Part shown: piece by piece, positions 1 to 64,000 of the stretch
How positions within the stretch are numbered: position 1 is the first letter of the stretch
Layout of the letters: each line of letters opens with the position of its first letter
Origin: Escherichia coli
Lineage (GTDB): Bacteria; Pseudomonadota; Gammaproteobacteria; Enterobacterales; Enterobacteriaceae
NCBI GenBank assembly: GCA_029351405.1
Contig: GCA_029351405.1_4841.1
Reading direction: 5' to 3' (one strand)
Length of the DNA: 64,000 nt
Program-made: the position numbers and the translations under genes
Notes under the pieces: model-generated
Told to the model about the DNA's origin: nothing
Databases searched by the model: none
Seen by the model: the letters and a program-made list of their open reading frames with translations, nothing else

Positions 1-114
1 TACAGTGTCTATAACCATATTCAGACCAAACCTCTCGCCACCATTGACTTCAGCCAAGATACGGACAATATGACGGTTTCTGTGACGTCGTTGGAACCGA
101 ATGTCAAATGTCAT
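1..114 (-). CDS. partial gene (start codon end only; rest lies beyond the window edge), product unknown
   Basis: Minus-strand ATG at 112-114 preceded by GAAGGA RBS; frame stays open to position 1 (MTFDIRFQRRHRNRH...). Confidence 0.3.
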   Translation of the reverse strand, partial: MTFDIRFQRRHRNRHIVRILAEVNGGERFGLNMVIDTV

Positions 115-134
115 CTGTCCTTCGTTGCGGGTTA

Positions 135-1853
135 CTAAACCTCAAACACGGCATCAGTGAACCAAGCGGGGAAGAACTCTGGGTTGCGCATCATCAGTGA
201 TTCAAAAGAAGAATCAAGGATGTACGTCGCAGCCCAGTCATTCACGCCCCTGACCGAACGCCCACACATCTGAACGATACGCAGTACCGCCATCCTGAAG
301 TACGCCGATGGGTCCACACTGTTGACGTGGGCCACCAGAGGATCACCAAGGTAATCGTATGGCACCTTGATCAAGATCTGAAATCGACTATAATCGCCTT
401 TGAAGTCATACCCCTCTTCCATGGCCGGACTGGCGATGACACAAGGCGTCTTCGTCCTGAACGCGTGTTCCATGATGTCCATCAGAGCCTTACGGGTACG
501 AGGAACGTGAATCATATTCCGGTACTTACTGAACTTTTGTAGAGCCAGGGCGCGGTCATAACTCACGGTGTGGATGATACCAGACTGCCCAGGGTGGAAT
601 GCGATGATTTCATCCACGTATTCGGCCAGCTTCTTCATCTCATAGTCACCCATGTTCGCCGTCATCTTCATGATGGGCATGTAGTTGACTTTCCGGTTCT
701 CAATCGGGATAGGATTGCCGATCTGTATCTTGTGGTACTCACCCTCACGGATACCCAGTGACCGGGCGTACGAGTCAATCCCACAAATGGTCGCCGACAT
801 GTGAACGTGGTAGTCACCCTTGCGGAACAGACCGAACTGGGATACATCAGAGGCGATGACAGGCTTGAACTGAATCATACCCTTGTCCTTCTCCTGTACG
901 ATGAAAGTGCTGGCGTTGGTCTGCCCCATGATACCACAGTAGTCGCTGAGGTTGTGAAGAGTATCAATAATATCAGACAGCTTCATCACCTGGGCTTCAG
1001 TCAGGCGCTCGTCTTCTACCAGTTCCTCAAGAGTTTCCAGCAGGGATTCAACCTTGCCGTGTAGTTCATCAAATATCGCATGCATCTCACCAGACAGGGA
1101 ATACAGCTTGCCCAATTCATAGTTCTCTGTGCGCCTGATGATATCCTTGATGGTCTCCACGATAGGCACTCCCTCGGGGATCGTAAGCAGCCCTTCCACA
1201 GCCTTTGTGCTGTATTCCATGATAGTATGCTCTAGGAGCGTAGAGGGCATTTTATGACACTCGTCAAGGATCAGCATATCGGCGCGGTTTTCCGGCTTCA
1301 TACAGATCGTCGTGCACATCTCCACCATCATGGCGGCGTTGGTGCAGCGCAAGGAGGAGACGTCGGTCCACTGTCGACGCGCCTGAACATATGGGCAACG
1401 ATTCTTACTACAGTGGCCATCACGGCATGCCATACGACACTGAATGGCGTTGTAGTATAGGTCGGGACTGATGTGGCAACGATAGTTCTTCTTGCCCTTC
1501 AGGATGTCTATCGCCACGGCTTTCTCTGCTGCATACTGATCCTGTAAACCTTTGGTCGGCGTCGTGATAGACGTGCGAAACTGACCATACGGGTTGTGCT
1601 CAAGAACCAAATGGCGAAGCACGTTATGGATGGTAGTGCCGATGAGGGATTTACCCACACCAGTCGGAGCCTCGATGATCACGTGTTTGAATTTCTTATT
1701 CACAAGGGCATCAATGGCTTCAACGATGCACTCCATCTGGCCGGGGTTGGCGGTGTCATACGGGAAGAACTCAGTGGCAAGAGACTTGATGCGGTCTATG
1801 CTGACTGGTCCGACGCCGTCAAGCGCCTTGGTATATTGGTTGAATGCTGTCAC
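135..1853 (-). CDS. DinG/XPD (Rad3)-family SF2 helicase with Fe-S cluster domain
   Basis: 572-aa ORF; Walker A APTGVGKS, DECH (DEAH-type) box, four-Cys cluster (CHISPD...CRMACRDGHCSKNRCPY) typical of the XPD/DinG Fe-S domain; GTG start with AGGAGG RBS. Confidence 0.75.
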   Translation of the reverse strand: MTAFNQYTKALDGVGPVSIDRIKSLATEFFPYDTANPGQMECIVEAIDALVNKKFKHVIIEAPTGVGKSLIGTTIHNVLRHLVLEHNPYGQFRTSITTPTKGLQDQYAAEKAVAIDILKGKKNYRCHISPDLYYNAIQCRMACRDGHCSKNRCPYVQARRQWTDVSSLRCTNAAMMVEMCTTICMKPENRADMLILDECHKMPSTLLEHTIMEYSTKAVEGLLTIPEGVPIVETIKDIIRRTENYELGKLYSLSGEMHAIFDELHGKVESLLETLEELVEDERLTEAQVMKLSDIIDTLHNLSDYCGIMGQTNASTFIVQEKDKGMIQFKPVIASDVSQFGLFRKGDYHVHMSATICGIDSYARSLGIREGEYHKIQIGNPIPIENRKVNYMPIMKMTANMGDYEMKKLAEYVDEIIAFHPGQSGIIHTVSYDRALALQKFSKYRNMIHVPRTRKALMDIMEHAFRTKTPCVIASPAMEEGYDFKGDYSRFQILIKVPYDYLGDPLVAHVNSVDPSAYFRMAVLRIVQMCGRSVRGVNDWAATYILDSSFESLMMRNPEFFPAWFTDAVFEV

Positions 1854-1907
1854 TTTCTTCCTCCTATGGGATTCGCCTATAGTTTACCCGATCCCCAAGA
1901 ACGAAAA

Positions 1908-1930
1908 AGCCGGAGTACAATGCTCCGGCT
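1908..1930 (-). terminator. intrinsic terminator hairpin
   Basis: AGCCGGAG-TACAATG-CTCCGGCT with T-runs on both sides, downstream of the HU-like gene. Confidence 0.55.
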
Positions 1931-1981
1931 TTCTCTTTTGCCATGCCCTGATTACAGAGCCTGGCCGCGCGTCAGATAGAA

Positions 1982-2260
1982 TTACTTGCCGTTGGCAGCG
2001 TTCTTCAGACCTTCGCCCACTTTGAATTTCACAACGTTTTTCGCCGCGATCTGAATGGTCTGGCCGTTCAGAGGGTTGCGACCTTCACGCGCTTCTTGGT
2101 GTTTCACTTCGAACGCACCGAAGCCGACCAGCTGTACAGATGCGCCTGCAGCAACTGCAGTCTTAACACCGTCGATAAAGGATGCCACTACTTTCTCCGC
2201 TTCGCCTTTGGTGATATTCTGGGTCGAAGCAATGTGGGCAACAAATTCAGTACGATTCAT
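1982..2260 (-). CDS. HU/IHF-family histone-like DNA-binding protein
   Basis: 92 aa; HU signature GFGxFEV...REGRNPxxGQ and overall length/composition of bacterial HU; GGAG RBS. Confidence 0.85.
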   Translation of the reverse strand: MNRTEFVAHIASTQNITKGEAEKVVASFIDGVKTAVAAGASVQLVGFGAFEVKHQEAREGRNPLNGQTIQIAAKNVVKFKVGEGLKNAANGK

Positions 2261-2353
2261 CTAGATTTCTCCGTTGGGTTAATGTTTACTTTCATGTTCA
2301 CTACAAGAGGACTACAGCTTACCTAACAAAACATATTGAATAAAGCGAAATTA

Positions 2354-2602
2354 TTAGCCTTTCACCACGTCTTCAGTCGTTATCGTGCCATAACATCCAC
2401 AGCGTTCACAAATCACTCTGACGCAAGGCTTAAAAGTCTGAATATTAGACACAGGAACGTTCACCGCCTTTGAAGAAACCTGCATTTCGCGGACTTTAAC
2501 CCGTTGTTCGGCCAGGCGCTCATCGTCCAAGAAGGTGATCGTCTTGTGAGGACAACGCATTGACGATTCACCAACCCAGATTATTGCCATGTTGGGACTC
2601 AT
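2354..2602 (-). CDS. small Cys-rich (zinc-ribbon-like) protein
   Basis: 82 aa, CxH ... CxxCxCxG cysteine pattern; strong GGAGG RBS. Confidence 0.45.
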   Translation of the reverse strand: MSPNMAIIWVGESSMRCPHKTITFLDDERLAEQRVKVREMQVSSKAVNVPVSNIQTFKPCVRVICERCGCYGTITTEDVVKG

Positions 2603-2877
2603 GATTTGACCTCCGATTTGGAGATTAACGATTCCATCTCCTGACGACCAATGACAGTCTCAACTTTGTCTTCTTCAACCATCATTTCATTCAGAAGATC
2701 GTACCCCAGGACTTGTACACCAAAAGACTTTTTGTTCAGTTCTGCCTCAATATTGAGAACTCGCTGAACCGTCAGGCCACCGGAAGAGGACGGTACTGGA
2801 TAGAAGGCGGAACGCACTTGAACACACCCATTTACGCTGTAACGAACCAGCAAGACATCACACCATACACCAGCCAT
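2599..2877 (-). CDS. hypothetical protein
   Basis: 92-aa ORF, ATG with GGAGGTG RBS, tightly packed between neighbours. Confidence 0.45.
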   Translation of the reverse strand: MAGVWCDVLLVRYSVNGCVQVRSAFYPVPSSSGGLTVQRVLNIEAELNKKSFGVQVLGYDLLNEMMVEEDKVETVIGRQEMESLISKSEVKS

Positions 2878-2878
2878 G

Positions 2879-3541
2879 TTACACCTCCACCGCGTGAGAC
2901 TTCAGGAGTTCATCAATCTCTTTCTGTCCCATGTATGAGAACGGGGTGCGCTGGTAGAACGCCCAGAGTACTAACTGGACAACAGCACGGGAACGGGTTT
3001 CGGCCGTCATCACCAGGCCACTGAAATGAGGAGACTCAGCTGTCCATTGTATCTCTTCGCCCAGGTCTTGATTACAGGTCACCGAGATGCGGAACTTGTT
3101 GCACAGATTGTCGACTTCTTTGTACGCATCGGTAGACACACGAAGTTGTTCCGCATGTGCCCACGGAGTTGTGACGATTCTTTCACCCATCACTTTATCA
3201 GAGATAAACCAATCAATACATTCGGTAAACTCACTAAAATGGTCGATACGATAAATGCAGTCTCCCCCTTCCATAGAACGCATGGCATGATAGCGAGCGT
3301 CGATTTCGTTGTTGTGCATCGCGTTGAAGTCGATGAACACGCGACGCGCCAGCACAACATCTTCTGGTTGAAGTGCCAGGAAATCGTTCAGGCGGCTATA
3401 ATGGAGGACATTGGAACCGTCGTGGCCACGTGTGCAATATGCGTAATGGCTACCGATACGGGCGTGGGCAATATAAGACAACGGGGCGAAGAATAATCCG
3501 TCAGGATCAGGACCGACGATAATAGAATAAAGTTTTTCCAT
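2879..3541 (-). CDS. hypothetical protein (220 aa)
   Basis: ORF 2879-3640 trimmed to internal ATG at 3541 (MEKLYS...); shares the CTATATC-ATG-GAAAAA initiation motif. Confidence 0.5.
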   Translation of the reverse strand: MEKLYSIIVGPDPDGLFFAPLSYIAHARIGSHYAYCTRGHDGSNVLHYSRLNDFLALQPEDVVLARRVFIDFNAMHNNEIDARYHAMRSMEGGDCIYRIDHFSEFTECIDWFISDKVMGERIVTTPWAHAEQLRVSTDAYKEVDNLCNKFRISVTCNQDLGEEIQWTAESPHFSGLVMTAETRSRAVVQLVLWAFYQRTPFSYMGQKEIDELLKSHAVEV

Positions 3542-3597
3542 GATATAGTCACTCAAATGAAAGGGCAGCTTTATGATAAGCCGCCCGAGGTTATTGA

Positions 3598-4464
3598 TTA
3601 TTGGAAATCGCCAACATACATGTTCAGCTTGTCGTCCCAATTCAGAACGACACGGATCGTTCCGGTATCTTCTGGGAAGGTCAGTTTGTCACACATGGCG
3701 CGATTAACATAAGTCCCGCTCTGGTTGACGTTGTAGTCCTTGCCTTGCATGATACCAAAACGCTTGAAGTCGCGAGTGACCATCATGTTCAACGTGGTCC
3801 ACGGAATGATGTCACGCAAGGCTTTGCACAGGACGATCTTGCCATCCGACCTGAACGACACAAACAGCTCGTTGGCGATACGACGGCGAGTAGGCGGTTC
3901 AAGTTCACGCAGGGAAATGAATTGTGAATTCTTTACCTTTTCTGCCAGCGCCTGTACTTCTGCTGGATCCGGCTTGAACGGCTCCACTGAAGAGTCAGAC
4001 TTCATCACAACATCACCCTTGCGCTTCTCAACCAATTGCTTCACAGCCTTTTGACTCACGGGCGGGAGGTATTTGGACTTAGGAACAACCGCTGGCTTGA
4101 TGACAGGGCTTGCATCTGGTTTCGCCTTTGGGGTACTCCGAGCCGCACGCAGCTTTTCCTGGGCTTGTAGAATGCGCTCTTGACGAGAAAGCGGAGCCTT
4201 TGGGGTGATCTTCGTACTGAAGTCAGAAACTCCGACCCAGTCACCCTGGTCGTTGCGCTTGGCGACCAGAGTCAGTTTGTGGATGATACCCTGAAGTTTG
4301 CTCTCACGTAAGTTGTCGGCATACCAGAACTTCGCGCCCATCTCGAACTTCTCGGCGAAGATCACGCGAGCGTCTTCGTGTACCAACATAACTTTGGCTG
4401 CGTTGGGGGCAAAAGCCTTATTCTTTTCGATAATCGCCGCAGCGATTGTTTTGGTCAGGAGCAT
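3598..4464 (-). CDS. hypothetical protein (288 aa) with Lys/Pro-rich central linker
   Basis: Long ORF, ATG at 4464 (GTG one codon upstream), AAGGA RBS. Confidence 0.5.
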   Translation of the reverse strand: MLLTKTIAAAIIEKNKAFAPNAAKVMLVHEDARVIFAEKFEMGAKFWYADNLRESKLQGIIHKLTLVAKRNDQGDWVGVSDFSTKITPKAPLSRQERILQAQEKLRAARSTPKAKPDASPVIKPAVVPKSKYLPPVSQKAVKQLVEKRKGDVVMKSDSSVEPFKPDPAEVQALAEKVKNSQFISLRELEPPTRRRIANELFVSFRSDGKIVLCKALRDIIPWTTLNMMVTRDFKRFGIMQGKDYNVNQSGTYVNRAMCDKLTFPEDTGTIRVVLNWDDKLNMYVGDFQ

Positions 4465-4503
4465 CACAGTGTATTCCTTCAGTTCACAATGTAGGGCTAA
4501 ATT

Positions 4504-4833
4504 TTAACCCGAAACTTTATTTTGAAATCCGACAAAGTCCTGGGCAATTCCCCGGCAATACATCAGGTCTTTCTTCGTTTGTGCACTGTTGTCAGCCGCA
4601 GTCAGCATCATGGGAAGGTCCAGCGCATTCTCTATCTGATCAACACTGAACAGATCAAGGCGCTTCAGCTCTCCCTCGAAGTCAGACAGTAGGATAGATG
4701 TGTCTTTGTCATCTGGGTGGAACTGCTGATACGTCTCCATCCATGCCACACATGTGTTCAGTTTGGACGGTGGCGCAGCGTTTACACACCCGGCTATCAG
4801 TACCAACAAGAGCAGGATTTTACATTTCATCAC
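4504..4833 (-). CDS. predicted lipoprotein
   Basis: 109 aa; N-terminus MMKCKILLLLVLIAGC has a hydrophobic core plus lipobox L-I-A-G-C. Confidence 0.55.
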   Translation of the reverse strand: MMKCKILLLLVLIAGCVNAAPPSKLNTCVAWMETYQQFHPDDKDTSILLSDFEGELKRLDLFSVDQIENALDLPMMLTAADNSAQTKKDLMYCRGIAQDFVGFQNKVSG

Positions 4834-5516
4834 TCGTTCTCCTTCATCATATTGTCGCAGTCAACGCGAGTCTGCTGGAGTTCGCGTGACATGCGAGGAT
4901 CATCAAGGTTCACGCTCAGATTCGTGGCCAGGTCTTTCAGACCGTTCTGAACCCTGTCTTCAAAGTAATAATCGTTCTCAACCAACCAGGCTCTGAGACC
5001 GAGAGCGCGAGTGCGCCATTCCTTCTTCAGGACGCGATCAGAGGTCTGCGTAGCGCTGTATTCGAATACTTTGATGCACTGGTTGCCATCGTTGATAAGG
5101 TTCAGGTGGCGGCGACCAACCTGCACACCCTTCTGTAATGCCGGAGAAGGGAGCGAACGACACTGTCTTACGGTCATTCGGCCTTGGGTGCCCATACGCC
5201 CAGTCATGATTAAATCGCCAGCCTCCATGCCTCCACGGTTAAATTCGTCGTCATTGAGGTAGCCCTTGAGGTTATAGGCTCCCTGTTTGTAACGGTTGAA
5301 CTCAATTCCGGCATTGACGACAGCAGTGGAGACGTTGCCTGTGTTCCAGAGTTCAGCGAAGTTCTCTATGGAACCAGACTTGTCGATGGCAACCGCCTGG
5401 GAGAACCCAGCACAATAGGAAAGGTCGGACCACAGTTTATCACCTGTGGAGTTCAGATTGGCAGCGGCGGGTAATGCCAGACCAGCCAGCACAACCCCGA
5501 GGATTAAACGTTTCAT
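4830..5516 (-). CDS. secreted/periplasmic protein (228 aa)
   Basis: ORF 4830-5681 trimmed to ATG 5516 with AGGAGA RBS; N-terminus MKRLILGVVLAGLALPAAA is a classic signal peptide. Confidence 0.55.
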   Translation of the reverse strand: MKRLILGVVLAGLALPAAANLNSTGDKLWSDLSYCAGFSQAVAIDKSGSIENFAELWNTGNVSTAVVNAGIEFNRYKQGAYNLKGYLNDDEFNRGGMEAGDLIMTGRMGTQGRMTVRQCRSLPSPALQKGVQVGRRHLNLINDGNQCIKVFEYSATQTSDRVLKKEWRTRALGLRAWLVENDYYFEDRVQNGLKDLATNLSVNLDDPRMSRELQQTRVDCDNMMKENE

Positions 5517-5595
5517 GGTGATTCTCCTTATTTCATTGGATGAAATGATAGGCGGCTCACCATGTTGAGTAAAGGGTTTCAATAAACTATCGTAT

Positions 5596-6045
5596 TCAGA
5601 AACGGGTATCGCTGACCGTTCTGTATCGCACACCCTGAAACTGTTTAGCGAGTTTAACAAATTCCATCGCTGGTAAATCAACTTTGTAGACCTTCATGCG
5701 CTGTTTGCCGTCCATGTTCAACGCAGCGACAAATCGGTGTGAGCCGTCAACAACGTAATTGTCAGAAGACACCCAAACCCGACCCATAGGTTTCTTATTT
5801 CTGATGTTCTTCATGATCTTCCAGACCTTCATCTTGTTGATTTCGTTCTGGGTAAGACGAAGCATTTTGATGGGCACTTGCGCAGCATCTATGGACACGC
5901 CGTTGTCTTCAAGATATTTGTGAAAATCTTCTTGTTTGTCGGCATCGATTTGCGGCATAGAAGAACGAGAAAGCCCGAGGTTCCCAACAGGAATCCTCAG
6001 GCCGTTAATGATGTTCAACCAGTCAATAAAAGATGTAAGGAACAT
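5596..6045 (-). CDS. ParB-N-like (DGxHR motif) domain protein
   Basis: 149 aa; VVDGSHRFVAA resembles the ParB/sulfiredoxin-fold DGxHR motif; GAGGTG RBS. Confidence 0.4.
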   Translation of the reverse strand: MFLTSFIDWLNIINGLRIPVGNLGLSRSSMPQIDADKQEDFHKYLEDNGVSIDAAQVPIKMLRLTQNEINKMKVWKIMKNIRNKKPMGRVWVSSDNYVVDGSHRFVAALNMDGKQRMKVYKVDLPAMEFVKLAKQFQGVRYRTVSDTRF

Positions 6046-6077
6046 GACACACCTCGGGATATAGGGTTATCCCTTAG

Positions 6078-6236
6078 TTAGCGCATCCATCGATCCTTTC
6101 TCTCTTTCTCCTTGCGTTCGCGACGTTTCTGGTCGGATCGGAATAACCAATAGAAGAAGTTCCCACCCAAGATGAAAACCACCGCGATTATTACTAGGAC
6201 ACCCTTCACAATTTCCCAAACCAATTCTTTATCCAA
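6078..6236 (-). CDS. small single-pass membrane protein
   Basis: Hydrophobic segment VLVIIAVVFILGGNFFYWLF followed by basic tail RSDQKRRERKEKERK; probable TTG start just after upstream stop with GAGGTG RBS. Confidence 0.35.
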   Translation of the reverse strand: MDKELVWEIVKGVLVIIAVVFILGGNFFYWLFRSDQKRRERKEKERKDRWMR

Positions 6237-6237
6237 A

Positions 6238-6525
6238 TTACACCTCGTCTTCTTCAGGTCCACCGTCAATCAGGATACGAGCGGTGTCGAAAGTTTCCCC
6301 ACCCGTGTTCAACAGCTTGGTTAGATCATCAAGAGTACCGACAGGACCAAGATCAGCCTGGCGGAGAACGAACTCTAGAAGCCCGTAGAGCGCTGATTGG
6401 AAACGGGAGTTGTCGATATCGTTCTTGACTTCCATCAGGCGGACAACATTGGCAGACTGGACATAACTCAGCTGAGTCTTACCTTTTGCCATGTCTTTCA
6501 CGGAACGGCGTTGTTCAGGCGTCAT
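6238..6525 (-). CDS. hypothetical protein (95 aa)
   Basis: ATG with G-rich RBS; ATGA overlap with upstream gene. Confidence 0.45.
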   Translation of the reverse strand: MTPEQRRSVKDMAKGKTQLSYVQSANVVRLMEVKNDIDNSRFQSALYGLLEFVLRQADLGPVGTLDDLTKLLNTGGETFDTARILIDGGPEEDEV

Positions 6526-6899
6526 AATGTTCCACCCCCGACAGAGATCAAGAACTCTTCTTGCATGGTCTTGACCGGGTGGTGGTTTCGGATTTCGATC
6601 ATGAAGCCCCAGCCGCCGTCGGCGACGTTGCCAAAGGTCTTGACGCCAAAGGACTTCGTCCCGTTGGAGCAGGAATAGATGTCCAGGACGTATGGGCTAC
6701 CCTGATTGTCGATCCCACGATTCACGTCTTCTGATACGCAGCGCTCAATCATCTTCCCGTTCTTATACAGAACGAGGTCTTGGCCATACGCCTTGAAAGC
6801 ATAAACACCGTTGGTAGACACTCCGGTGATGACAGGAGGGGCGGAAACAGCAGCAAAGGAAGCGCCTAGCAGGGCAACAGCGAGGATTAACTTTTTCAT
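6522..6899 (-). CDS. secreted protein (125 aa)
   Basis: ORF trimmed to ATG 6899; N-terminus MKKLILAVALLGASFAAVSA is a signal peptide; CTATATC-ATG-AAAAA initiation motif. Confidence 0.5.
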   Translation of the reverse strand: MKKLILAVALLGASFAAVSAPPVITGVSTNGVYAFKAYGQDLVLYKNGKMIERCVSEDVNRGIDNQGSPYVLDIYSCSNGTKSFGVKTFGNVADGGWGFMIEIRNHHPVKTMQEEFLISVGGGTL

Positions 6900-6923
6900 G
6901 ATATAGTCTCTTGGTTTCAAATG

Positions 6924-6945
6924 GGCGGGGTATGATTACCCCGCC
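6924..6945 (-). terminator. hairpin GGCGGGGTA-TGAT-TACCCCGCC plus TTTGAAA tail
   Basis: Downstream of the 168-aa gene; same stem as the hairpin at 7484-7504. Confidence 0.45.
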
Positions 6946-6951
6946 GTGGGT

Positions 6952-7458
6952 TTATAGAGTAACAAGTGATACGGTAAAAACCATCGTCCCGTCTGTTGCC
7001 ATTTTTCTTGAAACTGGTATGACGCGAGGCTGGCAGAATATCCATTCTTTCTCCATGGACGCCAAGTCCAGCATATCCATTTCTGATTCATCGCCTTTGT
7101 TCACAAATTTTTCTAGAGAACCATAGACATTAAGCCCCTCCGGGAGTCCGTTTCGATGTTTGTAACAAATGCGGGCAACAGCTTTGGTTCCGTACGATTT
7201 AGAAAATTGTTTGGCCACATGCTTCAGTTCACTGAAGCTAAGACAAGAATCCCATGTCTGGAACATGTCGCCTCGTTCAAACATCATCTCTAAACGCGCA
7301 ACGTCCTCTTTAGGCAGCCCGCGATAAAGTGTGGTCGTCTGTGGTTCGCGTAATTCTTGCACCAGATCACGGACGGCAGGGGAAACAGTACCGGGGCGCA
7401 TTATGTGGGACTTATCATGGACGAGGTAAAATAAATCTTGAATTTGTTGATCGGTCAT
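6952..7458 (-). CDS. hypothetical protein (168 aa)
   Basis: ORF trimmed to ATG 7458 (MTDQQIQ...), AGGAA RBS, flanked by two copies of the same hairpin. Confidence 0.5.
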   Translation of the reverse strand: MTDQQIQDLFYLVHDKSHIMRPGTVSPAVRDLVQELREPQTTTLYRGLPKEDVARLEMMFERGDMFQTWDSCLSFSELKHVAKQFSKSYGTKAVARICYKHRNGLPEGLNVYGSLEKFVNKGDESEMDMLDLASMEKEWIFCQPRVIPVSRKMATDGTMVFTVSLVTL

Positions 7459-7483
7459 GGTATAGTTCCTGCATTTCAAATAG

Positions 7484-7504
7484 ACGGGGTAATCATACCC
7501 CGCC
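7484..7504 (-). terminator. hairpin CGGGGTA-ATCA-TACCCCG plus TTTGAAA tail
   Basis: Downstream of the 63-aa gene; copy of the 6924 hairpin with an inverted loop. Confidence 0.45.
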
Positions 7505-7564
7505 CAAAGTTATAGAATTAACTGATGTGCTTCAGAAGAGCGAAGAGGATCGCGGCCTTGGCCT

Positions 7565-7756
7565 TTACCTTTCCCACGATACCTGTCTCGACATCAACTT
7601 CTTCAGCAACCCACTCTTTCCCTTCTTGCTGATGATAACGTCACGACGCTGTGCGTAGACTTCTTTGGTCGCATACACACGACGGAACCCTTTAGCGCGG
7701 AGCAAGCCCCAATTGCGATCAATTTCTACTGAGGTTTCTACCATTTTGTTCTTCAT
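7565..7756 (-). CDS. hypothetical small protein (63 aa); possible -1 frameshift extension to 7511
   Basis: ATG at 7756; 0-frame stop at 7565; -1 frame stays open to 7511 (see slippery-site feature). Confidence 0.4.
   Translation of the reverse strand: MKNKMVETSVEIDRNWGLLRAKGFRRVYATKEVYAQRRDVIISKKGKSGLLKKLMSRQVSWER
7616..7622 (-). other. candidate -1 ribosomal slippery heptamer G_GGA_AAG
   Basis: Minus-sense codons AAG AAG GGA AAG place GGA and AAG in the zero frame, matching the X_XXY_YYZ pattern; the -1 frame is open for 35 further codons. Confidence 0.25.
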
Positions 7757-7807
7757 GTTATAATCTTACCTTTCAACCCGGTGAACCCATCGTTCGCCAG
7801 TTATTGA

Positions 7808-7837
7808 ATAATAGGACATTCCTTAGAGGAAGTAAAC
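7808..7837 (-). promoter_or_regulatory. sigma70-like promoter (GTTTAC-18 nt-TATTAT)
   Basis: Follows the terminator after the ACP-like gene and precedes the 63-aa gene. Confidence 0.35.
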
Positions 7838-7852
7838 CCCTAAAAGTAAAAA

Positions 7853-7872
7853 TCCCCAACGTTTGTTGGGGA
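7853..7872 (-). terminator. intrinsic terminator after the ACP-like gene
   Basis: TCCCCAAC-GTTT-GTTGGGGA followed on the minus strand by TTTTT. Confidence 0.55.
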
Positions 7873-7878
7873 CTTCTG

Positions 7879-8202
7879 TTATTTGCGCAGGGCAACTACG
7901 AGTTCAGCGAGTTCACCCATGGTCGGGTCATCACCTTTACTGCCCAGCCAACCATCGTCGATTTCGACCTGAAACTCTTCTTCGAGGTCCATTACAATTT
8001 CGATAGCGTCCAGTTCATCACCGCCGAGGTCTTTCTTGGTACGGAGGCCAGCCAGCTTGTCCAGGGCGTCCTCGTTCTGAGATGCCACGTCGTCCAGCAA
8101 TTTGCGCTTGTCATCGTCACGCCACAGATCCAAGTTCAGATTGTCAGTGGCGTACTGAGCCAGATGACGCATGACTTCAACATATGTTGGTTTGCTGCTC
8201 AT
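7879..8202 (-). CDS. acyl carrier protein-like protein (conserved Ser replaced by Glu)
   Basis: 107 aa; KDLGGDELDAIEIVMDLEEEFQVEIDD aligns with the ACP helix II region ([28 protein letters not shown]) but reads DEL instead of DSL; GGGAGA RBS. Confidence 0.7.
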   Translation of the reverse strand: MSSKPTYVEVMRHLAQYATDNLNLDLWRDDDKRKLLDDVASQNEDALDKLAGLRTKKDLGGDELDAIEIVMDLEEEFQVEIDDGWLGSKGDDPTMGELAELVVALRK

Positions 8203-8221
8203 GCTACTTCTCCCAAAGAAT

Positions 8222-8237
8222 GGCGGGTTGCCCCGCC
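8222..8237 (-). terminator. hairpin GGCGGG-TTGC-CCCGCC
   Basis: Between the vWA gene end and the ACP-like gene start. Confidence 0.35.
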
Positions 8238-8244
8238 CGTTGGA

Positions 8245-10446
8245 TTAGATTTTGATTTCTTTCTCTGTCAGTTCGGCAGTGACCTTGTACTTCACCCCAT
8301 CCACTTCAACTTCCATGGTGGACTCTTCCAGGTCGAGGTCGGTGAACCAGCCATGACCAGCAACGATACCATACACCACTTTAGACAGCGTCTTGTTCAG
8401 GGCGCGGACTTCGGTGATGGCCGCCTTGGTAGCAGCGTCGATCCAGTTTTCGATCAGCTGTTTCTGTAGGGCTTCAGGCACGGCAGTGATCATAGGAGAC
8501 TTCACAAATGCTTCGTACTCTTTCAGAGCATTGGCGATGAACAAGTCACCAGCATTGAGTTTCTTGTTCTCGGCGATCTTCTTCTGTACTGCCGCGATGC
8601 TCGGTAGTGAAGATGCCCCGGCGATCTTAACGTTCAGCTCACGGCTCATGTAGACGTCCGTGGAGTCCTTCAGTTCGGTCTTCGGTGAGAAGCCGTAATC
8701 GCGGATGCCGTAGGAGGACAGGAACTCGGCCGCCTCAGCGCCGTACTGTACTGCCAGGCCTTTGGCGTTACCCTTACCAACCAGGGCGTCTCGATAGAAC
8801 TTCAGTACCTTCTGCTTGCCTTTCAGGGCTTCCAGGCGGACATTATCCGCAAAGAACTGAGCAGCACTGATGTTCTTGACCATGGCGCGGTTGACCAGCG
8901 GTACGCTTTCCAGGTTCAGGATGAACACTTCCGGACCACCAAACACGTGGACGCCCATTTCGATCAGCTTCTGTACAACTTCGATATCAGCCTTGAACGG
9001 CAGAGTCTTCACGTTAATGATACCGTCTTTGACGATGGTGTAGTTGCGCCACTGGAAAGTATCCAGTTCTTCAGGCAGGCCAAACTTCTTCTGTGCGAAT
9101 TCAGGCACAGCCACAGTACCGTGTTGAATTGTACGCACACTGATGTTCGGGCGCTCGGAGTTATAGACCAAATCGCTGATTGGCACAACACCCAGGTCGT
9201 TGGTAGGTTCGAACGTCGGGTTCCACTCTTCGTGTTCTGCCAGCTTGAGAGCCAGGGCTTTACGCTCTTCTTTGGACTGAGCATTCGCGATCTGTTCTGC
9301 CAGCTTGTCTTCGGTGTCGTCGGTTTTCTGCACAGTACCGCGCCCGATACTCTTATAGGAGAACATCGGATGCTTGGTAGCAACAGGCACACCAGCTTCA
9401 GCCAGGTACGTCAGCACATCAACGACGGTTGTCGCATCTTCAGCCGGAACCATGTCATAGTCAATACCGTCAACGCCGCGCAGCTGGTCATCAACAATCG
9501 CCTGAACCAGATCGTTCTTGATGTTGGAGTAGTCCTGCTTGGTGAAGCAGTTGCTGTACTGTTTGATGAAGCGAACGTCGCCCGTCTTCTTCAGCGCAGC
9601 CCAAACCAGATCTGCGTCCATAGTGTGTACGCCGTAGAACGCCAGCACGTATGCCGCCTGGATGTCCGTCAGGCTATCCATCTGGTCGATCATGTTAGGG
9701 TTTACAACCCACAGCTTGGTGACGCTCTCAGGGATGCTCACATAGCCGACCGGGTGAGAGTCATCGTCCTGTACCGCCAGCACTGTTGCCACACCGTTTT
9801 CGACGTAGATTGCATGGGTGTAGATGACTGGGACATCAACTTTCACCTTCGGCACTGATGACTTCAGCACGTTTTCCAGTTCGTTCTGGTATTCGGTCTG
9901 ACCTTCGGCAAACACGTGAGTAGCACCGGAGCGTTCGGCCATCTGCGCCAGCAGTTCGCGGTTACAGTACCAGCCGTATTCGATAAATGTAATGTTATCG
10001 AAAGCAAATGGCAGGGTCTCAGCAACCAGTAAGATTTCGTTGGTACGCCAGCAGTTGTCATAACCATCGGTCATGAATGCCAGGTTGTTGACGTAGCCAG
10101 GTTTCTTCAGGTCACGCGCAGTATCCATCGCCAGTTTCAATGGCTCAACGAAACCAGTACAGCCGGATGGTTGCAGGAAACGGTCGATCAGTTTGTTCAG
10201 CTCGCTCAGGTCAGATGCGACACCGATCTGACGCCCGGCAAATACCGTTCCGAAATCACCGCGAGATGAAAAGTAAAGGATGCTCACAGTATCTTCGGGT
10301 TTCACCAGGGAAGGTAGGTTCTCCTTCAGATGCTTACGGACTTCTGGAAGTGAACGATACATGGAACCGGAGATATCCACAACGATTACATGGTTAGACG
10401 GCGCGACGGTCGCAACCGCATTCTTAAATGTTAATGATTCAATCAT
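8245..10446 (-). CDS. von Willebrand factor type A (vWA) domain protein
   Basis: ORF 8245-10584 trimmed to ATG 10446 (MIESLTF...); N-terminal MIDAS motif VVDISGSM ... MTDGYD; about 500-aa uncharacterised C-terminal region. Confidence 0.7.
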   Translation of the reverse strand: MIESLTFKNAVATVAPSNHVIVVDISGSMYRSLPEVRKHLKENLPSLVKPEDTVSILYFSSRGDFGTVFAGRQIGVASDLSELNKLIDRFLQPSGCTGFVEPLKLAMDTARDLKKPGYVNNLAFMTDGYDNCWRTNEILLVAETLPFAFDNITFIEYGWYCNRELLAQMAERSGATHVFAEGQTEYQNELENVLKSSVPKVKVDVPVIYTHAIYVENGVATVLAVQDDDSHPVGYVSIPESVTKLWVVNPNMIDQMDSLTDIQAAYVLAFYGVHTMDADLVWAALKKTGDVRFIKQYSNCFTKQDYSNIKNDLVQAIVDDQLRGVDGIDYDMVPAEDATTVVDVLTYLAEAGVPVATKHPMFSYKSIGRGTVQKTDDTEDKLAEQIANAQSKEERKALALKLAEHEEWNPTFEPTNDLGVVPISDLVYNSERPNISVRTIQHGTVAVPEFAQKKFGLPEELDTFQWRNYTIVKDGIINVKTLPFKADIEVVQKLIEMGVHVFGGPEVFILNLESVPLVNRAMVKNISAAQFFADNVRLEALKGKQKVLKFYRDALVGKGNAKGLAVQYGAEAAEFLSSYGIRDYGFSPKTELKDSTDVYMSRELNVKIAGASSLPSIAAVQKKIAENKKLNAGDLFIANALKEYEAFVKSPMITAVPEALQKQLIENWIDAATKAAITEVRALNKTLSKVVYGIVAGHGWFTDLDLEESTMEVEVDGVKYKVTAELTEKEIKI

Positions 10447-10615
10447 CGTTTTGACCTTTTTGGGCTTTGGAGTGTTTGGAGTTCGCGTCGGCGTTCTCCA
10501 GCATAGTTTCAATGAAATCCCGGTTGTTTTCCATTTGGGCGACCAGAACATCACTGGGGCGGAATGATTTGTCAAGACAATCAAGTCCGGCGCGTTTTAA
10601 TTTGTTGTCGGTCAT
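10439..10615 (-). CDS. small hypothetical protein
   Basis: 58 codons from ATG 10615 (listed ORF begins at a TTG); weak RBS. Confidence 0.25.
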   Translation of the reverse strand: MTDNKLKRAGLDCLDKSFRPSDVLVAQMENNRDFIETMLENADANSKHSKAQKGQNDD

Positions 10616-10660
10616 CAGGCTCTCGTGAGTTATATTTCCCAACTATTTCAACATGGAACT

Positions 10661-10691
10661 ATTATATTACGACAGGCGGTATTGATGTCAA
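10661..10691 (-). promoter_or_regulatory. sigma70-like promoter (TTGACA-17 nt-TAATAT)
   Basis: Minus-strand TTGACATCAATACCGCCTGTCGTAATATAAT in the AT-rich spacer upstream of the vWA operon. Confidence 0.4.
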
Positions 10692-10765
10692 TTAATATAA
10701 TAAAAATACCCGATTGAATATAACCGGGCATTATATTATTGACAGGTTGAAATATTATTCAGAGC

Positions 10766-11638
10766 TTATTTAAAGGAGTCTACAATGGATTTGAAAATAT
10801 AATCTTTGGAGCGCTGTTGTACCGGGAGTTCTCCATACGGAACCATGCAAGGGTGTTGTTTGGTCTGAGGGTCTTTGACTGGGCCATACACCCAACCCTC
10901 AGACTCCTTCTCCGCCATCCATCTCTCATGCGATTCGCTGGGCTTACGATCACCAGTGAGGTGGAAGATAACACCTTTGCAAGCGCTCTCACGTTGCCAG
11001 GCCGGAGATTGTTCCCAAGGCAGTTGAGAGTCGTCACCAACAGACTTACAGTATGCGCGGTTGGCTTCATGACAAATCTTGGCGATGCGCAGAACCAATG
11101 GCGAATAAGTGAGATCGAGTTTGGAGTTGGCGCGCAGGAAATCACTAACAGTCTTACGAGATTTGGCGTTATGAGATTCAACAACAAGTTCCATGTCATC
11201 CGGCCCACAAACGAAAGACGCCAAGAAGCGCTCACCATTTTCCGCTCTGAACGTCACGTCCTGAATCATCACATTGAAGCCGAGGTGATAGGCCGGATAG
11301 AGGGCGCTACGTTCAACAGCGTATTGATCGATCCGGATCTCTGCCGTTTCCGTGGCTTTGGCCAACAGATCTTGTTCAACAAGCGCCCGGTACGTCTCGA
11401 GCTGCCACAGCTGGTCGAAGGTATTATTGTAGGAAATCTCTTTGCCCAGGGCTTCATCGAAGTTGGCAGGGTCTATGGATGTGCTGGGCTTGGTGCCGTG
11501 AACGACGAAGCCGTTATCCATCTTGAAATGACAAGTGATAGCCCGGTGACCGCCGACTTCGCGGTCTTCGTAAATCACCTCAGCGATATGTGACTTCAGG
11601 ACTTCAGGAGTGAGTTTTATGCCAGTACGAGTTGTCAT
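10766..11638 (-). CDS. hypothetical two-domain protein (C-terminal RyR-like region suspected)
   Basis: 290 aa; the C-terminal stretch HERWMAEKESEGWVYGPVKDPQTKQHPCMVPYGELP resembles phage RyR-domain proteins; not verifiable without HMM search. Confidence 0.5.
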   Translation of the reverse strand: MTTRTGIKLTPEVLKSHIAEVIYEDREVGGHRAITCHFKMDNGFVVHGTKPSTSIDPANFDEALGKEISYNNTFDQLWQLETYRALVEQDLLAKATETAEIRIDQYAVERSALYPAYHLGFNVMIQDVTFRAENGERFLASFVCGPDDMELVVESHNAKSRKTVSDFLRANSKLDLTYSPLVLRIAKICHEANRAYCKSVGDDSQLPWEQSPAWQRESACKGVIFHLTGDRKPSESHERWMAEKESEGWVYGPVKDPQTKQHPCMVPYGELPVQQRSKDYIFKSIVDSFK

Positions 11639-11646
11639 GTGTTATC

Positions 11647-12021
11647 CTATGATAGTTGTTTACAGACCTCCACTACTTTACGACACATATCGATATTGAA
11701 CAACCCAATATGACAATCGCGCTTCTTGATCCCCAGCTTATGCGCCAGCCAACTGTAAGCGTCGCTCCTGCTCAACTCTCCGCTTTTCCACAGTGGGTCA
11801 AACGATCTATGGGCTTCCTGCTTAGCAGCACGGAGAGCGGCATTCGCCATCCTTCCCAAAGGTTGTCTGCCGTCGCCATGGGCATGGCAACCGACACGGG
11901 CATCACATGGGGTACATACCCAGAACTTCAGATTGCGGAGGTCAGGACGATGAGGGTAGAGAACATCACCACCGACGAATTCGGCTGGGAGGCCACAGTA
12001 ATCACATATAACAGGTTCCAT
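11647..12021 (-). CDS. zinc-ribbon protein
   Basis: ORF trimmed to ATG 12021; CDYCG ... CTPCD cysteine pairs. Confidence 0.45.
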   Translation of the reverse strand: MEPVICDYCGLPAEFVGGDVLYPHRPDLRNLKFWVCTPCDARVGCHAHGDGRQPLGRMANAALRAAKQEAHRSFDPLWKSGELSRSDAYSWLAHKLGIKKRDCHIGLFNIDMCRKVVEVCKQLS

Positions 12022-12040
12022 ATTCTTTGTCCAAAAGAAA

Positions 12041-12057
12041 CCCCGCACATGGCGGGG
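12041..12057 (-). terminator. hairpin CCCCGC-ACATG-GCGGGG plus T-tract
   Basis: Downstream of the 123-aa gene. Confidence 0.45.
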
Positions 12058-12081
12058 TTGCTCAGGCCGAGGCCAACAGGG

Positions 12082-12453
12082 TTATTTCAGCAGCGCTTCC
12101 AGTTCTTCAATAGATTTGCCTTCCAGCTCCTGCTGTTTCTTACGCTGGATCAGCTCCAGGATAACCTGGTTGTTCGCCTTACGCTCTGCCGCGTCTTTGA
12201 TGTCGTCGCGTTCTTTCAGCTTAACACCGATGATGTGCTTGACAACGTCGAAGCGCAGCTGCAATTCGGAATCAACGTTGCTTTTGGTGCCAATGAAATC
12301 TTCTTCATCGGTTTCTGCTGCTTTCACCTGACGGCTCAGACCTTTCGCCATTTCGTTCAGGGCGGTCAGGCTCAGATCCCAAACCTGCTCAACAGACAGC
12401 AGACCTTTGTTAGACTCGAAGCGCAGTTTCAGACGGGTTACTTTATCAAACAT
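12082..12453 (-). CDS. hypothetical coiled-coil protein
   Basis: 123 aa, charged heptad-like C-terminus; GAGGA RBS. Confidence 0.5.
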   Translation of the reverse strand: MFDKVTRLKLRFESNKGLLSVEQVWDLSLTALNEMAKGLSRQVKAAETDEEDFIGTKSNVDSELQLRFDVVKHIIGVKLKERDDIKDAAERKANNQVILELIQRKKQQELEGKSIEELEALLK

Positions 12454-12497
12454 TTTACTATCCTCAATGATGAATGGGTCACAATTTCAAATCAGGT

Positions 12498-14516
12498 TTA
12501 GAACACAACTTTCACAGTGCGGTTGAACGAGCCGCTCACCTTCACGAACACGTGGTTGCGTTGGGTGGTAGAGAAGCCCAGACCGGACAGCTGCTCAGTG
12601 CTTGGCTGTACTTTAATCTTACCACCTAACATTTCAAAAACCTTGCGGTGTTTATCAAGTTCCGGCTTCAGATATTCGTTATAGAAGCCACGGGTGCCGA
12701 CAGGGTTAGCACAACCTTCCAGGATGAAGAACACGTGCTTGTTGCCAGTCTGCTCACCGTCCCAATGGTTTGGTGAGTTCAGAACCAGCTGTACCTTCTG
12801 GAAGACCGAGGTCTTGATGCCCCAGATTTCCTGAGAGCGAGCGTCGTCCTTCAGGGTAGAACGGATGTCTACCACCTGACCAGCGCGGACATCAATCACA
12901 ACAGCCAGAGTGCGATCTTTGTGCTTCAGACCAGGATGCGAAAAACGCTTGGTCTGGCCTTTGTATTCAACTTCGATTTCGAAGCCCATATCACAGGTTT
13001 CACGCTGGCTGAAGTTAGTGACATAGAACTCGTACAGACCATCACGCAGCTTGCGTTCATCGCTGAAGAAGATGTTCTCCACCGGGCGGCGGTTGGGATC
13101 AATGCCGTCCATACCGTTCATGTCGATATCCAGGGTTGCGCCAGTTGCCGAACGACGGTTGTGATAATACACGTGGTTGTGAAGAGGATCGTTCAGGCTC
13201 AGATCCAGGTCGTCGTTGTTATGCCAAGCCAGTGACACGCGGAGGAAGCTGTCGACATTGCCGCCTGCGGTCTTCACGCGCTCTTTGATAGAGTCGGCCA
13301 CTTCGCCATTGTACGACCAGCTGAAGCCGTTGTTCCACTTGAACAGGTTAGGAGCGCCTGCGGTAGCCGGAGCGATCAGGGACATCAGGTTGCCAATGTG
13401 AGAGTTTTCGACCAGCACTTCCAGGGAATGCGCCTTTGGCAACACGTTGGTCAGGAAGTCGTCGATCGTGATCTCTTCAACCTTGTCCAGGGACTTGGTC
13501 GGAGTCTTCACTTCAGACGCCAGCTGAGCAAACGGGTCCATCTTCTTCTGAGCTGCCAGATCGGCGAACAGAACGTTGTTGATGGTCAGATCGTCATACA
13601 CGGCATAACGGCGACCCAGTGAATCAGTCAGACCCAGCGCTTCGACTTCTTTCTGCGCGTTTTCAATCATAGACTTCGTGACCAGCGCGGTTGGGCGCTT
13701 GTAGTTCGTCGGAGCGACTTTGGTTTCAAAGGACTTCACGGCGGTTTCCAGATCCCGGCCTTCATTGAGGTCTACCAGCAGAGAGCCAATCACGGTATTA
13801 CGAATGCCGTGAGGGGTATGACCGTTTGCACGGTAGCCAGTGCGCCAAGCCCACAGAGCGCGTTTCTCTTCTGCAGTTTGTTCGTACAGGGTCTTGTTCA
13901 CCACAAACGCCTGCACTGCCGCTTTGTGCTCTTCACCGCGATACAGAGAATTCTGGTCGATCAATTCCAGAACGATTTCAGCCGATTCCAGAGACAGTTC
14001 ACGCAGGCCGCGCTCAAACACTTCAATCGCCTGGCGGATTTCACCCTTCTTAGAAGCGATGGCATCTGCCCGCAGAACATAGCTGCCCAGCAGGTCGGTG
14101 TGGAAGTGGTTGTAGGTGCGGACAATACCGTCTTTCATTTCGTGATTCGACCCAACACCAACTTTCTTGGTGTCGTTGAAGTACACGTCGACGATTGCGT
14201 GCTGCTTAACATACGCTGACAGCGCCGCAGCGACAACGTCATATTCGTTACCCAGCTGAATGTTATCCCAGATAGAGATCACGTTCAGGTCGGAGTCGAT
14301 GGTGACCACACCGCCGATGTTACGGATGAATTGTTTACAGCAGGTGCAGTCGTGCTCGGTACGCTCACGGTAGAGCGGGTTGGTACCAGCAGGGAAAGAA
14401 GACAGATACAGATCCCACAGAGCATCTTTATCGATGTTGGTCATGAACAGACCAGTTGCTGACATGGCCAGCACGTTATTGTTGACAGCTACTGCGAAGG
14501 GCTTAAAATCTGACAT
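12498..14516 (-). CDS. large hypothetical protein (672 aa)
   Basis: Uninterrupted ORF, ATG with AGGAAG RBS; no Walker or GHKL motifs seen. Confidence 0.6.
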   Translation of the reverse strand: MSDFKPFAVAVNNNVLAMSATGLFMTNIDKDALWDLYLSSFPAGTNPLYRERTEHDCTCCKQFIRNIGGVVTIDSDLNVISIWDNIQLGNEYDVVAAALSAYVKQHAIVDVYFNDTKKVGVGSNHEMKDGIVRTYNHFHTDLLGSYVLRADAIASKKGEIRQAIEVFERGLRELSLESAEIVLELIDQNSLYRGEEHKAAVQAFVVNKTLYEQTAEEKRALWAWRTGYRANGHTPHGIRNTVIGSLLVDLNEGRDLETAVKSFETKVAPTNYKRPTALVTKSMIENAQKEVEALGLTDSLGRRYAVYDDLTINNVLFADLAAQKKMDPFAQLASEVKTPTKSLDKVEEITIDDFLTNVLPKAHSLEVLVENSHIGNLMSLIAPATAGAPNLFKWNNGFSWSYNGEVADSIKERVKTAGGNVDSFLRVSLAWHNNDDLDLSLNDPLHNHVYYHNRRSATGATLDIDMNGMDGIDPNRRPVENIFFSDERKLRDGLYEFYVTNFSQRETCDMGFEIEVEYKGQTKRFSHPGLKHKDRTLAVVIDVRAGQVVDIRSTLKDDARSQEIWGIKTSVFQKVQLVLNSPNHWDGEQTGNKHVFFILEGCANPVGTRGFYNEYLKPELDKHRKVFEMLGGKIKVQPSTEQLSGLGFSTTQRNHVFVKVSGSFNRTVKVVF

Positions 14517-14630
14517 GATGTAATCTTCCTGTTTCAGTTCAAATGTGCGCCCCGTTTGCCAGGGCGCTTCGTTTAAGTGAGGTCAATATACGCTGGATTG
14601 AGTTATTGAAGAACGAAGTAAAGGGAATCT

Positions 14631-15854
14631 TTATTCAGGTTTCTTCAAACGGTCCAGCAAATTGACGGAACCACGTTTGAGCACGACTTCATCACAGCGC
14701 TTTTTGTATTCCCCACCGCCGTCATAGCTGACCTTGCCCCGAGGTTTTTCACCGCGCCCAACCGCCTCAACACAGCGGGTGTACTTGCTCAGTTCACAGA
14801 ACATGTTCTCCAGCTGCATAACGTTCATGCACTGATCTACAGGCTCTTCAGCCGACCAGAATTGCTCACGAACATACCCATATTGGGAATACACCGCGTC
14901 CTGATTGTCCCGCAACCAGAAGATGCATTCTTCATGCGTCATGCCATCTTTGTCCTGGAACATCAGATCAATCCCTGCGCGACAGCCTGGTCCAGCAACC
15001 GTGAAGTGGTTCTCACTGAAAGGATATCCAGGAATGTACGTGAAATCAACCCAGATCTGATAGGCCAGGAATGGACCAAGCCCTTCGATGTCGTCATACA
15101 TGCGCTGGTATACTTCCAGAGGAGTACCAAGGCGCAGCAAGTCATGGAAATAGTTTGGATACTTGTTGACGAATGCCTTCAGAGAACGGATAACACGCAT
15201 CGGCATGTATGGTTCCCATCCCTCGATGGTATATTCACCAGGATTCTCTTCGACCAGCTTTTTGGCGACCTTGTAGTCCATCTCGTCCACAATACCCTGG
15301 CCAACGCGATACACTTTCACCATCATCCCACCGAAGCGCTGCTCCTTGTGGTTGACAACCAGCTCAGGGAAAGCCAGGCATTGCTTCAGGCCGCCCGTGT
15401 TGAAGGCATTGGTGAATACCTTACCGCCGTCGGCCTCGAACTTCTGAAGTCGTTCGCGGGTTGCATCAAGGTTGATCTTGGCGAATTCTTTGATCGTCAT
15501 CGCGCCGCCGATAGCCTGGATTGGATCCCAGAGGTTGAACATGCGGAACAACACGCAGTTGAACATCTTGTCGGCCATACCCAGAGCATCGTTGTTGACG
15601 ATGTTGTTGATCAGGTTGAGAGACTGCCTGTCGTGCTCTCTCCGGACATTACAGAACTTGACCTGCCGTAATATGGGATTATCAGTCCAAGGAGCAGGAA
15701 GGCGCTGGACATCCTTCTTGACGTGGATCTGATAACGATCGCGCATCCATTCGTAAGACAGGCGGGTATGGGTCGGACTGAGAACCGGTTTGGCCGACTT
15801 TATCTTTTCTTCACGGACACCGCAGTACGGGACGTCTAGGGCTTTATCTTTCAT
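14631..15854 (-). CDS. hypothetical protein (407 aa)
   Basis: ATG with AGAGGA RBS; no recognisable catalytic motif by eye. Confidence 0.6.
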   Translation of the reverse strand: MKDKALDVPYCGVREEKIKSAKPVLSPTHTRLSYEWMRDRYQIHVKKDVQRLPAPWTDNPILRQVKFCNVRREHDRQSLNLINNIVNNDALGMADKMFNCVLFRMFNLWDPIQAIGGAMTIKEFAKINLDATRERLQKFEADGGKVFTNAFNTGGLKQCLAFPELVVNHKEQRFGGMMVKVYRVGQGIVDEMDYKVAKKLVEENPGEYTIEGWEPYMPMRVIRSLKAFVNKYPNYFHDLLRLGTPLEVYQRMYDDIEGLGPFLAYQIWVDFTYIPGYPFSENHFTVAGPGCRAGIDLMFQDKDGMTHEECIFWLRDNQDAVYSQYGYVREQFWSAEEPVDQCMNVMQLENMFCELSKYTRCVEAVGRGEKPRGKVSYDGGGEYKKRCDEVVLKRGSVNLLDRLKKPE

Positions 15855-15922
15855 GGTATCCTCTTAGAATACGAAAACAGAGGCCATTATAGCCTCTGTT
15901 GTTTAGTGAATAACTGTATATC

Positions 15923-16795
15923 TTAATCGATACGGGTCAGTTGGGTGATAGATGATTGCACTGGGCTGGCCACATAGATACGGACGTTGGCTTTCCATTC
16001 ACCCCAGATCAACGGTAGAGTTGGAAAGTTGTCTTCATTGAAAACAAACACGGGAATGTAGCTCTCGACTGTTTCGCCAGAGAACGCCTGGAAGCCCATC
16101 TTGGTGTATCCCACGATCTCGTCAATAAAATCGAACGGCGCGTAGGCAACACCAGCATGTTCGTTGCATCCGAGTCGACCTGGGGTAGCCGTGCCCGTCA
16201 GAATGATTTCGGTGATCTGGCGCTTAGGCTCGGTGGTCAACATATCAGAGAAGTCAGGCTCTTTGAAGGTTGCCATGTTCTTCAGGAACTTGCCAGCCGG
16301 GTATTCTTTGCCGTCGACGGTGATGGTGTTCACCACTTTGATACACGCCTGAGGGAATTCCCCTTCGATGCGCAGACTTTCGCGTGGGAAGCCTTTGTTG
16401 TAGTAGTAATCCAGTGCTGGCACAACTTCACCTTCATTACGGATGAACTTGCTCATGTTAGAGGCATACACGCGTTGTAGGCATTCGTCACCGTCGAAAC
16501 CAGCAATATGAGCCACACCGTCGTTGACTGTTGTGATGTCGCCCTGAGCATCCATGATCTGGCGCATAATGCCTTTGATGTCGACAACAACGGGTTCTTT
16601 CAGGACTCGCGGAGATGCAGTGAACTCAATTTTCACCTCATGGTCGAAATACGCCGCTTCCAGCAGTTCACGGGTTTCTTCCAGCACCAGTTTCGCCTGA
16701 TTGCGGATCTTGTCAAAATTGGGCGACGTGACATCGCCCTTTGCATTACCGAAAGCCAGATTCAGATTCACGTTCTTAGAAAATGTAGTTGTCAT
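15923..16795 (-). CDS. hypothetical protein (290 aa)
   Basis: ATG with GGAG RBS; sits where T4 has gene 43, downstream of regA. Confidence 0.55.
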   Translation of the reverse strand: MTTTFSKNVNLNLAFGNAKGDVTSPNFDKIRNQAKLVLEETRELLEAAYFDHEVKIEFTASPRVLKEPVVVDIKGIMRQIMDAQGDITTVNDGVAHIAGFDGDECLQRVYASNMSKFIRNEGEVVPALDYYYNKGFPRESLRIEGEFPQACIKVVNTITVDGKEYPAGKFLKNMATFKEPDFSDMLTTEPKRQITEIILTGTATPGRLGCNEHAGVAYAPFDFIDEIVGYTKMGFQAFSGETVESYIPVFVFNEDNFPTLPLIWGEWKANVRIYVASPVQSSITQLTRID

Positions 16796-16811
16796 GATTT
16801 AGCGACTCCAG

Positions 16812-17276
16812 TTATTCGCTTTTGGCCTTTGTAGGCCGGATAATGTATTTTGGGACCAGCTTCCATTCAGGAACCTGATCGTGTTTAACCACTTTAATGC
16901 GTGACATATCAGCGGCTTCGGTGACCTGCTCAGGATGAATGACCTTCACCATGTTCCACTGCTCCAGCAGCTTGATGATTCGGTTCATCCTCAGGACATC
17001 TTCGCGGTTAAATCCGTTGTAATGCCCGTCCAGCATAAATAGATGCTTAAAGTGGACGATATAATACTTACCACACTTATGAAGAATATGGCAAGTCTGA
17101 TACAGAGTATTCGGCTCTTGGCGCGTGTTTACCCCAATTCGACTCAGTGTTTCCTTGATCCCCAGGAATATACCTGGCCGATCTTGGTTCAATTGAACTT
17201 CAACCATACAATCAACGATGCTGGCCTCATCGTTGACTGCTGAAATATTCAATATGTCTAGCGTATTACGCGCCAT
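16812..17276 (-). CDS. regA: RegA-like translational repressor
   Basis: 154 aa; LYQTCHILHKCGKYYIVHFKHLFMLDG and WKLVPKYIIRP match the conserved T4 RegA core; position after the clamp-loader genes matches T4 order. Confidence 0.8.
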   Translation of the reverse strand: MARNTLDILNISAVNDEASIVDCMVEVQLNQDRPGIFLGIKETLSRIGVNTRQEPNTLYQTCHILHKCGKYYIVHFKHLFMLDGHYNGFNREDVLRMNRIIKLLEQWNMVKVIHPEQVTEAADMSRIKVVKHDQVPEWKLVPKYIIRPTKAKSE

Positions 17277-17304
17277 GACTCATTCCCCTTTACAATAGTT
17301 TGAA

Positions 17305-17727
17305 CTACTTAGCCTTGCGCGGTTTCGCTTTGGCGTTCAGCTCAGTGCGTCTCATCTTCTCGCGTATCTCGGCCAGGACTTCCTTCGGCAAGAAACGGAC
17401 GTACTCCGATGCCTTCTCCATGCTGATGTAGAAGTACTCTGAGAGTAACTTCACGTCAGGATCAATCGGACCTTTCTTAGACCATTTGTCGTAGCGTTTC
17501 CGAGCCGGAATGGTGTAAAAGGCATATGACCATTGCATCCATGGAGTGATAGCATGTAGCTTATTCATCTGTTGCGCAGCCACTAGAGTGTCTTTGCTCT
17601 GAGCTAAACCACGCCGCGTCATAAACGGGTCGAATCCTTTCAACACTTCTGGGTCATCAGACCGCAAAAGGTTTTCTTTGCTGCTGTTCAGAGCAGCCAG
17701 GTAATCGAACAATCCAAGGGCGGCCAT
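17305..17727 (-). CDS. clamp loader small subunit (gp62-like), assigned by synteny
   Basis: ORF trimmed to ATG 17727, 5 nt after the gp44-like stop; lies between gp44-like and regA as in T4. Confidence 0.5.
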   Translation of the reverse strand: MAALGLFDYLAALNSSKENLLRSDDPEVLKGFDPFMTRRGLAQSKDTLVAAQQMNKLHAITPWMQWSYAFYTIPARKRYDKWSKKGPIDPDVKLLSEYFYISMEKASEYVRFLPKEVLAEIREKMRRTELNAKAKPRKAK

Positions 17728-17731
17728 AATA

Positions 17732-18721
17732 TCACTTCCACTTGATGTTGAGCATGACATTGGTCAGGAAAAACACAGCATGCAACCAGACATCGCCGAC
17801 TTGGCGGTGTTCAATCTGAGACTGACCACATACGCACACCAGATCAGGGATAGACTCATTCTGAACCAACATTTGCTTCTCTTTATCCTGTGGCACACAG
17901 AACTGGAAGAAGCGGGAATAGAAGTCTTCAGTGATATAGTTCTGGTTGTCGGTCACCCACTGCTTCATCCCAGCCCAGTCATTATCCTTCAACATATTCA
18001 CCAACATGCCCATATCGGCCGATTTTAACACAGCCAGTGCACGTTCGTCGATCTTGCCGTAAGTGGTGACGTTATCCTGTAGAACACCCATGATGCGGCG
18101 GTTATCAGGGAAATGGCGCTTGACAATAGCAGCCAACACAGGAGGGTCATACTCAACACCTTCGCTGCGAAGGATTTCAGCACAGCGGCGCATGAACTGA
18201 AGTTTGACCTCATCAGCCTCAGTCTCATTCCAGATAAAGTCGATTTCACGGCAACGAGAGCGCAGAGGTTCGTTCACACGTTGCTTGGCGTTGGTGGTCA
18301 GGATGAATGAACAGTTCTTGGAGACCTTCTCCACAATACCCTTCAGCGACTCCTGCGCCGCCATAGACAGACGCTCTACTTCGTCGAGGATAACGACTTT
18401 GCGACCACCGAATACACTCACACCAGTAGAGTACTGAATCACGCGGTCACGGATAACGTCGATACTGTTGTCCAGGGATGCGTTGATCATCAGTGGTTGC
18501 TTACAACCGATCTCGTTACACACAGCCAGGGCGGAGGTAGTCTTGCCAGTACCAGGCTGAGGGGAGTAGAACAGCATAGACGGGATGTTACCGTTGCCGC
18601 TGGTGATGTAGCCATGGATTTTAGCGCGGACGTCTTGAGGGATGATAATCTCGTCCAGGTTGTCAGGGCGGAAACGGTTCTCCCAGGCGTACTGGTCTTT
18701 TACAATCGTGATATTAGACAT
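17732..18721 (-). CDS. clamp loader large subunit (gp44-like AAA+ ATPase)
   Basis: 329 aa; Walker A PQPGTGKTT, Walker B VVILDEV, SRC motif (SRCREIDF) of RFC-type clamp loaders. Confidence 0.85.
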   Translation of the reverse strand: MSNITIVKDQYAWENRFRPDNLDEIIIPQDVRAKIHGYITSGNGNIPSMLFYSPQPGTGKTTSALAVCNEIGCKQPLMINASLDNSIDVIRDRVIQYSTGVSVFGGRKVVILDEVERLSMAAQESLKGIVEKVSKNCSFILTTNAKQRVNEPLRSRCREIDFIWNETEADEVKLQFMRRCAEILRSEGVEYDPPVLAAIVKRHFPDNRRIMGVLQDNVTTYGKIDERALAVLKSADMGMLVNMLKDNDWAGMKQWVTDNQNYITEDFYSRFFQFCVPQDKEKQMLVQNESIPDLVCVCGQSQIEHRQVGDVWLHAVFFLTNVMLNIKWK

Positions 18722-19377
18722 TATGTATTTCCATGATATAGTTTACAGAACAGAACCCAAGCGTCGTCATCATACGGGTTCCAGCCCTCTTTGAATTTGT
18801 TTAACATACTCGTTGCGGTGTTCTCTTTAATAGAGAACAAACGGGCAATTCTATGGCACCCATCACCAGTAGAAACCCAGTGATCATACACTACCCCAGC
18901 CTTTAACCACATCGGTCTGGTGTTGTGTAGCAGCGCAGCCCCGGTGTCCCAGGGTTTTATTCCTGCGGCGGGGTGGCTTTTACCAGTTCTTCCGTGCATG
19001 GGATGAAGATTCCCAGACTTGCCCTTCAACCAACTCGAGACACCAACTCGGTGATGTTTAGGTCCCGCTGACCTACCGTTGGCGATACCACAACCCCGTG
19101 GCTGAAATGATTTGTTTAAACATTTTGGGTGATCAATGTTCTCACTAATCAACTGCTGCTCTCTCCAATATGCTTCTTCTGGGGAGTCAAACAGTTCTAC
19201 GAATTCTACATCAAAGAAATCAGAACCTTTCTTAGATATGATTTCCTTGACTGTTTGTGAAGAAGTGAAATATGAAGTGAACAATTGTAAAGGATGTGCA
19301 CCCAATTTCGTTCTAGAACCAAAATAGAAAGAACCATCCTTCCCTAACAAATGATATACAAACGGTTGGTTCCTCAT
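18721..19377 (-). CDS. GIY-YIG-like homing endonuclease gene inserted between the clamp and clamp-loader genes
   Basis: ORF trimmed to ATG 19377 with GAGG RBS; N-terminus FVYHLLGKDGSFYFGS resembles the GIY...YIG motif. Confidence 0.45.
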   Translation of the reverse strand: MRNQPFVYHLLGKDGSFYFGSRTKLGAHPLQLFTSYFTSSQTVKEIISKKGSDFFDVEFVELFDSPEEAYWREQQLISENIDHPKCLNKSFQPRGCGIANGRSAGPKHHRVGVSSWLKGKSGNLHPMHGRTGKSHPAAGIKPWDTGAALLHNTRPMWLKAGVVYDHWVSTGDGCHRIARLFSIKENTATSMLNKFKEGWNPYDDDAWVLFCKLYHGNT

Positions 19378-19409
19378 TTCAGCCTCGTGTAGAAGAATCA
19401 TTTCAAATA

Positions 19410-19428
19410 GGCGGGGAACTCCCCCGCC
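19410..19428 (-). terminator. hairpin GGCGGGG-AACT-CCCCGCC plus TATTTGAAA
   Basis: Between the sliding clamp gene and the endonuclease gene. Confidence 0.45.
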
Positions 19429-19458
19429 CACACATTATAGCATCAGGCTGGAGATTGA

Positions 19459-20127
19459 TTACTCAATCTGTGCGCCGACGAAGTAATTGATCGTCGCGTC
19501 GGATGATTGGAAGTTCACCATCTGTAGATCAGCACATGCACGCAGAGTGTAGTTGCCTTCGATCATTTTCAGGTTGGCAACATCCAGCGGCATTACGAAG
19601 TCCGGCAGCGCGGTTTCGCCCAGCTCAACAGTGTAATTGTTGGAGTTGTCCAGGGTAGTGGTGGTTGCAACCAGGCGTGTTTTGCCACCCTGAGCAACCA
19701 GACGCACAGTCTTATGTCCTAGGGTAGAGCAGGCGCGGGTCAGTTCTTTCATCTTCTCTGGAGTGATGATCGCTTCAAAATCGACAGACGGCAGTTCAAT
19801 GGTGTCAGCCGGAACAACAGTGAGTTCTTTAGCAGAACGCCAGAATTGCAGCTGAGAGCTTTCGCCTTTCAACAGGATGTAGTCCTGATGGAATTCGGCT
19901 TTGGCACCTTTGAAGGAAGGTAGGCGCTGGATGGCCAGAAGTTTGGTCAGGTCCAGAATCGGGAACTCAAACGGGAAGTCTTCTTCGATCTGCGCCACGG
20001 CGATCACAGTAGAAGAATCATTAATACTGCGCAGCATCTTGCCCGGTGTCAGAACGATAGATGGGTTGATGGTCTCAAAGTTGGCCAGCAACTGAAGTGT
20101 ACGTTCAGAGAGAGTGATCTCTTGCAT
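19459..20127 (-). CDS. sliding clamp (gp45-like)
   Basis: 222 aa, the size of T4 gp45; N-terminus LQLLANFETINPSIVL resembles gp45; sits upstream of the clamp-loader genes. Confidence 0.7.
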   Translation of the reverse strand: MQEITLSERTLQLLANFETINPSIVLTPGKMLRSINDSSTVIAVAQIEEDFPFEFPILDLTKLLAIQRLPSFKGAKAEFHQDYILLKGESSQLQFWRSAKELTVVPADTIELPSVDFEAIITPEKMKELTRACSTLGHKTVRLVAQGGKTRLVATTTTLDNSNNYTVELGETALPDFVMPLDVANLKMIEGNYTLRACADLQMVNFQSSDATINYFVGAQIE

Positions 20128-20317
20128 TTGTATGTATCCTCAAAATATAGTGGGGGTTCAAGTCATGTTTGACGCAATCTAGTATCGCTGTGTTTTGCTT
20201 ATAGAACAAGTGGCAAATTGCGCTACGCGTTATTAATAAATGCCTTCGGCATTTATGGACTTTATTAAAGATAATAACCTTTATTAATCCTATTCGCTTC
20301 GCTCATAAAACAAATAC

Positions 20318-20344
20318 TCGTTGTTCGCTAACGCTCACAACTCG
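20318..20344 (+). repeat. 27-nt conserved intergenic element, copy 1
   Basis: TCGTTGTTCGCTAACGCTCACAACTCG, followed by TATAAT; 126 nt upstream of the plus-strand gene at 20470. Confidence 0.5.
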
Positions 20345-20469
20345 TATAATACCACGCCGTTGTTCAACAAGAAAGCAGTTTTTATTCAACAGCAAAAATA
20401 ATTTATTTGGTCTAAACATGCACGCGAAATAATATGTATGTCATGTTAACCAACACACGAGAGTAATAT

Positions 20470-20814
20470 ATGAAACAGTTCGTAGGATTATACGCAGTTG
20501 GGTGTAGTAAGCCAGACGCCAACACCCCAGTTTATCTGACACAGCTGGCGTCAGACAAGAACTTACCATCGGAACCGCGATTTGTCCCCCTTGGCTTGAT
20601 GACAGGCCTGAAAGTTGGTCTGTATGTCGGCGTTGTGACGTTTGAAAACGGCATCGAAGCGAAGGTTCTGCCATTCAAATTGGGTAGTGAACAAATGCTG
20701 AAGGATACGATCAGTGAACACCTGAACTCACAATGTCTGGCTTCTCTGGATAAATTGTTCGGCGTAGTATCTGATGAAGGCGAGGCCACCCCCGCCTATG
20801 TGAATCAAGATTAA
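20470..20814 (+). CDS. hypothetical protein (114 aa), plus-strand
   Basis: ATG with GAGAG RBS after a 340-bp AT-rich intergenic region; convergent with the helicase gene. Confidence 0.5.
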   Translation: MKQFVGLYAVGCSKPDANTPVYLTQLASDKNLPSEPRFVPLGLMTGLKVGLYVGVVTFENGIEAKVLPFKLGSEQMLKDTISEHLNSQCLASLDKLFGVVSDEGEATPAYVNQD

Positions 20815-22319
20815 TCGTGATTACCCAGCGCCACCTTCATGAACTCCACAGGGTGGCGCTCTGCCAGGTAAAACTTGTAACGCTCATGAGAGTGCCTAAG
20901 AGCGTGGTTCGTGCTGGCGTTATACGATGCATCATCAACTAAGTCCCATATCCACGCAACGTCCTTAGAGGAGTGCTGACGCATCAGACGACCCAATGTC
21001 TGTATGACGCGGATATATGACTTGCTCGGGTGTGCCAGTACAAGGTGGTGCAGCTTCTTGATTGACACACCCTGCTGCATTGTTCCGTATGATGCTAACA
21101 GGGTGATGTCCTCTCCATCCTCCATCGCTTTCTGTATGCGACGGCGGTCTTCTATCTTCACTTCCCCGTTGATGACAAACACGTTGGGCTTGACTGCGCT
21201 CAGCATATCATACACGACCATCATGTGACCATCAATACGCTCGAACATGATGGCCACGTTTCCTTTCAGATTCAGTGCCATCTTGGCGATCAGTTCGTTG
21301 CGGGACTGGTGTGTAATAAGGTATTCTATTTCCTTGGAATAATCCCCGTCCAGACCAACGGCATCCGCCGGAGTGTGCTTCAGCTGAATCATCTTCACTT
21401 TGATGTCAGTGGCGTACCCGAGATTGATAAGGTCGCGAGCCGTGATGATCTTATGGTACGCCCCGAAGTGAGCCACCACCTGAAGCCCGGCAACTTTGGT
21501 GTTCGCCAGCGTACCTGTAACCCCCAGGCGCTGGTCGGCATAGATGCAGTTGTTTAGGATGTAAGACAGTTTATCAGACTTGGAGGTGTGCACTTCGTCC
21601 ACCACGATATCACCGAACTGGTGGAACCATTCCTTCGGCTGGTCTTGAATGCCTTGCCATGTACTGATGACGATTGGTTTGCTGATCTCCTTTGTCGCGC
21701 CCTCAAAAATCAGCTGGGTGTTAGCAACGGGCTTCCAATCACTGCCATGAGCATACTCTTCGAAGTTGTCGTACAGCTGAGTGACTAGGTGGATTGACGG
21801 CACCACGATAAGCGTCTTCAGAGGACTTTCGAGAGCTTCTCTGCGCCGCCTGTAGTACCGCGCCATGACATACAGAATAAAGGACTTACCGGCACTCGTA
21901 GCCAGTTCACAGACGCATCTGGTTTGACGCATAGCCTTGGCGATGGTGTCGTACTGGTAGTCACGAGTCTCGGCATCGATATATTCGTGATTTTCGGTGC
22001 GGATCTTTGGATGCAGACTGTCGATGAAGTCACGGATTTCTTCATCTGGGATTTCCTGAATGTACTTCAGTGTCGGATCCAGTTCAATTGTGTATCCGTT
22101 GTTCTTACAGAACTTAAATACCTCAAACAGCAGACCGATATCGATTAGACCAGATGACTTGGTAAATAGGCGGACAACCCCGTCCCATTTAGAGAAGGGG
22201 TTGGGAACGAAGTTCGGGTCTTCGAATTTGAAGTAATCATTAAGTTCTTCCCTGATAGAAAGATCTGCGATGCAACGCATGCGGACTTCGTTAACCTTAA
22301 CAATCTGAATGTCTGCCAT
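20811..22319 (-). CDS. UvsW-like SF2 DNA helicase
   Basis: ORF trimmed to ATG 22319 (GGGAG RBS); ATP-binding GKS loop, VVDEVH (DExH) box, C-terminal helicase motifs; late-promoter motif upstream. Confidence 0.75.
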   Translation of the reverse strand: MADIQIVKVNEVRMRCIADLSIREELNDYFKFEDPNFVPNPFSKWDGVVRLFTKSSGLIDIGLLFEVFKFCKNNGYTIELDPTLKYIQEIPDEEIRDFIDSLHPKIRTENHEYIDAETRDYQYDTIAKAMRQTRCVCELATSAGKSFILYVMARYYRRRREALESPLKTLIVVPSIHLVTQLYDNFEEYAHGSDWKPVANTQLIFEGATKEISKPIVISTWQGIQDQPKEWFHQFGDIVVDEVHTSKSDKLSYILNNCIYADQRLGVTGTLANTKVAGLQVVAHFGAYHKIITARDLINLGYATDIKVKMIQLKHTPADAVGLDGDYSKEIEYLITHQSRNELIAKMALNLKGNVAIMFERIDGHMMVVYDMLSAVKPNVFVINGEVKIEDRRRIQKAMEDGEDITLLASYGTMQQGVSIKKLHHLVLAHPSKSYIRVIQTLGRLMRQHSSKDVAWIWDLVDDASYNASTNHALRHSHERYKFYLAERHPVEFMKVALGNHD

Positions 22320-22340
22320 ACAAAATCTCCCAAGGATTAT

Positions 22341-22351
22341 GGGGTATTTAG
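22341..22351 (-). promoter_or_regulatory. late-promoter-like motif CTAAATAcccc
   Basis: Minus-strand CTAAATACCCC about 25 nt upstream of the UvsW-like start. Confidence 0.45.
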
Positions 22352-23094
22352 TGATCCGGCCAGACTCCGTTTTGTTCTTTATCCATGCGATGATACAGAC
22401 GAACACGCTCAAACATCTTTGTCAGAATGTCATCACGGTTGAACTCAATGATGGTTGGTAGAGGGGAAGACTCGTTGGCAATCACGTTGATGAGGCGGGT
22501 GATCTTGACACCGAACATCTGCTGGAACATGACCGAATATAAACACAGCTGGATACTGTAATCCTCGATCATGCCCCGCGTCTTCATAGTGTTCGATGTC
22601 TTGAAGTCGATGACAGCAGGTTTACCCTCATAAACCCCGATAAGGTCTACACGACCTGCAAGACCAAGCACCTCGCTATATAATGGGATCTCCTGAGCAT
22701 AGATCTTTGTCATCTTGTTCAGGTAAGGGAACAGCTGCTTGAACATGAACATGTATTCGCCAGCCGCTTCCAACACTTCTTTCATTGGGCGGTTCTTTAG
22801 ATACAGTTCACACGCAAGGTGCAGCTTCTCCCCTCGGTCAGCACAGCGCATGGTCTCAAGATCAGCGGCCTCTGCGCCCAGCTTCTTCCTCCAAGACTCA
22901 AGCCATTCATGATCTCCAGTGCGTCCCAGCATAGTCGTGACGGATGTCAGTTTAACACCAGACGGTGAAACGTAATGACGACCATTCTCCGTCGTAACAC
23001 ACTCCAGTTCCTTGTAAGGAAGTTCGTATTGCTGGAATGTGTAATGACGGTTTTCGAAGTCATTCAGCTTGCGTAGATCCTGGAGAGATGCCAT
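22348..23094 (-). CDS. PD-(D/E)XK (RecB/Cas4-like) nuclease
   Basis: 248 aa; GRVDLIGVYEGKPAVIDFKTS gives a D ... D-x-K catalytic arrangement. Confidence 0.55.
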   Translation of the reverse strand: MASLQDLRKLNDFENRHYTFQQYELPYKELECVTTENGRHYVSPSGVKLTSVTTMLGRTGDHEWLESWRKKLGAEAADLETMRCADRGEKLHLACELYLKNRPMKEVLEAAGEYMFMFKQLFPYLNKMTKIYAQEIPLYSEVLGLAGRVDLIGVYEGKPAVIDFKTSNTMKTRGMIEDYSIQLCLYSVMFQQMFGVKITRLINVIANESSPLPTIIEFNRDDILTKMFERVRLYHRMDKEQNGVWPDH

Positions 23095-23109
23095 TATGTG
23101 TGATCCTCG

Positions 23110-23562
23110 TTATACACCATCAATATATTTTCTCCACTCAATAGCATTTTTCACTTCGTATCCCAGTTTGTTCAGGCGATCCAAACAAGTCTCTATGAAC
23201 TTGACTTTTGCTTTTTGTTCTTGTAACAGAACAGACAACTCCACATAGTCATCGTCTGCTTTGACCCATGTATCCAGGTCAGACTTCAGGGGGCGAACCT
23301 TCAGGGGGCGCTCTGCGTAGATGTTAGGGGGTAACTCCCCTGCATAGTAGCGGCGCAGATAGAGATCGATCTGGCGGAAGCGTCCGTTGAGAAATTCAAG
23401 ATAACGCCCCTCGCGCAGATAATGCCGCTGTACAGCCATCCAAGAGCGCCCGATTTTCAGCGAGATCTGGTCAAGGTTCATGTCTTCTGGGTCCACTGTG
23501 ATCAGCGGCTCCAGTTCGTTCATGATGTCCTCGGTAGCCATTGTCTGTAGTTGTTCTTTCAT
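23110..23562 (-). CDS. UvsY-like recombination mediator (tentative)
   Basis: 150 aa, next to the UvsW-like gene as in T4; weak resemblance of the C-terminal helical region to UvsY. Confidence 0.4.
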   Translation of the reverse strand: MKEQLQTMATEDIMNELEPLITVDPEDMNLDQISLKIGRSWMAVQRHYLREGRYLEFLNGRFRQIDLYLRRYYAGELPPNIYAERPLKVRPLKSDLDTWVKADDDYVELSVLLQEQKAKVKFIETCLDRLNKLGYEVKNAIEWRKYIDGV

Positions 23563-23592
23563 AAAATATCCCAGCTTGTCAATGTCATAGAA

Positions 23593-24105
23593 TTATACCG
23601 CATTTCGTGGATTAGAATCAATCGCCTTCCCACCAGATAGTGGAACCAGCTGTTGGAACTTGAAGGTCACTGTCGTCACCAGCTGAGGTACAGCCGCGTC
23701 TACGTCCACCAGTACGTTGTCCAAAGCAGTCGGGCGGGCTTCCTCCAGCACGAGAGTGAGGCCAATCGGTCGGTTGAGGTTATCCAGCAATTCAATGGTA
23801 ATGTCCTTGCTGACAGGCAAATCCTTGCCGACGTTGCTGGTAATCCATTGGTGGATCTGTAACCATGATTTCCAGTCCTCGTCTATAACGAAAGTAAATA
23901 CGACGGGATCATAGGTTAAACGCTCTGAAGGTATAGAAACCAACACGTCACCAGGAGACGGACCATCGATGCCTTCGGAGTACACCCCTGGTATACTGAA
24001 GTCGTGGATGTTACGGGTTAGGAGTACAAGGTCTCCGATAGTCAGACGCCACTTATCGGACGCCGCGAAATTAGGGTTTTCGTTCTTAAATTGTACGTTG
24101 GACAT
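23593..24105 (-). CDS. hypothetical protein (170 aa; N-terminus uncertain)
   Basis: ATG 24105 with AAAGGTG RBS; the frame stays open upstream to 24408, so a longer form from ATG 24315/24318 is possible. Confidence 0.45.
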   Translation of the reverse strand: MSNVQFKNENPNFAASDKWRLTIGDLVLLTRNIHDFSIPGVYSEGIDGPSPGDVLVSIPSERLTYDPVVFTFVIDEDWKSWLQIHQWITSNVGKDLPVSKDITIELLDNLNRPIGLTLVLEEARPTALDNVLVDVDAAVPQLVTTVTFKFQQLVPLSGGKAIDSNPRNAV

Positions 24106-24304
24106 AATAGCACCTTTACTGTGGAGATATTTTGTGACCCTGATGCGCGGGATCAGTAGATTGTTGTTGGCATGCTCGATGCTCTTGTTTACGAGCTGTC
24201 GCATCTTTGTCACGCCAATAATTTCTGTTTCCGAACTCTGGAACCCAGAAGTGCGCACTGTACCTGTGACGTTGTCGGCCAGCGTTCCCACTTGTAACAA
24301 GGGT

Positions 24305-24784
24305 ATGCTGGACATCATCGTGCAAGAGTTCCAGCCCTTCCAGAAGCTCGTACCTTTAGGTTGCTTTGATGAGAACACGAGCACCCTCAAGCCATACTGG
24401 AAGACCACAATTCCTCTCCTGCGGCGTGGCGATGAAGGGAAGATTCCATACCTATCAGCAAGTATTTATTACTCTCAGAACAACAGCATCATTATCACCT
24501 TTAATCCATCATTCCATGCCAAGCTGAAGCAACACATAGTTGGGCGACTGGATACAACATCAGATATAATCGTGACGTTCAAGATCATGAATGACTCAGA
24601 TAAACCAGTACGAATCGCAACTCAGGGTGTGTTCGTTAACAACGACGCGGTTGGAAATGGGATGAGTATCTTTGAAGTTAACCCAGGGGGAACGATCTTG
24701 ATCAGACTGAGTAATGTGGGTGTGAACTCCCTGCTGTTGGATGGCATCGAACCAGTGGGAGTTCTTCCGGCGCGGGAGCACTGA
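24305..24784 (+). CDS. hypothetical plus-strand protein (start uncertain)
   Basis: Plus-strand frame open across 24106-24784 where no convincing minus gene exists beyond 24408; candidate ATGs at 24143, 24305 and 24581; C-terminal region looks protein-like. Confidence 0.3.
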   Translation: MLDIIVQEFQPFQKLVPLGCFDENTSTLKPYWKTTIPLLRRGDEGKIPYLSASIYYSQNNSIIITFNPSFHAKLKQHIVGRLDTTSDIIVTFKIMNDSDKPVRIATQGVFVNNDAVGNGMSIFEVNPGGTILIRLSNVGVNSLLLDGIEPVGVLPAREH

Positions 24785-25513
24785 TTACTTCAGCGCGTTC
24801 TTCAGATTATCGGAACCGATGCTGTTGATGACACCTCCGGCGCAGATATCTTTCGCCCACTCTGAGATCACGTTGGCGAAAGAGAAGTTAAGACACTTAC
24901 CAACCATGTCTTGGATATGGGCTAACTCTGCTGCAATACCGTTCGTGATGTCCTGAGCAATAGAGGCTACTGATGCGACAGCAGTGTCGATGGCCTGAGT
25001 AACTTCAGCGGCCAGTGCCTGAATAGCATCAAGACCAGCACTGACACCCTGAGCTACCAACTCAGCCAGCTCATTCATCTTGTTTGTGATAGTTGTGAGA
25101 ACACTTTGCATTGTGTTGATCCACTGTTTGCCGAGGTTCTGAATAACCCCAAATGCATTATTGATCAGATCACAGTTGTTCGGTTCTCGACCTATAGACT
25201 TCAGGGCGGACTTATACGACACAGATGTACCGATGCGGGAATATGCCTCGTTCACTGACTGGTAGCCATAGTTGTTCAAAGTAGTGATGCTGTCGTTGGC
25301 TGAGTTGAACATTGCTGTAGATTCGTTGAGTTTGGCTGTAGTCAACCCACCTGCCGTCAGCGCTTCCTGAATCTGCGTATTTCCGGTGTTAGCCAGTGAC
25401 GCTGTAGTCGCCTTACCACTGGTGATTAACCCCTGTGAGGCGCTGCTGAGGGACGGGAGAGGATTGGTAAAGGCGTTGCCCTGCGATAGGGCGTCATAGA
25501 TCTGTGCGTTCAT
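24785..25513 (-). CDS. late-expressed Ala/Ser/Thr/Asn-rich protein, probably virion-associated
   Basis: 242 aa with composition typical of tail or whisker proteins; CTAAATAcccccc motif upstream. Confidence 0.5.
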   Translation of the reverse strand: MNAQIYDALSQGNAFTNPLPSLSSASQGLITSGKATTASLANTGNTQIQEALTAGGLTTAKLNESTAMFNSANDSITTLNNYGYQSVNEAYSRIGTSVSYKSALKSIGREPNNCDLINNAFGVIQNLGKQWINTMQSVLTTITNKMNELAELVAQGVSAGLDAIQALAAEVTQAIDTAVASVASIAQDITNGIAAELAHIQDMVGKCLNFSFANVISEWAKDICAGGVINSIGSDNLKNALK

Positions 25514-25536
25514 AAGAAAATACCCCCATGGATGAT

Positions 25537-25549
25537 GGGGGGTATTTAG
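25537..25549 (-). promoter_or_regulatory. late-promoter-like motif CTAAATAcccccc
   Basis: Upstream of the 242-aa gene start at 25513. Confidence 0.45.
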
Positions 25550-25552
25550 GGA

Positions 25553-25723
25553 TCATGGTAGTTTGTAAACGAAGTTGGACCAGAACTTACGAACAAACTT
25601 CTTGACATAAACCATTCGGTTGGCGTATTCCCCATCCTTCAGGTCATTGTAGGTCTCGATCCCTACCGCGCCCAAGAAGTACGCCGTGAAGATATAGCAG
25701 AACAGATTGATGACGACAAACAT
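25553..25723 (-). CDS. small hydrophobic protein (56 aa)
   Basis: Not in the ORF track (under 60 aa); ATG 25723 with GGAG RBS; hydrophobic N-terminus MFVVINLFCYIFTAYFLGAV. Confidence 0.3.
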   Translation of the reverse strand: MFVVINLFCYIFTAYFLGAVGIETYNDLKDGEYANRMVYVKKFVRKFWSNFVYKLP

Positions 25724-25764
25724 GATGTATCTCCGCTGTGTGTACTCAAATTATTTATGATATG

Positions 25765-26187
25765 TTACAAAAGACGCTTGGTCTTCGGCTTACCCATTAG
25801 AGTGATATCCACAGGGAGGCCAGCTTTCTTGCAACGGTTGATCATGTCCAGGGTGCCAGTGGACGAACCATCCCACATCGCAATCGGATACACTTCCAGC
25901 TTGGTCTGCCTGACGAGATCCAATGCCTTGTCTAACATGTCCTGATTGCGTTTGTTGCCCATCCCTTTCCCATACTTTTCATAATAGCTCGGAGGTATTG
26001 GCATAGGAGTGATATGAACATAATTGATTTCAGCCCAATCACGGCAAATCGTGTCGACACCCGTGGCCTCACCCTCAATCAGTGTATAGACCTCACGAGG
26101 ATCCAAGAGTTCGTCCAGCTTGGCGAATACCTTATCCCGCTCGGTGATTGAGCGGGAACCCGTAATGAGAACGATATACTTCTTCAT
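25765..26187 (-). CDS. SLOG/DUF2493-like Rossmann-fold protein (tentative)
   Basis: ORF trimmed to ATG 26187; IVLITGSRS ... EGEATGVD ... WDGSSTGT pattern resembles the DprA/LOG-like SLOG family. Confidence 0.4.
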   Translation of the reverse strand: MKKYIVLITGSRSITERDKVFAKLDELLDPREVYTLIEGEATGVDTICRDWAEINYVHITPMPIPPSYYEKYGKGMGNKRNQDMLDKALDLVRQTKLEVYPIAMWDGSSTGTLDMINRCKKAGLPVDITLMGKPKTKRLL

Positions 26188-26191
26188 AGAA

Positions 26192-26512
26192 TCACAGCGC
26201 CCCAAGATTGCCGATTACGTACAGGGAGCACAGAGGAGTGCCTGACGAACGAGGTTCGATCGTCATCCCGCTCAGGCGGATCAGTTCCAGTAAGCCGTCA
26301 GTGGTCTGATACGCGCGTGTCGAACCGTTCGGTCGATATAGCTCCAGCTCAGTTCGCCCTTCCTTTATTGCATTGCGAATGCGAGTGAACACGCTGTGGT
26401 CGCCGAATTTCTGTTTCAGAATATCCAGTTTGGTGGTCAGGCGGCGACGCGATTTGCGCGCACGAGGGTTCTCTTTTACGACCGCTTCTAAAATCGGGAT
26501 GCTGTTAGTCAT
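26192..26512 (-). CDS. hypothetical protein (106 aa)
   Basis: ATG with AGAGGA RBS; sigma70-like promoter about 150 nt upstream. Confidence 0.45.
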   Translation of the reverse strand: MTNSIPILEAVVKENPRARKSRRRLTTKLDILKQKFGDHSVFTRIRNAIKEGRTELELYRPNGSTRAYQTTDGLLELIRLSGMTIEPRSSGTPLCSLYVIGNLGAL

Positions 26513-26660
26513 GATAAAGTCCTCTATTTGTAGGGGATAGGGTATGCGGTTAACATACCCTGTTCAAAGGTTTAGAACAAATTGCTGCAATGTTACTTTG
26601 TAACGAGAGTGGTGATAGTTCCTTCATTTCAGAGTCAGTGTTGTGCTGCTTATGGAATGA

Positions 26661-26689
26661 AGTATATGGGGTTTATTGAAGAAGTAAAC
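26661..26689 (-). promoter_or_regulatory. sigma70-like promoter (GTTTAC-17 nt-TATACT)
   Basis: Minus-strand GGGGTTTACTTCTTCAATAAACCCCATATACT upstream of the 106-aa gene. Confidence 0.35.
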
Positions 26690-26713
26690 CCCGTTTATTG
26701 AATAAATTTAAAT

Positions 26714-26950
26714 TTATTTGAAGCGATCAGGAAGGGTGTCGTGAACCTCGGCGCTCAGCACCAGAAACTTACCATCCGTCGTTGGGAAGCAATAGTCTTT
26801 CTTGATGTGACGCAAGTGTTCAGCTACAGCTGCCACGCAGTCATCTGTCACGTCGGTCTTCTCACCAACCCACATGCTGGTTTTAGTGTTCAACCTGCCC
26901 TGGAATATAGTACCAGTGAGAGGACTTGTGCCGATCTTTTTGATAATCAT
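26714..26950 (-). CDS. hypothetical protein (78 aa)
   Basis: ATG with GAGGTC RBS. Confidence 0.45.
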   Translation of the reverse strand: MIIKKIGTSPLTGTIFQGRLNTKTSMWVGEKTDVTDDCVAAVAEHLRHIKKDYCFPTTDGKFLVLSAEVHDTLPDRFK

Positions 26951-26958
26951 GTTTGACC

Positions 26959-27402
26959 TCAGTTGTTAATGCGGAACAGTTGTGGATAACCACCTGGATG
27001 CCCTTCTCCGGTCACGAAGACCTCGTACCGGGCACCTTTAACCAAACCGGGCAAATTGCCTGAGTCGAGCAGATAGCGGATTTTATCCATAGTGTCCATC
27101 CAGGACTTAGCAGGTTCAGCTTCAGCCTCTCCACGATTGAGGACGAGTTCACCTTCAGAATAATACTTCCCGCTGTCCTTCATGTAGTACAGCTTGATAT
27201 GGATATACTGAGGGGATGGGACCAAACGCCAGCCGTCATCAATCAGATCCTGGCGATCATTATCCAGGGACTGGTAATCGATCTCACCAGACGCCAGACC
27301 ATAGCTGCGCATGTAGCGGAACTTCTCAACACGGTCTTTCACGTCAGAGATGAAGAACTCCTTCGCGGCTGGACTGATAAAAATGTATTTCTCTTTTGAC
27401 AT
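26959..27402 (-). CDS. hypothetical protein (147 aa)
   Basis: ORF trimmed to ATG 27402; GGAAGGAA RBS and CTATATC-ATG initiation motif. Confidence 0.5.
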   Translation of the reverse strand: MSKEKYIFISPAAKEFFISDVKDRVEKFRYMRSYGLASGEIDYQSLDNDRQDLIDDGWRLVPSPQYIHIKLYYMKDSGKYYSEGELVLNRGEAEAEPAKSWMDTMDKIRYLLDSGNLPGLVKGARYEVFVTGEGHPGGYPQLFRINN

Positions 27403-27419
27403 GATATAGTTCCTTCCTT

Positions 27420-27644
27420 TCAAAGAATGATGTGTTTGTCGATATCGGACTGCGTTGCAATCTCCCAGCGGACGATGTTCTCGGTTGTGATGAAATCACG
27501 GTTCAGGTGAGAGGCTGGCACATACACCAATGTGTTGACCATGAAGTAGCGCTGCTCATTGTTCCAGGAGTCAACATAAGCCTCAATAAGGCACACTTCG
27601 ATCACTTCGCCTTTCGGATTCTTCACAGTCTTTTTCAGATACAT
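27420..27644 (-). CDS. hypothetical protein (74 aa)
   Basis: ORF trimmed to ATG 27644 with GAGGG RBS. Confidence 0.4.
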   Translation of the reverse strand: MYLKKTVKNPKGEVIEVCLIEAYVDSWNNEQRYFMVNTLVYVPASHLNRDFITTENIVRWEIATQSDIDKHIIL

Positions 27645-27703
27645 GACACAGCCCTCGGTAGTAGACGGGGCAATAATACCTCTCACCCCGTTATTGAAAA
27701 CTG

Positions 27704-27904
27704 TTATCCTTCTTGTTCTTCCCAACCCCATTCATCTTCCCAAGACTGGCGAGGGGTCTTGCCCGCTTCGTAATCATCACGCCAGGCGTCGGCGTCGGCG
27801 GCTGAACCGCCCTGGCTTTTCGCGACTTTGCACAATACGTCGTGCCACTCACGGAAAGTGGAGTTGGCGACTGTGGTGTTTACAGAATCTTCTTTCAGGC
27901 TCAT
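27704..27904 (-). CDS. hypothetical acidic protein (66 aa)
   Basis: ATG 27904 with GAGGA RBS; Trp/Glu/Asp-rich C-terminus. Confidence 0.4.
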   Translation of the reverse strand: MSLKEDSVNTTVANSTFREWHDVLCKVAKSQGGSAADADAWRDDYEAGKTPRQSWEDEWGWEEQEG

Positions 27905-27963
27905 TGTGATTTCCTCGATTAATAGAGAGGGTAATAATACCCTCATGCAATCTTTGAAACTCT

Positions 27964-28296
27964 TTATCCAGCCAAAGTCATATTCTGGGAACCAACCCCA
28001 TCTTCACATTCTGGATGACATGAAGTGCCCAGTTTTTCATGGATCACATCCAGATGGGTAAAGATAGCGTCGATGATATCGTCTTGGTCAGACTGGACGT
28101 CAATCACCAAGCCGACCAGACCAGGCGCGGCCATTTCTTTATCTTCACCTTTCTGAGCGGTTGGGTAATCACCGTCGAGTTGGATACGGATGTTTCTGAT
28201 ATTAGTAAGGAGGTTGCACAAACGCTCTTTATGAGAACGAGCATTGACCAAGATTTGGGACACGGATTGTGTTGGTGATACGAGGTTGCTTGACAT
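27964..28296 (-). CDS. hypothetical protein (110 aa)
   Basis: ATG with AGGAG RBS; an 11-bp-stem hairpin lies immediately upstream. Confidence 0.45.
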   Translation of the reverse strand: MSSNLVSPTQSVSQILVNARSHKERLCNLLTNIRNIRIQLDGDYPTAQKGEDKEMAAPGLVGLVIDVQSDQDDIIDAIFTHLDVIHEKLGTSCHPECEDGVGSQNMTLAG

Positions 28297-28388
28297 GATT
28301 TATACTCCTGTTGTATGGTTGACCGTACAAGCATACAACAGGCAGGTGTATTGAACAACGCGGGTATTAAATCGACACGATAAAGGAA

Positions 28389-28616
28389 TTAACTCGGAAT
28401 GTGTCTAGCGATCTTCTTGTTGATGTCGTCTAGCAGAATATTCATCGTATCTTTGCAGACCTCTACAGCCAATATCGATTTGGAATTCATGAATGAGCTG
28501 AAGATACCAGATTTCAAACGCCTCAACTCCTTTTCCGCTTCTTCAATCTGTCCCATGATGTATTTCTTCGCGCCCTGTAGCTCTATAGCACGGATGTCTA
28601 TTTCTTTATCGTTCAT
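28389..28616 (-). CDS. hypothetical coiled-coil protein (75 aa)
   Basis: ATG 28616 with GGAGGTC RBS. Confidence 0.45.
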   Translation of the reverse strand: MNDKEIDIRAIELQGAKKYIMGQIEEAEKELRRLKSGIFSSFMNSKSILAVEVCKDTMNILLDDINKKIARHIPS

Positions 28617-28669
28617 GATGACCTCCAATTAGTTTGGCACATCATATAGCGAATCCACATAATGAAAAA

Positions 28670-28685
28670 CCCCGCCGAAGCGGGG
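28670..28685 (-). terminator. hairpin CCCCGC-CGAA-GCGGGG plus T-tract (after the capsid gene)
   Basis: Identical 16-nt hairpin also at 35331 and 48484. Confidence 0.6.
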
Positions 28686-28708
28686 TTTTGTAGGACCAGC
28701 CTGTTAGA

Positions 28709-30040
28709 TTAGAACAAGCCTTTGATCAGCCCTTTACGGAAGTACACGTTGCTGTCCTGGGCGATACCGTCCGCAGTCACATAGACCTGTGGATCCTGGT
28801 TCGCTGGGATCTGAACGAATGGGTTAGCACAAATCCCGTAGCGGGTCTTGAACGCCATACGTGGCGCGAAGGTGGTTTCACCCTGGGTGCGGTACATTTC
28901 CAGCGGCACATACGGCGCGAAGAAGATACCAGCATCCAGCGCGGTCGCGCCTTTGTATGCCAGGGTGATGTACTCTGCTACTGCATACGGGTCGATGTAA
29001 ACGCGCATGCCGTTAGACAGAACACCAGCGAAGGTCTGACCAGTTGGGTCAATCGCCAGCTTGGTGTTTTCCTGCAGCGCCGGAGCATAATCCAGCATGC
29101 CGGACATCGCCAGAGCGGATGCTACGTTCGGAGAGCACAGAACACGGTTGCCTTTACCACGACGGGTGTCAACACCGATGCCGTTCGCTTCAACTTCCAG
29201 CATGAAAGTCATGTACTTCCATTTTTCCAGCGCCCAACGACCGGAGATGTCAGTGGAGATGTCTACGATACCGTTGGTGCCGAATTTTTTGAAGCGTACT
29301 GCGCTGAAGTTCATGGTGCGGATAAACTCACGGTTCATCTCTGCCTGAATTTCAGTTACCATCACGTCGGACAGGATGCTGTCAACGTCTTCGCCGTGGA
29401 TCGCCATCATGTCCTGGCGCAGTTCGTGGCTGTAGTCAGCGTACAGGCCGCGAGACTTCGCAGTCACGGTTGCTTTCTGAACGGTGATACCGACACGTGC
29501 CCATGGGTTGGTGGTGGTGCCCAGCAGTTCAGCGTCGGTAGATGGCATGCCTTTACCGATGGTGGTGGTAGCAGCGCCGGAACCTTCGATCTCAGTCTGG
29601 GTAAAGCCAGATGGGTCGCCAGCCTGAGCAGTGCCGTCACCAGAATAGCCAGAATCAGCTTCCTGCATGAACAGTTCTTTACGGGACTGTGCAGTGTTGG
29701 AACCGTCTGCAACACCTTGGCGAGCACGCAGTGCGAAGATCTGACCGTCAGGACCAGACAGCGGCTGAACGCCGAAGAAGTCCATCGCGATGTTGACCGG
29801 AGCCAGACGTTTGGCCATGTCGATCAGGACTGGCTGCCATTTGCCCACAGAGGCGTTCACGGAGCCAGGAGCGTCGGATTCGCCCAGGTTTTTGGCGTTC
29901 CACTCAGCCTGGTTTTGCAGCAGACGGACGGCAACGTTTTCGGCAGAAAGCGGCTGGATGCTTTCAGATTCTTTCTGAAGAACCGGCAGCCACTGCTCGC
30001 GCATTTGTTCGGTAACAAGTTTCTTAGCCATGATGGTCAT
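28709..30040 (-). CDS. major capsid protein (T4 gp23-like)
   Basis: 443 aa; GVQPLSGPDGQIFALRA, KTRYGICANPFV and C-terminal YFRKGLIKGLF match conserved gp23 blocks; strong hairpin terminator downstream. Start may be ATG 30031. Confidence 0.9.
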   Translation of the reverse strand: MTIMAKKLVTEQMREQWLPVLQKESESIQPLSAENVAVRLLQNQAEWNAKNLGESDAPGSVNASVGKWQPVLIDMAKRLAPVNIAMDFFGVQPLSGPDGQIFALRARQGVADGSNTAQSRKELFMQEADSGYSGDGTAQAGDPSGFTQTEIEGSGAATTTIGKGMPSTDAELLGTTTNPWARVGITVQKATVTAKSRGLYADYSHELRQDMMAIHGEDVDSILSDVMVTEIQAEMNREFIRTMNFSAVRFKKFGTNGIVDISTDISGRWALEKWKYMTFMLEVEANGIGVDTRRGKGNRVLCSPNVASALAMSGMLDYAPALQENTKLAIDPTGQTFAGVLSNGMRVYIDPYAVAEYITLAYKGATALDAGIFFAPYVPLEMYRTQGETTFAPRMAFKTRYGICANPFVQIPANQDPQVYVTADGIAQDSNVYFRKGLIKGLF

Positions 30041-30122
30041 TCCTTACATTGATATTCAGTTAAGTTGAAATTACTTAGTAGTTCAAAATCAAGCCCCCTT
30101 TCGAGGGCTGTGGCTGCTAAAA

Positions 30123-30977
30123 TTAGCCGTTGATGCCGAAGCGACGATTATAGTCGGCCAACTGACGCTTGATAGATTCTTTCAGCTCTTTGTCTGTTTC
30201 GTCTTCATCGTCATTGTCATCGCCTTCTTTCTTAGGCTTTTTGCCTTCTTCGACTTTACCATCTTTGTTGTCGTCATCGCCGTCTTTACCGCCGACTTTG
30301 TCCTGGAAGTCATCGTCATCGTCATCACCTTCTTTCTTCACGGACTTACCTTCTACCAGGTTGCGGAAGGTGTGTACGCGGGAAGCGAATTCGCTTTCGG
30401 TGGTGAACTGCACAGCTTCCAGCAGATTGACAACCGTTGCTTTCTTGGTGTCGACCATACCTTCACAGACACGGGCGATCACAGAGTCACGCAGAGTCGC
30501 ATTCGCGGCTTCTTTGATTTGACGGTTTTCGCTTTCGGCAATCGCAGCACGTCGTTCTGCTTCGGTCAGGCGGGCAGTCAGCGCAGCGATCTGGCCGTTT
30601 TCGTCGGTGGCAAAGTTAATACCAGCTTCTTTCAGAACACCAGTCAGGCCAGTCAGCAGATTTTCAGCCGCTTCACGTTTGATCTGAGCATCGATTGCAG
30701 GAGCGTTCTTGTTAGCCCACTCTTCTACAACCGCGTTCAGGAAGCCATCGACTTTGGTCGCGATTTCCATCAAGTGAGACTCTTTCAGCTGAGCAATCTC
30801 AGCCTGATGAGCTTCAACCAGACGCAGGCGCTCAATGTTGGCAGCGTTTTCGGTTTCTTGAATAGCGGTCAGGCGAGCGGCTTCTACTTTAGATTCCAGC
30901 AGACCAGATACTTTATCCAGGAAGTCGGTGCTGAGGCCGTTAACACCCTCAAACAGTTTTTGCAATTCAGGTTTCAT
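30123..30977 (-). CDS. prohead scaffold protein (gp22-like)
   Basis: 284 aa, coiled-coil and extremely acidic Asp/Glu/Lys-rich C-terminus; lies between protease-like and capsid genes; late-promoter motif upstream. Confidence 0.75.
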   Translation of the reverse strand: MKPELQKLFEGVNGLSTDFLDKVSGLLESKVEAARLTAIQETENAANIERLRLVEAHQAEIAQLKESHLMEIATKVDGFLNAVVEEWANKNAPAIDAQIKREAAENLLTGLTGVLKEAGINFATDENGQIAALTARLTEAERRAAIAESENRQIKEAANATLRDSVIARVCEGMVDTKKATVVNLLEAVQFTTESEFASRVHTFRNLVEGKSVKKEGDDDDDDFQDKVGGKDGDDDNKDGKVEEGKKPKKEGDDNDDEDETDKELKESIKRQLADYNRRFGING

Positions 30978-31003
30978 GATTGTTTCCTTCTGAACGATTT
31001 TCA

Positions 31004-31011
31004 GTATTTAG
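31004..31011 (-). promoter_or_regulatory. late-promoter-like motif CTAAATAC
   Basis: About 30 nt upstream of the scaffold gene start at 30977. Confidence 0.45.
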
Positions 31012-31022
31012 TGAGGCTGAAT

Positions 31023-31691
31023 TCAGCCCAGATGTTTCAATGCGATATCGAGGCGGCGCAGGAAGTCGTCTTCTAACTGAATATTGGTTTTCACCAATGA
31101 ATCGACCACATGCCCCTTAATGTCCTTAGGAACCCAAATTCCTGAAGATTCATCAAGCTGCCATTCCACAGATTCGCTCACAGCCTTTACATAACAAACT
31201 TGTCCAGAAGGACGGTCGACTGCATCAACAGCAGTGAGCATAAAGCCGGGTTGAACGTCATCATAGCCGTTCACTGACTTGGTCTCACCAAGGCCACGTG
31301 TAGACACGGCCAGGTTGAAGTCTGCTTCAGCCAGAGCACGAATGATCTGACCTTTCGGTGTATTCAGGATCCGCGCTCGACCGATAGCGTTGGTGCCTTC
31401 CCAGCGCAAAGATTCGGTTTTGAGTGCAGCGTGTTCGATATCGGGGAAAGGATAATCCGGATGCTTGAGTTCACCGATTGCACGACGATCCTGGATATAC
31501 TCTTTGTCGTATGCTTCGACAGCAGGGATACCCACCTTTTGGAGATCGTAGTTGCGACCATTACGGTTCACCTGGTTACACATCACGAATGGACCTTCGA
31601 TGTACATGGCTTTTCCGCCAGTAGCCGTGGCCGCTTCACCAATCTGAAGGTCTTTCCCTATCGCAGTGATCTCACGCAACAGTTTCATCAT
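31023..31691 (-). CDS. prohead core protease (gp21-like)
   Basis: 222 aa, the size and position of T4 gp21 (between gp68-like and gp22-like). Confidence 0.7.
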   Translation of the reverse strand: MMKLLREITAIGKDLQIGEAATATGGKAMYIEGPFVMCNQVNRNGRNYDLQKVGIPAVEAYDKEYIQDRRAIGELKHPDYPFPDIEHAALKTESLRWEGTNAIGRARILNTPKGQIIRALAEADFNLAVSTRGLGETKSVNGYDDVQPGFMLTAVDAVDRPSGQVCYVKAVSESVEWQLDESSGIWVPKDIKGHVVDSLVKTNIQLEDDFLRRLDIALKHLG

Positions 31692-31698
31692 TCGCTCC

Positions 31699-32004
31699 TT
31701 AACTCAGTCCCATCATACGACGGAACTTCATTGCTTTTTTCTTACGACGCTCGATTTTGCGCTGGTATCCCATACCCATGCGTTTCTTGGCTCGGATCGC
31801 CTTGCGGTTGCCCAGCTTGCGAGTACGGCGCTCACTGGCGACCATCACCTCACAACGGGAACCATCCGCAGACAGTTTGAAACCAGGAGCACACTGCAGA
31901 CGGCGACGGCGTTTGCCTTTTGCGTTCACCTTGTCAATGACTTTCTGCTCATCCATGCGGGAAGCCAGGAAATCAGCGAACGTTGCAACTTCTTCGATTT
32001 CCAT
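31699..32004 (-). CDS. basic prohead core protein (gp68-like, by position)
   Basis: 101 aa, Arg/Lys-rich; AAGAGGAA RBS. Confidence 0.45.
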   Translation of the reverse strand: MEIEEVATFADFLASRMDEQKVIDKVNAKGKRRRRLQCAPGFKLSADGSRCEVMVASERRTRKLGNRKAIRAKKRMGMGYQRKIERRKKKAMKFRRMMGLS

Positions 32005-32016
32005 GATACATTCCTC

Positions 32017-32187
32017 TTACTGGTCGTCGCCGAAAGGACCCATGTCTTGGCTCAGGGAGTTCAAGACATATTCAGTGCCCTGCTGGACCAGTTCTTGGGC
32101 GCGAGCGGACAGTTCCATTTCGCATTCAGCAGTAGCGGCATCAGTATCACCAGCGATGATTGCTTTTACCAGATCGATAGCGGCCAT
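32017..32187 (-). CDS. small acidic prohead core protein (gp67-like, by position)
   Basis: ORF trimmed to ATG 32187; acidic 56-aa product between portal and gp68-like genes. Confidence 0.4.
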   Translation of the reverse strand: MAAIDLVKAIIAGDTDAATAECEMELSARAQELVQQGTEYVLNSLSQDMGPFGDDQ

Positions 32188-32224
32188 GTTCATATCCTCT
32201 AAATGTTTTCTATACTTAGTCGAA

Positions 32225-33919
32225 TTATTCTTCACCACCAGGAGGGTTAGTCGCTGGGATGACGTTAGGTCTGAATTTCAGTGGACTGACTTCCCCGCTG
32301 CCGAAGCCGCCGGACTCATCTGCCTGCACTTCAGGGTATTTGCCTTCTTTCTTCTCTTTCTCGATCTTCTCTTGCTGGTCTTTGATGTCTTCATCGGACA
32401 TACGCAGCAAATTGCGTTGAGCAAAATCGATAGAGAAGAGAGTGCCGATATATGGTTCGATCTGACCGAGAGCCGCCATACGCTGTGACAAGATTTCGTT
32501 CTCTTGTTGTTCACGGATGAAGCTGTCAGAAGTGAATTCGAACTTGACGAACGGCTTGATCTTCTCATTCCAGTCAGCCTGATCTGTAATGCCTTTCAAT
32601 ATCAGCTGGCGGCGCAGAAGTTCCAGGAAGATACCAGAAGAATAACGACGGCGCAGGCTCGCACAGAACTTGTTGAAGCGCAGTTCTTCCTGTGTGATTT
32701 CAGCAAGATTGGAACCACCGATGTTGATGGAACCTTCCTCTTGCAGGCGGCTCTTAGGGATCATCAGAGCCTCGTAGAGCTTCTCGCGGAAGTATACCAC
32801 ATGATCCATTTGACCCAGTTGATCGCCACCGCCTACGTTGGAGATCTCGGTTGCGTTCTGCCCTTCGCGACGTGGTAGCCAGTAGTCCTCAGCGATACCC
32901 ATCAAATGAGTGTTACCAGCCACCTTACCAGTGGTGCGATCATACGCCAGACGGTTCTTGAATTTGCCCATCATGGCTTGCATGTATTCTTCGGCCGACT
33001 TCTTACCCAGCGTACCCACGTCGAGATAGAACGCTCGCTTCTCAGGAGCACGTGTGATCGCATAGATTACCGTTGCATCTTCAGTTGTAACAAGGTTGTT
33101 CAGGGGACGGATAGCCGGGTTCAGCAGGCTTGGCACAACCCCATTCGCCAGAGGCTCTTCACCACTGTCCAGATACACTATGCTCTCATCATCAAACACC
33201 AGCTCTTGCTGTGACGGTTGGAAGTTCTGAGACGTACCGGACTGGCCAGTGAATTGGTTGCGGTTGTAGTTCGGGTTGTAGTAGTATTGAAGTTTTACGT
33301 CATTGATGACTTCGATACCGTCGCGCATCGCTTTTTGAACGATGTATACAGGACGGATACAGCGTGAGTCCATCATGATGAGTTTGGCGATACCCGCTTT
33401 CTTGTTCTTCGGGTCCACTACAACGTGGAATGCCTGACGGCCTTCAATATACCATTTGCGGATCTTCTGATACGCCGTGTTGTCAAAGTCAAGGAGATGC
33501 ATGATCTCTTTGAATGCGTCAGTGATCTTCTCTTTGACTTCTTCTGTGATACCATCTACCTTTTCCAGGTTGATGGTTACAGGAGTCTCTTCCTCTTCAC
33601 AAGTGACGACGTCGTTGACAATGATATCCACAGCCTTACGAATCTCAGGCTGCTGAGCCATAGACTGGTACTCTTCGACCAGCTGTTTGACGTTGAGCAA
33701 CTCATTCTCAACACCAACGAAATTGAATGTGTTCGCGCCGCCCTGGAGGATGATGGAACCATCCTGAGAATCGTCCAGCGCAACAACAGTCGCTTTTGAA
33801 AGCAACTTCTCTTCTTGGTTCGTGACCATCTTGTCGGTATCAATCGGCGCTTCTACTTTGCCGCCTCTACCGAACAGGCCGAAGAACCCATTTCCGAATG
33901 CACCATTACCGAATGCCAT
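32225..33919 (-). CDS. portal vertex protein (gp20-like)
   Basis: 564 aa, the size and position of T4 gp20 (upstream of the prohead core genes, downstream of the tube gene). Confidence 0.85.
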   Translation of the reverse strand: MAFGNGAFGNGFFGLFGRGGKVEAPIDTDKMVTNQEEKLLSKATVVALDDSQDGSIILQGGANTFNFVGVENELLNVKQLVEEYQSMAQQPEIRKAVDIIVNDVVTCEEEETPVTINLEKVDGITEEVKEKITDAFKEIMHLLDFDNTAYQKIRKWYIEGRQAFHVVVDPKNKKAGIAKLIMMDSRCIRPVYIVQKAMRDGIEVINDVKLQYYYNPNYNRNQFTGQSGTSQNFQPSQQELVFDDESIVYLDSGEEPLANGVVPSLLNPAIRPLNNLVTTEDATVIYAITRAPEKRAFYLDVGTLGKKSAEEYMQAMMGKFKNRLAYDRTTGKVAGNTHLMGIAEDYWLPRREGQNATEISNVGGGDQLGQMDHVVYFREKLYEALMIPKSRLQEEGSINIGGSNLAEITQEELRFNKFCASLRRRYSSGIFLELLRRQLILKGITDQADWNEKIKPFVKFEFTSDSFIREQQENEILSQRMAALGQIEPYIGTLFSIDFAQRNLLRMSDEDIKDQQEKIEKEKKEGKYPEVQADESGGFGSGEVSPLKFRPNVIPATNPPGGEE

Positions 33920-33984
33920 GATTAAGTCCTCAACATTTTCTTGTAATTAGTGAGGGGGAATAAGATCCCCCAGCACTGAGGACA

Positions 33985-34518
33985 TTAGAGAGACTTGTCT
34001 GAGATGGCCTGGAAGTAACGCAGGTCAACAGTGAACTGAGTATAAGAGTCCATTGCAGACATGTCCAGTTCCAGCTGACCGAGGTTCTGAGGCCAGGTGC
34101 CCTGAAGGGTCCAAGTCTTGGTGACGTTGTCATTCGCATCCAGCAGTTCCATGATTACATCACGGAAATAATCATCTGGGTTAGCAGACGCACGGTTGTT
34201 GTTGCTGCCGTTGATATACTGCTGCCAGACTTCGAATGCGTTGTACGGGGCGTTGTCCACAACGTTGATAAACGTTACAGGCAGAGCCTCGAAGCGGCGG
34301 TCACCTGGGAATGGAAGTTCACGACCACCCCATGGGACGAGTATTTCCCCGAGCTGGCCTGTTGGGGTATTTGTGGTCACCGCCAACAGCGAAACATCAC
34401 GGATAGTATCGCTTCCAGCCACGAAGGAAGGGAAGTTAACAGTCACACGCCAACGGTGTTGGCGCTGAACGCCACCCCCGCGTGACATAGCTGCTCTGAA
34501 TTCATTAACTGTAGCCAT
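33985..34518 (-). CDS. tail tube protein (gp19-like)
   Basis: 177 aa; C-terminus WTLQGTWPQNLGQLELD ... QFTVDLRYFQ matches the gp19 C-terminal block; AGGAG RBS and late-promoter motif upstream. Confidence 0.8.
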   Translation of the reverse strand: MATVNEFRAAMSRGGGVQRQHRWRVTVNFPSFVAGSDTIRDVSLLAVTTNTPTGQLGEILVPWGGRELPFPGDRRFEALPVTFINVVDNAPYNAFEVWQQYINGSNNNRASANPDDYFRDVIMELLDANDNVTKTWTLQGTWPQNLGQLELDMSAMDSYTQFTVDLRYFQAISDKSL

Positions 34519-34543
34519 GGTCGTTCTCCTCTGAATAGTGTAA

Positions 34544-34551
34544 ATATTTAG
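34544..34551 (-). promoter_or_regulatory. late-promoter-like motif CTAAATAT
   Basis: About 28 nt upstream of the tail tube start at 34518. Confidence 0.45.
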
Positions 34552-34842
34552 TTTTGAAATAAATGGGGGTTAAAATACTCCAAAGTGAAGATATTTATTA
34601 TGTCATTCCCCGATAAAAATTATTCATGCTGGGAACGATGAAACGCAATCCGGGTTTGTTGGATAACATCCGACGACCGAAACTGAATGCCGCTCTTGGG
34701 TTGATAGTAAACTCAGGAAAGAGAAATTCCTTAAACTTGGATACGATGTAGAAGGTAAAACAGAGGATATGCTGGCGATAGAAGCCGGGTTGGGGCGTAT
34801 CTGGGGGTGTGGTCTTATCCGGTATGAACAGGAAAACTAAAA

Positions 34843-34858
34843 CCCCGCCTCAGCGGGG
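34843..34858 (-). terminator. hairpin CCCCGC-CTCA-GCGGGG plus T-tract
   Basis: Downstream of the inserted 118-aa gene. Confidence 0.5.
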
Positions 34859-34865
34859 TAAACTA

Positions 34866-35222
34866 CTATTTGCGAATGCCAACCTGAGCATAATACACAT
34901 GATAATCACCGTGGGTACGGAAGCTGGTGAGGTGGAAGGTGACGAGGTGGCTCCCGAAAGCTACAACTTTGGTATCTGGGGAGCATAAATCATTAGTTAG
35001 TTCACCCAGAACCTTACCACAAAACTCCCCAACAATAGCGTTAAATCTGTCAATGTGTGGACTGGTCACCGTCATTGGACCAACATCTGCACAGTAGATC
35101 CCTTTTATCATCTTTCCCTGGCTGTCGCGTACTGGCTTTGCAGGCTGGTAAGGGTTGACGCGGCGTTTCAGGTTACAGAGGCCGATTTCTTTCAGGATAG
35201 CGTTAATTTCGGTCTTGGTCAT
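34866..35222 (-). CDS. hypothetical protein inserted between sheath and tube genes
   Basis: ORF trimmed to ATG 35222; own promoter-like element and CTATATC-ATG initiation motif; terminator hairpins on both sides. Confidence 0.5.
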   Translation of the reverse strand: MTKTEINAILKEIGLCNLKRRVNPYQPAKPVRDSQGKMIKGIYCADVGPMTVTSPHIDRFNAIVGEFCGKVLGELTNDLCSPDTKVVAFGSHLVTFHLTSFRTHGDYHVYYAQVGIRK

Positions 35223-35269
35223 GATATAGATCCTTCGTTTCAAGTTGGTGTCGTACTGCTTATGTTTAG

Positions 35270-35298
35270 AATTATACGTGAGTTATTGAAGAAGTAAA
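35270..35298 (-). promoter_or_regulatory. promoter-like element (CTTTAC-17 nt-TATAAT)
   Basis: Minus-strand CTTTACTTCTTCAATAACTCACGTATAAT upstream of the inserted 118-aa gene. Confidence 0.35.
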
Positions 35299-35330
35299 GT
35301 AATTCAATAAAATAATCTGGAAAATTTAAA

Positions 35331-35346
35331 ACCCCGCCGAAGCGGG
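35331..35346 (-). terminator. hairpin CCCCGC-CGAA-GCGGGG plus T-tract (after the sheath gene)
   Basis: Same hairpin as at 28670. Confidence 0.6.
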
Positions 35347-35355
35347 GTTTGTTTA

Positions 35356-37251
35356 TCAGGAAGCGGCTACGATACCACCGCCAGTTTCGATCTCGCTGAA
35401 CTCCATGTCCGGACGTACCGCAGCAAAGTCCAGATACACCCAGTTGATGGAGTATTCTGGTTTCAGCCAGATACCCGCGACCATCTGGTTCGCAGCGATA
35501 ACATCAGCGGTGTTATTGTCCTCGTCACACTTCACCATCCCGTCATAGATCGCGCCCATGTTGGCCAACTGGCGGATATATGGGCGGACAGCGTTGCTGA
35601 ACAACCCACGAGTGAATGCATCGTTGTTCTCACCAAGGTAGTATTTGGCGATGGCTGCGATATTCTGCTCTGCCATAATGAACAGACCACGAACGTTGAT
35701 GCGGTCGAACGCAGATGGGCGGGTCAGGCCAGTCTTGTCGCCGTACAACACGATGCCTTCGTTGGAGAAGGTGACGATGCTGTTGATCTGGTTGCGATAC
35801 AGCACAGCACGCTCATCAGAAGACGCAGACCACGCCATTCGATTATAGTTGTTGTATTTACCACGGTTGTGGAACGCTGGAGATTTGTAGATACCCGCGA
35901 TTTCAATGCTTCGCGCCCAAACACCTGCGGTGCCGCCACAAGCCGGAATCCAACGCATTTTGTCGTTGTACTTGTCGTACACATACGCCCAGTTGTCATC
36001 CATGAAGAAGTAGGAGGAGTCGCGAACAAGGCTTTCACGCCAGGCCACAACATCATCCATCTCACGGCCACGGTTTCCGACGACCGTATCGCGAAGAGGA
36101 GACACAAAGGACACTGTGTCTTTACGCTCAGTGGACAGGTCGATCAGTGCCTGCTGCTCAATCAGTTCTTCACAGAAACCGAACACTGGCTTGGCATCAT
36201 ACGCTTCGGCGTTGTTCAGTGCCTGGATAGCCGCAACACGGTTCCCAGTGTAATCGTCTACACCACCTTCGAGTTCAATGACACCAGCAGCCAGGGTAGT
36301 GGCGAAGGTGTACACCCAATTTGAGGTGCCGTTGATCACGTCTTTGAAGTACGCATTGGATCCATCAGATTTCTTAGAACCCTGAGCGGTCTGCACCAGT
36401 TCATACTTCTCGATGATCGTACCGGAAGCGCCAACAGTGGTGACGGCAGCGGTAGCAGTCAGACCATTCGCGTCTGGAACAATCGCAGTCGCAGCCTGAG
36501 GACCGATTGCTTTGTGGGTGACGGTGACGGTGTTGGACTTCACGACAACAGAAGAATACACGTCAGACAGAGACGTCAGCGCGGTTCCGATCTTTGTCGC
36601 CAGAGTCGCCGGAGTATCAGCGTCAGTGTACGCCACGGCTTCCCCAGCAACAGAGATGGAACCAGCAGCGGTGGCAGTACCGGATACAGAGATACGATCA
36701 ACCTGGCTAACAGCGCCAGAAGAGTCTGTGATGCGACCTACTTTGTCAACGATGGCGATATGGTACTCGCCAGCCTGCGGAGCATATGCGAAGTTGTTAC
36801 GGAATTCCCAGGTCGGGAACAGTGCAGCATCACAGATGTTCACAGCAATGTCGTTACCCAGAGAGCCAGCATAGCGGCCTGTCCAAGTAATAGACGCAGA
36901 TGGGGACGCAGTTTCGAAGTCTAGTTTGTTGCGGATAAGGATTGCAGTCTGACCTTTGGTTACAGCGTTGCGTGCCGCCGGACCGACCACACGGGTCACC
37001 CATGCAACAGAGCTGTAAGACAGGAAGTCAGCAATCACCAAGAAGTCGGTGGCAGTTGCATCGTTTGGCTTGAAGAATTTCTTTACCAGACCAGTTTCGC
37101 CACCAGTGACCAACACAGGGAGTTCTGCTTCACCCCATTGGAATTTGCCGACAGTCGCACCCTGAACAACAACGGATGGAGACGTCTGAAGCGTGGCATC
37201 ACGCTCAGTCCACTGTACGGACGGCGCAACGCTGAAGCTTTGAGTTGCCAT
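35356..37251 (-). CDS. tail sheath protein (gp18-like)
   Basis: ORF trimmed to ATG 37251 with GAAGGA RBS; about 630 aa, T4 gp18 size and position; late-promoter motif upstream, hairpin terminator downstream. Confidence 0.85.
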   Translation of the reverse strand: MATQSFSVAPSVQWTERDATLQTSPSVVVQGATVGKFQWGEAELPVLVTGGETGLVKKFFKPNDATATDFLVIADFLSYSSVAWVTRVVGPAARNAVTKGQTAILIRNKLDFETASPSASITWTGRYAGSLGNDIAVNICDAALFPTWEFRNNFAYAPQAGEYHIAIVDKVGRITDSSGAVSQVDRISVSGTATAAGSISVAGEAVAYTDADTPATLATKIGTALTSLSDVYSSVVVKSNTVTVTHKAIGPQAATAIVPDANGLTATAAVTTVGASGTIIEKYELVQTAQGSKKSDGSNAYFKDVINGTSNWVYTFATTLAAGVIELEGGVDDYTGNRVAAIQALNNAEAYDAKPVFGFCEELIEQQALIDLSTERKDTVSFVSPLRDTVVGNRGREMDDVVAWRESLVRDSSYFFMDDNWAYVYDKYNDKMRWIPACGGTAGVWARSIEIAGIYKSPAFHNRGKYNNYNRMAWSASSDERAVLYRNQINSIVTFSNEGIVLYGDKTGLTRPSAFDRINVRGLFIMAEQNIAAIAKYYLGENNDAFTRGLFSNAVRPYIRQLANMGAIYDGMVKCDEDNNTADVIAANQMVAGIWLKPEYSINWVYLDFAAVRPDMEFSEIETGGGIVAAS

Positions 37252-37292
37252 AATCTTATTCCTTCTCTGTAGAGTTTCGCTCAATTTGAAAG

Positions 37293-37300
37293 ATATTTAG
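37293..37300 (-). promoter_or_regulatory. late-promoter-like motif CTAAATAT
   Basis: About 45 nt upstream of the tail sheath start at 37251. Confidence 0.45.
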
Positions 37301-37303
37301 TGA

Positions 37304-39514
37304 TCACCGTCTCAGCCATTCTTCCATAGACATACCAGAGTGTTCATCATAAACCTGAATTCCACCGAACCCTGGGATGTTCTCCACAGAGTGAGGATCT
37401 GGCGTCGACATCATACCCCCAAATGGTAGCATCTGTGATTCTTCCATCGCAGACAACCGTCCTCTCATGTCCGCAGAGATATTTGAATTGGTGAGATCAC
37501 TAAACCATTCTTGTTTCACCGCCCATGCATACAACACGAGGGGCATTACACAGTCATCATGACAACCATCATCGGCTTCATACCTTGTTCCAGTCCATAC
37601 GAATGTACTGAGTTCATCTATCGTGTCCTGGTCATCTATCACCAGCATTTCACGTTCAATCAGGGCTTTCAGGTTGGCACAGCCGTTTGTGCGCACCTTC
37701 TTGTTGGTATTGATACCAGGTTCAGGGCGGCGACCACCGATTCTCTTGCCTGTGCCCTTGGTATCTGTTGTGGTGAAGATGATCTCGGGATATTCAATTT
37801 CCTGGTATAGAATTGTGATTACCTGACCACCCACGTCGTTGTTGGTCTCGACTAGCATCGGGCACGTTCCATACTTCTCGCCCATATCGGCGATTGTGTA
37901 CGCATACATCATTGGAGGTATCGTGTTATTTCGATACTTGGCTGCGATCTTGTGAGGATAGTCTGTGATGTCGATAATGGTCAGCACAGAATAATCCCCT
38001 TCGACACCCTTGCCTGTATCTGCGATACCCATATAGATGCGCTTAGGATCGTAGTCGTGATAAATCTTGGTGAACTCGTTCGGCTCCTGATACAGCTTCG
38101 AGGTCATCTTGTCCAGACACTTGGCAGGTATCAGTGATCCCACAGAACCACGGAACTTAATACCAAATTCTTGATCGAAACGTGCATCACCCAGCTTCGC
38201 CCTTTGTTTGGATTCCCAGTCTGGATCTTTGGTGTACGTTGGAACACGATACCATGGGACCTCTGTGAGTTTGAAGTCGTTGTATTGTGGATGTTCTGGG
38301 TTCGCCTTGGTGACGATGTCGTAGAACAACCCGCGCTGACCTTTCGGCGTACTGGTCAGAATACAACGTGAAGTCTCTGCAGATGCAATCGCCGGGAATG
38401 TAGACTCCCAGAATTCAAAGTCGTTTTCAATGAACGCCACTTCGTCCACATACAGGAGCGATACAGATCGACCACGGATGGAGTCGGAAGATGTCGCATA
38501 GGCGTAGATCTTTGATCCGTTTTCGAACTCGATCAGCGTGGAACCGAACTTCTCACAACCCTGTTGGAGGAAGAATGGCAAATCTTGATATGCTTTGCGA
38601 ATACGATCTAGGATTTCAATCGCCTGCTTCTCTTTGTTCGCCAGTACTGCGATCTCTTTGTCAGAGTGGAACATGGCATACCAGAGCAGGAACGCTGCCA
38701 CGACAGTCGTGTTGTGGCTGAGGAAGCCGTTGGTGTAGTAGCGCTGATCACTAGATTTCACCTGTAGGTCATACATGTGATGCGTCTCACCAGTCTGCCA
38801 AACCTCACGGATTTCTTCTGGACCTTCTGATGTCATGATGTATGACCCAGCATTCAGGTCTTTGGCAAATATCTCCTTCATTTCCGGGGTGAAGAATATG
38901 TGTTCGTCGGCCACGTTAATTCGCCGCCCAGTAACAGTCACAATAACGAATTCCGCATATTTCTTCGTCTTATGCGCTGCGATAACCGGAACCCAGCCAC
39001 TATCGGATTGCACAAAGTAACGTTTGCCGAAGCGGCTGTCCACAAACTTGTCATGGTTGCCAATGGTATTCAGCGGCACAGCGTGATTGACGTCCTCGAA
39101 ACGGCTGTGAAGCTCCCCTATGGTCAGGAGCAACTGCTCTTGGCTGAGAGTATCGTAAACTGTGACAAGCGTGTCACCTTTTACACATTTCCCAGACTGA
39201 CGAGCCTGGACGACCGCATTGAATCGATAGTCCTGGAAGTCATGGAACAACTGCTTCTGATAATCGTGCATGTCAAAGAGGATGAAGCCTTTATCGATGG
39301 TCGTGATCTTGTAGTAGTTGGCGGCGAAGTAATGGGCGTCCATCGCGCACTCGACGAACTCCGATTCCTGCTCATCTGTTAGCATCAACTCCACACGAGG
39401 AGCACGCACAGACGGCTTGCGCATGAACGTTTGGTCCATACGCAGTCTGACGTCTTCTGTCTTAAACCCCGTCTTGAGCGGGGCATATTCTACATCACGC
39501 TTCTGATACGCCAT
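37304..39514 (-). CDS. large terminase subunit (gp17-like) containing a mini-intein
   Basis: ORF trimmed to ATG 39514 with AAGGTGA RBS; Walker A split as ARQSGK / intein / TTVVAAF; T4 gp17 size once the insert is removed. Confidence 0.85.
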   Translation of the reverse strand: MAYQKRDVEYAPLKTGFKTEDVRLRMDQTFMRKPSVRAPRVELMLTDEQESEFVECAMDAHYFAANYYKITTIDKGFILFDMHDYQKQLFHDFQDYRFNAVVQARQSGKCVKGDTLVTVYDTLSQEQLLLTIGELHSRFEDVNHAVPLNTIGNHDKFVDSRFGKRYFVQSDSGWVPVIAAHKTKKYAEFVIVTVTGRRINVADEHIFFTPEMKEIFAKDLNAGSYIMTSEGPEEIREVWQTGETHHMYDLQVKSSDQRYYTNGFLSHNTTVVAAFLLWYAMFHSDKEIAVLANKEKQAIEILDRIRKAYQDLPFFLQQGCEKFGSTLIEFENGSKIYAYATSSDSIRGRSVSLLYVDEVAFIENDFEFWESTFPAIASAETSRCILTSTPKGQRGLFYDIVTKANPEHPQYNDFKLTEVPWYRVPTYTKDPDWESKQRAKLGDARFDQEFGIKFRGSVGSLIPAKCLDKMTSKLYQEPNEFTKIYHDYDPKRIYMGIADTGKGVEGDYSVLTIIDITDYPHKIAAKYRNNTIPPMMYAYTIADMGEKYGTCPMLVETNNDVGGQVITILYQEIEYPEIIFTTTDTKGTGKRIGGRRPEPGINTNKKVRTNGCANLKALIEREMLVIDDQDTIDELSTFVWTGTRYEADDGCHDDCVMPLVLYAWAVKQEWFSDLTNSNISADMRGRLSAMEESQMLPFGGMMSTPDPHSVENIPGFGGIQVYDEHSGMSMEEWLRR
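38711..39187 (-). mobile_element. mini-intein (159 aa) within the terminase P-loop
   Basis: Insert begins CVKGDTLV, ends GFLSHN, followed by Thr; excision recreates QSGKTT; no endonuclease domain. Confidence 0.7.
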
Positions 39515-40211
39515 CGTCTTCACCTTCTTCCTTCGGCTCTGCCTGAACGTCGATTACATCTTCTTCGGGATCAGGTCCTTTGGATGCAGCTTTCGCTGCA
39601 GTACGTTCTTCAGCACGTTTACGGGCGTCTTCGATGGTCTTCAGTAGATCACGAGAAGACCTGGCCTGTTTACCGACGTTGACCGTGGTTGTGCCATCAG
39701 GGGACGTGGTGACCTCGACGGTTGTTTCGTCTCCAGGAGGTGGCTCTCTGTCGCCCGTGACCGCCTTGATAGTTTTCTGGTTCTCCATCAGGTCTTTGTT
39801 CAGACCGCGCATGAGTTCACCCAACTCTTTGAAGACTGTGAAAGCACGGGGTGCTTCAGTCGTCGTCGCAAGTTTGGCTGCCTGTCCCATCATGAACATC
39901 GTGGCTTCCTGCATGGCATAAGTCGTGTCACGGATGCGTTTGTAGTCGGTGGTGGCATCAGTGTCTTCGAAGTCTGGAACCTTAGATTCCTTGGGCTTCA
40001 GCTCTTCTGGGTCCAATGAAGGAGGAAACACCACAGGCTCATACCCCGCAGTCTCATACCCCGCAGGCTTTTCACCCAACCATTCGCCTGTATCCGGATC
40101 GTAATCTTTTCCGGCCATAGGCGAGGTCTTCTCCATGACTTCTTGAGCGACCTCATCCCGCGCTTGGATAGCACTGAGGGTGGATAATAGGCGTTCTGAC
40201 ATAGCACTCAT
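39495..40211 (-). CDS. small terminase subunit (gp16-like, tentative)
   Basis: ATG 40211 with GGAG RBS; lies immediately upstream of the large terminase gene and overlaps its start. Confidence 0.5.
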   Translation of the reverse strand: MSAMSERLLSTLSAIQARDEVAQEVMEKTSPMAGKDYDPDTGEWLGEKPAGYETAGYEPVVFPPSLDPEELKPKESKVPDFEDTDATTDYKRIRDTTYAMQEATMFMMGQAAKLATTTEAPRAFTVFKELGELMRGLNKDLMENQKTIKAVTGDREPPPGDETTVEVTTSPDGTTTVNVGKQARSSRDLLKTIEDARKRAEERTAAKAASKGPDPEEDVIDVQAEPKEEGEDDGVSEA

Positions 40212-40213
40212 AA

Positions 40214-40909
40214 TCAATCTCCAGGATGATGTACACCGTCTTTGTCAACACGGAACCACTCCGGCAGTTCCGTCCACGGTGTTTTCAAATCATTAGACAT
40301 TTCGATAATTATCTCTTTGATCCCGTTAGGATCCCCGCCTCCACCGTTGTCCACCCAATAGTCATACCCGTAGATGAAGCCGCTCAGCTGGAACATGAAG
40401 GAGCAGTCGACGTGTGGTGAATCAGAAGCATCCCCTTCCCAGTTATCGGACATCTGGTGGCTGATCAGTTGGATCTTGATCTTCTGGTCTTGCTGTAGTG
40501 TATCGTTGTCCTTGATACCACAGTCTAGAGAGGGGGTGAATACCGAATAAACCTGCTCTAGCACCTGTAACATCTCAATCAATTTCTTGGTTCGGATATT
40601 GTACTCAAAATCGATAATCAGGGGGATTCGCTGCTTCGCCCCTGCTGTTGGTGTCGATTGTCGATTGTGGTACGTCTTCGTCACCTGTTTGTTGATCTCA
40701 AACTGACCAAAAGAGAAAGTCGCAAATGGAAGCATGTTGGACGGCACGTTCCTGTTGAGGTCATTGCGTCTCCCGATGGCCATGTGTAATGGGACTTCCA
40801 TAAGACCACGCTCTGTGTTCACCTTCAGATCAGACATAATGGTGGCAAACAGATTGATGTATTTCATCAATGAATCATGGTAGAAGTAATTTTCAAATGG
40901 TCTGGCCAT
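40214..40909 (-). CDS. tail completion/sheath stabiliser (gp15-like, by synteny)
   Basis: 231 aa in the position of T4 gene 15. Confidence 0.4.
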   Translation of the reverse strand: MARPFENYFYHDSLMKYINLFATIMSDLKVNTERGLMEVPLHMAIGRRNDLNRNVPSNMLPFATFSFGQFEINKQVTKTYHNRQSTPTAGAKQRIPLIIDFEYNIRTKKLIEMLQVLEQVYSVFTPSLDCGIKDNDTLQQDQKIKIQLISHQMSDNWEGDASDSPHVDCSFMFQLSGFIYGYDYWVDNGGGGDPNGIKEIIIEMSNDLKTPWTELPEWFRVDKDGVHHPGD

Positions 40910-40911
40910 GA

Positions 40912-41562
40912 TTATTCTCCAAAGTCGATCTTCATATTGTCTGTTGCAAGCCCCTTCTCAAGATCATCTGCTAAAGCATTGTCGGTCTGTAGAGAAGAAT
41001 CCTTGTACACGTCCGGTTCGTTCTCTTCGTCCAAGATGGACAGACGTTTGTCAATATCGTCGATCTCCGGAACGCCCGTATCGAAGTTTTCGTTGCCGTA
41101 CTGGAACAACGTGCACGGCAGAGAGAACGTATACCATTTGCCAAATTGCATGAAGTCTTCATCGTTGTTCGGGTTGTTGACCTTGAAGATCTTGTTCGCC
41201 AGTGGTAGATAGATCAGGTCACCTTCCTGAGGTTGTTGTTCAATCCCAACACCGTTGCCTATCACCTCGGCAAATCGGCGGCGCGAGATAGAGAACGTCA
41301 CTTCGTCTTGCAATTGGATACCCCCAAACTTCTCCCACATCTGGGTGTTGAAGCCCTGATAATCCTGCATGTACGCTTCGATGTCGAACGCCTGGTCGAA
41401 CCTGTGGTTAGCATCGTTGGTGATAGGAAATTTTTCAACGATGGAACGGGGTATATACTTGATGTCTATCCCGCGCAACTCAATCATTTCCTGTACCAAA
41501 TCTTCAATCAGCTTCTGTGTGCCTTGGTGATTGGTGGCGTTGAAATATTTAGAAGTGGCCAT
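40912..41562 (-). CDS. neck protein (gp14-like, by synteny)
   Basis: 216 aa; late-promoter motif upstream. Confidence 0.4.
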   Translation of the reverse strand: MATSKYFNATNHQGTQKLIEDLVQEMIELRGIDIKYIPRSIVEKFPITNDANHRFDQAFDIEAYMQDYQGFNTQMWEKFGGIQLQDEVTFSISRRRFAEVIGNGVGIEQQPQEGDLIYLPLANKIFKVNNPNNDEDFMQFGKWYTFSLPCTLFQYGNENFDTGVPEIDDIDKRLSILDEENEPDVYKDSSLQTDNALADDLEKGLATDNMKIDFGE

Positions 41563-41583
41563 ATCGATACCCTCAATTTTGAA

Positions 41584-41592
41584 GGTATTTAG
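41584..41592 (-). promoter_or_regulatory. late-promoter-like motif CTAAATACC
   Basis: About 25 nt upstream of the gp14-like start at 41562. Confidence 0.4.
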
Positions 41593-41621
41593 TCGAAGTT
41601 TATTCTTTTGAGGAATAGCTC

Positions 41622-41834
41622 ATGCAAGTGGAAGACATTAAAGAAGTTCGCAGCGGTCGTCGCGTCCGAATCATCTGTGTAGACGCCAAGATTGGAGGTG
41701 GTGATTACGACATCGTCGGTCTGGTGAAAGAAGTAGATGGCACAGACTTCATTGAGTGGTGGAACTCCAAAGACAAGACAGAAGACGGTCTGCTGCGTGG
41801 TAGTGGCAACGGAAACCTGGATTTGAAAATCTAA
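41622..41834 (+). CDS. small plus-strand hypothetical protein (70 aa)
   Basis: ATG with GAGGAA RBS; strong hairpin plus T-run terminator directly downstream. Confidence 0.5.
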   Translation: MQVEDIKEVRSGRRVRIICVDAKIGGGDYDIVGLVKEVDGTDFIEWWNSKDKTEDGLLRGSGNGNLDLKI

Positions 41835-41836
41835 AA

Positions 41837-41862
41837 GAAGGGCGGGTTCCCGCCCTTCTTTT
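41837..41862 (+). terminator. bidirectional intrinsic terminator
   Basis: GAAGGGCGGG-TT-CCCGCCCTTC followed by TTTT; after the plus-strand 70-aa gene and the gp13-like gene. Confidence 0.6.
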
Positions 41863-42619
41863 ACCCCATGTAGAAGTCGATAGGGTACTGCTGGCCAGTG
41901 CGCAGTTCTTCCTCTAAACGCTCGATCTCCGCTTCAGCCTCACTGAACATAGTATCACCATCCAGCTCAATACCGCCAGGGAGACGGATGCCTCTTGCCT
42001 TCTTGAGCACTTCCGCCCAGCGGCGCTTGACCAACGCAGTTGCATATGCCTTCAGCCACATATCATTCCATGCTTCTTCATTACCCTCAACCTCTGGGTC
42101 GATGTTCTGGAAGCATTTGAACGCCAACACCTCGTCCTTTATCAGGGCGAATTGTGGGTAGAGTTTGCGCTGGAATTTCTTGTAAACGAAGGTGCGCTTC
42201 ACGTTCAGTACACTGGTGATGTCAGACAAACGCTGTTGCATTGAAACATAGTCGACCAAGCGGATGGAAACGAGGGCGGCCTTTGGTACCAACATGGCTT
42301 GGGCCATCTGCCATTGAGGGGTTGCCCAGTTACCGATCGATTCAATCGGAGGGCCAACGATGACTTCAACCACGTCGTCGATGTCTTTGGGGAACTCGAT
42401 GTAACCGTTGGTGATAGTTTCTTCAGTCACCTGGTGAACAAAGAATGCGTCCTGACTGCCATCACGATGATACTCCCAAAACTTCTGTAGAGCATCGTCT
42501 ACAGCATCCGAAACTTGCGTTGGGTCAAGGTTGATCTGAATTACAGGTGCCCCCAATTTCTTGAGAATGTAATTCATAAATCCTTTACGATCAACAATAG
42601 AATTAACGGCCATTGCCAT
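41861..42619 (-). CDS. neck protein (gp13-like, by synteny)
   Basis: 252 aa in the position of T4 gene 13. Confidence 0.4.
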   Translation of the reverse strand: MAMAVNSIVDRKGFMNYILKKLGAPVIQINLDPTQVSDAVDDALQKFWEYHRDGSQDAFFVHQVTEETITNGYIEFPKDIDDVVEVIVGPPIESIGNWATPQWQMAQAMLVPKAALVSIRLVDYVSMQQRLSDITSVLNVKRTFVYKKFQRKLYPQFALIKDEVLAFKCFQNIDPEVEGNEEAWNDMWLKAYATALVKRRWAEVLKKARGIRLPGGIELDGDTMFSEAEAEIERLEEELRTGQQYPIDFYMG

Positions 42620-42941
42620 TCCCCTTGTTGCTCTGGATATCAGCGACGGTGATACGTAAAGTGCGAACGTCGTCGGATAGACTGTTGCTATTGAGTTTCA
42701 ACTCAGCAACGTTCTGCTTGACGTAGTTAACGTCTGTGTTTAACACAGCAATCTTCTCATTCATATCGTTCACCTTGGTGAGGATTAGGTCGACCTTGTT
42801 GGAGTCACGCTCAACCACATCAAGGCGATTCTCAAATTTACCCATCATCCAAACAACCGAGCCAACAGAGACTATCGTCGCCGTCAGCACCCCAGTGAGG
42901 ATCGCTTTCACATCGATCACAGTGTCAGTTTGGGTTGCCAT
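42603..42941 (-). CDS. membrane-anchored coiled-coil protein (112 aa)
   Basis: ORF trimmed to ATG 42941 with GGAGGTC RBS; hydrophobic helix AILTGVLTATIVSVGSVVWMMG followed by heptad-like region. Confidence 0.4.
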   Translation of the reverse strand: MATQTDTVIDVKAILTGVLTATIVSVGSVVWMMGKFENRLDVVERDSNKVDLILTKVNDMNEKIAVLNTDVNYVKQNVAELKLNSNSLSDDVRTLRITVADIQSNKGNGNGR

Positions 42942-43173
42942 CTTGACCTCCTGACGGGAGTTCAATCCCGAGGTGTTCTGCCATGAGTTGTACCATCGCT
43001 GTCAGTTGATCTATTTGCGCTGCCTGCGCTGCAATAGTTCTGTCCTTTTCTTCCTGATTTCGACGAGCGTTCAGTGCTGCCAAACCGGCAGCATTGTCTG
43101 TGCAGATGATAGCCCCAGGGCAAGAGCTACTTCTCATCATCGATGCATGCCCTTGTACTTTTACACCACGCAT
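42925..43173 (-). CDS. hypothetical protein (82 aa)
   Basis: ATG with AGAGGA RBS. Confidence 0.4.
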   Translation of the reverse strand: MRGVKVQGHASMMRSSSCPGAIICTDNAAGLAALNARRNQEEKDRTIAAQAAQIDQLTAMVQLMAEHLGIELPSGGQDGNPN

Positions 43174-43222
43174 GATAATATCCTCTGTTAATGGCGGGGC
43201 AACCCCGCCTTGTTAATACTAC

Positions 43223-46200
43223 TTATGCCAGAGCAATCAAACGGAAATCTTTGAATGACGGCGGTGCTGTGCGGTTGCCTCTGACCAGCAGGCGGATCTT
43301 CAGACCAACGAAAGGATTGGTGCTGTCTACAGTCTTGTCATACTCATATTCGAAGAATGTAGAACCGTCATTGACCAGAGGGGATGTCGGTGTCACAGTT
43401 TCCCATGCCACATTATCCATCTCCTGGCCTGCGCGCAGCAGTTTAACCTGCACAGTCATTGAAGACTGAGAAGGTAGCATCGCGCCGAAGTATTGCTTCA
43501 GAGTGGTGCAAGGGTTATCGAATCCAATATCCTTGGTCACATAGCTGAACACATCTTCAAACGGATCCACACCGTAGGTGTTGAAGATGATAGTGAAATC
43601 ATCACCGTCGATCATTGGAGCCGTGTAGACATTACTCTCGTTGCGAGTCATGGTTGCACGAACCTGGAAGTCGCCCACCTGACGATAGATACCTTCCGTC
43701 GGCAGAGACACGTCTGTATCGGATTCGAACTCAACCCAATCAGAGAATGAGTTGGAGGTCGCATCGCGATAGCGGTATTCCAGTTTCAATACAGATCCTT
43801 CTAGAGCTGAATTGGTGACGCTTGCGTAGAACATGTCTACCAAGTAGTTGCCTAGGAAAGAAGCCGCTTCACCACCAATCTGACCGTCGGAGTCGGCGTT
43901 GGAACTCAGAACAAATTTGAACGTCGTGAACGTCGCATCAGTCACAGTGTGTCGAGCGTTCAGTTGCTCAGGAGTGAAACCACAACCACCCGTCAACCCA
44001 GACAGAGTAACACTTTCACCCGCAGTCAGGCCATGCCCCGGAGCGTACACAGTAACAGTTGAAGAACCGTTGACACATTTCACGGTGTTCAGACCCAGAG
44101 GGCGGATCTTCGGACCGACTTTAGCATCGAAGGTCACGATGTTTGAACCAGCGGAGAAGTTACAGCGATACACACGGAACTTCATATCGGCAGTCTGGTT
44201 TGGAGTCCAGGTCGTACCATTTGAAGATGTGAAGAACACGCCAGTGTACGGCTGTTTGGCAATGAACTCGTTGGTCAGCAAGTTCTTCTTACCCATCTCT
44301 GCGATGTATGCGTTGTAGTCCTGAGTGTTGGCCAAGAGAACAATCGCGAACTCAGTCTGCGCCTGCAGATACACAGGATAATCAAACTTGAACATCGTCG
44401 GCACAGAAGAGTCTGTGGAGATGGAAACTTCTGATGGATTCAGAGTCTTACGAGTGACGACAGTCGTCGCTGGCAGACCATTGCTCATCTCGCGGATTTC
44501 CAGAGTGATCGGGATATCACGGGACTTGGTAGAGAAGAACACTTCGATGCCTTCGATGTATTCGCCGCCGATATTGGTGGCAACCATGAAGGACTGGGCG
44601 ATAGGATCTTTCCACTTCGCGACTTCAACCGTCTCTGTTTTGTTTTCAGTAGACTTGGTCGCAGTGTATCCCAGGACGCGAGTGTTGACATAAGTCTTCT
44701 GGATGCCCTGTTTCTTGCCGAAGGACTTATGAACAGCCTCAGCATTGGTCAGGGTATCATCAGCAGACTTGCTGTCCACAGGACTGTCAGTCAGACGGAA
44801 GACGTTGTCACCCGTGTTAAACTTGATAGTCTCGTTCTGGGGAACCGCAAACACACCTTTGATGTTACCGTTGGCATCAGTGTTCAACGCACCACCCAGT
44901 ACACCACCGTTTGGGGTACAGTACGCGCTCACATCACGCCCAGAGAAGAACGGATACACACGAGTGAACGGACGCAGGCCTGTGGCTTCGAAGTTGATGT
45001 TCGTTTTGCGCATGTATGGGATTACCTGCGTTTCAACGATCTGCTCACCAGTCAGGGTAGTGGTCGTCCTGTCGGTGTACGTGTACGTGGTAATGTCACG
45101 GGTGGACACAGTCGTGCGGTAGCGGTAGCCCCACCATACACCACCCGCACCATGCGGTTCCCACACACGCTCAGACACGGACACAGTACGCCATGTGCCA
45201 TACACAGAACCTTCTTTGATCGCACCACGGGTGTTGATCGTTTCGTTGATCACACGTGGAGTAACATAGTAGTTCTCAAACCAGTAATCAGTAGTTGGGT
45301 TCAGTTTCAGGAATCCTTCCCAGTTGAACACCGCATACGGGTTCACGTTGATGGTCGTGGTTGCATAGTCCTGGCGGACAGAGATCTCACGGGTGTAGTT
45401 GCATACAACCATGCCATCCTGAACGTTGTTCCAACCGACTGGCGTCAGGTCAATCGCGTTCTGCTGAACAAACGGGCGTAGGCGACCATTGTCAGTGTCG
45501 ATTGAGCCCACCCAGTCTGCAGACAAATCGTCGATCAGACGGAAGTCTTTGAATGGGTCTGCTGCGATACCGTTCTTGAAGCGCGGGTTGCCAGTAATTG
45601 GATCGAACACCTGTTGTGTCATCGCCGAGGATTCCAGCTGAGACAGTGAGGTGTAATATTCGACATTGGAGATACGGGTCTCCAGTTTACCGATATCGCG
45701 CATCGTGTAGCGGCGGTTGTCGATAGTGCGAATCTGGATGTCGTCAATGTTGGCCGTGTATGGTGGGATCATCAATTCATACAGGCGCATGCCGTTGTCT
45801 GGGATCGCAGGGGAAGCCAGGTTGTTGGAACTCACACCACGAGCAACGTTGAACACACCGTTGTCTGCCAGATACACAGCATCAATACGAGGCAGATAGT
45901 ACTCTGCATCTAGGATGATCGCGGTGTTCGGGCGAACCATGTCCGTGTCAGACGCTCCGCTGGTGATCTTAGGACGGAAGTCCAGGCTGTCGGCCAACCC
46001 ATACACAGTACCAGAACTGGATGAAACATAGTTCGGGATGTCTGGGTAGTTGATGGACGAATAGGAGTCCGCTGTGAAGAAATCACCAGAGCTGTGAGCG
46101 AAATACTGATACACCACCGTGAACGTCCCTGAAATGGCTCCAGTGGACGATATGAGGTTAGAAAGGTAGTATGCCGCATCGCGTTGACCGCCGTCCAGAG

Positions 46201-48061
46201 TGAAGTTAGAGGTGACGTCAGCACCATTTGCGTTCTTCACGCTGACCAGCTTGTAGCCGTCGTGGTTCCCAAGTTGTGCGCTGGCTGTCTCAGTAAACGT
46301 TACAGTCTCGGTGGCTTCGGTAACAGTCTTGGTCTTGATCGTCGCTGTGGTGCGGACCATCAATGCCAACAGGTTGATAGACTGGTTGGCATACCCCGCG
46401 CCCAGGGAAATCTGCAGTGCTGAACCAACCGGAGTACCAGCCAGGGACAGCCCCGAAGAGATATCAAACTGAGCTGCAGTGCCATCTGCTTTCGCTGCGG
46501 AGTACAGTGAAAACTCAGGGCTGAAGCTGTAACCCAGAGGAGCAGAAATTGAGCCTGCACCAGCAGCGTTCAACGTGATCTTGTTTGACCGCAGGACGGT
46601 GTAGTTGATGTCGATGGTGCCTGTAGGTGCTAGGGTCTTCACACCAAATACAGGCAGAGGGAAGATCAGGTCAATTGCTGAACTCTGACTGAACTGATTG
46701 GACTCCAGTTCACAAGAGAACATCGTTGTACCACTTTCTTCATAAGCGACTTTGGTCACCGTGCCCATGTCCCCAGTCACAACCAGGTCGCGCATATACA
46801 GACGGAATTCAGTACCGGAGCGCTCTGCCGAAATCAACAGGGCGGTGGCCTGCACATCGCTGGATGCGTTCAGGAACTTGTAGCGGATTGTGCGGGAGAC
46901 AACCGGAACCCCTTTGGAGTTCTTGGACACCAGATAGTTGCCAGTCGAAACAGCCACAGGATTGTTGTTCAGGATATCAGTGTCACGGGCTTTGTCAATT
47001 ATGACCAGCTCTTCGCCGAGGTTTTCGATACGACGACCACGAACGTAGGAAATGCCTGGCTTCATAACCGCCACGAATTTGCTTTCATCACCACCTTCAG
47101 CCGGAGTGTAAACGCCGCCGTTGTTGTTATCTTTCAGATGTTCGCGTAGGTCGATCTGGTGGGTAGAGACGTTGTAATCCCCGTTGGTCTCATAGGTACG
47201 CTGAGCCATGGCGTCTTCGAGGATGTTGTATGTTGACTGGGTGACCATGGACTGAATGCGACCGTCTTTCACCTTCGCCAGTTCAACGAAGTCGGCCACT
47301 TCTTCATCATAACCGTAGCGAGACAACACGAGGTCGACGCGTAGGCGATGCGCACCAGGGGCTTTAGAGTTCGGAGTACCCTGAGCATTGGAGAACAGAC
47401 TTTCATCTTCTGCTTCGGTCACGATTGTTTCTGTAACTTTGAAGCCAATGCGGTGAGATGTAGAGTTCGATGCGTTGTCTACGATCAAAGTGGTTGGTTC
47501 AACATCCAGGAACATACCACGAACGAAATAAACACCCTTTGTCATGCGAGCGACAATCGAACCACCAACAGTATCGGCCACACCATAGCCGACACGGATG
47601 AAGTTATCGTTCACGTCATAGGTGTTGAAGTACAGATTGTCGCCAGCTTCGAAACCGTCTGAACTACCACTCTCAGTCATCTCTAAGATGGCATACATTG
47701 TATCCGGCTCAGCTGGGTAACGTTCCAGAGACAGGACGCGTGCTTTCGCATTGTTGTCCTTGCCCAGAACATAGAGTTCGGAGATACCTTCCAGATCAGT
47801 GAATTCACTACCACCAGCCAGAGTGAACTTCATGGACACAGCAGTGTTGGTGATCGTCAGGCCGCCGGGGATAACCATTGAACCGTCTTTGAACAGATGG
47901 TTGCCAAGTTTCTCCAGTTGATCCTGGAAGATAGTCTGCATCTGGTTCAGTTCACGAGTCTGAACTTTGATAGGTGCCGGACGGAACAGGATGCGTGAAA
48001 AACGCTTCTCTGGATTCCAGTCATCCCAATATGGGCGGCGGTTGAGGTTCATTTCTTGCAT
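43223..48061 (-). CDS. large virion structural protein (1612 aa), probably baseplate/tail-associated
   Basis: Single uninterrupted 4.8-kb ORF with GGAG RBS and late-promoter motif upstream; lies between the neck genes and the tailspike genes; family not identifiable by eye. Confidence 0.65.
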   Translation of the reverse strand: MQEMNLNRRPYWDDWNPEKRFSRILFRPAPIKVQTRELNQMQTIFQDQLEKLGNHLFKDGSMVIPGGLTITNTAVSMKFTLAGGSEFTDLEGISELYVLGKDNNAKARVLSLERYPAEPDTMYAILEMTESGSSDGFEAGDNLYFNTYDVNDNFIRVGYGVADTVGGSIVARMTKGVYFVRGMFLDVEPTTLIVDNASNSTSHRIGFKVTETIVTEAEDESLFSNAQGTPNSKAPGAHRLRVDLVLSRYGYDEEVADFVELAKVKDGRIQSMVTQSTYNILEDAMAQRTYETNGDYNVSTHQIDLREHLKDNNNGGVYTPAEGGDESKFVAVMKPGISYVRGRRIENLGEELVIIDKARDTDILNNNPVAVSTGNYLVSKNSKGVPVVSRTIRYKFLNASSDVQATALLISAERSGTEFRLYMRDLVVTGDMGTVTKVAYEESGTTMFSCELESNQFSQSSAIDLIFPLPVFGVKTLAPTGTIDINYTVLRSNKITLNAAGAGSISAPLGYSFSPEFSLYSAAKADGTAAQFDISSGLSLAGTPVGSALQISLGAGYANQSINLLALMVRTTATIKTKTVTEATETVTFTETASAQLGNHDGYKLVSVKNANGADVTSNFTLDGGQRDAAYYLSNLISSTGAISGTFTVVYQYFAHSSGDFFTADSYSSINYPDIPNYVSSSSGTVYGLADSLDFRPKITSGASDTDMVRPNTAIILDAEYYLPRIDAVYLADNGVFNVARGVSSNNLASPAIPDNGMRLYELMIPPYTANIDDIQIRTIDNRRYTMRDIGKLETRISNVEYYTSLSQLESSAMTQQVFDPITGNPRFKNGIAADPFKDFRLIDDLSADWVGSIDTDNGRLRPFVQQNAIDLTPVGWNNVQDGMVVCNYTREISVRQDYATTTINVNPYAVFNWEGFLKLNPTTDYWFENYYVTPRVINETINTRGAIKEGSVYGTWRTVSVSERVWEPHGAGGVWWGYRYRTTVSTRDITTYTYTDRTTTTLTGEQIVETQVIPYMRKTNINFEATGLRPFTRVYPFFSGRDVSAYCTPNGGVLGGALNTDANGNIKGVFAVPQNETIKFNTGDNVFRLTDSPVDSKSADDTLTNAEAVHKSFGKKQGIQKTYVNTRVLGYTATKSTENKTETVEVAKWKDPIAQSFMVATNIGGEYIEGIEVFFSTKSRDIPITLEIREMSNGLPATTVVTRKTLNPSEVSISTDSSVPTMFKFDYPVYLQAQTEFAIVLLANTQDYNAYIAEMGKKNLLTNEFIAKQPYTGVFFTSSNGTTWTPNQTADMKFRVYRCNFSAGSNIVTFDAKVGPKIRPLGLNTVKCVNGSSTVTVYAPGHGLTAGESVTLSGLTGGCGFTPEQLNARHTVTDATFTTFKFVLSSNADSDGQIGGEAASFLGNYLVDMFYASVTNSALEGSVLKLEYRYRDATSNSFSDWVEFESDTDVSLPTEGIYRQVGDFQVRATMTRNESNVYTAPMIDGDDFTIIFNTYGVDPFEDVFSYVTKDIGFDNPCTTLKQYFGAMLPSQSSMTVQVKLLRAGQEMDNVAWETVTPTSPLVNDGSTFFEYEYDKTVDSTNPFVGLKIRLLVRGNRTAPPSFKDFRLIALA

Positions 48062-48094
48062 TTTGATGCTCCATCGATAGGTGCCATTATAGAG

Positions 48095-48102
48095 ATATTT
48101 AG
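48095..48102 (-). promoter_or_regulatory. late-promoter-like motif CTAAATAT
   Basis: About 35 nt upstream of the 1612-aa gene start at 48061. Confidence 0.45.
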
Positions 48103-48483
48103 TATACAGCCAACCGAGGAATAGAAAGAAATAAGCCCGAAGGGGCTTTGTTTATCTTTCTGCGGTTATGGTCATGGATTCGAGACCTCTGCCATTTGTG
48201 GTGGTACAGCCAGGGAATGGAGAACGCAAACAAGACGAACCAATGGAACCACAGTAGTAGGTTCAGACGCTAGTGTTAAGGTACAAGGTACGGACATTGC
48301 TAACAGAGACAACGTATTGGCTACTTACACACTTGGTTCTACAGACCCTTTCATGGTGGATGGTGTTCAGTTGGGTATGTTTAATATATATCTGGACAAG
48401 TAATCACCTTAACAGCAGTATCGGTTAGGGTAATGCAAACAGTAAACTCTATATAAAAAGTATTATTAATATGTAAATAATAA

Positions 48484-48499
48484 CCCCGCCGAAGCGGGG
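48484..48499 (-). terminator. hairpin CCCCGC-CGAA-GCGGGG (after the first tailspike gene)
   Basis: Third copy of the same hairpin. Confidence 0.55.
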
Positions 48500-48505
48500 T
48501 TATTA

Positions 48506-50455
48506 TTATCCAATAACAGTCCCATCAGTAAGGCTTGTTGGCGGGGAACCAAATTTACGTACTAACTGATTTGATGAGTTTTTAAACAAATAGAATTTAC
48601 TACCAAACTCCATACATGGAATACCCGTTCCCGTGGTAGTAGCCAGACCCATGTTGGTAGCGATGTATGCTTTGCCATCTAAATTGATGGCGTTATTAAC
48701 GTTGTTTACACCGTGATAGTTACTAATAGAGCTTACCCAATCTGATGCTGTGGTTTTCGGGTTAATAACGTTCATAGCATTCGAAGATGCGGTTAGCGTG
48801 TCTATACGTAAGTTATCAATAGTAAATTTCCCGTAGTTGTCTATGGTGAATGCAGTTGCTGGATTACGTATATCAATGTTACGCCCTACAAACTCACTAA
48901 TGTTCTTTATTCTCGGAGCGGTTTTAACTCCGGTCAAGGTGCAAGTATAGTTCTCGACTTTGACGACCCCAAAGGTATCTCCTCCGTTAGTCGTGTTTAT
49001 ACTGAGAGCATTCTGCACGTTTTCACTTGTTACATTTAAAATTTTAGCATCAATTACGCCAGAGTTCTCAATATTAACGTCAGCGTTAGCACCGTTTATG
49101 TACACACCATCGAGTGTAGCTTTACGAGTAAGTGGAGAGTTGCTCGGATACATGCTAATGATAACCCCCATCGTATTATGACGAACTGATGGGTTATCTT
49201 CATCCTCTACCGTATTCTGGTGATAGATTCTTGTACCTTGCCCTATGTACACGTCATAGCTTCCAGATAGACGCATACCCCACTTGCCTTTCTTACTCCC
49301 GATATTGTTGCAATATGCACCGAGAACAACCCCAGACGATATCTGGAATACAGGGCTGCCGTCAGAATTGTCTTCAGAGGTCATCAATATTGGCTCTCTC
49401 CAGCGGGATACCTGATATGACCCGCCGATTACCTTGAAGTTAGCGGTACTGTAGAAGGCCATGCCGTTACGGTCAGTATCATAAGTGCGACAACGCGTCA
49501 CCTGCACATCAGTACAGAACTTAAACATTATCCCTGGCTGGCCGCCACGAGAACCATAAGCATTAATTACCGAGCAGTCAGTTAATTTAATGCGGGTGGC
49601 CTGGTGAAACCAGAAACCATTAAATGTTGACGTATCTACTGTCGTGTCCCACGTCACATTAGACTTATTACCATCAATAACAAGTCCATTTACGATGATA
49701 TCATAATGCTCAGGATTACCTGCGTCATAAGTATAAGCCTTACGGTTAGTTATCCCGGTGGAAATGCTTGGGTAGTGACCGGGTTTTAATTTTAGCGTAC
49801 ATCCATAAGCATTAATTGTTGTGCCAGGCTTAACAATTAAAGGCGTACCATCCCAGTAAAGTGTACGGGCTGGGAAAGTTACATGTGTTGCTCCAGAGTT
49901 TAGTGCCTCTTGTATAGCTGCCGTGTGGTCAGTTGCCGATTCCATTGATGAAGTAATGAACATGTCAACAGATACATATACACCATAAGTGACACCGACG
50001 CTAACCCACGCCCCTAATTTAATCTCACCTGTGCTATTTGGGGTTGAACCAGGGTAAACAATTTTAGGTAACTCACCATCCCAGCGATATTTACCACCCC
50101 CATGGGTAAGTATTTCATTCTTAGTGTTAATGGTAGCACCTGTAATAAAGGAACCAGTAACAGTTACAAACTCTTCTCGTTCTACAGCCAGTTCACCCAA
50201 ATCAACAGTACCCTCAGAATGAACCAGGACTGCTTGCGCACTAAGGCTAACAGCAGTGGTTCCTACTGGAAGTACAGGTAATGAGTAAGCACGCTGAGTA
50301 GCCTTATCATAGATTACTTTATAACCACCCAAGTCTACACCTACAGAAAAATAGACTACTTCGTTCTGCTTAACACCAAACTTACGGGCAATGGCTTGCT
50401 TATTGGTAAGAATACCAGTAGAGCCTTTACCGCCTTGTGAGAACATTTCGTTCAT
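48506..50455 (-). CDS. tailspike protein (649 aa) with beta-helix-type repeats
   Basis: N-terminus MNEMFSQGGKGSTGILTNKQAIARKFGV; Asn/Gly/Thr/Val-rich coils in the body; hairpin terminator downstream; AT-rich distal part. Confidence 0.7.
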   Translation of the reverse strand: MNEMFSQGGKGSTGILTNKQAIARKFGVKQNEVVYFSVGVDLGGYKVIYDKATQRAYSLPVLPVGTTAVSLSAQAVLVHSEGTVDLGELAVEREEFVTVTGSFITGATINTKNEILTHGGGKYRWDGELPKIVYPGSTPNSTGEIKLGAWVSVGVTYGVYVSVDMFITSSMESATDHTAAIQEALNSGATHVTFPARTLYWDGTPLIVKPGTTINAYGCTLKLKPGHYPSISTGITNRKAYTYDAGNPEHYDIIVNGLVIDGNKSNVTWDTTVDTSTFNGFWFHQATRIKLTDCSVINAYGSRGGQPGIMFKFCTDVQVTRCRTYDTDRNGMAFYSTANFKVIGGSYQVSRWREPILMTSEDNSDGSPVFQISSGVVLGAYCNNIGSKKGKWGMRLSGSYDVYIGQGTRIYHQNTVEDEDNPSVRHNTMGVIISMYPSNSPLTRKATLDGVYINGANADVNIENSGVIDAKILNVTSENVQNALSINTTNGGDTFGVVKVENYTCTLTGVKTAPRIKNISEFVGRNIDIRNPATAFTIDNYGKFTIDNLRIDTLTASSNAMNVINPKTTASDWVSSISNYHGVNNVNNAINLDGKAYIATNMGLATTTGTGIPCMEFGSKFYLFKNSSNQLVRKFGSPPTSLTDGTVIG

Positions 50456-50479
50456 ATAAACCTCTTTGTTTTTCTAAGA

Positions 50480-50501
50480 ACCCACCCACTTACGAGGGTG
50501 G
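50480..50501 (-). terminator. hairpin CCCACCC-ACTTACGA-GGGTGGG between tailspike genes
   Basis: 7-bp GC-rich stem downstream of the 892-aa tailspike gene. Confidence 0.4.
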
Positions 50502-50513
50502 GGGAATGGTTGA

Positions 50514-53177
50514 TTAGCTTAAGGGTTTCAATTCCCAACGTTTGTCATAGTAATGTGCAAACCCGCAGTAGGATACAGACAGATGAACGATTGCATTTGT
50601 TAGGCTTGCTGTAGGCAATGCGATTCTAACAAATGTTTTACCGTCACGTACTAGTTTGGTTACAGTTACCCCGGAAAGGGATTTATCACCAGCAATCATA
50701 TTGGACCAAACTGCACCAGAGGCTACATTTTCCTGTGTGCTACCGGATAGCCCAAACAGAATACTGCCCCCAGTCTCTGTACCAGCCAAACCATTTTTGT
50801 TAACTGGAATGATATCTGCACGTCCTGCAACGAAGCAACCATCCGGAATTTTAGTCTCTTCCCCTACAGCACAAAGGAATATATCTAAAGCCCTGTTCCA
50901 TGGAACCAGTACAGTAGCTTCCTTGTGGTCAACACTTCTGAAGAAGGAATTACTATTAGAATGGATTGCTGACAAAGTAGTACCCGTGTACGAGTTACGA
51001 CCTTGTACAATATCTTCTCCATATACCCTGCCCCGGTAAAGGTTGCCACGGTTATATGTAGATATTGTGTAGGAACCATCGCTAACTTTTAAAAATTCAA
51101 AATTACTATTTAATGTAACACTACGCCCAATATACTGGTTGCTTGGAGAAGTGGTATTCTCCATCAATTTGATAGCATAGTCAGAGTTAACGTAACCACT
51201 GTCAAAAATAATCCTCCCAGCCTGATACTCATTAGCAGGCAACTCAATAAAATGAGTTACACCAGTATTCATTTTAGACTGAATCCAACAAGAAACATCT
51301 CTGAATACGATTGTTGTTTGTGCAGCAGGGGAGGCTAACTGTGAGAAGTCTAACGCCACTGGCCCGTTTATCCCTTCAATACCAAAACCAGAGAAAGAAA
51401 GGCTACGAATATCCCCATAGAATTTATGAGGTAAAATGCAACCATCTGCTGCAATGTTGCTGGTAGCAACATACATAACAGGCATTCCATTATTGGCTGG
51501 CTCGTATGTAGTACGATTAATGGCAGCTCCCCATAAAAAGCCAATGTCACAATGGTGTGCCCAAATAGATGACATATCCGTACTAGTGCTTCCATTGATA
51601 CCAAAACCATAGGTACAGTCATATGCATACAAATTGGTCATAACACTGACAAAGCAAGCCATAGGCAAAGCGAACTTATAGTGGTAAAAGTCCACGTCAT
51701 ACACATTAAATGTTTTACCACCACCACCTATGCCATTACTTAAGTCGAATGAACTAATAACAAGAGGGCTACCTACGTAATCAGAATCAGCATTACGGAA
51801 AGAAAGGCGACCAATAGTAATATTGTGTCCCCATCTGGTAGAGATGAATCCACCCTTACCTGATGTATAAATAATACTTTGTCTCTGACCAAGACCCGTA
51901 ATGGATAGAGATTTACCAGTCCAACGCTCATTACTAATATCAATCTGTGTATCACCAATATACATTGGTTGGGTAATTTTGATATTCAACCCATTAGCTA
52001 CAGCATATGAATATGTTGCTAACAAAGCATCCCCATCATTGTGTACACCAGACAGGTCAGCAGCCCCCATACTTGGTGCTTTAGGATAAGGTGTGCCTTG
52101 AATAGTACTCCCGTCAATATATGGAGCATCCATCCACGCACCAAACATAGATGGGGTAACTTCGGTGCTACCACGTAAATCACGTACCCAACGCTTGCCG
52201 GATGCAGTAACAATAGTCATACCATTGTCATCTGCTGATGTAACAGATGGTTTATATACAAAGTATCCACCACCCAAATCACCTGCATTGGTTGCAATCA
52301 TACCGTCAGTATGGGCTTCTACATAAATACGCTGTTCAGCATAAGTAGGCTCAATTGTTCGCAGTACTGCAATATTGGGGCATGTACCAATCAGCTTACT
52401 ACCATCAGGCTTACTCAGGTCTACCCTAAGACCAGCACCAGAATTAGGAATTTCCATCAAATCTACGGTAATGTTACCCGGGCTGTAGGTTAACTGACCA
52501 TTAGACACAGAACTAATATAGACATTGGTCGGTAATGAAGGCAGGCCATAAATTTTCTGAGAAGCTGCATCGAAGATAACTTTCTTACTATTGAGTACTT
52601 GAGATGTATCCGTACTAAGAATTACCTCAGAATCTTTTACATTAGCTGAACGGGCGATTTCTTGAATACTGCGGTCAAACAACGGACTGATATTCGGTTG
52701 TTTAACAGACATTTCAGCGACTACCCAAACGCCTGCAGTCAGCGCAGTTTGTAAAGACACTTTCCCTGTCGTGCTGTCATAGGAATATTCAATTTCGGGT
52801 GTTTTGTACTCACCACCGATATAAAGAGATTGGACTCCATAAGATGTGTAATCAGGAGTGAACTCGGTTTCACCTCCCACGGCCTGAAACTTGTAGATTC
52901 GAATCCCAGTTTTATAATCTTCTGGAGACAGAATCTTATCAAACAGACAGAACACAACGTCACCTTTGGATAATGCACACCCGAGATTCAACGTATTTCC
53001 ATCGATTTCAAAGTTGTCTAACGGAACTTGCATACCACCGTTGATTGTGACTATACCAGTGATAGGGTAGAAAGGGAGGGAGATAAACTTCTCTCCGCCC
53101 GTTGCGGTATAAGTGTATGGAATCTGGTGCGGGGCTGTTACAACCGCTCCAAAAATGCTCTCGACGTTTCTGGTCAT
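50514..53177 (-). CDS. tailspike protein (about 890 aa)
   Basis: ATG 53177 (alternative 53192) after the 39-nt leader repeat; long parallel-beta-helix-like body; central and C-terminal parts about 30-35% GC. Confidence 0.7.
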   Translation of the reverse strand: MTRNVESIFGAVVTAPHQIPYTYTATGGEKFISLPFYPITGIVTINGGMQVPLDNFEIDGNTLNLGCALSKGDVVFCLFDKILSPEDYKTGIRIYKFQAVGGETEFTPDYTSYGVQSLYIGGEYKTPEIEYSYDSTTGKVSLQTALTAGVWVVAEMSVKQPNISPLFDRSIQEIARSANVKDSEVILSTDTSQVLNSKKVIFDAASQKIYGLPSLPTNVYISSVSNGQLTYSPGNITVDLMEIPNSGAGLRVDLSKPDGSKLIGTCPNIAVLRTIEPTYAEQRIYVEAHTDGMIATNAGDLGGGYFVYKPSVTSADDNGMTIVTASGKRWVRDLRGSTEVTPSMFGAWMDAPYIDGSTIQGTPYPKAPSMGAADLSGVHNDGDALLATYSYAVANGLNIKITQPMYIGDTQIDISNERWTGKSLSITGLGQRQSIIYTSGKGGFISTRWGHNITIGRLSFRNADSDYVGSPLVISSFDLSNGIGGGGKTFNVYDVDFYHYKFALPMACFVSVMTNLYAYDCTYGFGINGSTSTDMSSIWAHHCDIGFLWGAAINRTTYEPANNGMPVMYVATSNIAADGCILPHKFYGDIRSLSFSGFGIEGINGPVALDFSQLASPAAQTTIVFRDVSCWIQSKMNTGVTHFIELPANEYQAGRIIFDSGYVNSDYAIKLMENTTSPSNQYIGRSVTLNSNFEFLKVSDGSYTISTYNRGNLYRGRVYGEDIVQGRNSYTGTTLSAIHSNSNSFFRSVDHKEATVLVPWNRALDIFLCAVGEETKIPDGCFVAGRADIIPVNKNGLAGTETGGSILFGLSGSTQENVASGAVWSNMIAGDKSLSGVTVTKLVRDGKTFVRIALPTASLTNAIVHLSVSYCGFAHYYDKRWELKPLS

Positions 53178-53184
53178 TTGAAGA

Positions 53185-53223
53185 TACCCCATAGAGGATT
53201 TGCCAATATGGGGTATTTAGTGA
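53185..53223 (-). repeat. 39-nt leader repeat, copy A
   Basis: TACCCCATAGAGGATTTGCCAATATGGGGTATTTAGTGA, identical to 55365-55403; contains the late-promoter motif and inverted repeat CCCCATA/TATGGGG. Confidence 0.8.
53211..53220 (-). promoter_or_regulatory. late-promoter-like motif CTAAATACCC within the 39-nt leader repeat
   Basis: Upstream of the tailspike gene starting at 53177. Confidence 0.5.
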
Positions 53224-53256
53224 ATGGATAAGGAGTCGCAGGACTACCCACTTGTT

Positions 53257-55359
53257 TTATCTGATTACGAATTTGCCCAGGCTAATATCGTTAATCAGCG
53301 TAGCCACTATGTTTGCCAGTTGGGGTGTTGTTAACGTATTCACATCGCCGCCGCGTAAAGTACCTGCGTTTGTAAACGGATACGCTTGCGGTCGTTCACT
53401 GTTGAAGAACTGGTTCCCCTGCTCGTACCTGTGAGCTGGTACAGTTGTATAAAGTATTCCGTTCGTTGTAACAGGCACCGAGCAGTTGACAATGTTCACA
53501 TGACCAGCCACACCAACACATTCAATAGGACGCTCAACCGTACCGAATGGCTGAACACCCACAAGGCGGTTTATGTTCAGGCTCTGTGATGCCTGCGCAT
53601 ACAGATAAGAACTAGGCTTACCATTAATACCACGAATGTTCCAGTTATCTACTTCAATATGCCGTGCATTATGAATCTGACATAGTGCTGTTCCGTCTGT
53701 ATCAGGGGATGCACCAACAATACGCACGTTCTTCATAGTGATGTCTGAAGTCGCTGTTGAGTTCGCCCCGCAGTTAATCATAACAGCTTTAGAACCTGGT
53801 TGTGTGCAGTGGATTGTCAACCCATCGAATTCAATATCCCCTAGATTTACCGTGTGAGAGGAGCCATCCTTACGCAAAAAGAACACGGCCCAATCTGTGT
53901 GGCCTGATATTAAGATATTACTAAATCGCAGGCGTGTGCAGACTACCGGATAATATCGGCAGAGGATTGGCTGTGAGCAATTCTTGATTATGATGTTGTC
54001 ATACGTCACATCGCTTGAACCTTCAATGGCAATTCCAGCGTTACAAGCCTCAATATAAACCCCAGTTACGCTTCCGTTTGTAAAGTTTGCACGGATGCCG
54101 TGTGATTCGCAGTTCTTGATTGTTACATTACTGATGTTTACACGTGTAATTGCAGTACCATCACCACCGCCAACACCAGTTACCAAGTCATCAGACTGAA
54201 GACGAAGACCATTACCGCCAGAACCATTAATGCTGATGTCATGAATCATTACGTTAAGTGTGCGAGCTGGGCGAGCTGAATCCACAAATACAGAAGATGC
54301 CCATGTGGTTCTAGTACGGATATGATGGATATGTGCTTCTGTAGCGTTACCTACAATAATTGCCATGCCTTGACGATTGCTGCCGTCCGGCTGTTGGATT
54401 TTCCCACGTCCACAATCGTGTGAATACAGATTGTCAGCCAACGCCCAGCGACCATAATCCATTGTTACGTTACTGTTCCACGCACCTTGTAATTCACACC
54501 CTGAAAGCTCAAGCGTGCCAGCGGATTGCATAGCCAAACCAACACCAGGGTCAAATGACGCATCCTGACGGTAAAAATCAAACAAGAAATTACCGACGAT
54601 GCGTATATCGTAGGCAGTGTAGTCAAACTCCTGGTTTGTATCATTCCAAGTCCGTGGTGACCTTAGCCAAAACTGACGGGAATCAACAGTTACTTTTGGC
54701 AGAAGCGGTTTAAGCTGAATGTCTCCCTGAATCGTGAAGATCCCTTCAACTTTCACGGGAGAATACCCAATGTAAATATTACCAGCCTTTGGTAACAAAC
54801 GGGCAAGCTGTGCGTCATTCTGGGCGATCTTCCAACCCGTGATCACTTCGTTGAAGAATGATACTGGGTACAACTCATACACACCATTAATCGTGGTCTG
54901 ATCAAAACTGGTGACAGTCACGGGTTCCGTCAGAGAAGAACTCATCATCATCAGATTGCCATCAATTCTGACGAACATTACTCCTGACGGGATAATATCC
55001 CCGACGGCCAAGGAAAGATTATTTTCCGTGGGGAAACAAGTTCCGCCATAGTATCCTGGTGTCGCAACCTGGGAAGTTTCATCGTATTTCTTCCAGGCTT
55101 CTCCAGATATCCCACCAGTTGATTGCGGTGTTGAGTTTTTGTCTACAGTCTTGGGCAAAGACCCACCCCAGGTGTAACACTGGGCACCATTGACATGCCA
55201 CACGGCGTCAGTTGCAGACGCCACAGTAGCACCATCTTCAAAACTACCGTCAACCAAATTAAGGCCTAAATCCGACAAAGCCCGCCGCCACAATTCACGC
55301 GGGTTTTTGTTGATTTCTTTGGCTGTTGAACCTTTCGGCTGATTGAATTGCGGATTCAT
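53257..55359 (-). CDS. tailspike protein (about 700 aa)
   Basis: ATG 55359 after the second copy of the 39-nt leader; N-terminus MNPQFNQPKGSTAKEINK; NxTxxN beta-helix-like repeats. Confidence 0.7.
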   Translation of the reverse strand: MNPQFNQPKGSTAKEINKNPRELWRRALSDLGLNLVDGSFEDGATVASATDAVWHVNGAQCYTWGGSLPKTVDKNSTPQSTGGISGEAWKKYDETSQVATPGYYGGTCFPTENNLSLAVGDIIPSGVMFVRIDGNLMMMSSSLTEPVTVTSFDQTTINGVYELYPVSFFNEVITGWKIAQNDAQLARLLPKAGNIYIGYSPVKVEGIFTIQGDIQLKPLLPKVTVDSRQFWLRSPRTWNDTNQEFDYTAYDIRIVGNFLFDFYRQDASFDPGVGLAMQSAGTLELSGCELQGAWNSNVTMDYGRWALADNLYSHDCGRGKIQQPDGSNRQGMAIIVGNATEAHIHHIRTRTTWASSVFVDSARPARTLNVMIHDISINGSGGNGLRLQSDDLVTGVGGGDGTAITRVNISNVTIKNCESHGIRANFTNGSVTGVYIEACNAGIAIEGSSDVTYDNIIIKNCSQPILCRYYPVVCTRLRFSNILISGHTDWAVFFLRKDGSSHTVNLGDIEFDGLTIHCTQPGSKAVMINCGANSTATSDITMKNVRIVGASPDTDGTALCQIHNARHIEVDNWNIRGINGKPSSYLYAQASQSLNINRLVGVQPFGTVERPIECVGVAGHVNIVNCSVPVTTNGILYTTVPAHRYEQGNQFFNSERPQAYPFTNAGTLRGGDVNTLTTPQLANIVATLINDISLGKFVIR

Positions 55360-55364
55360 GATAA

Positions 55365-55403
55365 TACCCCATAGAGGATTTGCCAATATGGGGTATTTAG
55401 TGA
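55365..55403 (-). repeat. 39-nt leader repeat, copy B
   Basis: Identical to 53185-53223; 5 nt upstream of the tailspike start codon. Confidence 0.8.
55391..55400 (-). promoter_or_regulatory. late-promoter-like motif CTAAATACCC within the 39-nt leader repeat
   Basis: Upstream of the tailspike gene starting at 55359. Confidence 0.5.
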
Positions 55404-55437
55404 GATCAAGGAGCCTTATAACACTCTCTTCATAGTG

Positions 55438-58434
55438 TTACAAATTACCACCAGATACCCATGTACCTGGGGTTCCTGCTACAGTACATATCCACTCTTT
55501 GGGACTACCTACAGCTGGTGAACTGTTAATGCATTTTGCACCACGAGGCCAGGTCAATGTGGTTGGTGCTGCGGTATCATATAGAACCGGTAGTGCACTA
55601 CCTTGTTTCACCAAGCTACCAAGCCATGCAGGAACAGTCGCAACGTCCCACCTGTTACCAGACATTTGCAGTGCACCTACACCATCGCCGTACATGCGAA
55701 TTGCCTCACTGGTTGTATTAAAGCTGCGGCAGTCTCTAATGGTTAAGCTCTGGTTATTCCACGAGATATTACGTGCGAAGCCCTGGAAAGTGACGTTGGT
55801 AATAGCGCAAGCAGCAGTAACCGTAATTGCATAATCACTGGTGCCAGTACCTGCATGAACAGCATCGATACCCTCGTACTTAGCAACACCTATCGAGCCG
55901 CCGGACGCGTCAGTTATCGTCGAAGAGTATGTTGCGCAGTTTCTGAAAATAGTGTTATTCGCAGAGTTACCGAACGCATGAGTAACGTTGTTAATACTCA
56001 CATTTTCAACAATAATATTATCGCCATTACTGCACTGAATAGCTCGTGAGTCATAAATATCCCCATATTTTGTCAGGCTCCCGCCATTAAAGTGGCATCT
56101 TTGACCCTGAAGAGCGACCATAGGACTACCGCTGAAAGATTGATTCCATCGGTGTACATGGCAGTTTGTCAACTCGATGCCAAGCAAATTACCAGAATCG
56201 TTGTATACATAGATATCTATCTTCTGATTATCACCAGCAATGTGGTCAATAATGTGAATGTATCTTGTCGGAGCATCATCACCGCTCTGAGAGTAAACGC
56301 GAATACCATATTCGCTGTTGCCGAATGTCTGGTTTCCTTTGAAGATTGTGCCGGTGCTCTTCCAGATAATGCAACCACGGCCTGTTGCGTTTATCTCTGT
56401 ATCACTCAGGTATCCGTTGGAATTGCTGATTGAATTGATAACTTCATTGAATGTTCCGTAACGGTCTTCAAGCCCCATACCCCAGTTATTTTCAGATATG
56501 CAATCCTGAATCTTGCAACGAGTGCAATTGATCATCTGAATGCCTGAGCCAGGCACCTTTCTGACGGTCATTCCTATAACAGAGCTATGGGAGGTATCAG
56601 CAACTAACACAGCAGACACTACACTGCTTGCTCCAGCCCTGATACCTGTTCCAACGATATTACCACCACGCGCCTGTGTATTCGAACCACGGATAGCGAA
56701 AATATAGTTCGACAATGTAGTACCCTGAATCAGCCTTGCCGCGCCAAAGTCAATACGGCGGGCTTCATGCGCCGTGATTGTTGCGTCCAGCAGGTAATCA
56801 CCATCAGGGAAACTAATTCGTTTAGCTGCTGCGAATGCAGCGTTAATGGCAGAGGAACATGGCGTAACGCCGTCCGGTACTGCACCTGCCATTAACGGAT
56901 TTACAGTGTCAGCATTAATACGAATCCATGCCGCTCCCCCAGGAGTCTTGAATACAGTAACGCCGTTGTCGGTGTAAGAGCTACCGTCGAGCACTGCTCG
57001 TAACTGCCCGCCACCGTATCGTGTGCCGGAACTGTACTCGCGCAGTGTTATGCGCTGTTTATCAAATGACGGCTCTATGTTCCTCAGCGCGGTTACGGTC
57101 AATGCCTCCCCGAGTAATTTATCTCCGTCTTGCGCGGCTAAATCAGAGCGTAGTACATCAGTGTATTCATTTGATACAGGCAACAAACTAACAACAACAC
57201 CTCCAGGCGCATATGTCAGGGTGCTTCCGCTCACAGATACGATGGACGCGCCTGTTGGGATACCAGAAGGCAGACCCCAGATCTTCTGTGCAACGACATC
57301 ATAGATAACCGTCTTTCCGTCCAGTTTGGTGATGGTATCGGACGACAAAATAACCTGAGAATTCGGCACGTTCACGGAACGCGCCACTTCGTTTGGTGTA
57401 CGGTCGATCTGATTGTACAGTGTTGGGTCGCCATTGATGACGACAACAACTTCATCACCAGCTTCGAGTTCGTCGGCCAGCGTGATGATCTTCGTAACGG
57501 AGTCATAAGTGAAGCCCAGGCCTTTCTGCTGGCGGGATCCATCGATAAAGATCTCAGAAACATCTTCGGCATCCACGTCCAACTCGATCTCAGTTTCACC
57601 GCCCGCAGCTGATCCGCTATTGTATATCCAAGTGATAACCGTACCGCCGCCGGAACCACCGGAGCCATCGCCCAACTGGATCGGGACATATTGGATGACC
57701 TGCAGCTCGGAACCTGATGGGATTGATGGACTGAAGTCGACATTGTAACCATTGAGGGAATACTTTGACTCCAGCAGGCGCTTCCCGTCAACATACACAT
57801 CAACAATGGACGGCTGTGTGGTGAGAGTTACCTGAGCTGTGTCTGATGCAACTGTCTCAGTGAAGATGGTACGACTGTAAACGCGCCCCTGGCCAAGACC
57901 GACACCAGCAGTCACAATCCAACCACGCGCGTCTCCAGACCAGGTAAAGGTCGCAGATACACTATCTGTGGAGAGAGTCATAGGCTCTACAGAGCCGTAC
58001 ATTGGGCGTCCGTTTGGATCGATGGTCAGAGGATACAGTGAGAACTTTCCATACAAGTCACAGACTGTAACAGAATCGCCAATGCGCGTAGGGGAAGGGA
58101 ACACCACCGTAGAGACGCCTGTGGAGTTGTCTACCAGATAGCCTCGCCCTTCAGTGAGCGTTGCCGTAGAGGCATGCGGAAGGGCTTCCCAGCGGATACC
58201 ACCGCCACCCAGTGGCAACCAACCACCATTTTCGTAATAACCTTCGAATTCGTCGGAGTCGGCATTGTAGCGAACGGAAGACGGGAGCCCTGCGCTGGCA
58301 TTACCCTCGGGTAAAGTCAGGACAGCATCTGGTCCATGCTCAATCGTACCCGTGTTGAGGATACCAGCCAAAGTAGACTGCTCTTCAGCCGCCAGACCGA
58401 GAGGGAAAACAGGCTGTGTTGGTTTATTAGCCAT
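55438..58434 (-). CDS. tailspike protein (about 1000 aa) with conserved N-terminal anchor region
   Basis: ATG 58434 (MANKPTQPVFPLGLAAEE...); Gly-rich linker GDGSGGSGGG; long beta-helix-like C-terminal part; late-promoter motif upstream. Confidence 0.75.
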   Translation of the reverse strand: MANKPTQPVFPLGLAAEEQSTLAGILNTGTIEHGPDAVLTLPEGNASAGLPSSVRYNADSDEFEGYYENGGWLPLGGGGIRWEALPHASTATLTEGRGYLVDNSTGVSTVVFPSPTRIGDSVTVCDLYGKFSLYPLTIDPNGRPMYGSVEPMTLSTDSVSATFTWSGDARGWIVTAGVGLGQGRVYSRTIFTETVASDTAQVTLTTQPSIVDVYVDGKRLLESKYSLNGYNVDFSPSIPSGSELQVIQYVPIQLGDGSGGSGGGTVITWIYNSGSAAGGETEIELDVDAEDVSEIFIDGSRQQKGLGFTYDSVTKIITLADELEAGDEVVVVINGDPTLYNQIDRTPNEVARSVNVPNSQVILSSDTITKLDGKTVIYDVVAQKIWGLPSGIPTGASIVSVSGSTLTYAPGGVVVSLLPVSNEYTDVLRSDLAAQDGDKLLGEALTVTALRNIEPSFDKQRITLREYSSGTRYGGGQLRAVLDGSSYTDNGVTVFKTPGGAAWIRINADTVNPLMAGAVPDGVTPCSSAINAAFAAAKRISFPDGDYLLDATITAHEARRIDFGAARLIQGTTLSNYIFAIRGSNTQARGGNIVGTGIRAGASSVVSAVLVADTSHSSVIGMTVRKVPGSGIQMINCTRCKIQDCISENNWGMGLEDRYGTFNEVINSISNSNGYLSDTEINATGRGCIIWKSTGTIFKGNQTFGNSEYGIRVYSQSGDDAPTRYIHIIDHIAGDNQKIDIYVYNDSGNLLGIELTNCHVHRWNQSFSGSPMVALQGQRCHFNGGSLTKYGDIYDSRAIQCSNGDNIIVENVSINNVTHAFGNSANNTIFRNCATYSSTITDASGGSIGVAKYEGIDAVHAGTGTSDYAITVTAACAITNVTFQGFARNISWNNQSLTIRDCRSFNTTSEAIRMYGDGVGALQMSGNRWDVATVPAWLGSLVKQGSALPVLYDTAAPTTLTWPRGAKCINSSPAVGSPKEWICTVAGTPGTWVSGGNL

Positions 58435-58467
58435 TTCAAATACCCCTAAATGTGTTCGTTTCATCTA

Positions 58468-58478
58468 GGGGTATTTAG
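58468..58478 (-). promoter_or_regulatory. late-promoter-like motif CTAAATACCCC
   Basis: Upstream of the tailspike gene starting at 58434. Confidence 0.5.
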
Positions 58479-58480
58479 TT

Positions 58481-59671
58481 TTAGAAAGAAGCTACAATAG
58501 AATAATCGACCGAACAAGCAGTTGTTGTATTCGCATTAACAACGGAAATTCTCAATTTACCACCCACCACAGAACCTGTGAACGTCACTGTACCGCTCGT
58601 ACTTTTCTGAACCAACAACTCCGATTTGATAGTTCCGTCGCGAGTTATGGTTACTCGATATGTATCAACAACGTTACCTGTTCCCCATTGCGCGGTCACC
58701 AGTATTTGACAAAGGTTCACCAAATCAAAATCTGGAAGAGCCGTCGTCCCAGAAGCCGAAACCGTGTAAGAAGACAAATTCGTTTTGGTACGATAAACGG
58801 CGTTCCCTAAACTATTGTCGACAGAGGCCATCTTGGCATTATACGTTGATACACTAACTTTATCACTGGAAAGAGAACTGATGCTGTTATCCAGAGATGC
58901 CATCTTCGTGTTGTACGTGCTAACCTCGACTTTATTACCCAGAGACGTATTGATATTGGAGATACTCAAATCCAATGACGTCATCTTCGTGTTGTAAGTC
59001 GATGTGTTGACTTTCCCGTTCAACGACGTGTTGATGCTATTAATCTGGGACTCTAGACTCAGCATATCTGCGTCATACGCTGTCGTTGTCACATATCCAT
59101 TAAATCGGTTATCTGCAAACAACGCATCAAAAAATGCAGTCATTGTCCAATAACGCGCTCCAGAATCTGTTTGTACTGGAATTGAAGTCGGCAGCGTTGA
59201 TCCGGTATACGCAGACAATCTGGTGAAGTCCAAATTGAATTTGTAATATCCGGATGACAACAACTCCCCAGCCAAACCAGAACCAGGTGGGGTAGTGTCT
59301 TCACTGACACCATGCTTTCTCAACATGCTCAGGTTAACACCATCTGTCGCTACTATAGGCTCATCCGCGATAGACAGTTTCTTTCCAGCCGGAACAGTCA
59401 GGCCGCCGTTGGCTGTCAACAACGCAGCAAAAGTCTTGTTCCCGTTGATAATTTGTTCACCACCGTCGGTGCGGATCACTTTGTTTTCCAGTGTGTCGTA
59501 GATATTATCCACAGAACGCTTCAGCTCATACGTCAAATGAGCTGACGGAGGGAACAACGAATCATCAACAGCGAAATCGTTGATAACATCAGTCTTGCTT
59601 ATTTTATCGTCAACAGAAGAAAGGATTGCATCAATCTGCTGACCTGTGTATTGACTCAGAAAATCGGCCAT
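58481..59671 (-). CDS. tail fibre-like protein with tandem 22-aa repeats
   Basis: 396 aa; three or four tandem copies of ...KV.VSTYNTKM.SLD.SIS...; AAGGAG RBS. Confidence 0.55.
   Translation of the reverse strand: MADFLSQYTGQQIDAILSSVDDKISKTDVINDFAVDDSLFPPSAHLTYELKRSVDNIYDTLENKVIRTDGGEQIINGNKTFAALLTANGGLTVPAGKKLSIADEPIVATDGVNLSMLRKHGVSEDTTPPGSGLAGELLSSGYYKFNLDFTRLSAYTGSTLPTSIPVQTDSGARYWTMTAFFDALFADNRFNGYVTTTAYDADMLSLESQINSINTSLNGKVNTSTYNTKMTSLDLSISNINTSLGNKVEVSTYNTKMASLDNSISSLSSDKVSVSTYNAKMASVDNSLGNAVYRTKTNLSSYTVSASGTTALPDFDLVNLCQILVTAQWGTGNVVDTYRVTITRDGTIKSELLVQKSTSGTVTFTGSVVGGKLRISVVNANTTTACSVDYSIVASF
58802..59065 (-). repeat. tandem in-frame coding repeats (about 66 bp units) inside the fibre gene
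   Basis: Protein repeats ...VSTYNTKMTSLD... three to four times; the DNA shows matching periodicity. Confidence 0.6.
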
Positions 59672-59673
59672 TT

Positions 59674-60528
59674 TTAACTCCTTGAACTTTCTAGGAATAC
59701 AGTAAACCCAGCAGGATGGAAGTGCTGACGGAAGACGCGATCAAACACACCTTCAAAATCAGATACGTTGCCAGGAACTCTTATCACATACGTGAATTCA
59801 TCATAGTAGTAATCGTCACGCATTCCTGTCGCGCCGTCACATTCAAAGTTGTCGTCCAGGCCACCAATTTCTTCCTTGGGATAATACACACTCACTGGGC
59901 AACCAAAGTAAATCCAGAAGAACAATTCAATCGCTTTCTTCGTCCCGCGAATGCGATAAATGTGTTTAAGTAACTTCAACCAGCGTACATGGTCCAGTGT
60001 CCGGCGTTCAGTTCCCTCGACATACACAGAGAGAGTGTCTCCGTCTGAAGTCACCAAACTGTCCGAACCAACTGGCACAAACTTCCCGAACTCCAGGAAG
60101 GACTTATCAACCGTTCTCTGGAATCCAAAATCAGCATACCAATCGTCGATGCGTTCGTTCTTGTCTTCCATTGAGATTAATGGCCGACCGTCCACGTCCA
60201 GCAAATCTTCGAAGTCTAGCGCCATCATGTTCTCAAACGTGCGCGTCAGGAACTTGTCTTCCAAGAAGTCTTTGGCCTCAGTACCTGGCGTCTTGCGCTT
60301 CTTGATGTCAATCAACTGCTCAATAGGAGACTGATCCGTATTTGGGTTCACCCAACCACCAGTGTCTGCCAGATACGCCAAGATCTCCTCTTCGGTGAAT
60401 CCCTGCTGGCGATACAACCAGTTGAAGAACGTATCCATAAACTCGATGAATACTGGGAATTCATTCTGGTAAAACAATGGGGTTTCATATTTCACCCCAT
60501 TGTGTCCGTTATTAAGATCTTTGGACAT
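59674..60528 (-). CDS. baseplate-associated protein (tentative)
   Basis: 284 aa; GGAGGTG RBS; translationally coupled between the gp6-like gene and the fibre gene. Confidence 0.45.
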   Translation of the reverse strand: MSKDLNNGHNGVKYETPLFYQNEFPVFIEFMDTFFNWLYRQQGFTEEEILAYLADTGGWVNPNTDQSPIEQLIDIKKRKTPGTEAKDFLEDKFLTRTFENMMALDFEDLLDVDGRPLISMEDKNERIDDWYADFGFQRTVDKSFLEFGKFVPVGSDSLVTSDGDTLSVYVEGTERRTLDHVRWLKLLKHIYRIRGTKKAIELFFWIYFGCPVSVYYPKEEIGGLDDNFECDGATGMRDDYYYDEFTYVIRVPGNVSDFEGVFDRVFRQHFHPAGFTVFLESSRS

Positions 60529-62290
60529 AACGCACCTCCGGCTCCACAGTTACAGCACCGATGCGGAGCACCTGATTCTGTGTGGCCTGAATGTTCTGGT
60601 CAAGACCGTCTGGAGACACAATTATTGTCACACCCTCAGTGTTGTAGTTGGATACTATGATACGCTGGAGTTCAACAACGCCAGTCACATAATCAACCGT
60701 TCCAACAGCTTGTACCAGATATTCCTTGGTCGTGTCTGTTGTACTCACCTTGTACATATTCAGGACACCACTGACGTCGCGTATGTAGTAAGTGAATTCG
60801 ACCTCGGCCGGAAGCGGCTTAAACCCACTGATACGCACAGAACCAGACGCAATTGAGCGCCCATAATCGAATGTGAAGCTGTCCAGCACCCCATAGTCTG
60901 GCTTGAAATGGCGCTTATACTTCACAGAAGTGATGTTTGACACTATCGATCTGTCCATGTCGGTGATGGCCGACTGTAACTGCTCTTTATCGAACAGTTC
61001 GTCGAATCCTTCTAGATTCCCCAAACCCCAGTTGACAACACCGTTCTTCACGACTGTCTTCAACTGCTCTTCGGTATAGGACGTGGAAGTCGGATCCCAG
61101 AACACGCGGGTGGTGACATCAACATAAGTCAGTTCAGCGTCGACAATCTTGGGTGTGATCGTGCCCACATTGTACTTGTCCAACTTCGACACGATATCTG
61201 CCTTCTCAGCGTCCGAGAGCGCCTCACCAACAGAAGGTATCACAGCAATGTAAACGTATCCGGAGTCGGGCGGAGAGAGCGTGTCGCCGCCATATGCTTT
61301 GGCGCGGGAGACGTTGGAGAACAGACGCTCGGTCAACACAGCATAATCGACTTCGGCTACCGCCGCACCCTCAGTCTGATAAGCCAGCGGAGCAAGGCGC
61401 TTGATGTCCTCAATGCTCTCTGGGTCCTTACCACCGGAAGAACGTTCTGACACCAGCTCAACATCTACAAGGTTGAATCCCCCGATGGAAGACGCGGAGG
61501 ACAAGGCGGTAATATCATTGCCGTCTGCACCAGCTGTCTCCAGATACTGGAGATACACGACGTTCCCGTCTTCTACTCGCTTACAGATATACCCATCACC
61601 GAATTCGAACGTGTACATCCCGTCCAACCCCAGCTCAACGAAGTAAAGTTGCGCATACTGGCTCAAATCGAACGGGCTGACGTATCGTGAGAAGGTAGAC
61701 CGCACGTCAGATGTCTCAGATTCCTGTACCTGTACCACCATATGGTCGATGTCCACGGAAGAAGATGGTATCACATAGGTAGAGATCGCGCTGCCTTCCA
61801 CATCATAGGACTTGTACAGCCAGTTACCCTGTATGAGTTTGATGTTCTCGAACTTGTAAGAGCCGTCTACAAGAGAGGCACTCACAGGTTGGTCAACCGT
61901 GAAGTTATAGGATTTGCCATCCTTCACCCCAATGAACATCGCGCGGCGATCCATTACAATCGTGTCTGGAGCCGTGCTGGCGTCATATGGAGTGACTGTG
62001 ACGTTTGCGTACAGGTACGCTGCCTGGTAGTTGTGAGGGGTGTAAGATAAGAACCCCGCCGCCAGACCGACATTAGAACGCTGTTGAGCAGAGTGAAGAT
62101 GGCTTTCGCCATTCAGCATATTCTGCATGAACCCGATAGAGTTGGCATCCGAGGCCAAGATACGCACGATTGCACTGAGACCAGAACCTTCAAAGTCATA
62201 ATCCTTGAAAGTTGGATCAGCTTTCATGCGCTTCTTGATAAGATACTCGAAAGCCCTGACATCGAGTGAAGGGACTGTTTGCGTGGCCAT
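60512..62290 (-). CDS. baseplate wedge protein (gp6/J-like, tentative)
   Basis: ORF trimmed to ATG 62290 with GGAG RBS; about 590 aa; late-promoter motif upstream; first gene of the minus-strand structural block. Confidence 0.5.
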   Translation of the reverse strand: MATQTVPSLDVRAFEYLIKKRMKADPTFKDYDFEGSGLSAIVRILASDANSIGFMQNMLNGESHLHSAQQRSNVGLAAGFLSYTPHNYQAAYLYANVTVTPYDASTAPDTIVMDRRAMFIGVKDGKSYNFTVDQPVSASLVDGSYKFENIKLIQGNWLYKSYDVEGSAISTYVIPSSSVDIDHMVVQVQESETSDVRSTFSRYVSPFDLSQYAQLYFVELGLDGMYTFEFGDGYICKRVEDGNVVYLQYLETAGADGNDITALSSASSIGGFNLVDVELVSERSSGGKDPESIEDIKRLAPLAYQTEGAAVAEVDYAVLTERLFSNVSRAKAYGGDTLSPPDSGYVYIAVIPSVGEALSDAEKADIVSKLDKYNVGTITPKIVDAELTYVDVTTRVFWDPTSTSYTEEQLKTVVKNGVVNWGLGNLEGFDELFDKEQLQSAITDMDRSIVSNITSVKYKRHFKPDYGVLDSFTFDYGRSIASGSVRISGFKPLPAEVEFTYYIRDVSGVLNMYKVSTTDTTKEYLVQAVGTVDYVTGVVELQRIIVSNYNTEGVTIIVSPDGLDQNIQATQNQVLRIGAVTVEPEVRYVQRS

Positions 62291-62329
62291 GATAATCTCC
62301 ATCACCTGAGTTTGAATATGGTGTTGAAG

Positions 62330-62337
62330 ATATTTAG
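62330..62337 (-). promoter_or_regulatory. late-promoter-like motif CTAAATAT
   Basis: About 45 nt upstream of the gp6-like start at 62290. Confidence 0.45.
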
Positions 62338-62464
62338 CCAACGGGAATCAAAACGCTCGCGCGCGTTTAATTTATTCGAATATAACTCGCGAGGGGGCTG
62401 ACGCCCTCGCTCGTAACACCGCCCTATGCGGGCAGCACCATTCCACAGCCATGGAGGCTGCTTC

Positions 62465-62491
62465 TCGTTGTTCGTTAACACTCACAACTCG
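62465..62491 (+). repeat. 27-nt conserved intergenic element, copy 2
   Basis: TCGTTGTTCGTTAACACTCACAACTCG (2 mismatches to copy 1); 165 nt upstream of the plus-strand gene at 62656. Confidence 0.5.
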
Positions 62492-62655
62492 AAGGGCACT
62501 GCGTTAGGATACAGTTTCTTGATGTTGTAGAAAAGTAGTTTTTACCTATTAATAATCACTGTCATTATTTTATTGGTCATTCCTGTGTTTATATTCAATA
62601 AACATACTCCCAATATAATAACGGAGACATTTAATCAATCCAGTGAGGCTCCGGA

Positions 62656-63225
62656 ATGCACATTAACACAGCAATCATGAAACACATTATTCCTTTGTTA
62701 GCAAAATACGAAGGGGAACGCGCCACGAATATCCCTTTTGAAACAATCACCGATGAAGTAAAACGCCTGACAGGTAAAAGTATCAATTTCCGTCGCGTTA
62801 TTGAATCTGCGTTAGAGTTGGCCCGTTCTGATTTACGAAATCCAACATTTTCATTTAACATTGACATAACTTCTTCACTTCGACAAGAATTGGAAGAATC
62901 ATCACAAGCACGGCGCGATCGCTTCCGTCATTTATATGTTCGTAACGAATTCTCTGAAGGTCGTATTGGTATGAAACTGGAGTCTATTCGTTCTGACATT
63001 TGCTTCACTGTCAACTACGTTTTAGAGCCAGAAAGTGGGCGCATTTATTTTGGCGCGATTATCGGTTTCTATGGGAACTCTATTAATGGTTGGGCTGAAC
63101 GCGTTGGATTAAAAGAAACCCAGAACACTCATTCCACACCTTCTACCCATTATATGACGCATGAAGCTGCTGGCGAATATGTTTACCTTCTGCGTCGTAT
63201 TGTGAAGTTAGAAGTGTTAAAATAA
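62656..63225 (+). CDS. hypothetical protein (189 aa), plus-strand
   Basis: ATG with GAGG RBS after a 314-bp intergenic region with hairpins. Confidence 0.5.
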   Translation: MHINTAIMKHIIPLLAKYEGERATNIPFETITDEVKRLTGKSINFRRVIESALELARSDLRNPTFSFNIDITSSLRQELEESSQARRDRFRHLYVRNEFSEGRIGMKLESIRSDICFTVNYVLEPESGRIYFGAIIGFYGNSINGWAERVGLKETQNTHSTPSTHYMTHEAAGEYVYLLRRIVKLEVLK

Positions 63226-63282
63226 CGCTTTATTCAATAAATAATTGCAGTAAAGTTAGTTGCATGGAAGGGAGGGAACACT

Positions 63283-63429
63283 ATGTTTTACATGATGTTA
63301 CTCCTCATCCTCCTGATCGGGATTACCTTTACTCTCCTGGGTCTACCCGATCAGTCCGGTAAACAGTCGCCCACTTCGGCGCATCCGGTTTTGTGCGAAG
63401 GTTCGCCCGCACTGCTGTGGACAGTGTAG
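63283..63429 (+). CDS. small hydrophobic protein (48 aa)
   Basis: Not in the ORF track; ATG with GGGAGGGAA RBS; MFYMMLLLILLIGITFTLLGL membrane-like N-terminus. Confidence 0.35.
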   Translation: MFYMMLLLILLIGITFTLLGLPDQSGKQSPTSAHPVLCEGSPALLWTV

Positions 63430-63631
63430 CTCAAAGAGGAGAGGACTTTTCAAATTAGCTGGGCTGTAGTAAAGTATTAAACACGAGGCGAATAGCGCGG
63501 TGGGAGTAGGGCTGGAACCCGAAACCAGGAAAGCCCAGTCTCAGGGCACCGTGACGAATAGAGGCGTAATATCAACCTCGCTGGTGTCGGTGGACGCACT
63601 TGACCGTCGGAGAACGAAACTCCCTGTTGTA

Positions 63632-63721
63632 GCGTGATTAGCTCAGAATCAGAGAGCACCCCGTTGGCAAGTCGACACCAACGTATAAGGGGAGGTCGGG
63701 GGCGCTAATCTCCATCACGCC
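63632..63721 (+). other. tRNA-like element (not a canonical tRNA)
   Basis: 7-bp acceptor-like pairing GCGTGAT/ATCACGC, U8, D-arm-like TAGCTCAGAATCAGAGAGC, but no canonical anticodon or T arm. Confidence 0.2.
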
Positions 63722-64000
63722 GACAACATTATGAGTCTTCCATAGAGGGTTCATAATGTTGCGTCAAAGGGCAACAAGGTTCCTGTTGGTTGAATTAACT
63801 TGATTCATAGTTCCTACTGATCTTCCCGGATTCGAAGGAGCACCAACAGGCGAGGCCGGATGCGTAAGTTCCGGTAAATCGATGGTGACACCCTCGCCAA
63901 CAAAAATAAAAGGTTTTATCAATAACGGGTTACAAAGTATAGTTAACCCACTGAAGCGAAAAGCTGTTTGGACATTAGACAAACACTTCGATGTGAACCC

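What the first reader, a model, noticed from the sequence alone, without database searches (positions are those of the whole stretch)
53185..55403. Identical 39-nt promoter/leader cassette duplicated upstream of two tailspike genes
TACCCCATAGAGGATTTGCCAATATGGGGTATTTAGTGA occurs identically at 53185-53223 and 55365-55403 (plus-strand notation), each 5-7 nt upstream of a tailspike start codon. On the minus strand it reads CTAAATACCCCATATTGGCAAATCCTCTATGGGGTA, a late-promoter-like motif with an inverted repeat (CCCCATA / TATGGGG) whose downstream arm doubles as the Shine-Dalgarno-like GGGG. Perfect 39-nt identity between otherwise different genes suggests a portable expression cassette and a likely recombination site for swapping tailspike modules.
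Basis: seen in the sequence. Interest (0 to 1): 0.5.

Follow-up and report, generated by a model that had tools for sequence, protein, structure and literature searches.

The report
Late-promoter/RBS hairpin cassette before tailspike genes
The repeated 39-base element is a conserved control cassette of ViI-like (Ackermannviridae) phages: a T4-style late promoter built into a hairpin that hides the ribosome-binding site, and it also marks the exact joints where tailspike gene modules have been swapped between phages.

Summary
An exact 39-nt repeat lies at 53185-53223 and 55365-55403. On the coding (minus) strand the copies end 7 and 5 nt before the ATGs of TSP2 and TSP3. The window comes from an Ackermannviridae phage, 97.7% identical to Enterobacter phage fGh-Ecl02.

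The element reads CTAAATA-CCCC-ATA / 13-nt loop / TAT-GGGG-TAT. CTAAATA is the family's gp55-type late-promoter motif. All 12 copies in the window are on the coding strand, and 11 lie just upstream of gene starts.

The promoter and its CCCC tail form the 5' arm of a stable RNA hairpin (-17 kcal/mol). The 3' arm is the Shine-Dalgarno sequence. This matches the geometry of the T4 lysozyme (e) leader. Read-through transcripts would have the ribosome-binding site hidden. Transcripts started at the embedded promoter would lack the 5' arm and be translatable.

A third variant precedes TSP4. The architecture is conserved across at least five genera and is statistically specific.

Homology with other phages starts or stops exactly at the cassette edges, so it is also a mosaic joint. 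The perfect identity reflects a TSP2-type cassette recombined onto the TSP3 leader.

All functions are inferred; no transcript mapping data were found. This is a new member of a known kind, of moderate interest.

The parts
55365..55403 (-). Cassette copy upstream of TSP3. CTAAATA is at 55400-55394 and CCCC at 55393-55390. The 5' arm is 55397-55387, the inner GG/CC mini-stem is 55384-55383 / 55377-55376, and the 3' arm is 55373-55363. The SD GGGG is at 55370-55367. The predicted +1 is about 55388.
   Evidence: Exact repeat. RNA fold -17.5 kcal/mol, z -3.9. Geometry.
53185..53223 (-). Cassette copy upstream of TSP2. CTAAATA is at 53220-53214 and CCCC at 53213-53210. The 5' arm is 53216-53207 and the 3' arm is 53193-53184. 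The SD GGGG is at 53190-53187. The predicted +1 is about 53208.
   Evidence: Exact repeat. RNA fold -17.1 kcal/mol, z -4.0. Homology to relatives ends at 53221.
58434..58478 (-). Third, diverged cassette upstream of TSP4: CTAAATACCCCTAGATG...CATTTAGGGGTATTTGAAATG. The 16-bp stem pairs 58477-58462 with 58452-58437. The true start codon is the ATG at 58434.
   Evidence: Fold -21.0 kcal/mol, z -6.7. Conserved in every tailspike cluster examined, (14 viral contigs, YX22, May, IME250, Ea2809, CRW-SP2).
53257..55359 (-). TSP3 tailspike gene (700 aa), flanked by the two identical cassettes as direct repeats.
   Evidence: Its C-terminal part is 80% identical in DNA to the C-terminal part of G7C gp66.
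50514..53177 (-). TSP2 tailspike gene (887 aa).
55438..58434 (-). TSP4 tailspike gene (998 aa from the ATG at 58434).
48506..50455 (-). TSP1 tailspike gene (649 aa). It has no CTAAATA cassette. It is preceded by the hairpin CCCACCC..GGGTGGG and an ordinary AAGAGG SD.
62287..62337 (-). gp6 baseplate-wedge late promoter (CTAAATA at 62337-62331). A weaker hairpin of the same design pairs AUCUUCA.CACC with GGUG.UGGAGAU.
   Evidence: -11.6 kcal/mol. Conserved, with one compensatory U-A to A-U change in Ea2809.
41558..41592 (-). Neck-gene (gp14 homologue) late promoter with a promoter::SD hairpin, ATACCUUC/GAGGGUAU. Its 5' arm is almost the same as that of T4 gene e.
   Evidence: (-11.4 kcal/mol, z -4.0).
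25510..25549 (-). Another CTAAATACCCC hairpin site: AAATACCCCCCAT..ATGGGGGTATTT, then an ATG.

Best explanation
Each 39-nt copy is the core of a conserved Ackermannviridae tailspike-junction cassette with three overlapping functions.

(1) CTAAATA is the -12 to -6 element of a gp55/gp33/gp45-type (T4-like) late promoter. Transcription would start about 6 nt after its last A, just past the CCCC.

(2) The promoter's ATA plus CCCC-ATA is the 5' arm of an RNA hairpin. The 3' arm, TAT-GGGG-TAT, is the Shine-Dalgarno region of the tailspike gene. In mRNAs that read through from upstream promoters the hairpin forms and hides the ribosome-binding site. mRNAs initiated at the embedded promoter lack the 5' arm and are translated. 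This is the mechanism established for T4 genes e, soc, 49 and I-TevI. Its effect would be to make each tailspike gene an autonomous unit whose output depends on its own late promoter.

(3) The cassette is the first conserved sequence downstream of each variable receptor-binding module. It therefore serves as a short homology patch at which modules have been exchanged. The perfect 39-nt identity here arose because a TSP2-type cassette, carried with the 3' end of a foreign upstream gene, was joined within the right arm to the TSP3 leader.

Shown here: sequence, geometry, conservation, statistics and mosaic joints. Inferred: promoter activity, the TSS position, translational gating and the recombination mechanism.
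For: Promoter.
- CTAAATA occurs 12 times in the window, all on the coding strand, and 11 copies lie 20-50 nt upstream of an ORF start.
- In fGh-Ecl02, 14 of 17 sites are within 70 nt upstream of predicted starts. Most of these precede virion genes, including gp6, TSP4/3/2, vriC, neck, sheath, scaffold and gp48, and one precedes uvsW.
- The relatives encode gp55, gp33 and gp45.
- T4's TATAAATA occupies -13 to -6, and the Aeh1 late consensus is CTAAATA starting at -12.
- CTAAATAcCcc is listed as a family regulatory motif.

Hairpin.
- Fold energies are -17.5 (TSP3), -17.1 (TSP2) and -21.0 (TSP4) kcal/mol, with z of -3.9 to -6.7.
- The SD unpaired probability is below 0.25 at 50% (fGh-Ecl02) and 46% (CBA120) of promoter sites, against 5% and 8% of control genes (Mann-Whitney p = 1.5e-4 and 3e-3).
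- Matched promoter-half/SD-half duplex energy is -154.6 against -98.2 +/- 10.3 for permuted pairs in fGh-Ecl02, and -129.0 against -79.7 +/- 10.7 in CBA120 (p < 5e-5).
- Removing the predicted untranscribed 5' part raises SD accessibility from 0.0-0.2 to 0.5-0.66.
- Every TACCCC...GGGGTA inverted repeat in these genomes lies at a CTAAATA site: 5 loci per genome against 0.2-0.5 expected.
- Stem extensions differ between non-homologous sites but stay complementary: ATA/TAT, TA(G)/(C)TA, CAT/ATG, ATAC/GTGT, and CCC/GGG at the CBA120 resolvase gene.
- The architecture is kept before tailspike genes in Taipeivirus, Nezavisimistyvirus, Limestonevirus, Agtrevirus and Kuttervirus. Loops of about 8-21 nt vary in sequence while both arms are conserved.
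- The T4 gene e leader folded here has the same design: TAAATACCTTC as 5' arm and GGAGGTATT as 3' arm, at -14.9 kcal/mol and z -3.75. The mechanism is described.

Mosaic joint.
- Homology blocks with relatives end at 53221 and at 55400/55401, the 5' edge of CTAAATA.
- RC-2014 shares the left flank and the cassette and then has TSP2. Gloob has a different left flank, then the cassette and the same TSP3.
- In five further phages the best match to the 121-nt junction query is confined to the 40-nt cassette (97.5-100% identical).
Against: No transcription start, transcript-end or translation data for any Ackermannviridae phage were found. The TSS position, on which the gating model depends, is extrapolated from T4 and Aeh1.

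The tailspike genes lie in an all-late gene block. The classical T4 rationale, blocking early translation of a late gene, therefore does not obviously apply. Only read-through from upstream late promoters is evident, so the selective benefit is unclear.

Within each orthologous family the stems are almost invariant. There is only one compensatory pair and a few G.U/G-C switches. The 5' arm is constrained by the promoter and the 3' arm by the SD, so part of the conservation would exist without any RNA structure.

Pyrimidine-rich tails after the promoter will pair with purine-rich SDs to some extent by composition alone. The weak sites (vriC, uvsW) are not better than shuffles.

Mosaic boundaries at the cassette could reflect selection for intact expression signals rather than crossing-over within it.
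Confidence: 0.6

Rival explanations
1. The hairpin is mainly a transcription terminator or attenuator, or a 3'-end stabiliser, for the upstream tailspike gene. It is overlapped with the next gene's promoter for compactness, and SD pairing is a by-product.
For: - The hairpin sits 30-45 nt after the upstream stop codon.
- No canonical terminator is found between TSP4, TSP3 and TSP2.
- The 3' arm is followed by U/A-rich sequence such as UAUUAUC, UAUCUUC or UAUUUUCUU.
- The same genomes do embed CTAAATA in the loops of canonical terminators (fGh-Ecl02 93572 and 98850, and the CBA120 orthologues).
- Junctions that follow a canonical terminator in Taipeivirus have CTAAATA but no hairpin.
Against: - The terminator scan does not flag these hairpins. 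The loop is 13-17 nt, and no run of at least 5 T in 8 follows the stem.
- Hairpins of the same design at gp6 and at the neck gene have no U tract at all. The gp6 hairpin lies just downstream of a canonical terminator.
- At every strongly hairpinned site the 3' arm covers the SD region, its GGGG lying about 5-9 nt before the ATG; a terminator does not require this.
- Some relatives, such as L013, carry a canonical terminator upstream of the cassette as well.
Confidence: 0.2
2. The inverted repeat is a DNA-level site. It could be an operator for a dimeric regulator of late or tailspike genes, or a cruciform or hairpin promoter element like the N4 virion-RNAP promoters.
For: The element is an 11-bp perfect inverted repeat overlapping a promoter. 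It is conserved across genera, and both arms are invariant. In T4, I-TevI binds an operator overlapping its own late promoter.
Against: - The spacing between the arms varies from about 5 to 21 nt among sites and genera, and in the strongly hairpinned sites the arms remain complementary. That is natural for an RNA stem-loop but not for a fixed-geometry DNA-binding dimer.
- The arm sequences differ between sites outside the ATACCCC/GGGGTAT core.
- The protein labelled 'putative RNA polymerase' in relatives (window 12498-14516) has no Pfam domain, and its PHROG family has unknown function.
- The family has the gp55/gp33/gp45 set.
Confidence: 0.08
3. The repeat is a recent local duplication or gene-conversion remnant with no function of its own beyond carrying an ordinary promoter and SD. 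The hairpin is incidental.
For: The two copies are identical. In most relatives the TSP3 and TSP2 cassettes differ in their loops, so the perfect identity itself is recent. Covariation within families is scarce.
Against: Independent, non-homologous promoter sites show the same promoter::SD complementarity with different stem extensions, for example the DUF3990 gene, the resolvase gene, neck, gp6 and the 25549 site. The permutation test gives p < 5e-5. Arms are conserved and loops are free across at least five genera. The T4 e leader has the same geometry.
Confidence: 0.1

Closest known systems
T4 gene e (lysozyme) leader and its relatives (soc, 49, 25/26, I-TevI/II/III, segB, Aeh1 mobE): a late promoter embedded in the 5' strand of an RBS-sequestering hairpin
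   Same: An A/T-rich gp55-type promoter is followed by a C/T-rich tail that pairs with the SD, and the promoter's ATA pairs with the UAU after the SD. The T4 e leader is TATAAATACCTTC...GGAGGTATTATG at -14.9 kcal/mol. The element here is CTAAATACCCCATA...TATGGGGTATTATCATG at -17.5 kcal/mol. The window's neck-gene site, CTAAATACCTTC...GAGGGTAT, is nearly the same 5' arm as in T4. The mechanism is described.
   Different: The promoter's first base is C rather than A/T. The SD is GGGG(U) rather than GGAGG. The loops are longer (13-17 nt) and have an inner GG/CC mini-stem. The element is used serially at three consecutive tailspike genes inside an all-late block, not at a late gene embedded in early or middle transcripts. 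Nothing has been tested experimentally in this family.
Ackermannviridae ('Viunalikevirus') regulatory motif CTAAATAcCcc
   Same: Exact match. The EspM4VN paper lists it as one of two unique regulatory motifs of these phages, and one of its listed positions (70604-70614) lies within the EspM4VN record's match to this cassette (70601-70640).
   Different: The accessible literature gives only the 11-mer. It mentions no hairpin, SD pairing, tailspike-junction location or function. The CBA120 paper states that the late-promoter sequence of the family was not identified. The original Viunalikevirus paper could not be read.
Aeromonas phage Aeh1 late promoter consensus CTAAATA
   Same: The same heptamer, placed from -12 relative to the putative start, upstream of late-gene orthologues, in a phage with a divergent gp55.
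   Different: Aeh1 belongs to a different phage family (the T4-like Straboviridae). No CCCC tail or SD pairing is reported as part of its consensus.
Conserved 5' ends (N-terminal XD/anchor domains) of Ackermannviridae tsp genes as recombination substrates
   Same: The literature proposes, and engineering shows, that tsp genes are exchanged by homologous recombination using conserved 5' gene segments. Here the conserved block starts at the cassette and runs into the N-terminal coding region.
   Different: The published idea concerns coding sequence. Here the upstream limit of homology is the non-coding cassette. For TSP3 the whole conserved block is only 95 nt, of which about 40% is cassette. 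In five phages the best match to the junction query is confined to the 40-nt cassette.
Intrinsic terminators overlapping promoters
   Same: Intergenic hairpins sit between convergently packed late genes. In the same genomes CTAAATA also lies in the loops of canonical terminators.
   Different: The cassette hairpins lack a short loop and a U tract, and they always include the SD.

Membership tests
T4-type (gp55/gp33/gp45-dependent) late promoter | Short A/T-rich -10-type element related to TATAAATA at -13 to -6, with no -35 element | tested here: met
   CTAAATA matches 7 of the 8 positions of TATAAATA when aligned at -12 to -6. It is identical to the Aeh1 late consensus. It has 12 exact copies in the window, all on the coding strand.
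T4-type (gp55/gp33/gp45-dependent) late promoter | The phage encodes the late sigma gp55, the co-activator gp33 and the sliding clamp gp45 | tested here: met
   These are annotated in the 97.7%-identical fGh-Ecl02 (gp55 at 88570-89361, gp33 at 114077-114322, gp45 at 67951-68619) and in CBA120. The gp55 and gp33 loci of fGh-Ecl02 map outside the stretch that corresponds to the window. I did not re-derive these annotations.
T4-type (gp55/gp33/gp45-dependent) late promoter | Located immediately upstream of late (virion or late-function) genes | tested here: met
   Sites precede gp6 wedge, TSP4/3/2, vriC, neck, sheath, scaffold, gp48 and uvsW.
T4-type (gp55/gp33/gp45-dependent) late promoter | Replication-coupled transcription starting about 6 nt downstream of the element | not testable with these tools
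   No TSS or RNA-seq data for the family were found.
T4 e/soc/49/I-TevI-type translational gating hairpin | A stable RNA helix sequesters the SD and/or the AUG | tested here: met
   The SD unpaired probability is 0.01 (TSP3), 0.21 (TSP2) and 0.00 (TSP4) in the full leader. Fold z-scores are -3.9 to -6.7. The effect is significant against control genes.
T4 e/soc/49/I-TevI-type translational gating hairpin | The late promoter lies in the DNA encoding the 5' strand, so late transcripts lack that strand | tested here: met
   CTAAATA-CCCC is the 5' arm. With +1 at the sixth nt after TAAATA, only AUA of the arm is transcribed, and SD accessibility rises to 0.5-0.66. The geometry is met, but the TSS itself is inferred.
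T4 e/soc/49/I-TevI-type translational gating hairpin | Longer transcripts from upstream promoters exist and are poorly translated | not testable with these tools
   No canonical terminator lies between the gp6 promoter and the cassettes, so read-through is plausible. It has not been shown.
Intrinsic (Rho-independent) terminator | G+C-rich stem, a loop of 3-8 nt, and then at least 5 U in 8 nt | tested here: not met
   The consensus scan of 47500-62500 does not report the cassettes. Their loops are 13-17 nt and their tails are UAUUAUCA or UAUCUUCA.
Ackermannviridae CTAAATAcCcc motif | Exact 11-mer in an intergenic position | tested here: met
   There are five exact copies in the window, all on the minus strand, against 0.58 expected.
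N4-type hairpin promoter | A 5-7 bp stem with a 3-nt loop, recognised by a phage-encoded single-subunit RNAP | tested here: not met
   The stems are 10-16 bp and the loops 9-17 nt. The only candidate, a protein labelled 'RNA polymerase' in relatives, has no supporting domain.

The most novel reading that the evidence does not exclude
The cassette is not merely a passive homology patch. It may be a structure-specific recombination hotspot. In this reading the inverted repeat extrudes as a hairpin or cruciform in replicating or single-stranded phage DNA. It is then cut or resolved by the phage's own junction-resolving or homing nucleases. That would give Ackermannviridae a dedicated, integron-attC-like system for precise plug-and-play exchange of whole tailspike modules, each arriving with its own promoter and gated RBS.
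Probability: 0.07. Interest if true: 0.8.

Novelty: new member of a known kind. Interest (0 to 1): 0.4.

Why it matters
First, it gives a concrete, testable definition of late promoters in Ackermannviridae. The CBA120 genome paper said this sequence was unknown for the family. It also explains the conserved 'cCcc' tail of the family motif as an anti-SD partner rather than a promoter determinant.

Second, it extends the T4 gene e style of translational gating to another family. There it is used serially to make each tailspike gene an insulated expression unit.

Third, it pinpoints the natural joints of tailspike module exchange to a 40-nt non-coding cassette. That is directly useful for engineering host range in these biocontrol and therapy phages, because swap boundaries can be placed at the cassette. 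It also helps gene-start annotation, since in-frame ATGs inside the hairpins mislead ORF callers.

Tried and rejected
- **Literature.** No paper held describes a hairpin at CTAAATAcCcc or any TSS mapping for the family. The Viunalikevirus paper is not held. One search failed on a term shorter than three characters.
- **Sigma-70 promoter.** The scan reports TTGGCA-17-TATCAT at 55386-55358. I rejected it because its -10 overlaps the TSP3 ATG and it is absent at TSP2.
- **Terminator.** The scan does not flag the cassettes.
- **Rfam.** Nothing matched at the cassettes, and all matches elsewhere were far below gathering scores.
- **Chimeric cassette in IMG/VR.** An exact search for TTGGCAAATCCTCTATGGGGTATTATCATGA found nothing. 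It is present in the GenBank phages fGh-Ecl02 and Gloob.
- **Covariation within families.** RNAalifold gave little: one compensatory pair. The structural argument therefore rests on the cross-site permutation test and on the pattern of conserved arms and free loops.
- **Phage-encoded RNAP.** The idea is not supported.
Full report
**Observation**

The 39-mer TACCCCATAGAGGATTTGCCAATATGGGGTATTTAGTGA occurs exactly twice, at 53185-53223 and 55365-55403. No other copy appears at up to 3 mismatches, and none is expected by chance.

All genes in this region are on the minus strand. There the element reads TCACTAAATACCCCATATTGGCAAATCCTCTATGGGGTA. It ends 7 nt before the ATG at 53177 and 5 nt before the ATG at 55359.

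The window belongs to an Ackermannviridae (ViI-like) phage. Its closest relative is Enterobacter phage fGh-Ecl02, at 97.7% identity over 98% of the queried 9 kb (window 50000-59000).

On the minus strand the gene order is:
- gp6 wedge
- a second wedge protein
- a 396-aa tail protein
- TSP4 (55438-58434)
- TSP3 (53257-55359)
- TSP2 (50514-53177)
- TSP1 (48506-50455)
- vriC

The tailspike identity of the proteins is supported by Pfam, PHROGs and PDB matches.

**Promoter**

CTAAATACCCC occurs five times in the window, always on the minus strand, against 0.58 expected. The shorter CTAAATA occurs 12 times, all on the coding strand, and 11 copies lie 20-50 nt upstream of an ORF start. A third, diverged cassette precedes TSP4.

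vriC, gp6, the neck gene, sheath, scaffold and uvsW have CTAAATA with other tails.

The relatives encode the T4 late-transcription set gp55, gp33 and gp45.

Published work places T4's TATAAATA at -13 to -6. It reports CTAAATA, starting at -12, as the late-promoter consensus of the T4-like phage Aeh1.

CTAAATAcCcc is listed as a 'unique regulatory motif' of ViI-like phages. The CBA120 genome paper says the late-promoter sequence of the family was unidentified.

I conclude that CTAAATA is the late promoter, with +1 about six nt after its last A. This is an inference. No transcript mapping for the family was found.

**Hairpin**

In the strongly structured sites, the bases from the promoter's ATA through the CCCC and a few further bases are complementary to a downstream segment that ends 5-9 nt before the ATG. 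That segment contains the only SD-like sequence, GGGG(U).

Predicted RNA stabilities:

| Site | Energy (kcal/mol) | z-score |
|---|---|---|
| TSP3 | -17.5 | -3.9 |
| TSP2 | -17.1 | -4.0 |
| TSP4 | -21.0 | -6.7 |
| neck gene | -11.4 | -4.0 |
| gp6 | -11.6 | -1.9 |

Stem extensions beyond the CCCC/GGGG core differ between non-homologous sites but stay complementary. Examples are ATA/TAT, TAG/CTA, CAT/ATG and ATAC/GTGT. At the CBA120 RuvC-like resolvase gene CCC pairs with GGG.

Genome-wide results in fGh-Ecl02 and CBA120:
- The SD is sequestered (unpaired probability below 0.25) at 50% and 46% of CTAAATA sites, against 5% and 8% of other genes (p = 1.5e-4 and 3e-3).
- Matched promoter-half/SD-half duplex energies greatly exceed permuted pairings (p < 5e-5 in both genomes).

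Every TACCCC...GGGGTA inverted repeat in these genomes is at a CTAAATA site. Modelling the late transcript from the predicted +1 frees the SD, raising accessibility from 0.0-0.2 to 0.5-0.66.

**Conservation**

I used the 396-aa gene as an anchor and found 14 Ackermannviridae contigs. I added YX22, May, IME250, Ea2809 and CRW-SP2. All show the same cassettes in front of TSP4-, TSP3- and TSP2-type genes across at least five genera. Both arms are invariant or nearly so, and the loops vary in sequence and length (about 8-21 nt).

Formal consensus folding finds the structure but little covariation within families. There is one compensatory U-A to A-U change at the gp6 site and several G.U/G-C switches. 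The variable arm spacing argues for an RNA stem-loop rather than a fixed DNA operator.

**Comparison with T4**

The T4 reviews describe the mechanism. For e, soc, 49, 25/26, I-TevI-III, segB and mobE, a late promoter encodes the 5' strand of an RBS-sequestering hairpin. Read-through transcripts are therefore not translated, and late-promoter transcripts are.

I folded the T4 e leader itself: TATAAATACCTTCTATAAATACTTAGGAGGTATTATG, at -14.9 kcal/mol and z -3.75. Its design is the same as here: TAAATACCYYC as the 5' arm and GGRGGTATT as the 3' arm. The window's neck-gene site (CTAAATACCTTC...GAGGGTAT) is almost the T4 sequence.

This also explains the 'cCcc' part of the family motif as an anti-SD partner.

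**Terminator rival**

The cassettes follow the upstream stop codons, and no canonical terminators separate TSP4, TSP3 and TSP2. The genomes also place CTAAATA in the loops of true terminators elsewhere.

Against this, the cassette hairpins fail terminator criteria. Equivalent hairpins at gp6 and the neck gene have no U tract. In the strongly hairpinned sites the 3' arm covers the SD region. I keep this rival at about 0.2.

**Why the copies are identical, and recombination**

In most relatives the TSP3 and TSP2 cassettes share about 30 nt, including an upstream flank, but differ in the loop: TTGGTCATCCTT for TSP3 and TTGGCAAATCCTT for TSP2. In the window the TSP3 cassette has the TSP2-type sequence through the right arm, followed by the TSP3-type leader TTATCATGA. 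It is a chimera.

BLAST breakpoints show that homology with relatives ends at 53221 and at 55400/55401, the 5' edge of CTAAATA. For TSP3 the whole conserved block is only 95 nt.

Three comparisons place the joints:
- Dickeya phage RC-2014 shares the 3' end of the upstream gene, the UTR and the cassette, and then continues into TSP2.
- Shigella phage Gloob has an unrelated left flank, then the cassette, then the same TSP3 (93% over 298 nt).
- In MK-13, EspM4VN, pSal-SNUABM-02, ChubbyThor and P46FS4 the best match to the junction query is confined to the 40-nt cassette (97.5-100% identical), and several of these records contain two matching places.

The cassette is therefore a natural mosaic joint, consistent with crossing-over inside it. 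Selection for intact signals could contribute to the same pattern.

One contig (L011) lacks TSP3 and goes from TSP4 straight to a TSP2 cassette. That is the product expected from recombination between the direct repeats.

**Verdict**

The element is a member of a known regulatory kind (the T4-type late promoter/RBS hairpin). It carries a family motif that is already listed in the literature. As far as the accessible papers show, that motif's structure, serial use at tailspike junctions and role as a mosaic joint have not been described.

All functional statements are inferences from sequence, comparison and analogy.

- Novelty: new member of a known kind.
- Interest: 0.4.

Noticed in passing
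window 50456-50513 (minus strand); L007 2682-2728: The TSP2-to-TSP1 junction leader (TTCTTAGAAAAACAAAGAGGTTTATATG) and the TSP1 N-terminus are shared with the gp66-to-gp63.1 junction of the N4-like podovirus G7C. The preceding terminator-like hairpins occupy the same place but have different stems (CCCACCC..GGGTGGG here, CCCCGC..GCGGGG in G7C). G7C gp66's C-terminal part is also 80% identical in DNA to window TSP3 (53255-55254). Tailspike modules and their leaders therefore cross phage families.
   Followed up: partly
L003 43572 and 48850 (fGh-Ecl02 93572, 98850), and the CBA120 orthologues: CTAAATA lies inside the loop of canonical intrinsic terminators: GGGCAC-TAAATACCAC-GTGCCC-TTTATCTTTT and ATCCCCC-TAAATAC-AGGGGGAT-TTCTTTTT. 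This is a second class of promoter-in-hairpin arrangement, in which the SD is separate and free.
   Followed up: partly
window 48062-48505; L008 9180-9490: A small module holds two terminators and a 51-aa plus-strand ORF (48273-48428). Here it sits between TSP1 and vriC. In phage YX22 a homologous segment lies between the TSP3-type and TSP2 genes, directly upstream of the cassette, so it looks mobile.
   Followed up: no
window 58464 and 53192: In-frame ATGs inside the hairpins (in the stem/loop of the TSP4 cassette and in the 3' arm of the TSP2 cassette) make mechanical ORF calling over-extend both genes. The conserved N-termini (MANKPTQ, MTRNVE) and the fGh-Ecl02 annotation place the starts at 58434 and 53177.
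   Followed up: yes
window 12498-14516 (minus strand): A conserved 672-aa protein is annotated in relatives as similar to a 'putative DNA-directed RNA polymerase'. It has no Pfam domain, and its PHROG family has unknown function, so the label is unsupported.
   Followed up: partly
L029, about 44214-44257 (CBA120 orf087, RuvC-like resolvase): The resolvase gene has a strong promoter::SD hairpin, CTAAATACCCATAAC...GTTATGGGTATTTTTATG. This parallels T4 gene 49 (endonuclease VII), one of the classical hairpin-gated late genes.
   Followed up: no
L011 (IMGVR_UViG_2974516482_000001) 6589-14368: This Kuttervirus-like contig has only TSP4, TSP2 and TSP1. TSP4 is followed directly by a TSP2-type cassette, as expected if TSP3 was deleted by recombination between the flanking cassettes.
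   Followed up: no
window 55439-55420 (minus strand): A small hairpin, AACACT-atgaagag-AGTGTT, overlaps the TSP4 stop codon just upstream of the TSP3 cassette. It is conserved in Dickeya phage RC-2014 (AACACTCTGAAGAGAGTGTT). Its function is unknown.
   Followed up: no
window 55386-55358 (minus strand): There is a sigma-70-like match, TTGGCA-17-TATCAT (10 of 12), formed by the hairpin loop and the sequence around the TSP3 ATG. It is probably a chance match, because the start site would fall inside the ORF and the match is absent at TSP2.
   Followed up: yes

What the first reader, a model, noticed from the sequence alone, without database searches (positions are those of the whole stretch)
63430..64000. 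ORF-poor region with a tRNA-like element at the right edge of the window
After the small plus-strand gene ending at 63429 there is no convincing ORF for about 570 nt, which is unusual in this densely coded genome. The region contains a strong SD-like AGGAGAGGA with no start codon, several short hairpins, and a 90-nt segment (63632-63721) with a perfect 7-bp acceptor-like stem, U8 and a D-arm-like hairpin but no canonical anticodon or T arm. It may encode a structured small RNA or a degenerate tRNA; a possible plus-strand ORF begins at 63882 and runs off the window.
Basis: seen in the sequence. Interest (0 to 1): 0.45.

Follow-up and report, generated by a model that had tools for sequence, protein, structure and literature searches.

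The report
Conserved phage RNA with tRNA-shaped core
This gene-free stretch is neither junk nor a dead tRNA: it encodes a conserved, highly folded ~400-nt phage RNA built around a tRNA-shaped junction, followed by the start of an unannotated tmRNA-like "tagging" RNA, which together begin to explain a long-noted empty 2-kb region in ViI-like (Ackermannviridae) phages.

Summary
Positions 63430-64000 hold no conserved ORF: the ORFs present are intact in 1 of 24 relatives. The 90-nt tRNA-like segment is real but scores below the tRNA threshold (Rfam 23 bits against a cut-off of 29; ARAGORN finds nothing).

The window is an Ackermannviridae phage. The stretch is the 5' end of the roughly 2-kb gene-free region upstream of the tRNA cluster, which was noted without explanation in the CBA120 genome paper.

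It contains three things:
1. A promoter-like site (63447-63475).
2. A ~400-nt structured RNA, "RNA X" (~63482-63876). It has a three-way junction, an invariant ACGAAA hairpin, a tRNA-shaped four-way junction whose "acceptor" helix continues for 12-13 bp, a long hairpin and a 3' domain. 19 of its 46 pairs show compensatory changes. It is recognisable in Erwinia and Serratia phages whose neighbouring protein is only 36-41% identical.
3. A second promoter-like site (63916-63943) and the first ~50 nt of a tmRNA-derived RNA. In relatives this RNA carries a start-less 10-codon tag (ANDSEVLMAA and similar) flanked by covarying pseudoknots, but no recognisable tRNA-like domain.

"Structured small RNA" is supported; "degenerate tRNA" and the ORF at 63882 are not. 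The function is unknown. The best guess is a tRNA-mimicking, possibly dimerising RNA in a translation-directed RNA island.

The parts
63437..63445 (+). SD-like AGGAGAGGA. It precedes no ORF and lies directly upstream of the -35 of promoter-like site P2. RNAalifold pairs GAGGAG with CUUUUC.
   Evidence: Sequence. Nearly invariant across 24 relatives, with an A/G difference at one position, and a small hairpin predicted there.
63447..63475 (+). Promoter-like site P2: TTTTCA, 17-nt spacer, TAAAGT. In relatives the -10 region reads GCAGTATAGTA.
   Evidence: Motif search: on the + strand of the 64-kb window this motif occurs only here and at P3. Alignments. In Bue1 the equivalent site (TTCAATAA..GCAGTATAGTT) lies directly before the RNA X homologue. 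It falls below the generic scanner's threshold. Inferred, not shown.
63482..63876 (+). RNA X: a conserved structured non-coding RNA of about 395 nt. Both ends are inferred.
   Evidence: More conserved than the flanking CDSs. No conserved ORF. Covariation. MFE z-score -2.4. The strand is assigned from the G.U pairs in the covariation table and from the promoter orientation.
63496..63553 (+). 5' three-way junction: P1 is CGCGGTG/CACCGTG, P2 contains the nested GGG/CCC helix, and P3 is (G)CCC-AGTCTCA-GGG(C).
   Evidence: Sequence variants of this domain can be drawn in the same P1/P2/P3 topology by hand. It is the MFE fold for four of the seven variants tested: L001, L002, Bue1 and 3M. The window's own variant gives a different MFE.
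63586..63604 (+). Hairpin with GACG loop: GTC..GTG-GACG-CAC..GAC.
   Evidence: By eye, the inner stem covaries (GUG/CAC in the window, GGG/CCC in Bue1, GG/CC in 3M) and the outer pair changes from C-G to U-A in Klebsiella phages.
63609..63623 (+). Hairpin GGAG-AACGAAA-CTCC, with the loop ACGAAA invariant in all lineages.
   Evidence: 3 of its 4 pairs change on both sides. Bue1 has GAGAU-ACGAAAC-AUCUC.
63625..63629 (+). 5' strand (TGTTG) of the helix that extends the acceptor-like stem.
   Evidence: It pairs with CGACA at 63721-63725, and 3 of the 5 pairs covary. The helix is continuous over 13 bp in Bue1. RNAalifold on the window-type sequences alone offers an alternative partner, CAAAGGG at 63765-63771.
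63632..63720 (+). tRNA-shaped four-way junction. Its parts are a 7-bp acceptor-like helix; U8 A9; the D-like stem GCTC/GAGC with a variable loop; an interrupted anticodon-position arm of 4+5 bp; the AGGTC variable region; and a 4-bp T-like stem with an 8-nt loop.
   Evidence: Rfam tRNA at 23 bits, below threshold. The cloverleaf is recovered by RNAalifold on an unfitted MAFFT alignment. All 7 acceptor pairs covary, as do 3 of 4 outer and 2 of 5 inner pairs of the anticodon-position arm. The D-loop tolerates 20-45-nt insertions.
63668..63677 (+). 10-nt loop CAAGTCGACA of the anticodon-position arm. It contains the palindrome GTCGAC (63671-63676).
   Evidence: The loop stays self-complementary as its sequence changes: GUCGAC in the window, Klebsiella phages and Bue1; GUUGAC, still self-pairing through G.U, in L015; UCAUGA in 3M; GUCAUGAC in L033.
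63721..63725 (+). 3' strand (CGACA) of the helix that extends the acceptor-like stem. There is no CCA.
63726..63759 (+). Long hairpin C: ACATTATGA..TCATAATGT plus an upper stem.
   Evidence: 99.6% of cells are paired and it is nearly invariant in window-type phages. Bue1 has a different 17-bp hairpin at this position, and Serratia phage 3M has none.
63782..63874 (+). 3' domain. A long-range stem (CCTGTTGG at 63782-89 with CCAACAGG at 63843-50) encloses the hairpin TCTTC-CCGGATTC-GAAGG, and is followed by the hairpin CCGGA-TGCGTAAG-TTCCGG (63856-63874).
   Evidence: RNAalifold. 82-100% identical in all window-type relatives. Absent in 3M. Covariation is weak: only G.U changes were seen.
63877..63902 (+). 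Insertion and deletion hot spot. In the window it holds only a deletion remnant (AATCGATGGTGACACCCTCGCCAACA) of a small anticodon-arm-less tRNA-like element.
   Evidence: Det7 (L002) and T765 (L008) carry the full element here, with a canonical T arm GUUCGAUUC. L003 and L009 have nothing. L007 and L010 have a ~250-nt insert. L033 has another tRNA-like element at this spot.
63916..63943 (+). Promoter-like site P3: TTATCA, 16-nt spacer, TATAGT.
   Evidence: Found by the promoter scan. Conserved in every lineage, including Dickeya and Vibrio phages.
63950..64000 (+). Leader and 5' half of hairpin H1 (GCTGTTT at 63963-63969) of a tmRNA-derived 'tag RNA'. The rest lies beyond the window edge.
   Evidence: L001 is 97.7% identical over the last 4 kb of the window and aligns to base 64000. 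It continues with H1, pseudoknot PK1, the tag GCU AAU GAU UCC GAA GUU CUG AUG GCG GCG UAA (ANDSEVLMAA), and pseudoknot PK2. This part is inferred for the window phage itself.

Best explanation
The 570-nt 'empty' stretch is the start of an RNA-gene island that runs up to the phage's tRNA cluster.

RNA X. From a sigma-70-type promoter-like site (63447-63475) the host polymerase would transcribe a ~400-nt non-coding RNA, RNA X (~63482-63876). RNA X folds into:
- a 5' three-way junction;
- two small hairpins with invariant loops (GACG and ACGAAA);
- a tRNA-shaped four-way junction (63632-63720);
- a long hairpin;
- a 3' domain.

The junction keeps the tRNA core: U8, A14, G15 with C48, A21, the 5-nt variable region, and coaxial acceptor/T and D/anticodon stacks. 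It has lost what makes a tRNA work in decoding. Its closing helix is 12-13 bp long and is buried in flanking sequence, so there is no free 3' end. There is no anticodon loop and no GG/TpsiC elbow. The anticodon-position arm ends in a self-complementary loop.

Most likely mechanism (inferred, about 0.25-0.3 on its own): RNA X is a stable tRNA mimic that occupies a tRNA-binding partner, such as the ribosome, a tRNA-processing or tRNA-modifying enzyme, or a tRNA-directed defence nuclease. It probably pairs with a second copy of itself through the palindromic loop. It would act alongside the neighbouring translation-directed RNAs.

Tag RNA. Downstream, a second promoter-like site (63916-63943) starts an RNA whose first ~50 nt close the window. 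In near-identical relatives this RNA is a tmRNA-derived 'tag RNA'. It resembles the coding piece of a permuted tmRNA: a basal hairpin, pseudoknot PK1, a start-less 10-codon ANDxxxxxAA-type reading frame, and pseudoknot PK2. It has no recognisable tRNA-like domain.

Shown here: conservation, absence of coding capacity, the secondary structure with covariation, and the tag frame with synonymous changes.
Inferred: the promoters and RNA ends, that the RNAs are stable, dimerisation, and all function.
For: Context.
- The window matches Ackermannviridae genomes. In relatives the ORF-poor stretch runs 1.8-3.2 kb up to tRNA-Met.
- Kutter et al. [quoted passage not shown]

Constraint.
- Against Klebsiella phage Magnus the flanking CDSs are 73-74% identical. 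The RNA X core is 89.5% identical and the P3 / tag-RNA 5' segment 93%.
- A 26-nt block (63604-63629) is invariant in all window-type relatives examined.
- Internal ORFs are intact in 1 of 24 relatives.

Structure.
- A covariance model built on 63604-63775 finds the element in Erwinia phage Bue1 (46 bits, E about 1e-9), Serratia phage 3M (36 bits) and the IMG/VR genome L033 (48 bits). The adjacent protein in Bue1 and 3M is only 36-41% identical.
- On that alignment 98.5% of cells are paired, against 42-54% when the partners are slid.
- 19 of 46 pairs change on both sides, against a shuffle mean of 4.3 (0 of 500 shuffles reach it).
- RNAalifold on an unfitted MAFFT alignment recovers the same cloverleaf and hairpin C.
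- The 5' three-way junction can be drawn for all sequence variants. It is the MFE fold for four of the seven tested.
- Several helices use G.U pairs that would be C.A mismatches on the other strand, which assigns the + strand.

Palindromic loop. The loop is kept self-complementary in four sequence versions.

Tag RNA.
- Rfam tmRNA_permuted scores 19-31 bits and beta_tmRNA 18 bits. The model's tRNA-like-domain segment is collapsed to 4-18 nt.
- Nine tag variants were found, all of 10 codons with no start codon.
- Two alleles encode the same peptide ANDNTFLAVA with three synonymous differences.
- The PK helices covary on a MAFFT alignment: 87.9% paired against 43-58% slid.
Against: - There are no transcript data. 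Promoters, ends and stability are inferred.
- P2 matches the consensus in only 8 of 12 positions and was not reported by the generic scanner.
- There is no terminator-like site between P2 and the end of the tRNA cluster in L006. RNA X may therefore be one segment of a long precursor rather than a separate RNA.
- The covariation table was made on a model-fitted alignment, which leans towards the structure. Most of the double-sided changes come from three divergent lineages.
- The MFE z-score is modest (-2.4) and similar on the opposite strand (-2.7).
- Palindrome conservation rests on about two independent changes.
- Hairpin C and the 3' domain are missing in Serratia phage 3M, so they are dispensable.
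- The tag RNA also occurs in N4-like, T1-like and other phages that lack RNA X. The two RNAs are therefore not obligate partners.
- The window itself ends before the tag. Its presence in this phage is inferred from L001.
Confidence: 0.6

Rival explanations
1. Processing-signal model. RNA X is not a functional unit. The whole island, from P1/P2 to the terminator after the tRNA cluster, is one or a few long precursors. The tRNA-shaped junction acts as a punctuation mark for RNase P, RNase E or 3' exonucleases. Cleavage there releases a free ~90-nt tRNA-like RNA (which then receives CCA) and the flanking domains as separate small RNAs, as in tRNA clusters.
For: There is no terminator-like site on the + strand between P2 and the end of the tRNA cluster in L006. 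tRNA-like modules abut one another further downstream. The junction keeps a 7-bp helix stacked on a T-like stem. From memory, not tested here: the T4 tRNA cluster also yields two stable non-tRNA RNAs by RNase P processing.
Against: The helix continues beyond 7 bp: 13 bp without a break in Bue1. No acceptor identity element or discriminator base is conserved across lineages, and no CCA is encoded. The GG/TpsiC elbow that RNase P reads is absent. The strong conservation of the loops (ACGAAA, AGUCUCA, the palindrome) is not needed for punctuation.
Confidence: 0.2
2. Split trans-translation system. RNA X supplies, in trans, the tRNA-like partner that the tag RNA lacks. The pair would be a new kind of two-piece tmRNA.
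For: The gene order, a tRNA-like RNA first and the coding RNA second, is the same as in permuted tmRNA genes and holds in all Ackermannviridae lineages examined. Dickeya LIMEstone1 has lost both RNA X and the tag. The invariant ACGAAA loop of RNA X is complementary to the invariant UUUCGU of the tag RNA. The tag frame is under peptide-level selection yet has no tRNA-like domain in cis.
Against: The junction of RNA X has no free CCA end, no G3.U70, and no conserved acceptor identity. The tag RNA occurs without RNA X in N4-like, Drexlerviridae and other phages. The 6-bp complementarity is within chance expectation for RNAs of this size, and other top duplexes differ between lineages.
Confidence: 0.1
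3. Decaying pseudo-tRNA or remnants of a former tRNA array with no present function.
For: The Rfam tRNA match is below threshold. The locus lies next to a tRNA cluster whose content varies between phages. True deletion remnants exist at 63877-63902.
Against: The element is better conserved than neighbouring protein genes. It is still recognisable when the neighbouring protein is 36-41% identical. 19 pairs show compensatory changes. Insertions are confined to loops.
Confidence: 0.04
4. A DNA-level element (replication origin, packaging site or recombination hot spot), or a protein-coding region read through an unusual frame.
For: The region is a hot spot for HNH endonuclease genes and indels. 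Both strands fold about equally well.
Against: Helices use G.U pairs that are strand-specific. The ORFs are broken in 23 of 24 relatives. The ORFs have no Pfam hits. GC skew and replication features were not examined.
Confidence: 0.03

Closest known systems
Class I tRNA (Rfam RF00005)
   Same: A 7-bp helix stacked on a T-position stem. U8 A9. The D stem GCUC/GAGC, with A14 G15 and A21. The 5-nt variable region AGGUC with C48. The overall cloverleaf. Location beside genuine phage tRNA genes.
   Different: It scores below the family threshold and is missed by ARAGORN. The closing helix runs on for 5 or more further pairs into the flanks, and there is no CCA. The D-loop has no GG and tolerates 20-45-nt insertions. 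The anticodon position holds an interrupted 9-bp arm with a 10-nt palindromic loop. The T-position loop is 8 nt without UUCRA. No acceptor identity is conserved.
Two-piece (circularly permuted) tmRNA of alpha- and beta-proteobacteria (Rfam RF04321, RF01850). This comparison concerns the RNA that starts at 63950.
   Same: The basal helices. A pseudoknot directly upstream of a resume codon GCN. A start-less 10-codon ANDxxxxxAA tag. A pseudoknot after the stop codon. A-rich context before the resume codon.
   Different: The roughly 100-nt permuted tRNA-like domain (T arm, acceptor strands, CCA, G3.U70) is replaced by 4-40 nt. Scores are 19-31 bits against a gathering score of 47. ARAGORN calls it only when thresholds are lowered to 80-90%. 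It is found in virulent enterobacterial phages of several families.
Mycobacteriophage DS6A tmRNA fragment (tRNA-like domain only), as listed in Hudson et al. 2014, PMC4131195
   Same: A phage carries only part of a tmRNA.
   Different: DS6A keeps the tRNA-like domain and lacks the tag part. The RNA here is the converse: tag and pseudoknots without the tRNA-like domain.
GOLLD and ROOL large phage-associated ncRNAs (from memory, plus the Rfam scan)
   Same: Large, ornate, phage-encoded RNAs of unknown function that typically lie next to tRNA genes. They are reported to self-assemble. RNA X has a conserved self-complementary loop.
   Different: No Rfam match at E up to 10. RNA X is smaller (~400 nt), is restricted to Ackermannviridae, and has a tRNA-shaped core. 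Multimerisation was not tested.
T4 stable RNAs 'species 1 and 2' (rnaC, rnaD) and bacterial YrlA tRNA-mimic Y RNAs (from memory)
   Same: Non-tRNA stable RNAs encoded in or beside tRNA clusters (T4). RNAs with a tRNA-like module and no decoding role (YrlA).
   Different: No sequence or model match: the Y RNA families in Rfam gave no hit. YrlA keeps the canonical D-loop/T-loop elbow, whereas RNA X does not. The T4 RNAs could not be compared with these tools.

Membership tests
tRNA | Detected by a tRNA finder, or reaches the Rfam gathering score | tested here: not met
   ARAGORN finds 0 genes in the window. RF00005 scores 23.0 bits against a gathering score of 29.
tRNA | 7-bp acceptor stem that ends in a free discriminator base plus CCA 3' end | tested here: not met
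   The 7-bp stem is present. However, the helix continues with TGTTG/CGACA (3 of 5 pairs covary) and is 13 bp without a break in Bue1. The following bases are CGAC, not CCA.
tRNA | Anticodon arm: 5-bp stem with a 7-nt loop | tested here: not met
   The arm is 4+5 bp, interrupted by a 6-nt bulge, and ends in the 10-nt loop CAAGUCGACA.
tRNA | D-loop G18 G19 and T-loop UUCRANY, which together form the elbow | tested here: not met
   The D-loop is AGAAUCAGA, has no GG, and carries 20-45-nt insertions in Klebsiella phages. The T-position loop is GCGCUAAU.
tRNA | Core nucleotides U8, A14, G15 with C48, A21, and a 5-nt variable region | tested here: met
   UAGCUCAGA..GAGAGC and AGGUC are conserved, nearly without change, in all lineages including Bue1 and 3M.
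tmRNA (for the RNA that starts at ~63950; tested on relatives) | mRNA-like domain: a resume codon without a start codon, and a short tag ending in hydrophobic residues followed by AA | tested here: met
   The tags found are ANDSEVLMAA, ANDNTFLAVA, ANDDVVLMAA, ANDNAFLMAA, ANDNAYLMVA, ANDNAYLAVA, ANDNEFKVAA, ANEEMYLAVA and ANDDLMLMAA. All are 10 codons. In the sequences parsed by hand, an in-frame stop lies 5-8 codons upstream. Synonymous differences occur between alleles. This lies outside the window and is inferred for this phage from L001.
tmRNA | Pseudoknot PK1 directly upstream of the resume codon, and pseudoknot(s) downstream of the tag | tested here: met
   PK1 stem 2 reads CUUUG/CAAAG, UUAUG/CAUAA or ACUUU/AAAGU in different lineages. 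The PK2 stems covary. Overall 87.9% of cells are paired, against 43-58% when slid.
tmRNA | tRNA-like domain: acceptor stem with G3.U70, T arm, and CCA end, linked to the tag domain through helix 2 | tested here: not met
   The 5' GCUGUUU pairs locally with AAACAG. Bue1 has CCUGA/UCAGG at the same place, so both sides changed. The nearest T arm followed by CCA belongs to a self-contained ~127-nt tRNA-like element, supported in L009 by a compensatory U5-A68 to C-G change. The Rfam alignments collapse the tRNA-like-domain segment. Bue1 alone has a weak candidate (ARAGORN at 85% thresholds, C2.U71 mismatch, no G3.U70).
tmRNA | Reaches the Rfam gathering score, or is called by ARAGORN at default settings | tested here: not met
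   19.5-31.2 bits against 47 for RF04321, and 17.7 against 84 for RF01850. ARAGORN at default settings finds nothing.
tmRNA | Charged with alanine, binds SmpB, and tags stalled nascent chains | not testable with these tools
   This needs aminoacylation, binding and proteomic experiments.
GOLLD / ROOL large phage ncRNAs | Match to the family covariance model | tested here: not met
   No hit at E up to 10 in window 63200-64000 or in L006 3990-5910. No hit at gathering score in the whole window.
GOLLD / ROOL large phage ncRNAs | Phage-borne and adjacent to tRNA genes | tested here: met
   The island lies directly upstream of the tRNA cluster in all relatives.
GOLLD / ROOL large phage ncRNAs | Self-assembly into RNA-only multimers | not testable with these tools
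   There is only an indirect hint: the apical loop stays self-complementary.

The most novel reading that the evidence does not exclude
Ackermannviridae carry a previously unrecognised RNA system for taking over or rescuing host translation. It would consist of a tmRNA-derived tag template that has shed its tRNA-like domain, together with separately folded tRNA-shaped RNAs: RNA X and the neighbouring tRNA-like elements that end in CCA. Between them these would deliver the tag to ribosomes in a split arrangement that uses neither G3.U70 nor alanine charging. Alternatively, the tag template would hijack the host's charged tmRNA-SmpB. Either way, this would be a third architecture for trans-translation beside the one-piece and permuted two-piece tmRNAs. 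The same tag module is spread among N4-like, T1-like and other enterobacterial phages.
Probability: 0.12. Interest if true: 0.92.

Novelty: new variant of a known kind. Interest (0 to 1): 0.72.

Why it matters
ViI-like phages (Kuttervirus, Agtrevirus, Taipeivirus and relatives) are widely used biocontrol and therapy candidates. Their genome papers have carried an unexplained gene-free block of about 2 kb since 2011 (PMC3184105).

This analysis shows that the start of that block is a promoter-preceded, covariation-supported structured RNA with a tRNA-mimicking core. It is followed by a tmRNA-like tag template that standard tools (ARAGORN, Rfam thresholds) and an exhaustive 2014 survey (PMC4131195) did not report in viral genomes.

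That turns an annotation gap into testable hypotheses. One is that phages manipulate tRNA-binding machinery with decoy-shaped RNAs. Another is that a tag template without its own tRNA-like domain can still be used by ribosomes.

It also gives annotators two new RNA models to add to phage pipelines. Finally, it marks the locus as something that should not be deleted or used as a 'neutral' insertion site when these phages are engineered.

Tried and rejected
1. **Genuine tRNA or tmRNA in the window.** ARAGORN finds none.
2. **Any Rfam family.** Nothing reaches gathering score in the whole window. In the region itself only a sub-threshold tRNA match appears. The miRNA and snoRNA hits in relatives are long hairpins and spurious.
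3. **One-piece tmRNA.** I first read the tag RNA as a canonical one-piece tmRNA with acceptor GCUGUUU/AAACGGC-U-CCA, which is ARAGORN's call at 80% thresholds. I rejected this for two reasons. The T arm and CCA belong to a self-contained tRNA-like element with its own covarying 5' strand. And GCUGUUU pairs locally in all lineages.
4. **A second tRNA-like element in the window.** I read GGCGAGG (63849-55) with CCUCGCC (63892-98) as an acceptor stem. I rejected it because L003 and L009 lack the 3' strand, and Det7 and T765 show that this strand belongs to a separate small element which is deleted in the window.
5. **More distant homologues of RNA X.**
   - An IMG/VR scan with an invariant 26-mer returned only ViI-like (Ackermannviridae-sized) genomes.
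   - A 19-mer shared by three lineages gave 4 metagenome loci and 1 MAG locus, none of which matches the model.
   - Vibrio and Dickeya members of the family lack RNA X.
6. **Base pairing between RNA X and the tag RNA.** The top duplexes differ between lineages. Only the ACGAAA/UUUCGU match recurs, and 6 bp is not significant.
7. **Coding potential.** The ORFs have no Pfam hits and are not conserved.
8. **Thermodynamic z-score as a guide to the strand.** It is uninformative.
9. **Literature.** I found no report of tmRNA or non-coding RNAs in Ackermannviridae. Those papers mention tmRNA only when citing ARAGORN.
Full report
**What the window is.** The last 800 nt of the window match 251 phage records. 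All of them are ViI-like Ackermannviridae, apart from a few evidently mislabelled hosts. The closest are Enterobacter phage fGh-Ecl02 (98%) and Escherichia phage RPN242; RPN242 (locus L001) is 97.7% identical over the last 4 kb and aligns to the last base of the window.

In every relative the gene order is the same: baseplate genes on the minus strand; then on the plus strand a 189-aa gene and a small membrane-type ORF; then 1.8-3.2 kb with no credible ORF; then the tRNA cluster. [quoted passage not shown] The finding is therefore the left end of that block.

**Checking the observation.**
- AGGAGAGGA lies at 63437-63445 and has no start codon after it.
- The 90-nt segment has a perfect 7-bp stem, U8 A9 and a 4-bp D-like stem, but no anticodon loop and no TpsiC loop.
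- ARAGORN finds no tRNA or tmRNA in the whole window.
- Rfam finds nothing at gathering score in the window. In the region it finds only tRNA at 23 bits, against a cut-off of 29, with E = 0.034, and with a 20-nt insertion where the anticodon loop should be.
- The three longest ORFs inside 63477-63754 are each intact in only 1 of 24 distinct relatives.
- The ORFs tested, including the 72-aa minus-strand ORF at 63764-63982, have no Pfam match.
- The ORF beginning at 63882 loses its start in L003 and L009.

**The region is under RNA-level constraint.** Against Klebsiella phage Magnus the flanking protein genes are 73-74% identical at the DNA level. By contrast 63604-63775 is 89.5% identical, 63776-63876 is 82%, and 63903-64000 is 93%. 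A 26-nt block (63604-63629) is invariant in all window-type relatives examined. Indels fall in loops: the D-like loop carries 20-45 extra nucleotides in Klebsiella phages.

A covariance model built on 63604-63775 finds the element in three more distant genomes:
- Erwinia phage Bue1: 46 bits, E about 1e-9.
- Serratia phage 3M: 36 bits.
- The IMG/VR genome L033: 48 bits.

The neighbouring 189-aa protein of Bue1 and 3M is only 36-41% identical to the window's. The model finds nothing in Vibrio phage K474 or Dickeya phage LIMEstone1. It also finds nothing in the five metagenome and MAG loci that share a 19-mer with the element.

**Anatomy of RNA X (about 63482-63876, + strand).**

*Promoter-like site.* TTTTCA, 17 nt, TAAAGT lies at 63447-63475. 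On the + strand of the 64-kb window this motif occurs only here and at 63916-63943. In relatives the -10 region reads GCAGTATAGTA, and in Bue1 a copy lies directly before the homologous RNA.

*5' three-way junction (63496-63553).* Its sequence has been exchanged several times between phages. All variants can be drawn with the same three helices. The three-way junction is the minimum-free-energy fold for four of the seven variants tested, though not for the window's own variant.

*Two small hairpins.* One (63586-63604) has a GACG loop and a covarying stem. The other (63609-63623) is GGAG-AACGAAA-CUCC. Its loop is invariant in all lineages while its stem changes; Bue1 has GAGAU/AUCUC.

*tRNA-shaped four-way junction (63632-63720).* On the model-guided alignment of 21 distinct sequences:
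- 98.5% of cells are standard pairs, against 42-54% when partners are slid by 1-3 columns.
- 19 of 46 pairs change on both sides, against a shuffle mean of 4.3 (0 of 500 shuffles reach it).
- All seven pairs of the acceptor-like helix covary.

This alignment is fitted to the model and so leans towards it. However, RNAalifold on the plain MAFFT alignment of window-type sequences independently returns the same cloverleaf and the following hairpin, with seven compensated pairs.

*How the junction differs from a tRNA.* The junction keeps the tRNA core sequence (UAGCUCAGA...GAGAGC and AGGUC). Its closing helix, however, does not stop at 7 bp. It continues as UGUUG/CGACA in the window, is 8 bp plus flanks in 3M, and is 13 unbroken pairs in Bue1. 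No acceptor base pair or discriminator base is conserved between lineages. The junction is therefore an internal structural module, not a chargeable tRNA end.

*The loop of the anticodon-position arm.* The arm ends in a 10-nt loop that contains GUCGAC. The loop reads GUUGAC in one Salmonella phage (still self-pairing through G.U), UCAUGA in 3M, and GUCAUGAC in L033. The sequence changes but its self-complementarity is kept. That is the signature of a loop-loop ("kissing") contact between two copies. It rests on only about two independent events, so I treat it as a lead.

*Hairpin C and the 3' domain.* A long hairpin (63726-63759) and a 3' domain (63782-63874) follow. Both are well conserved in window-type phages. 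The hairpin is replaced by a different 17-bp hairpin in Bue1, and both parts are absent in 3M.

*Strand.* Several helices use G.U pairs that would be C.A mismatches on the other strand. The promoter-like sites and the tRNA genes are also on the + strand. Folding energy does not discriminate: z = -2.4 on the + strand and -2.7 on the - strand.

**63877-63902.** This is an insertion and deletion hot spot. Det7 and T765 carry a small tRNA-like element here, with acceptor, D and canonical T arms but no anticodon arm. The window keeps only a fused remnant. L003 and L009 have nothing, and L007 and L010 have a ~250-nt insert. L033 carries yet another tRNA-like element at the same place.

**The right edge of the window: start of a tmRNA-like RNA.** TTATCA, 16 nt, TATAGT (63916-63943) is reported by the promoter scan. 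It is conserved even in Dickeya and Vibrio members of the family. The RNA that follows (63950-64000) is cut by the window edge.

In L001, L006, Det7 and the other relatives it continues with weak Rfam hits to permuted tmRNA: 19-31 bits against a gathering score of 47. The aligned part is a tag template. In L001 it reads AAAUAACU GCU AAU GAU UCC GAA GUU CUG AUG GCG GCG UAA, which encodes ANDSEVLMAA.

Across the loci I found nine tag variants: ANDSEVLMAA, ANDNTFLAVA, ANDDVVLMAA, ANDNAFLMAA, ANDNAYLMVA, ANDNAYLAVA, ANDNEFKVAA, ANEEMYLAVA and ANDDLMLMAA.
- Every one has exactly ten codons.
- None has a start codon.
- In the sequences I parsed by hand, an in-frame stop lies 5-8 codons upstream.
- Two alleles encode the same ANDNTFLAVA with three synonymous differences.

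This pattern indicates selection on the peptide.

Pseudoknots flank the frame, as in tmRNA:
- Just upstream of the resume codon, a pseudoknot stem covaries: CUUUG/CAAAG, UUAUG/CAUAA or ACUUU/AAAGU.
- Just after the stop codon, a second pseudoknot covaries in both stems.
- On an unfitted MAFFT alignment 87.9% of cells are paired, against 43-58% when slid, and 7 of 15 pairs change on both sides.

**What is missing is the tRNA-like domain.**
- The 5' GCUGUUU (63963-63969) pairs locally with AAACAG to close a hairpin. Bue1 has CCUGA/UCAGG at that place, so both sides changed.
- The Rfam alignments place this hairpin on the basal helices of permuted tmRNA, with the ~100-nt tRNA-like segment of the model collapsed to 4-18 nt.
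- The nearest T arm followed by CCA belongs to a self-contained ~127-nt tRNA-like element with its own covarying 5' strand. That element is itself absent in some phages.
- ARAGORN calls a tmRNA only when its thresholds are lowered to 80-90%, where false positives abound.

A 2014 exhaustive survey found ssrA in viral genomes only in mycobacteriophages and Bacillus phage G (PMC4131195). I found no report for Ackermannviridae.

The same tag module also occurs in an N4-like Gamaleyavirus, in a Drexlerviridae phage and in a Klebsiella siphophage, all of which lack RNA X. All of this lies outside the window. It is inferred for this phage from L001.

**Interpretation.**

*Shown:* the stretch is non-coding. 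It is more constrained than its protein-coding neighbours. It folds into a defined architecture that is maintained by compensatory change over the breadth of the enterobacterial Ackermannviridae.

*Inferred:* it is transcribed from the promoter-like sites. The resulting RNA may be a separate unit or a segment of a long precursor, because there is no terminator-like site before the end of the tRNA cluster.

*On mechanism* I commit to a tRNA-mimic role. The preserved tRNA core, combined with the loss of every feature needed for charging or decoding, is what one expects of an RNA that occupies a tRNA-binding site without being used. The island it sits in (tag template, CCA-ending tRNA-like RNAs, tRNAs) is directed at translation. 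The self-complementary loop suggests that it acts as a dimer. I put this mechanism at about one in four. The structural claim I put at about 0.9.

*The rivals are:*
- a processing "punctuation" role;
- a role as the missing tRNA-like partner of the tag RNA, which is attractive because of the gene order and the co-loss in Dickeya phages, but is weakened by the lack of any acceptor end and by the occurrence of tag RNAs without RNA X;
- a decaying pseudo-tRNA, which the conservation and covariation essentially exclude.

**Comparison and novelty.** RNA X works like a tRNA mimic, but it fails the membership test for tRNA on four of six defining features. It matches no Rfam family. The neighbouring RNA has the tag domain and the pseudoknots of tmRNA, but fails on the tRNA-like domain and on score thresholds. 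It is best described as a tmRNA-derived tag RNA of the permuted type without a tRNA-like domain, which is the converse of the DS6A fragment.

I rate the finding as a new variant of known kinds: phage tRNA-like structured RNAs, and tmRNA derivatives. Interest is raised because it explains a long-standing annotation gap in a much-used phage family and opens a testable question about trans-translation.

Noticed in passing
window 63226-63429: A third copy of the promoter-like motif (TTATTCAATAA..GCAGTAAAGT) precedes the 48-aa ORF. That ORF has a strong SD (GGAAGGGAGGGA) and a hydrophobic N-terminus. Its membrane-helix character and its SD are conserved in Klebsiella, Serratia and Erwinia phages, although the C-terminal half and the length differ.
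   Followed up: partly
L001 6014-6141 (and L003, L005, L007-L009, L016-L025): A self-contained ~127-nt tRNA-like RNA: GCCGUUA..., a 7-bp arm with a 46-nt elaborated loop, a GGUCAGCGCUGGCC hairpin, a canonical T arm UUCGACU, then AAACGGC-U-CCA with the CCA encoded. L009 shows compensatory changes in it. ARAGORN does not call it, and it is absent in L028 and L034.
   Followed up: partly
L042 1482-1752; L043 1460-1660; L044 1490-1670: The tmRNA-like tag module occurs in unrelated phages: with ANDDVVLMAA in an N4-like Gamaleyavirus, with ANEEMYLAVA in Klebsiella siphophage ZX4, and with ANDDLMLMAA in Cronobacter phage CS01 (Drexlerviridae). In ZX4 a near-consensus promoter (TTGACA-17-TAGATT) lies directly before it. 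In the N4-like phage an atypical 'tRNA-Cys' follows immediately.
   Followed up: partly
L005 1466-2056; L010 4850-5410: HNH homing-endonuclease genes are inserted inside the tag-RNA gene, at the conserved GGTTTTCGTTYTC. This motif is present on both sides of the insert in L005. It is not known whether the interrupted RNA gene is still functional.
   Followed up: no
L006 ~5717-5770; L004 ~4487-4545; L031 ~5981-6035: A further conserved non-coding block (CCCGTATCCCTGTATGGTCAAG...GGAAAAATAAACGCC) lies upstream of the first tRNA. It is recognisable even in Dickeya and Vibrio members of the family, which lack RNA X and the tag.
   Followed up: no
L006 5603-5713 (also L001 6757-6855, L002 5834-5945): A very long, almost perfect hairpin of about 110 nt lies in the distal part of the gene-free region. 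It produces spurious miRNA hits in Rfam.
   Followed up: no
L002 ~4760-4830; L042 1673-1752; L006 4530/4982: A reversed wobble pair, U3.G70, recurs in three different tRNA-like acceptor stems that lie next to tag RNAs: GGUGAGG/CCUCGCC in Det7, GGUAUGU/..CAUGCC in the N4-like phage, and the possible GCUGUUU/AAACGGC pairing. None of them has the G3.U70 that alanyl-tRNA synthetase reads.
   Followed up: no
window 63613-63619, against the tag RNA of relatives (e.g. L001 5826-5840): The invariant loop ACGAAA(C) of RNA X is complementary to the invariant UUUCGU of the tag RNA. It also resembles the tag RNA's own pseudoknot strand AGAAAC. A regulatory loop-strand contact is possible, but 6 bp is within chance expectation.
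   Followed up: partly
L004 3590-4100: Dickeya phage LIMEstone1 keeps promoter-like site P3 and about 40 nt of the tag-RNA leader and hairpin. It has lost both the tag and RNA X, apart from the 17-nt remnant GAATTAACTTGATTCAT. It has a different small ORF after the 189-aa gene.
   Followed up: partly
window 62656-63225: The conserved 189-aa protein upstream has only a sub-threshold Pfam match to Radical_SAM (16.6 bits against a cut-off of 29.5). Its function is unknown. It diverges much faster than the RNA genes beside it.
   Followed up: no
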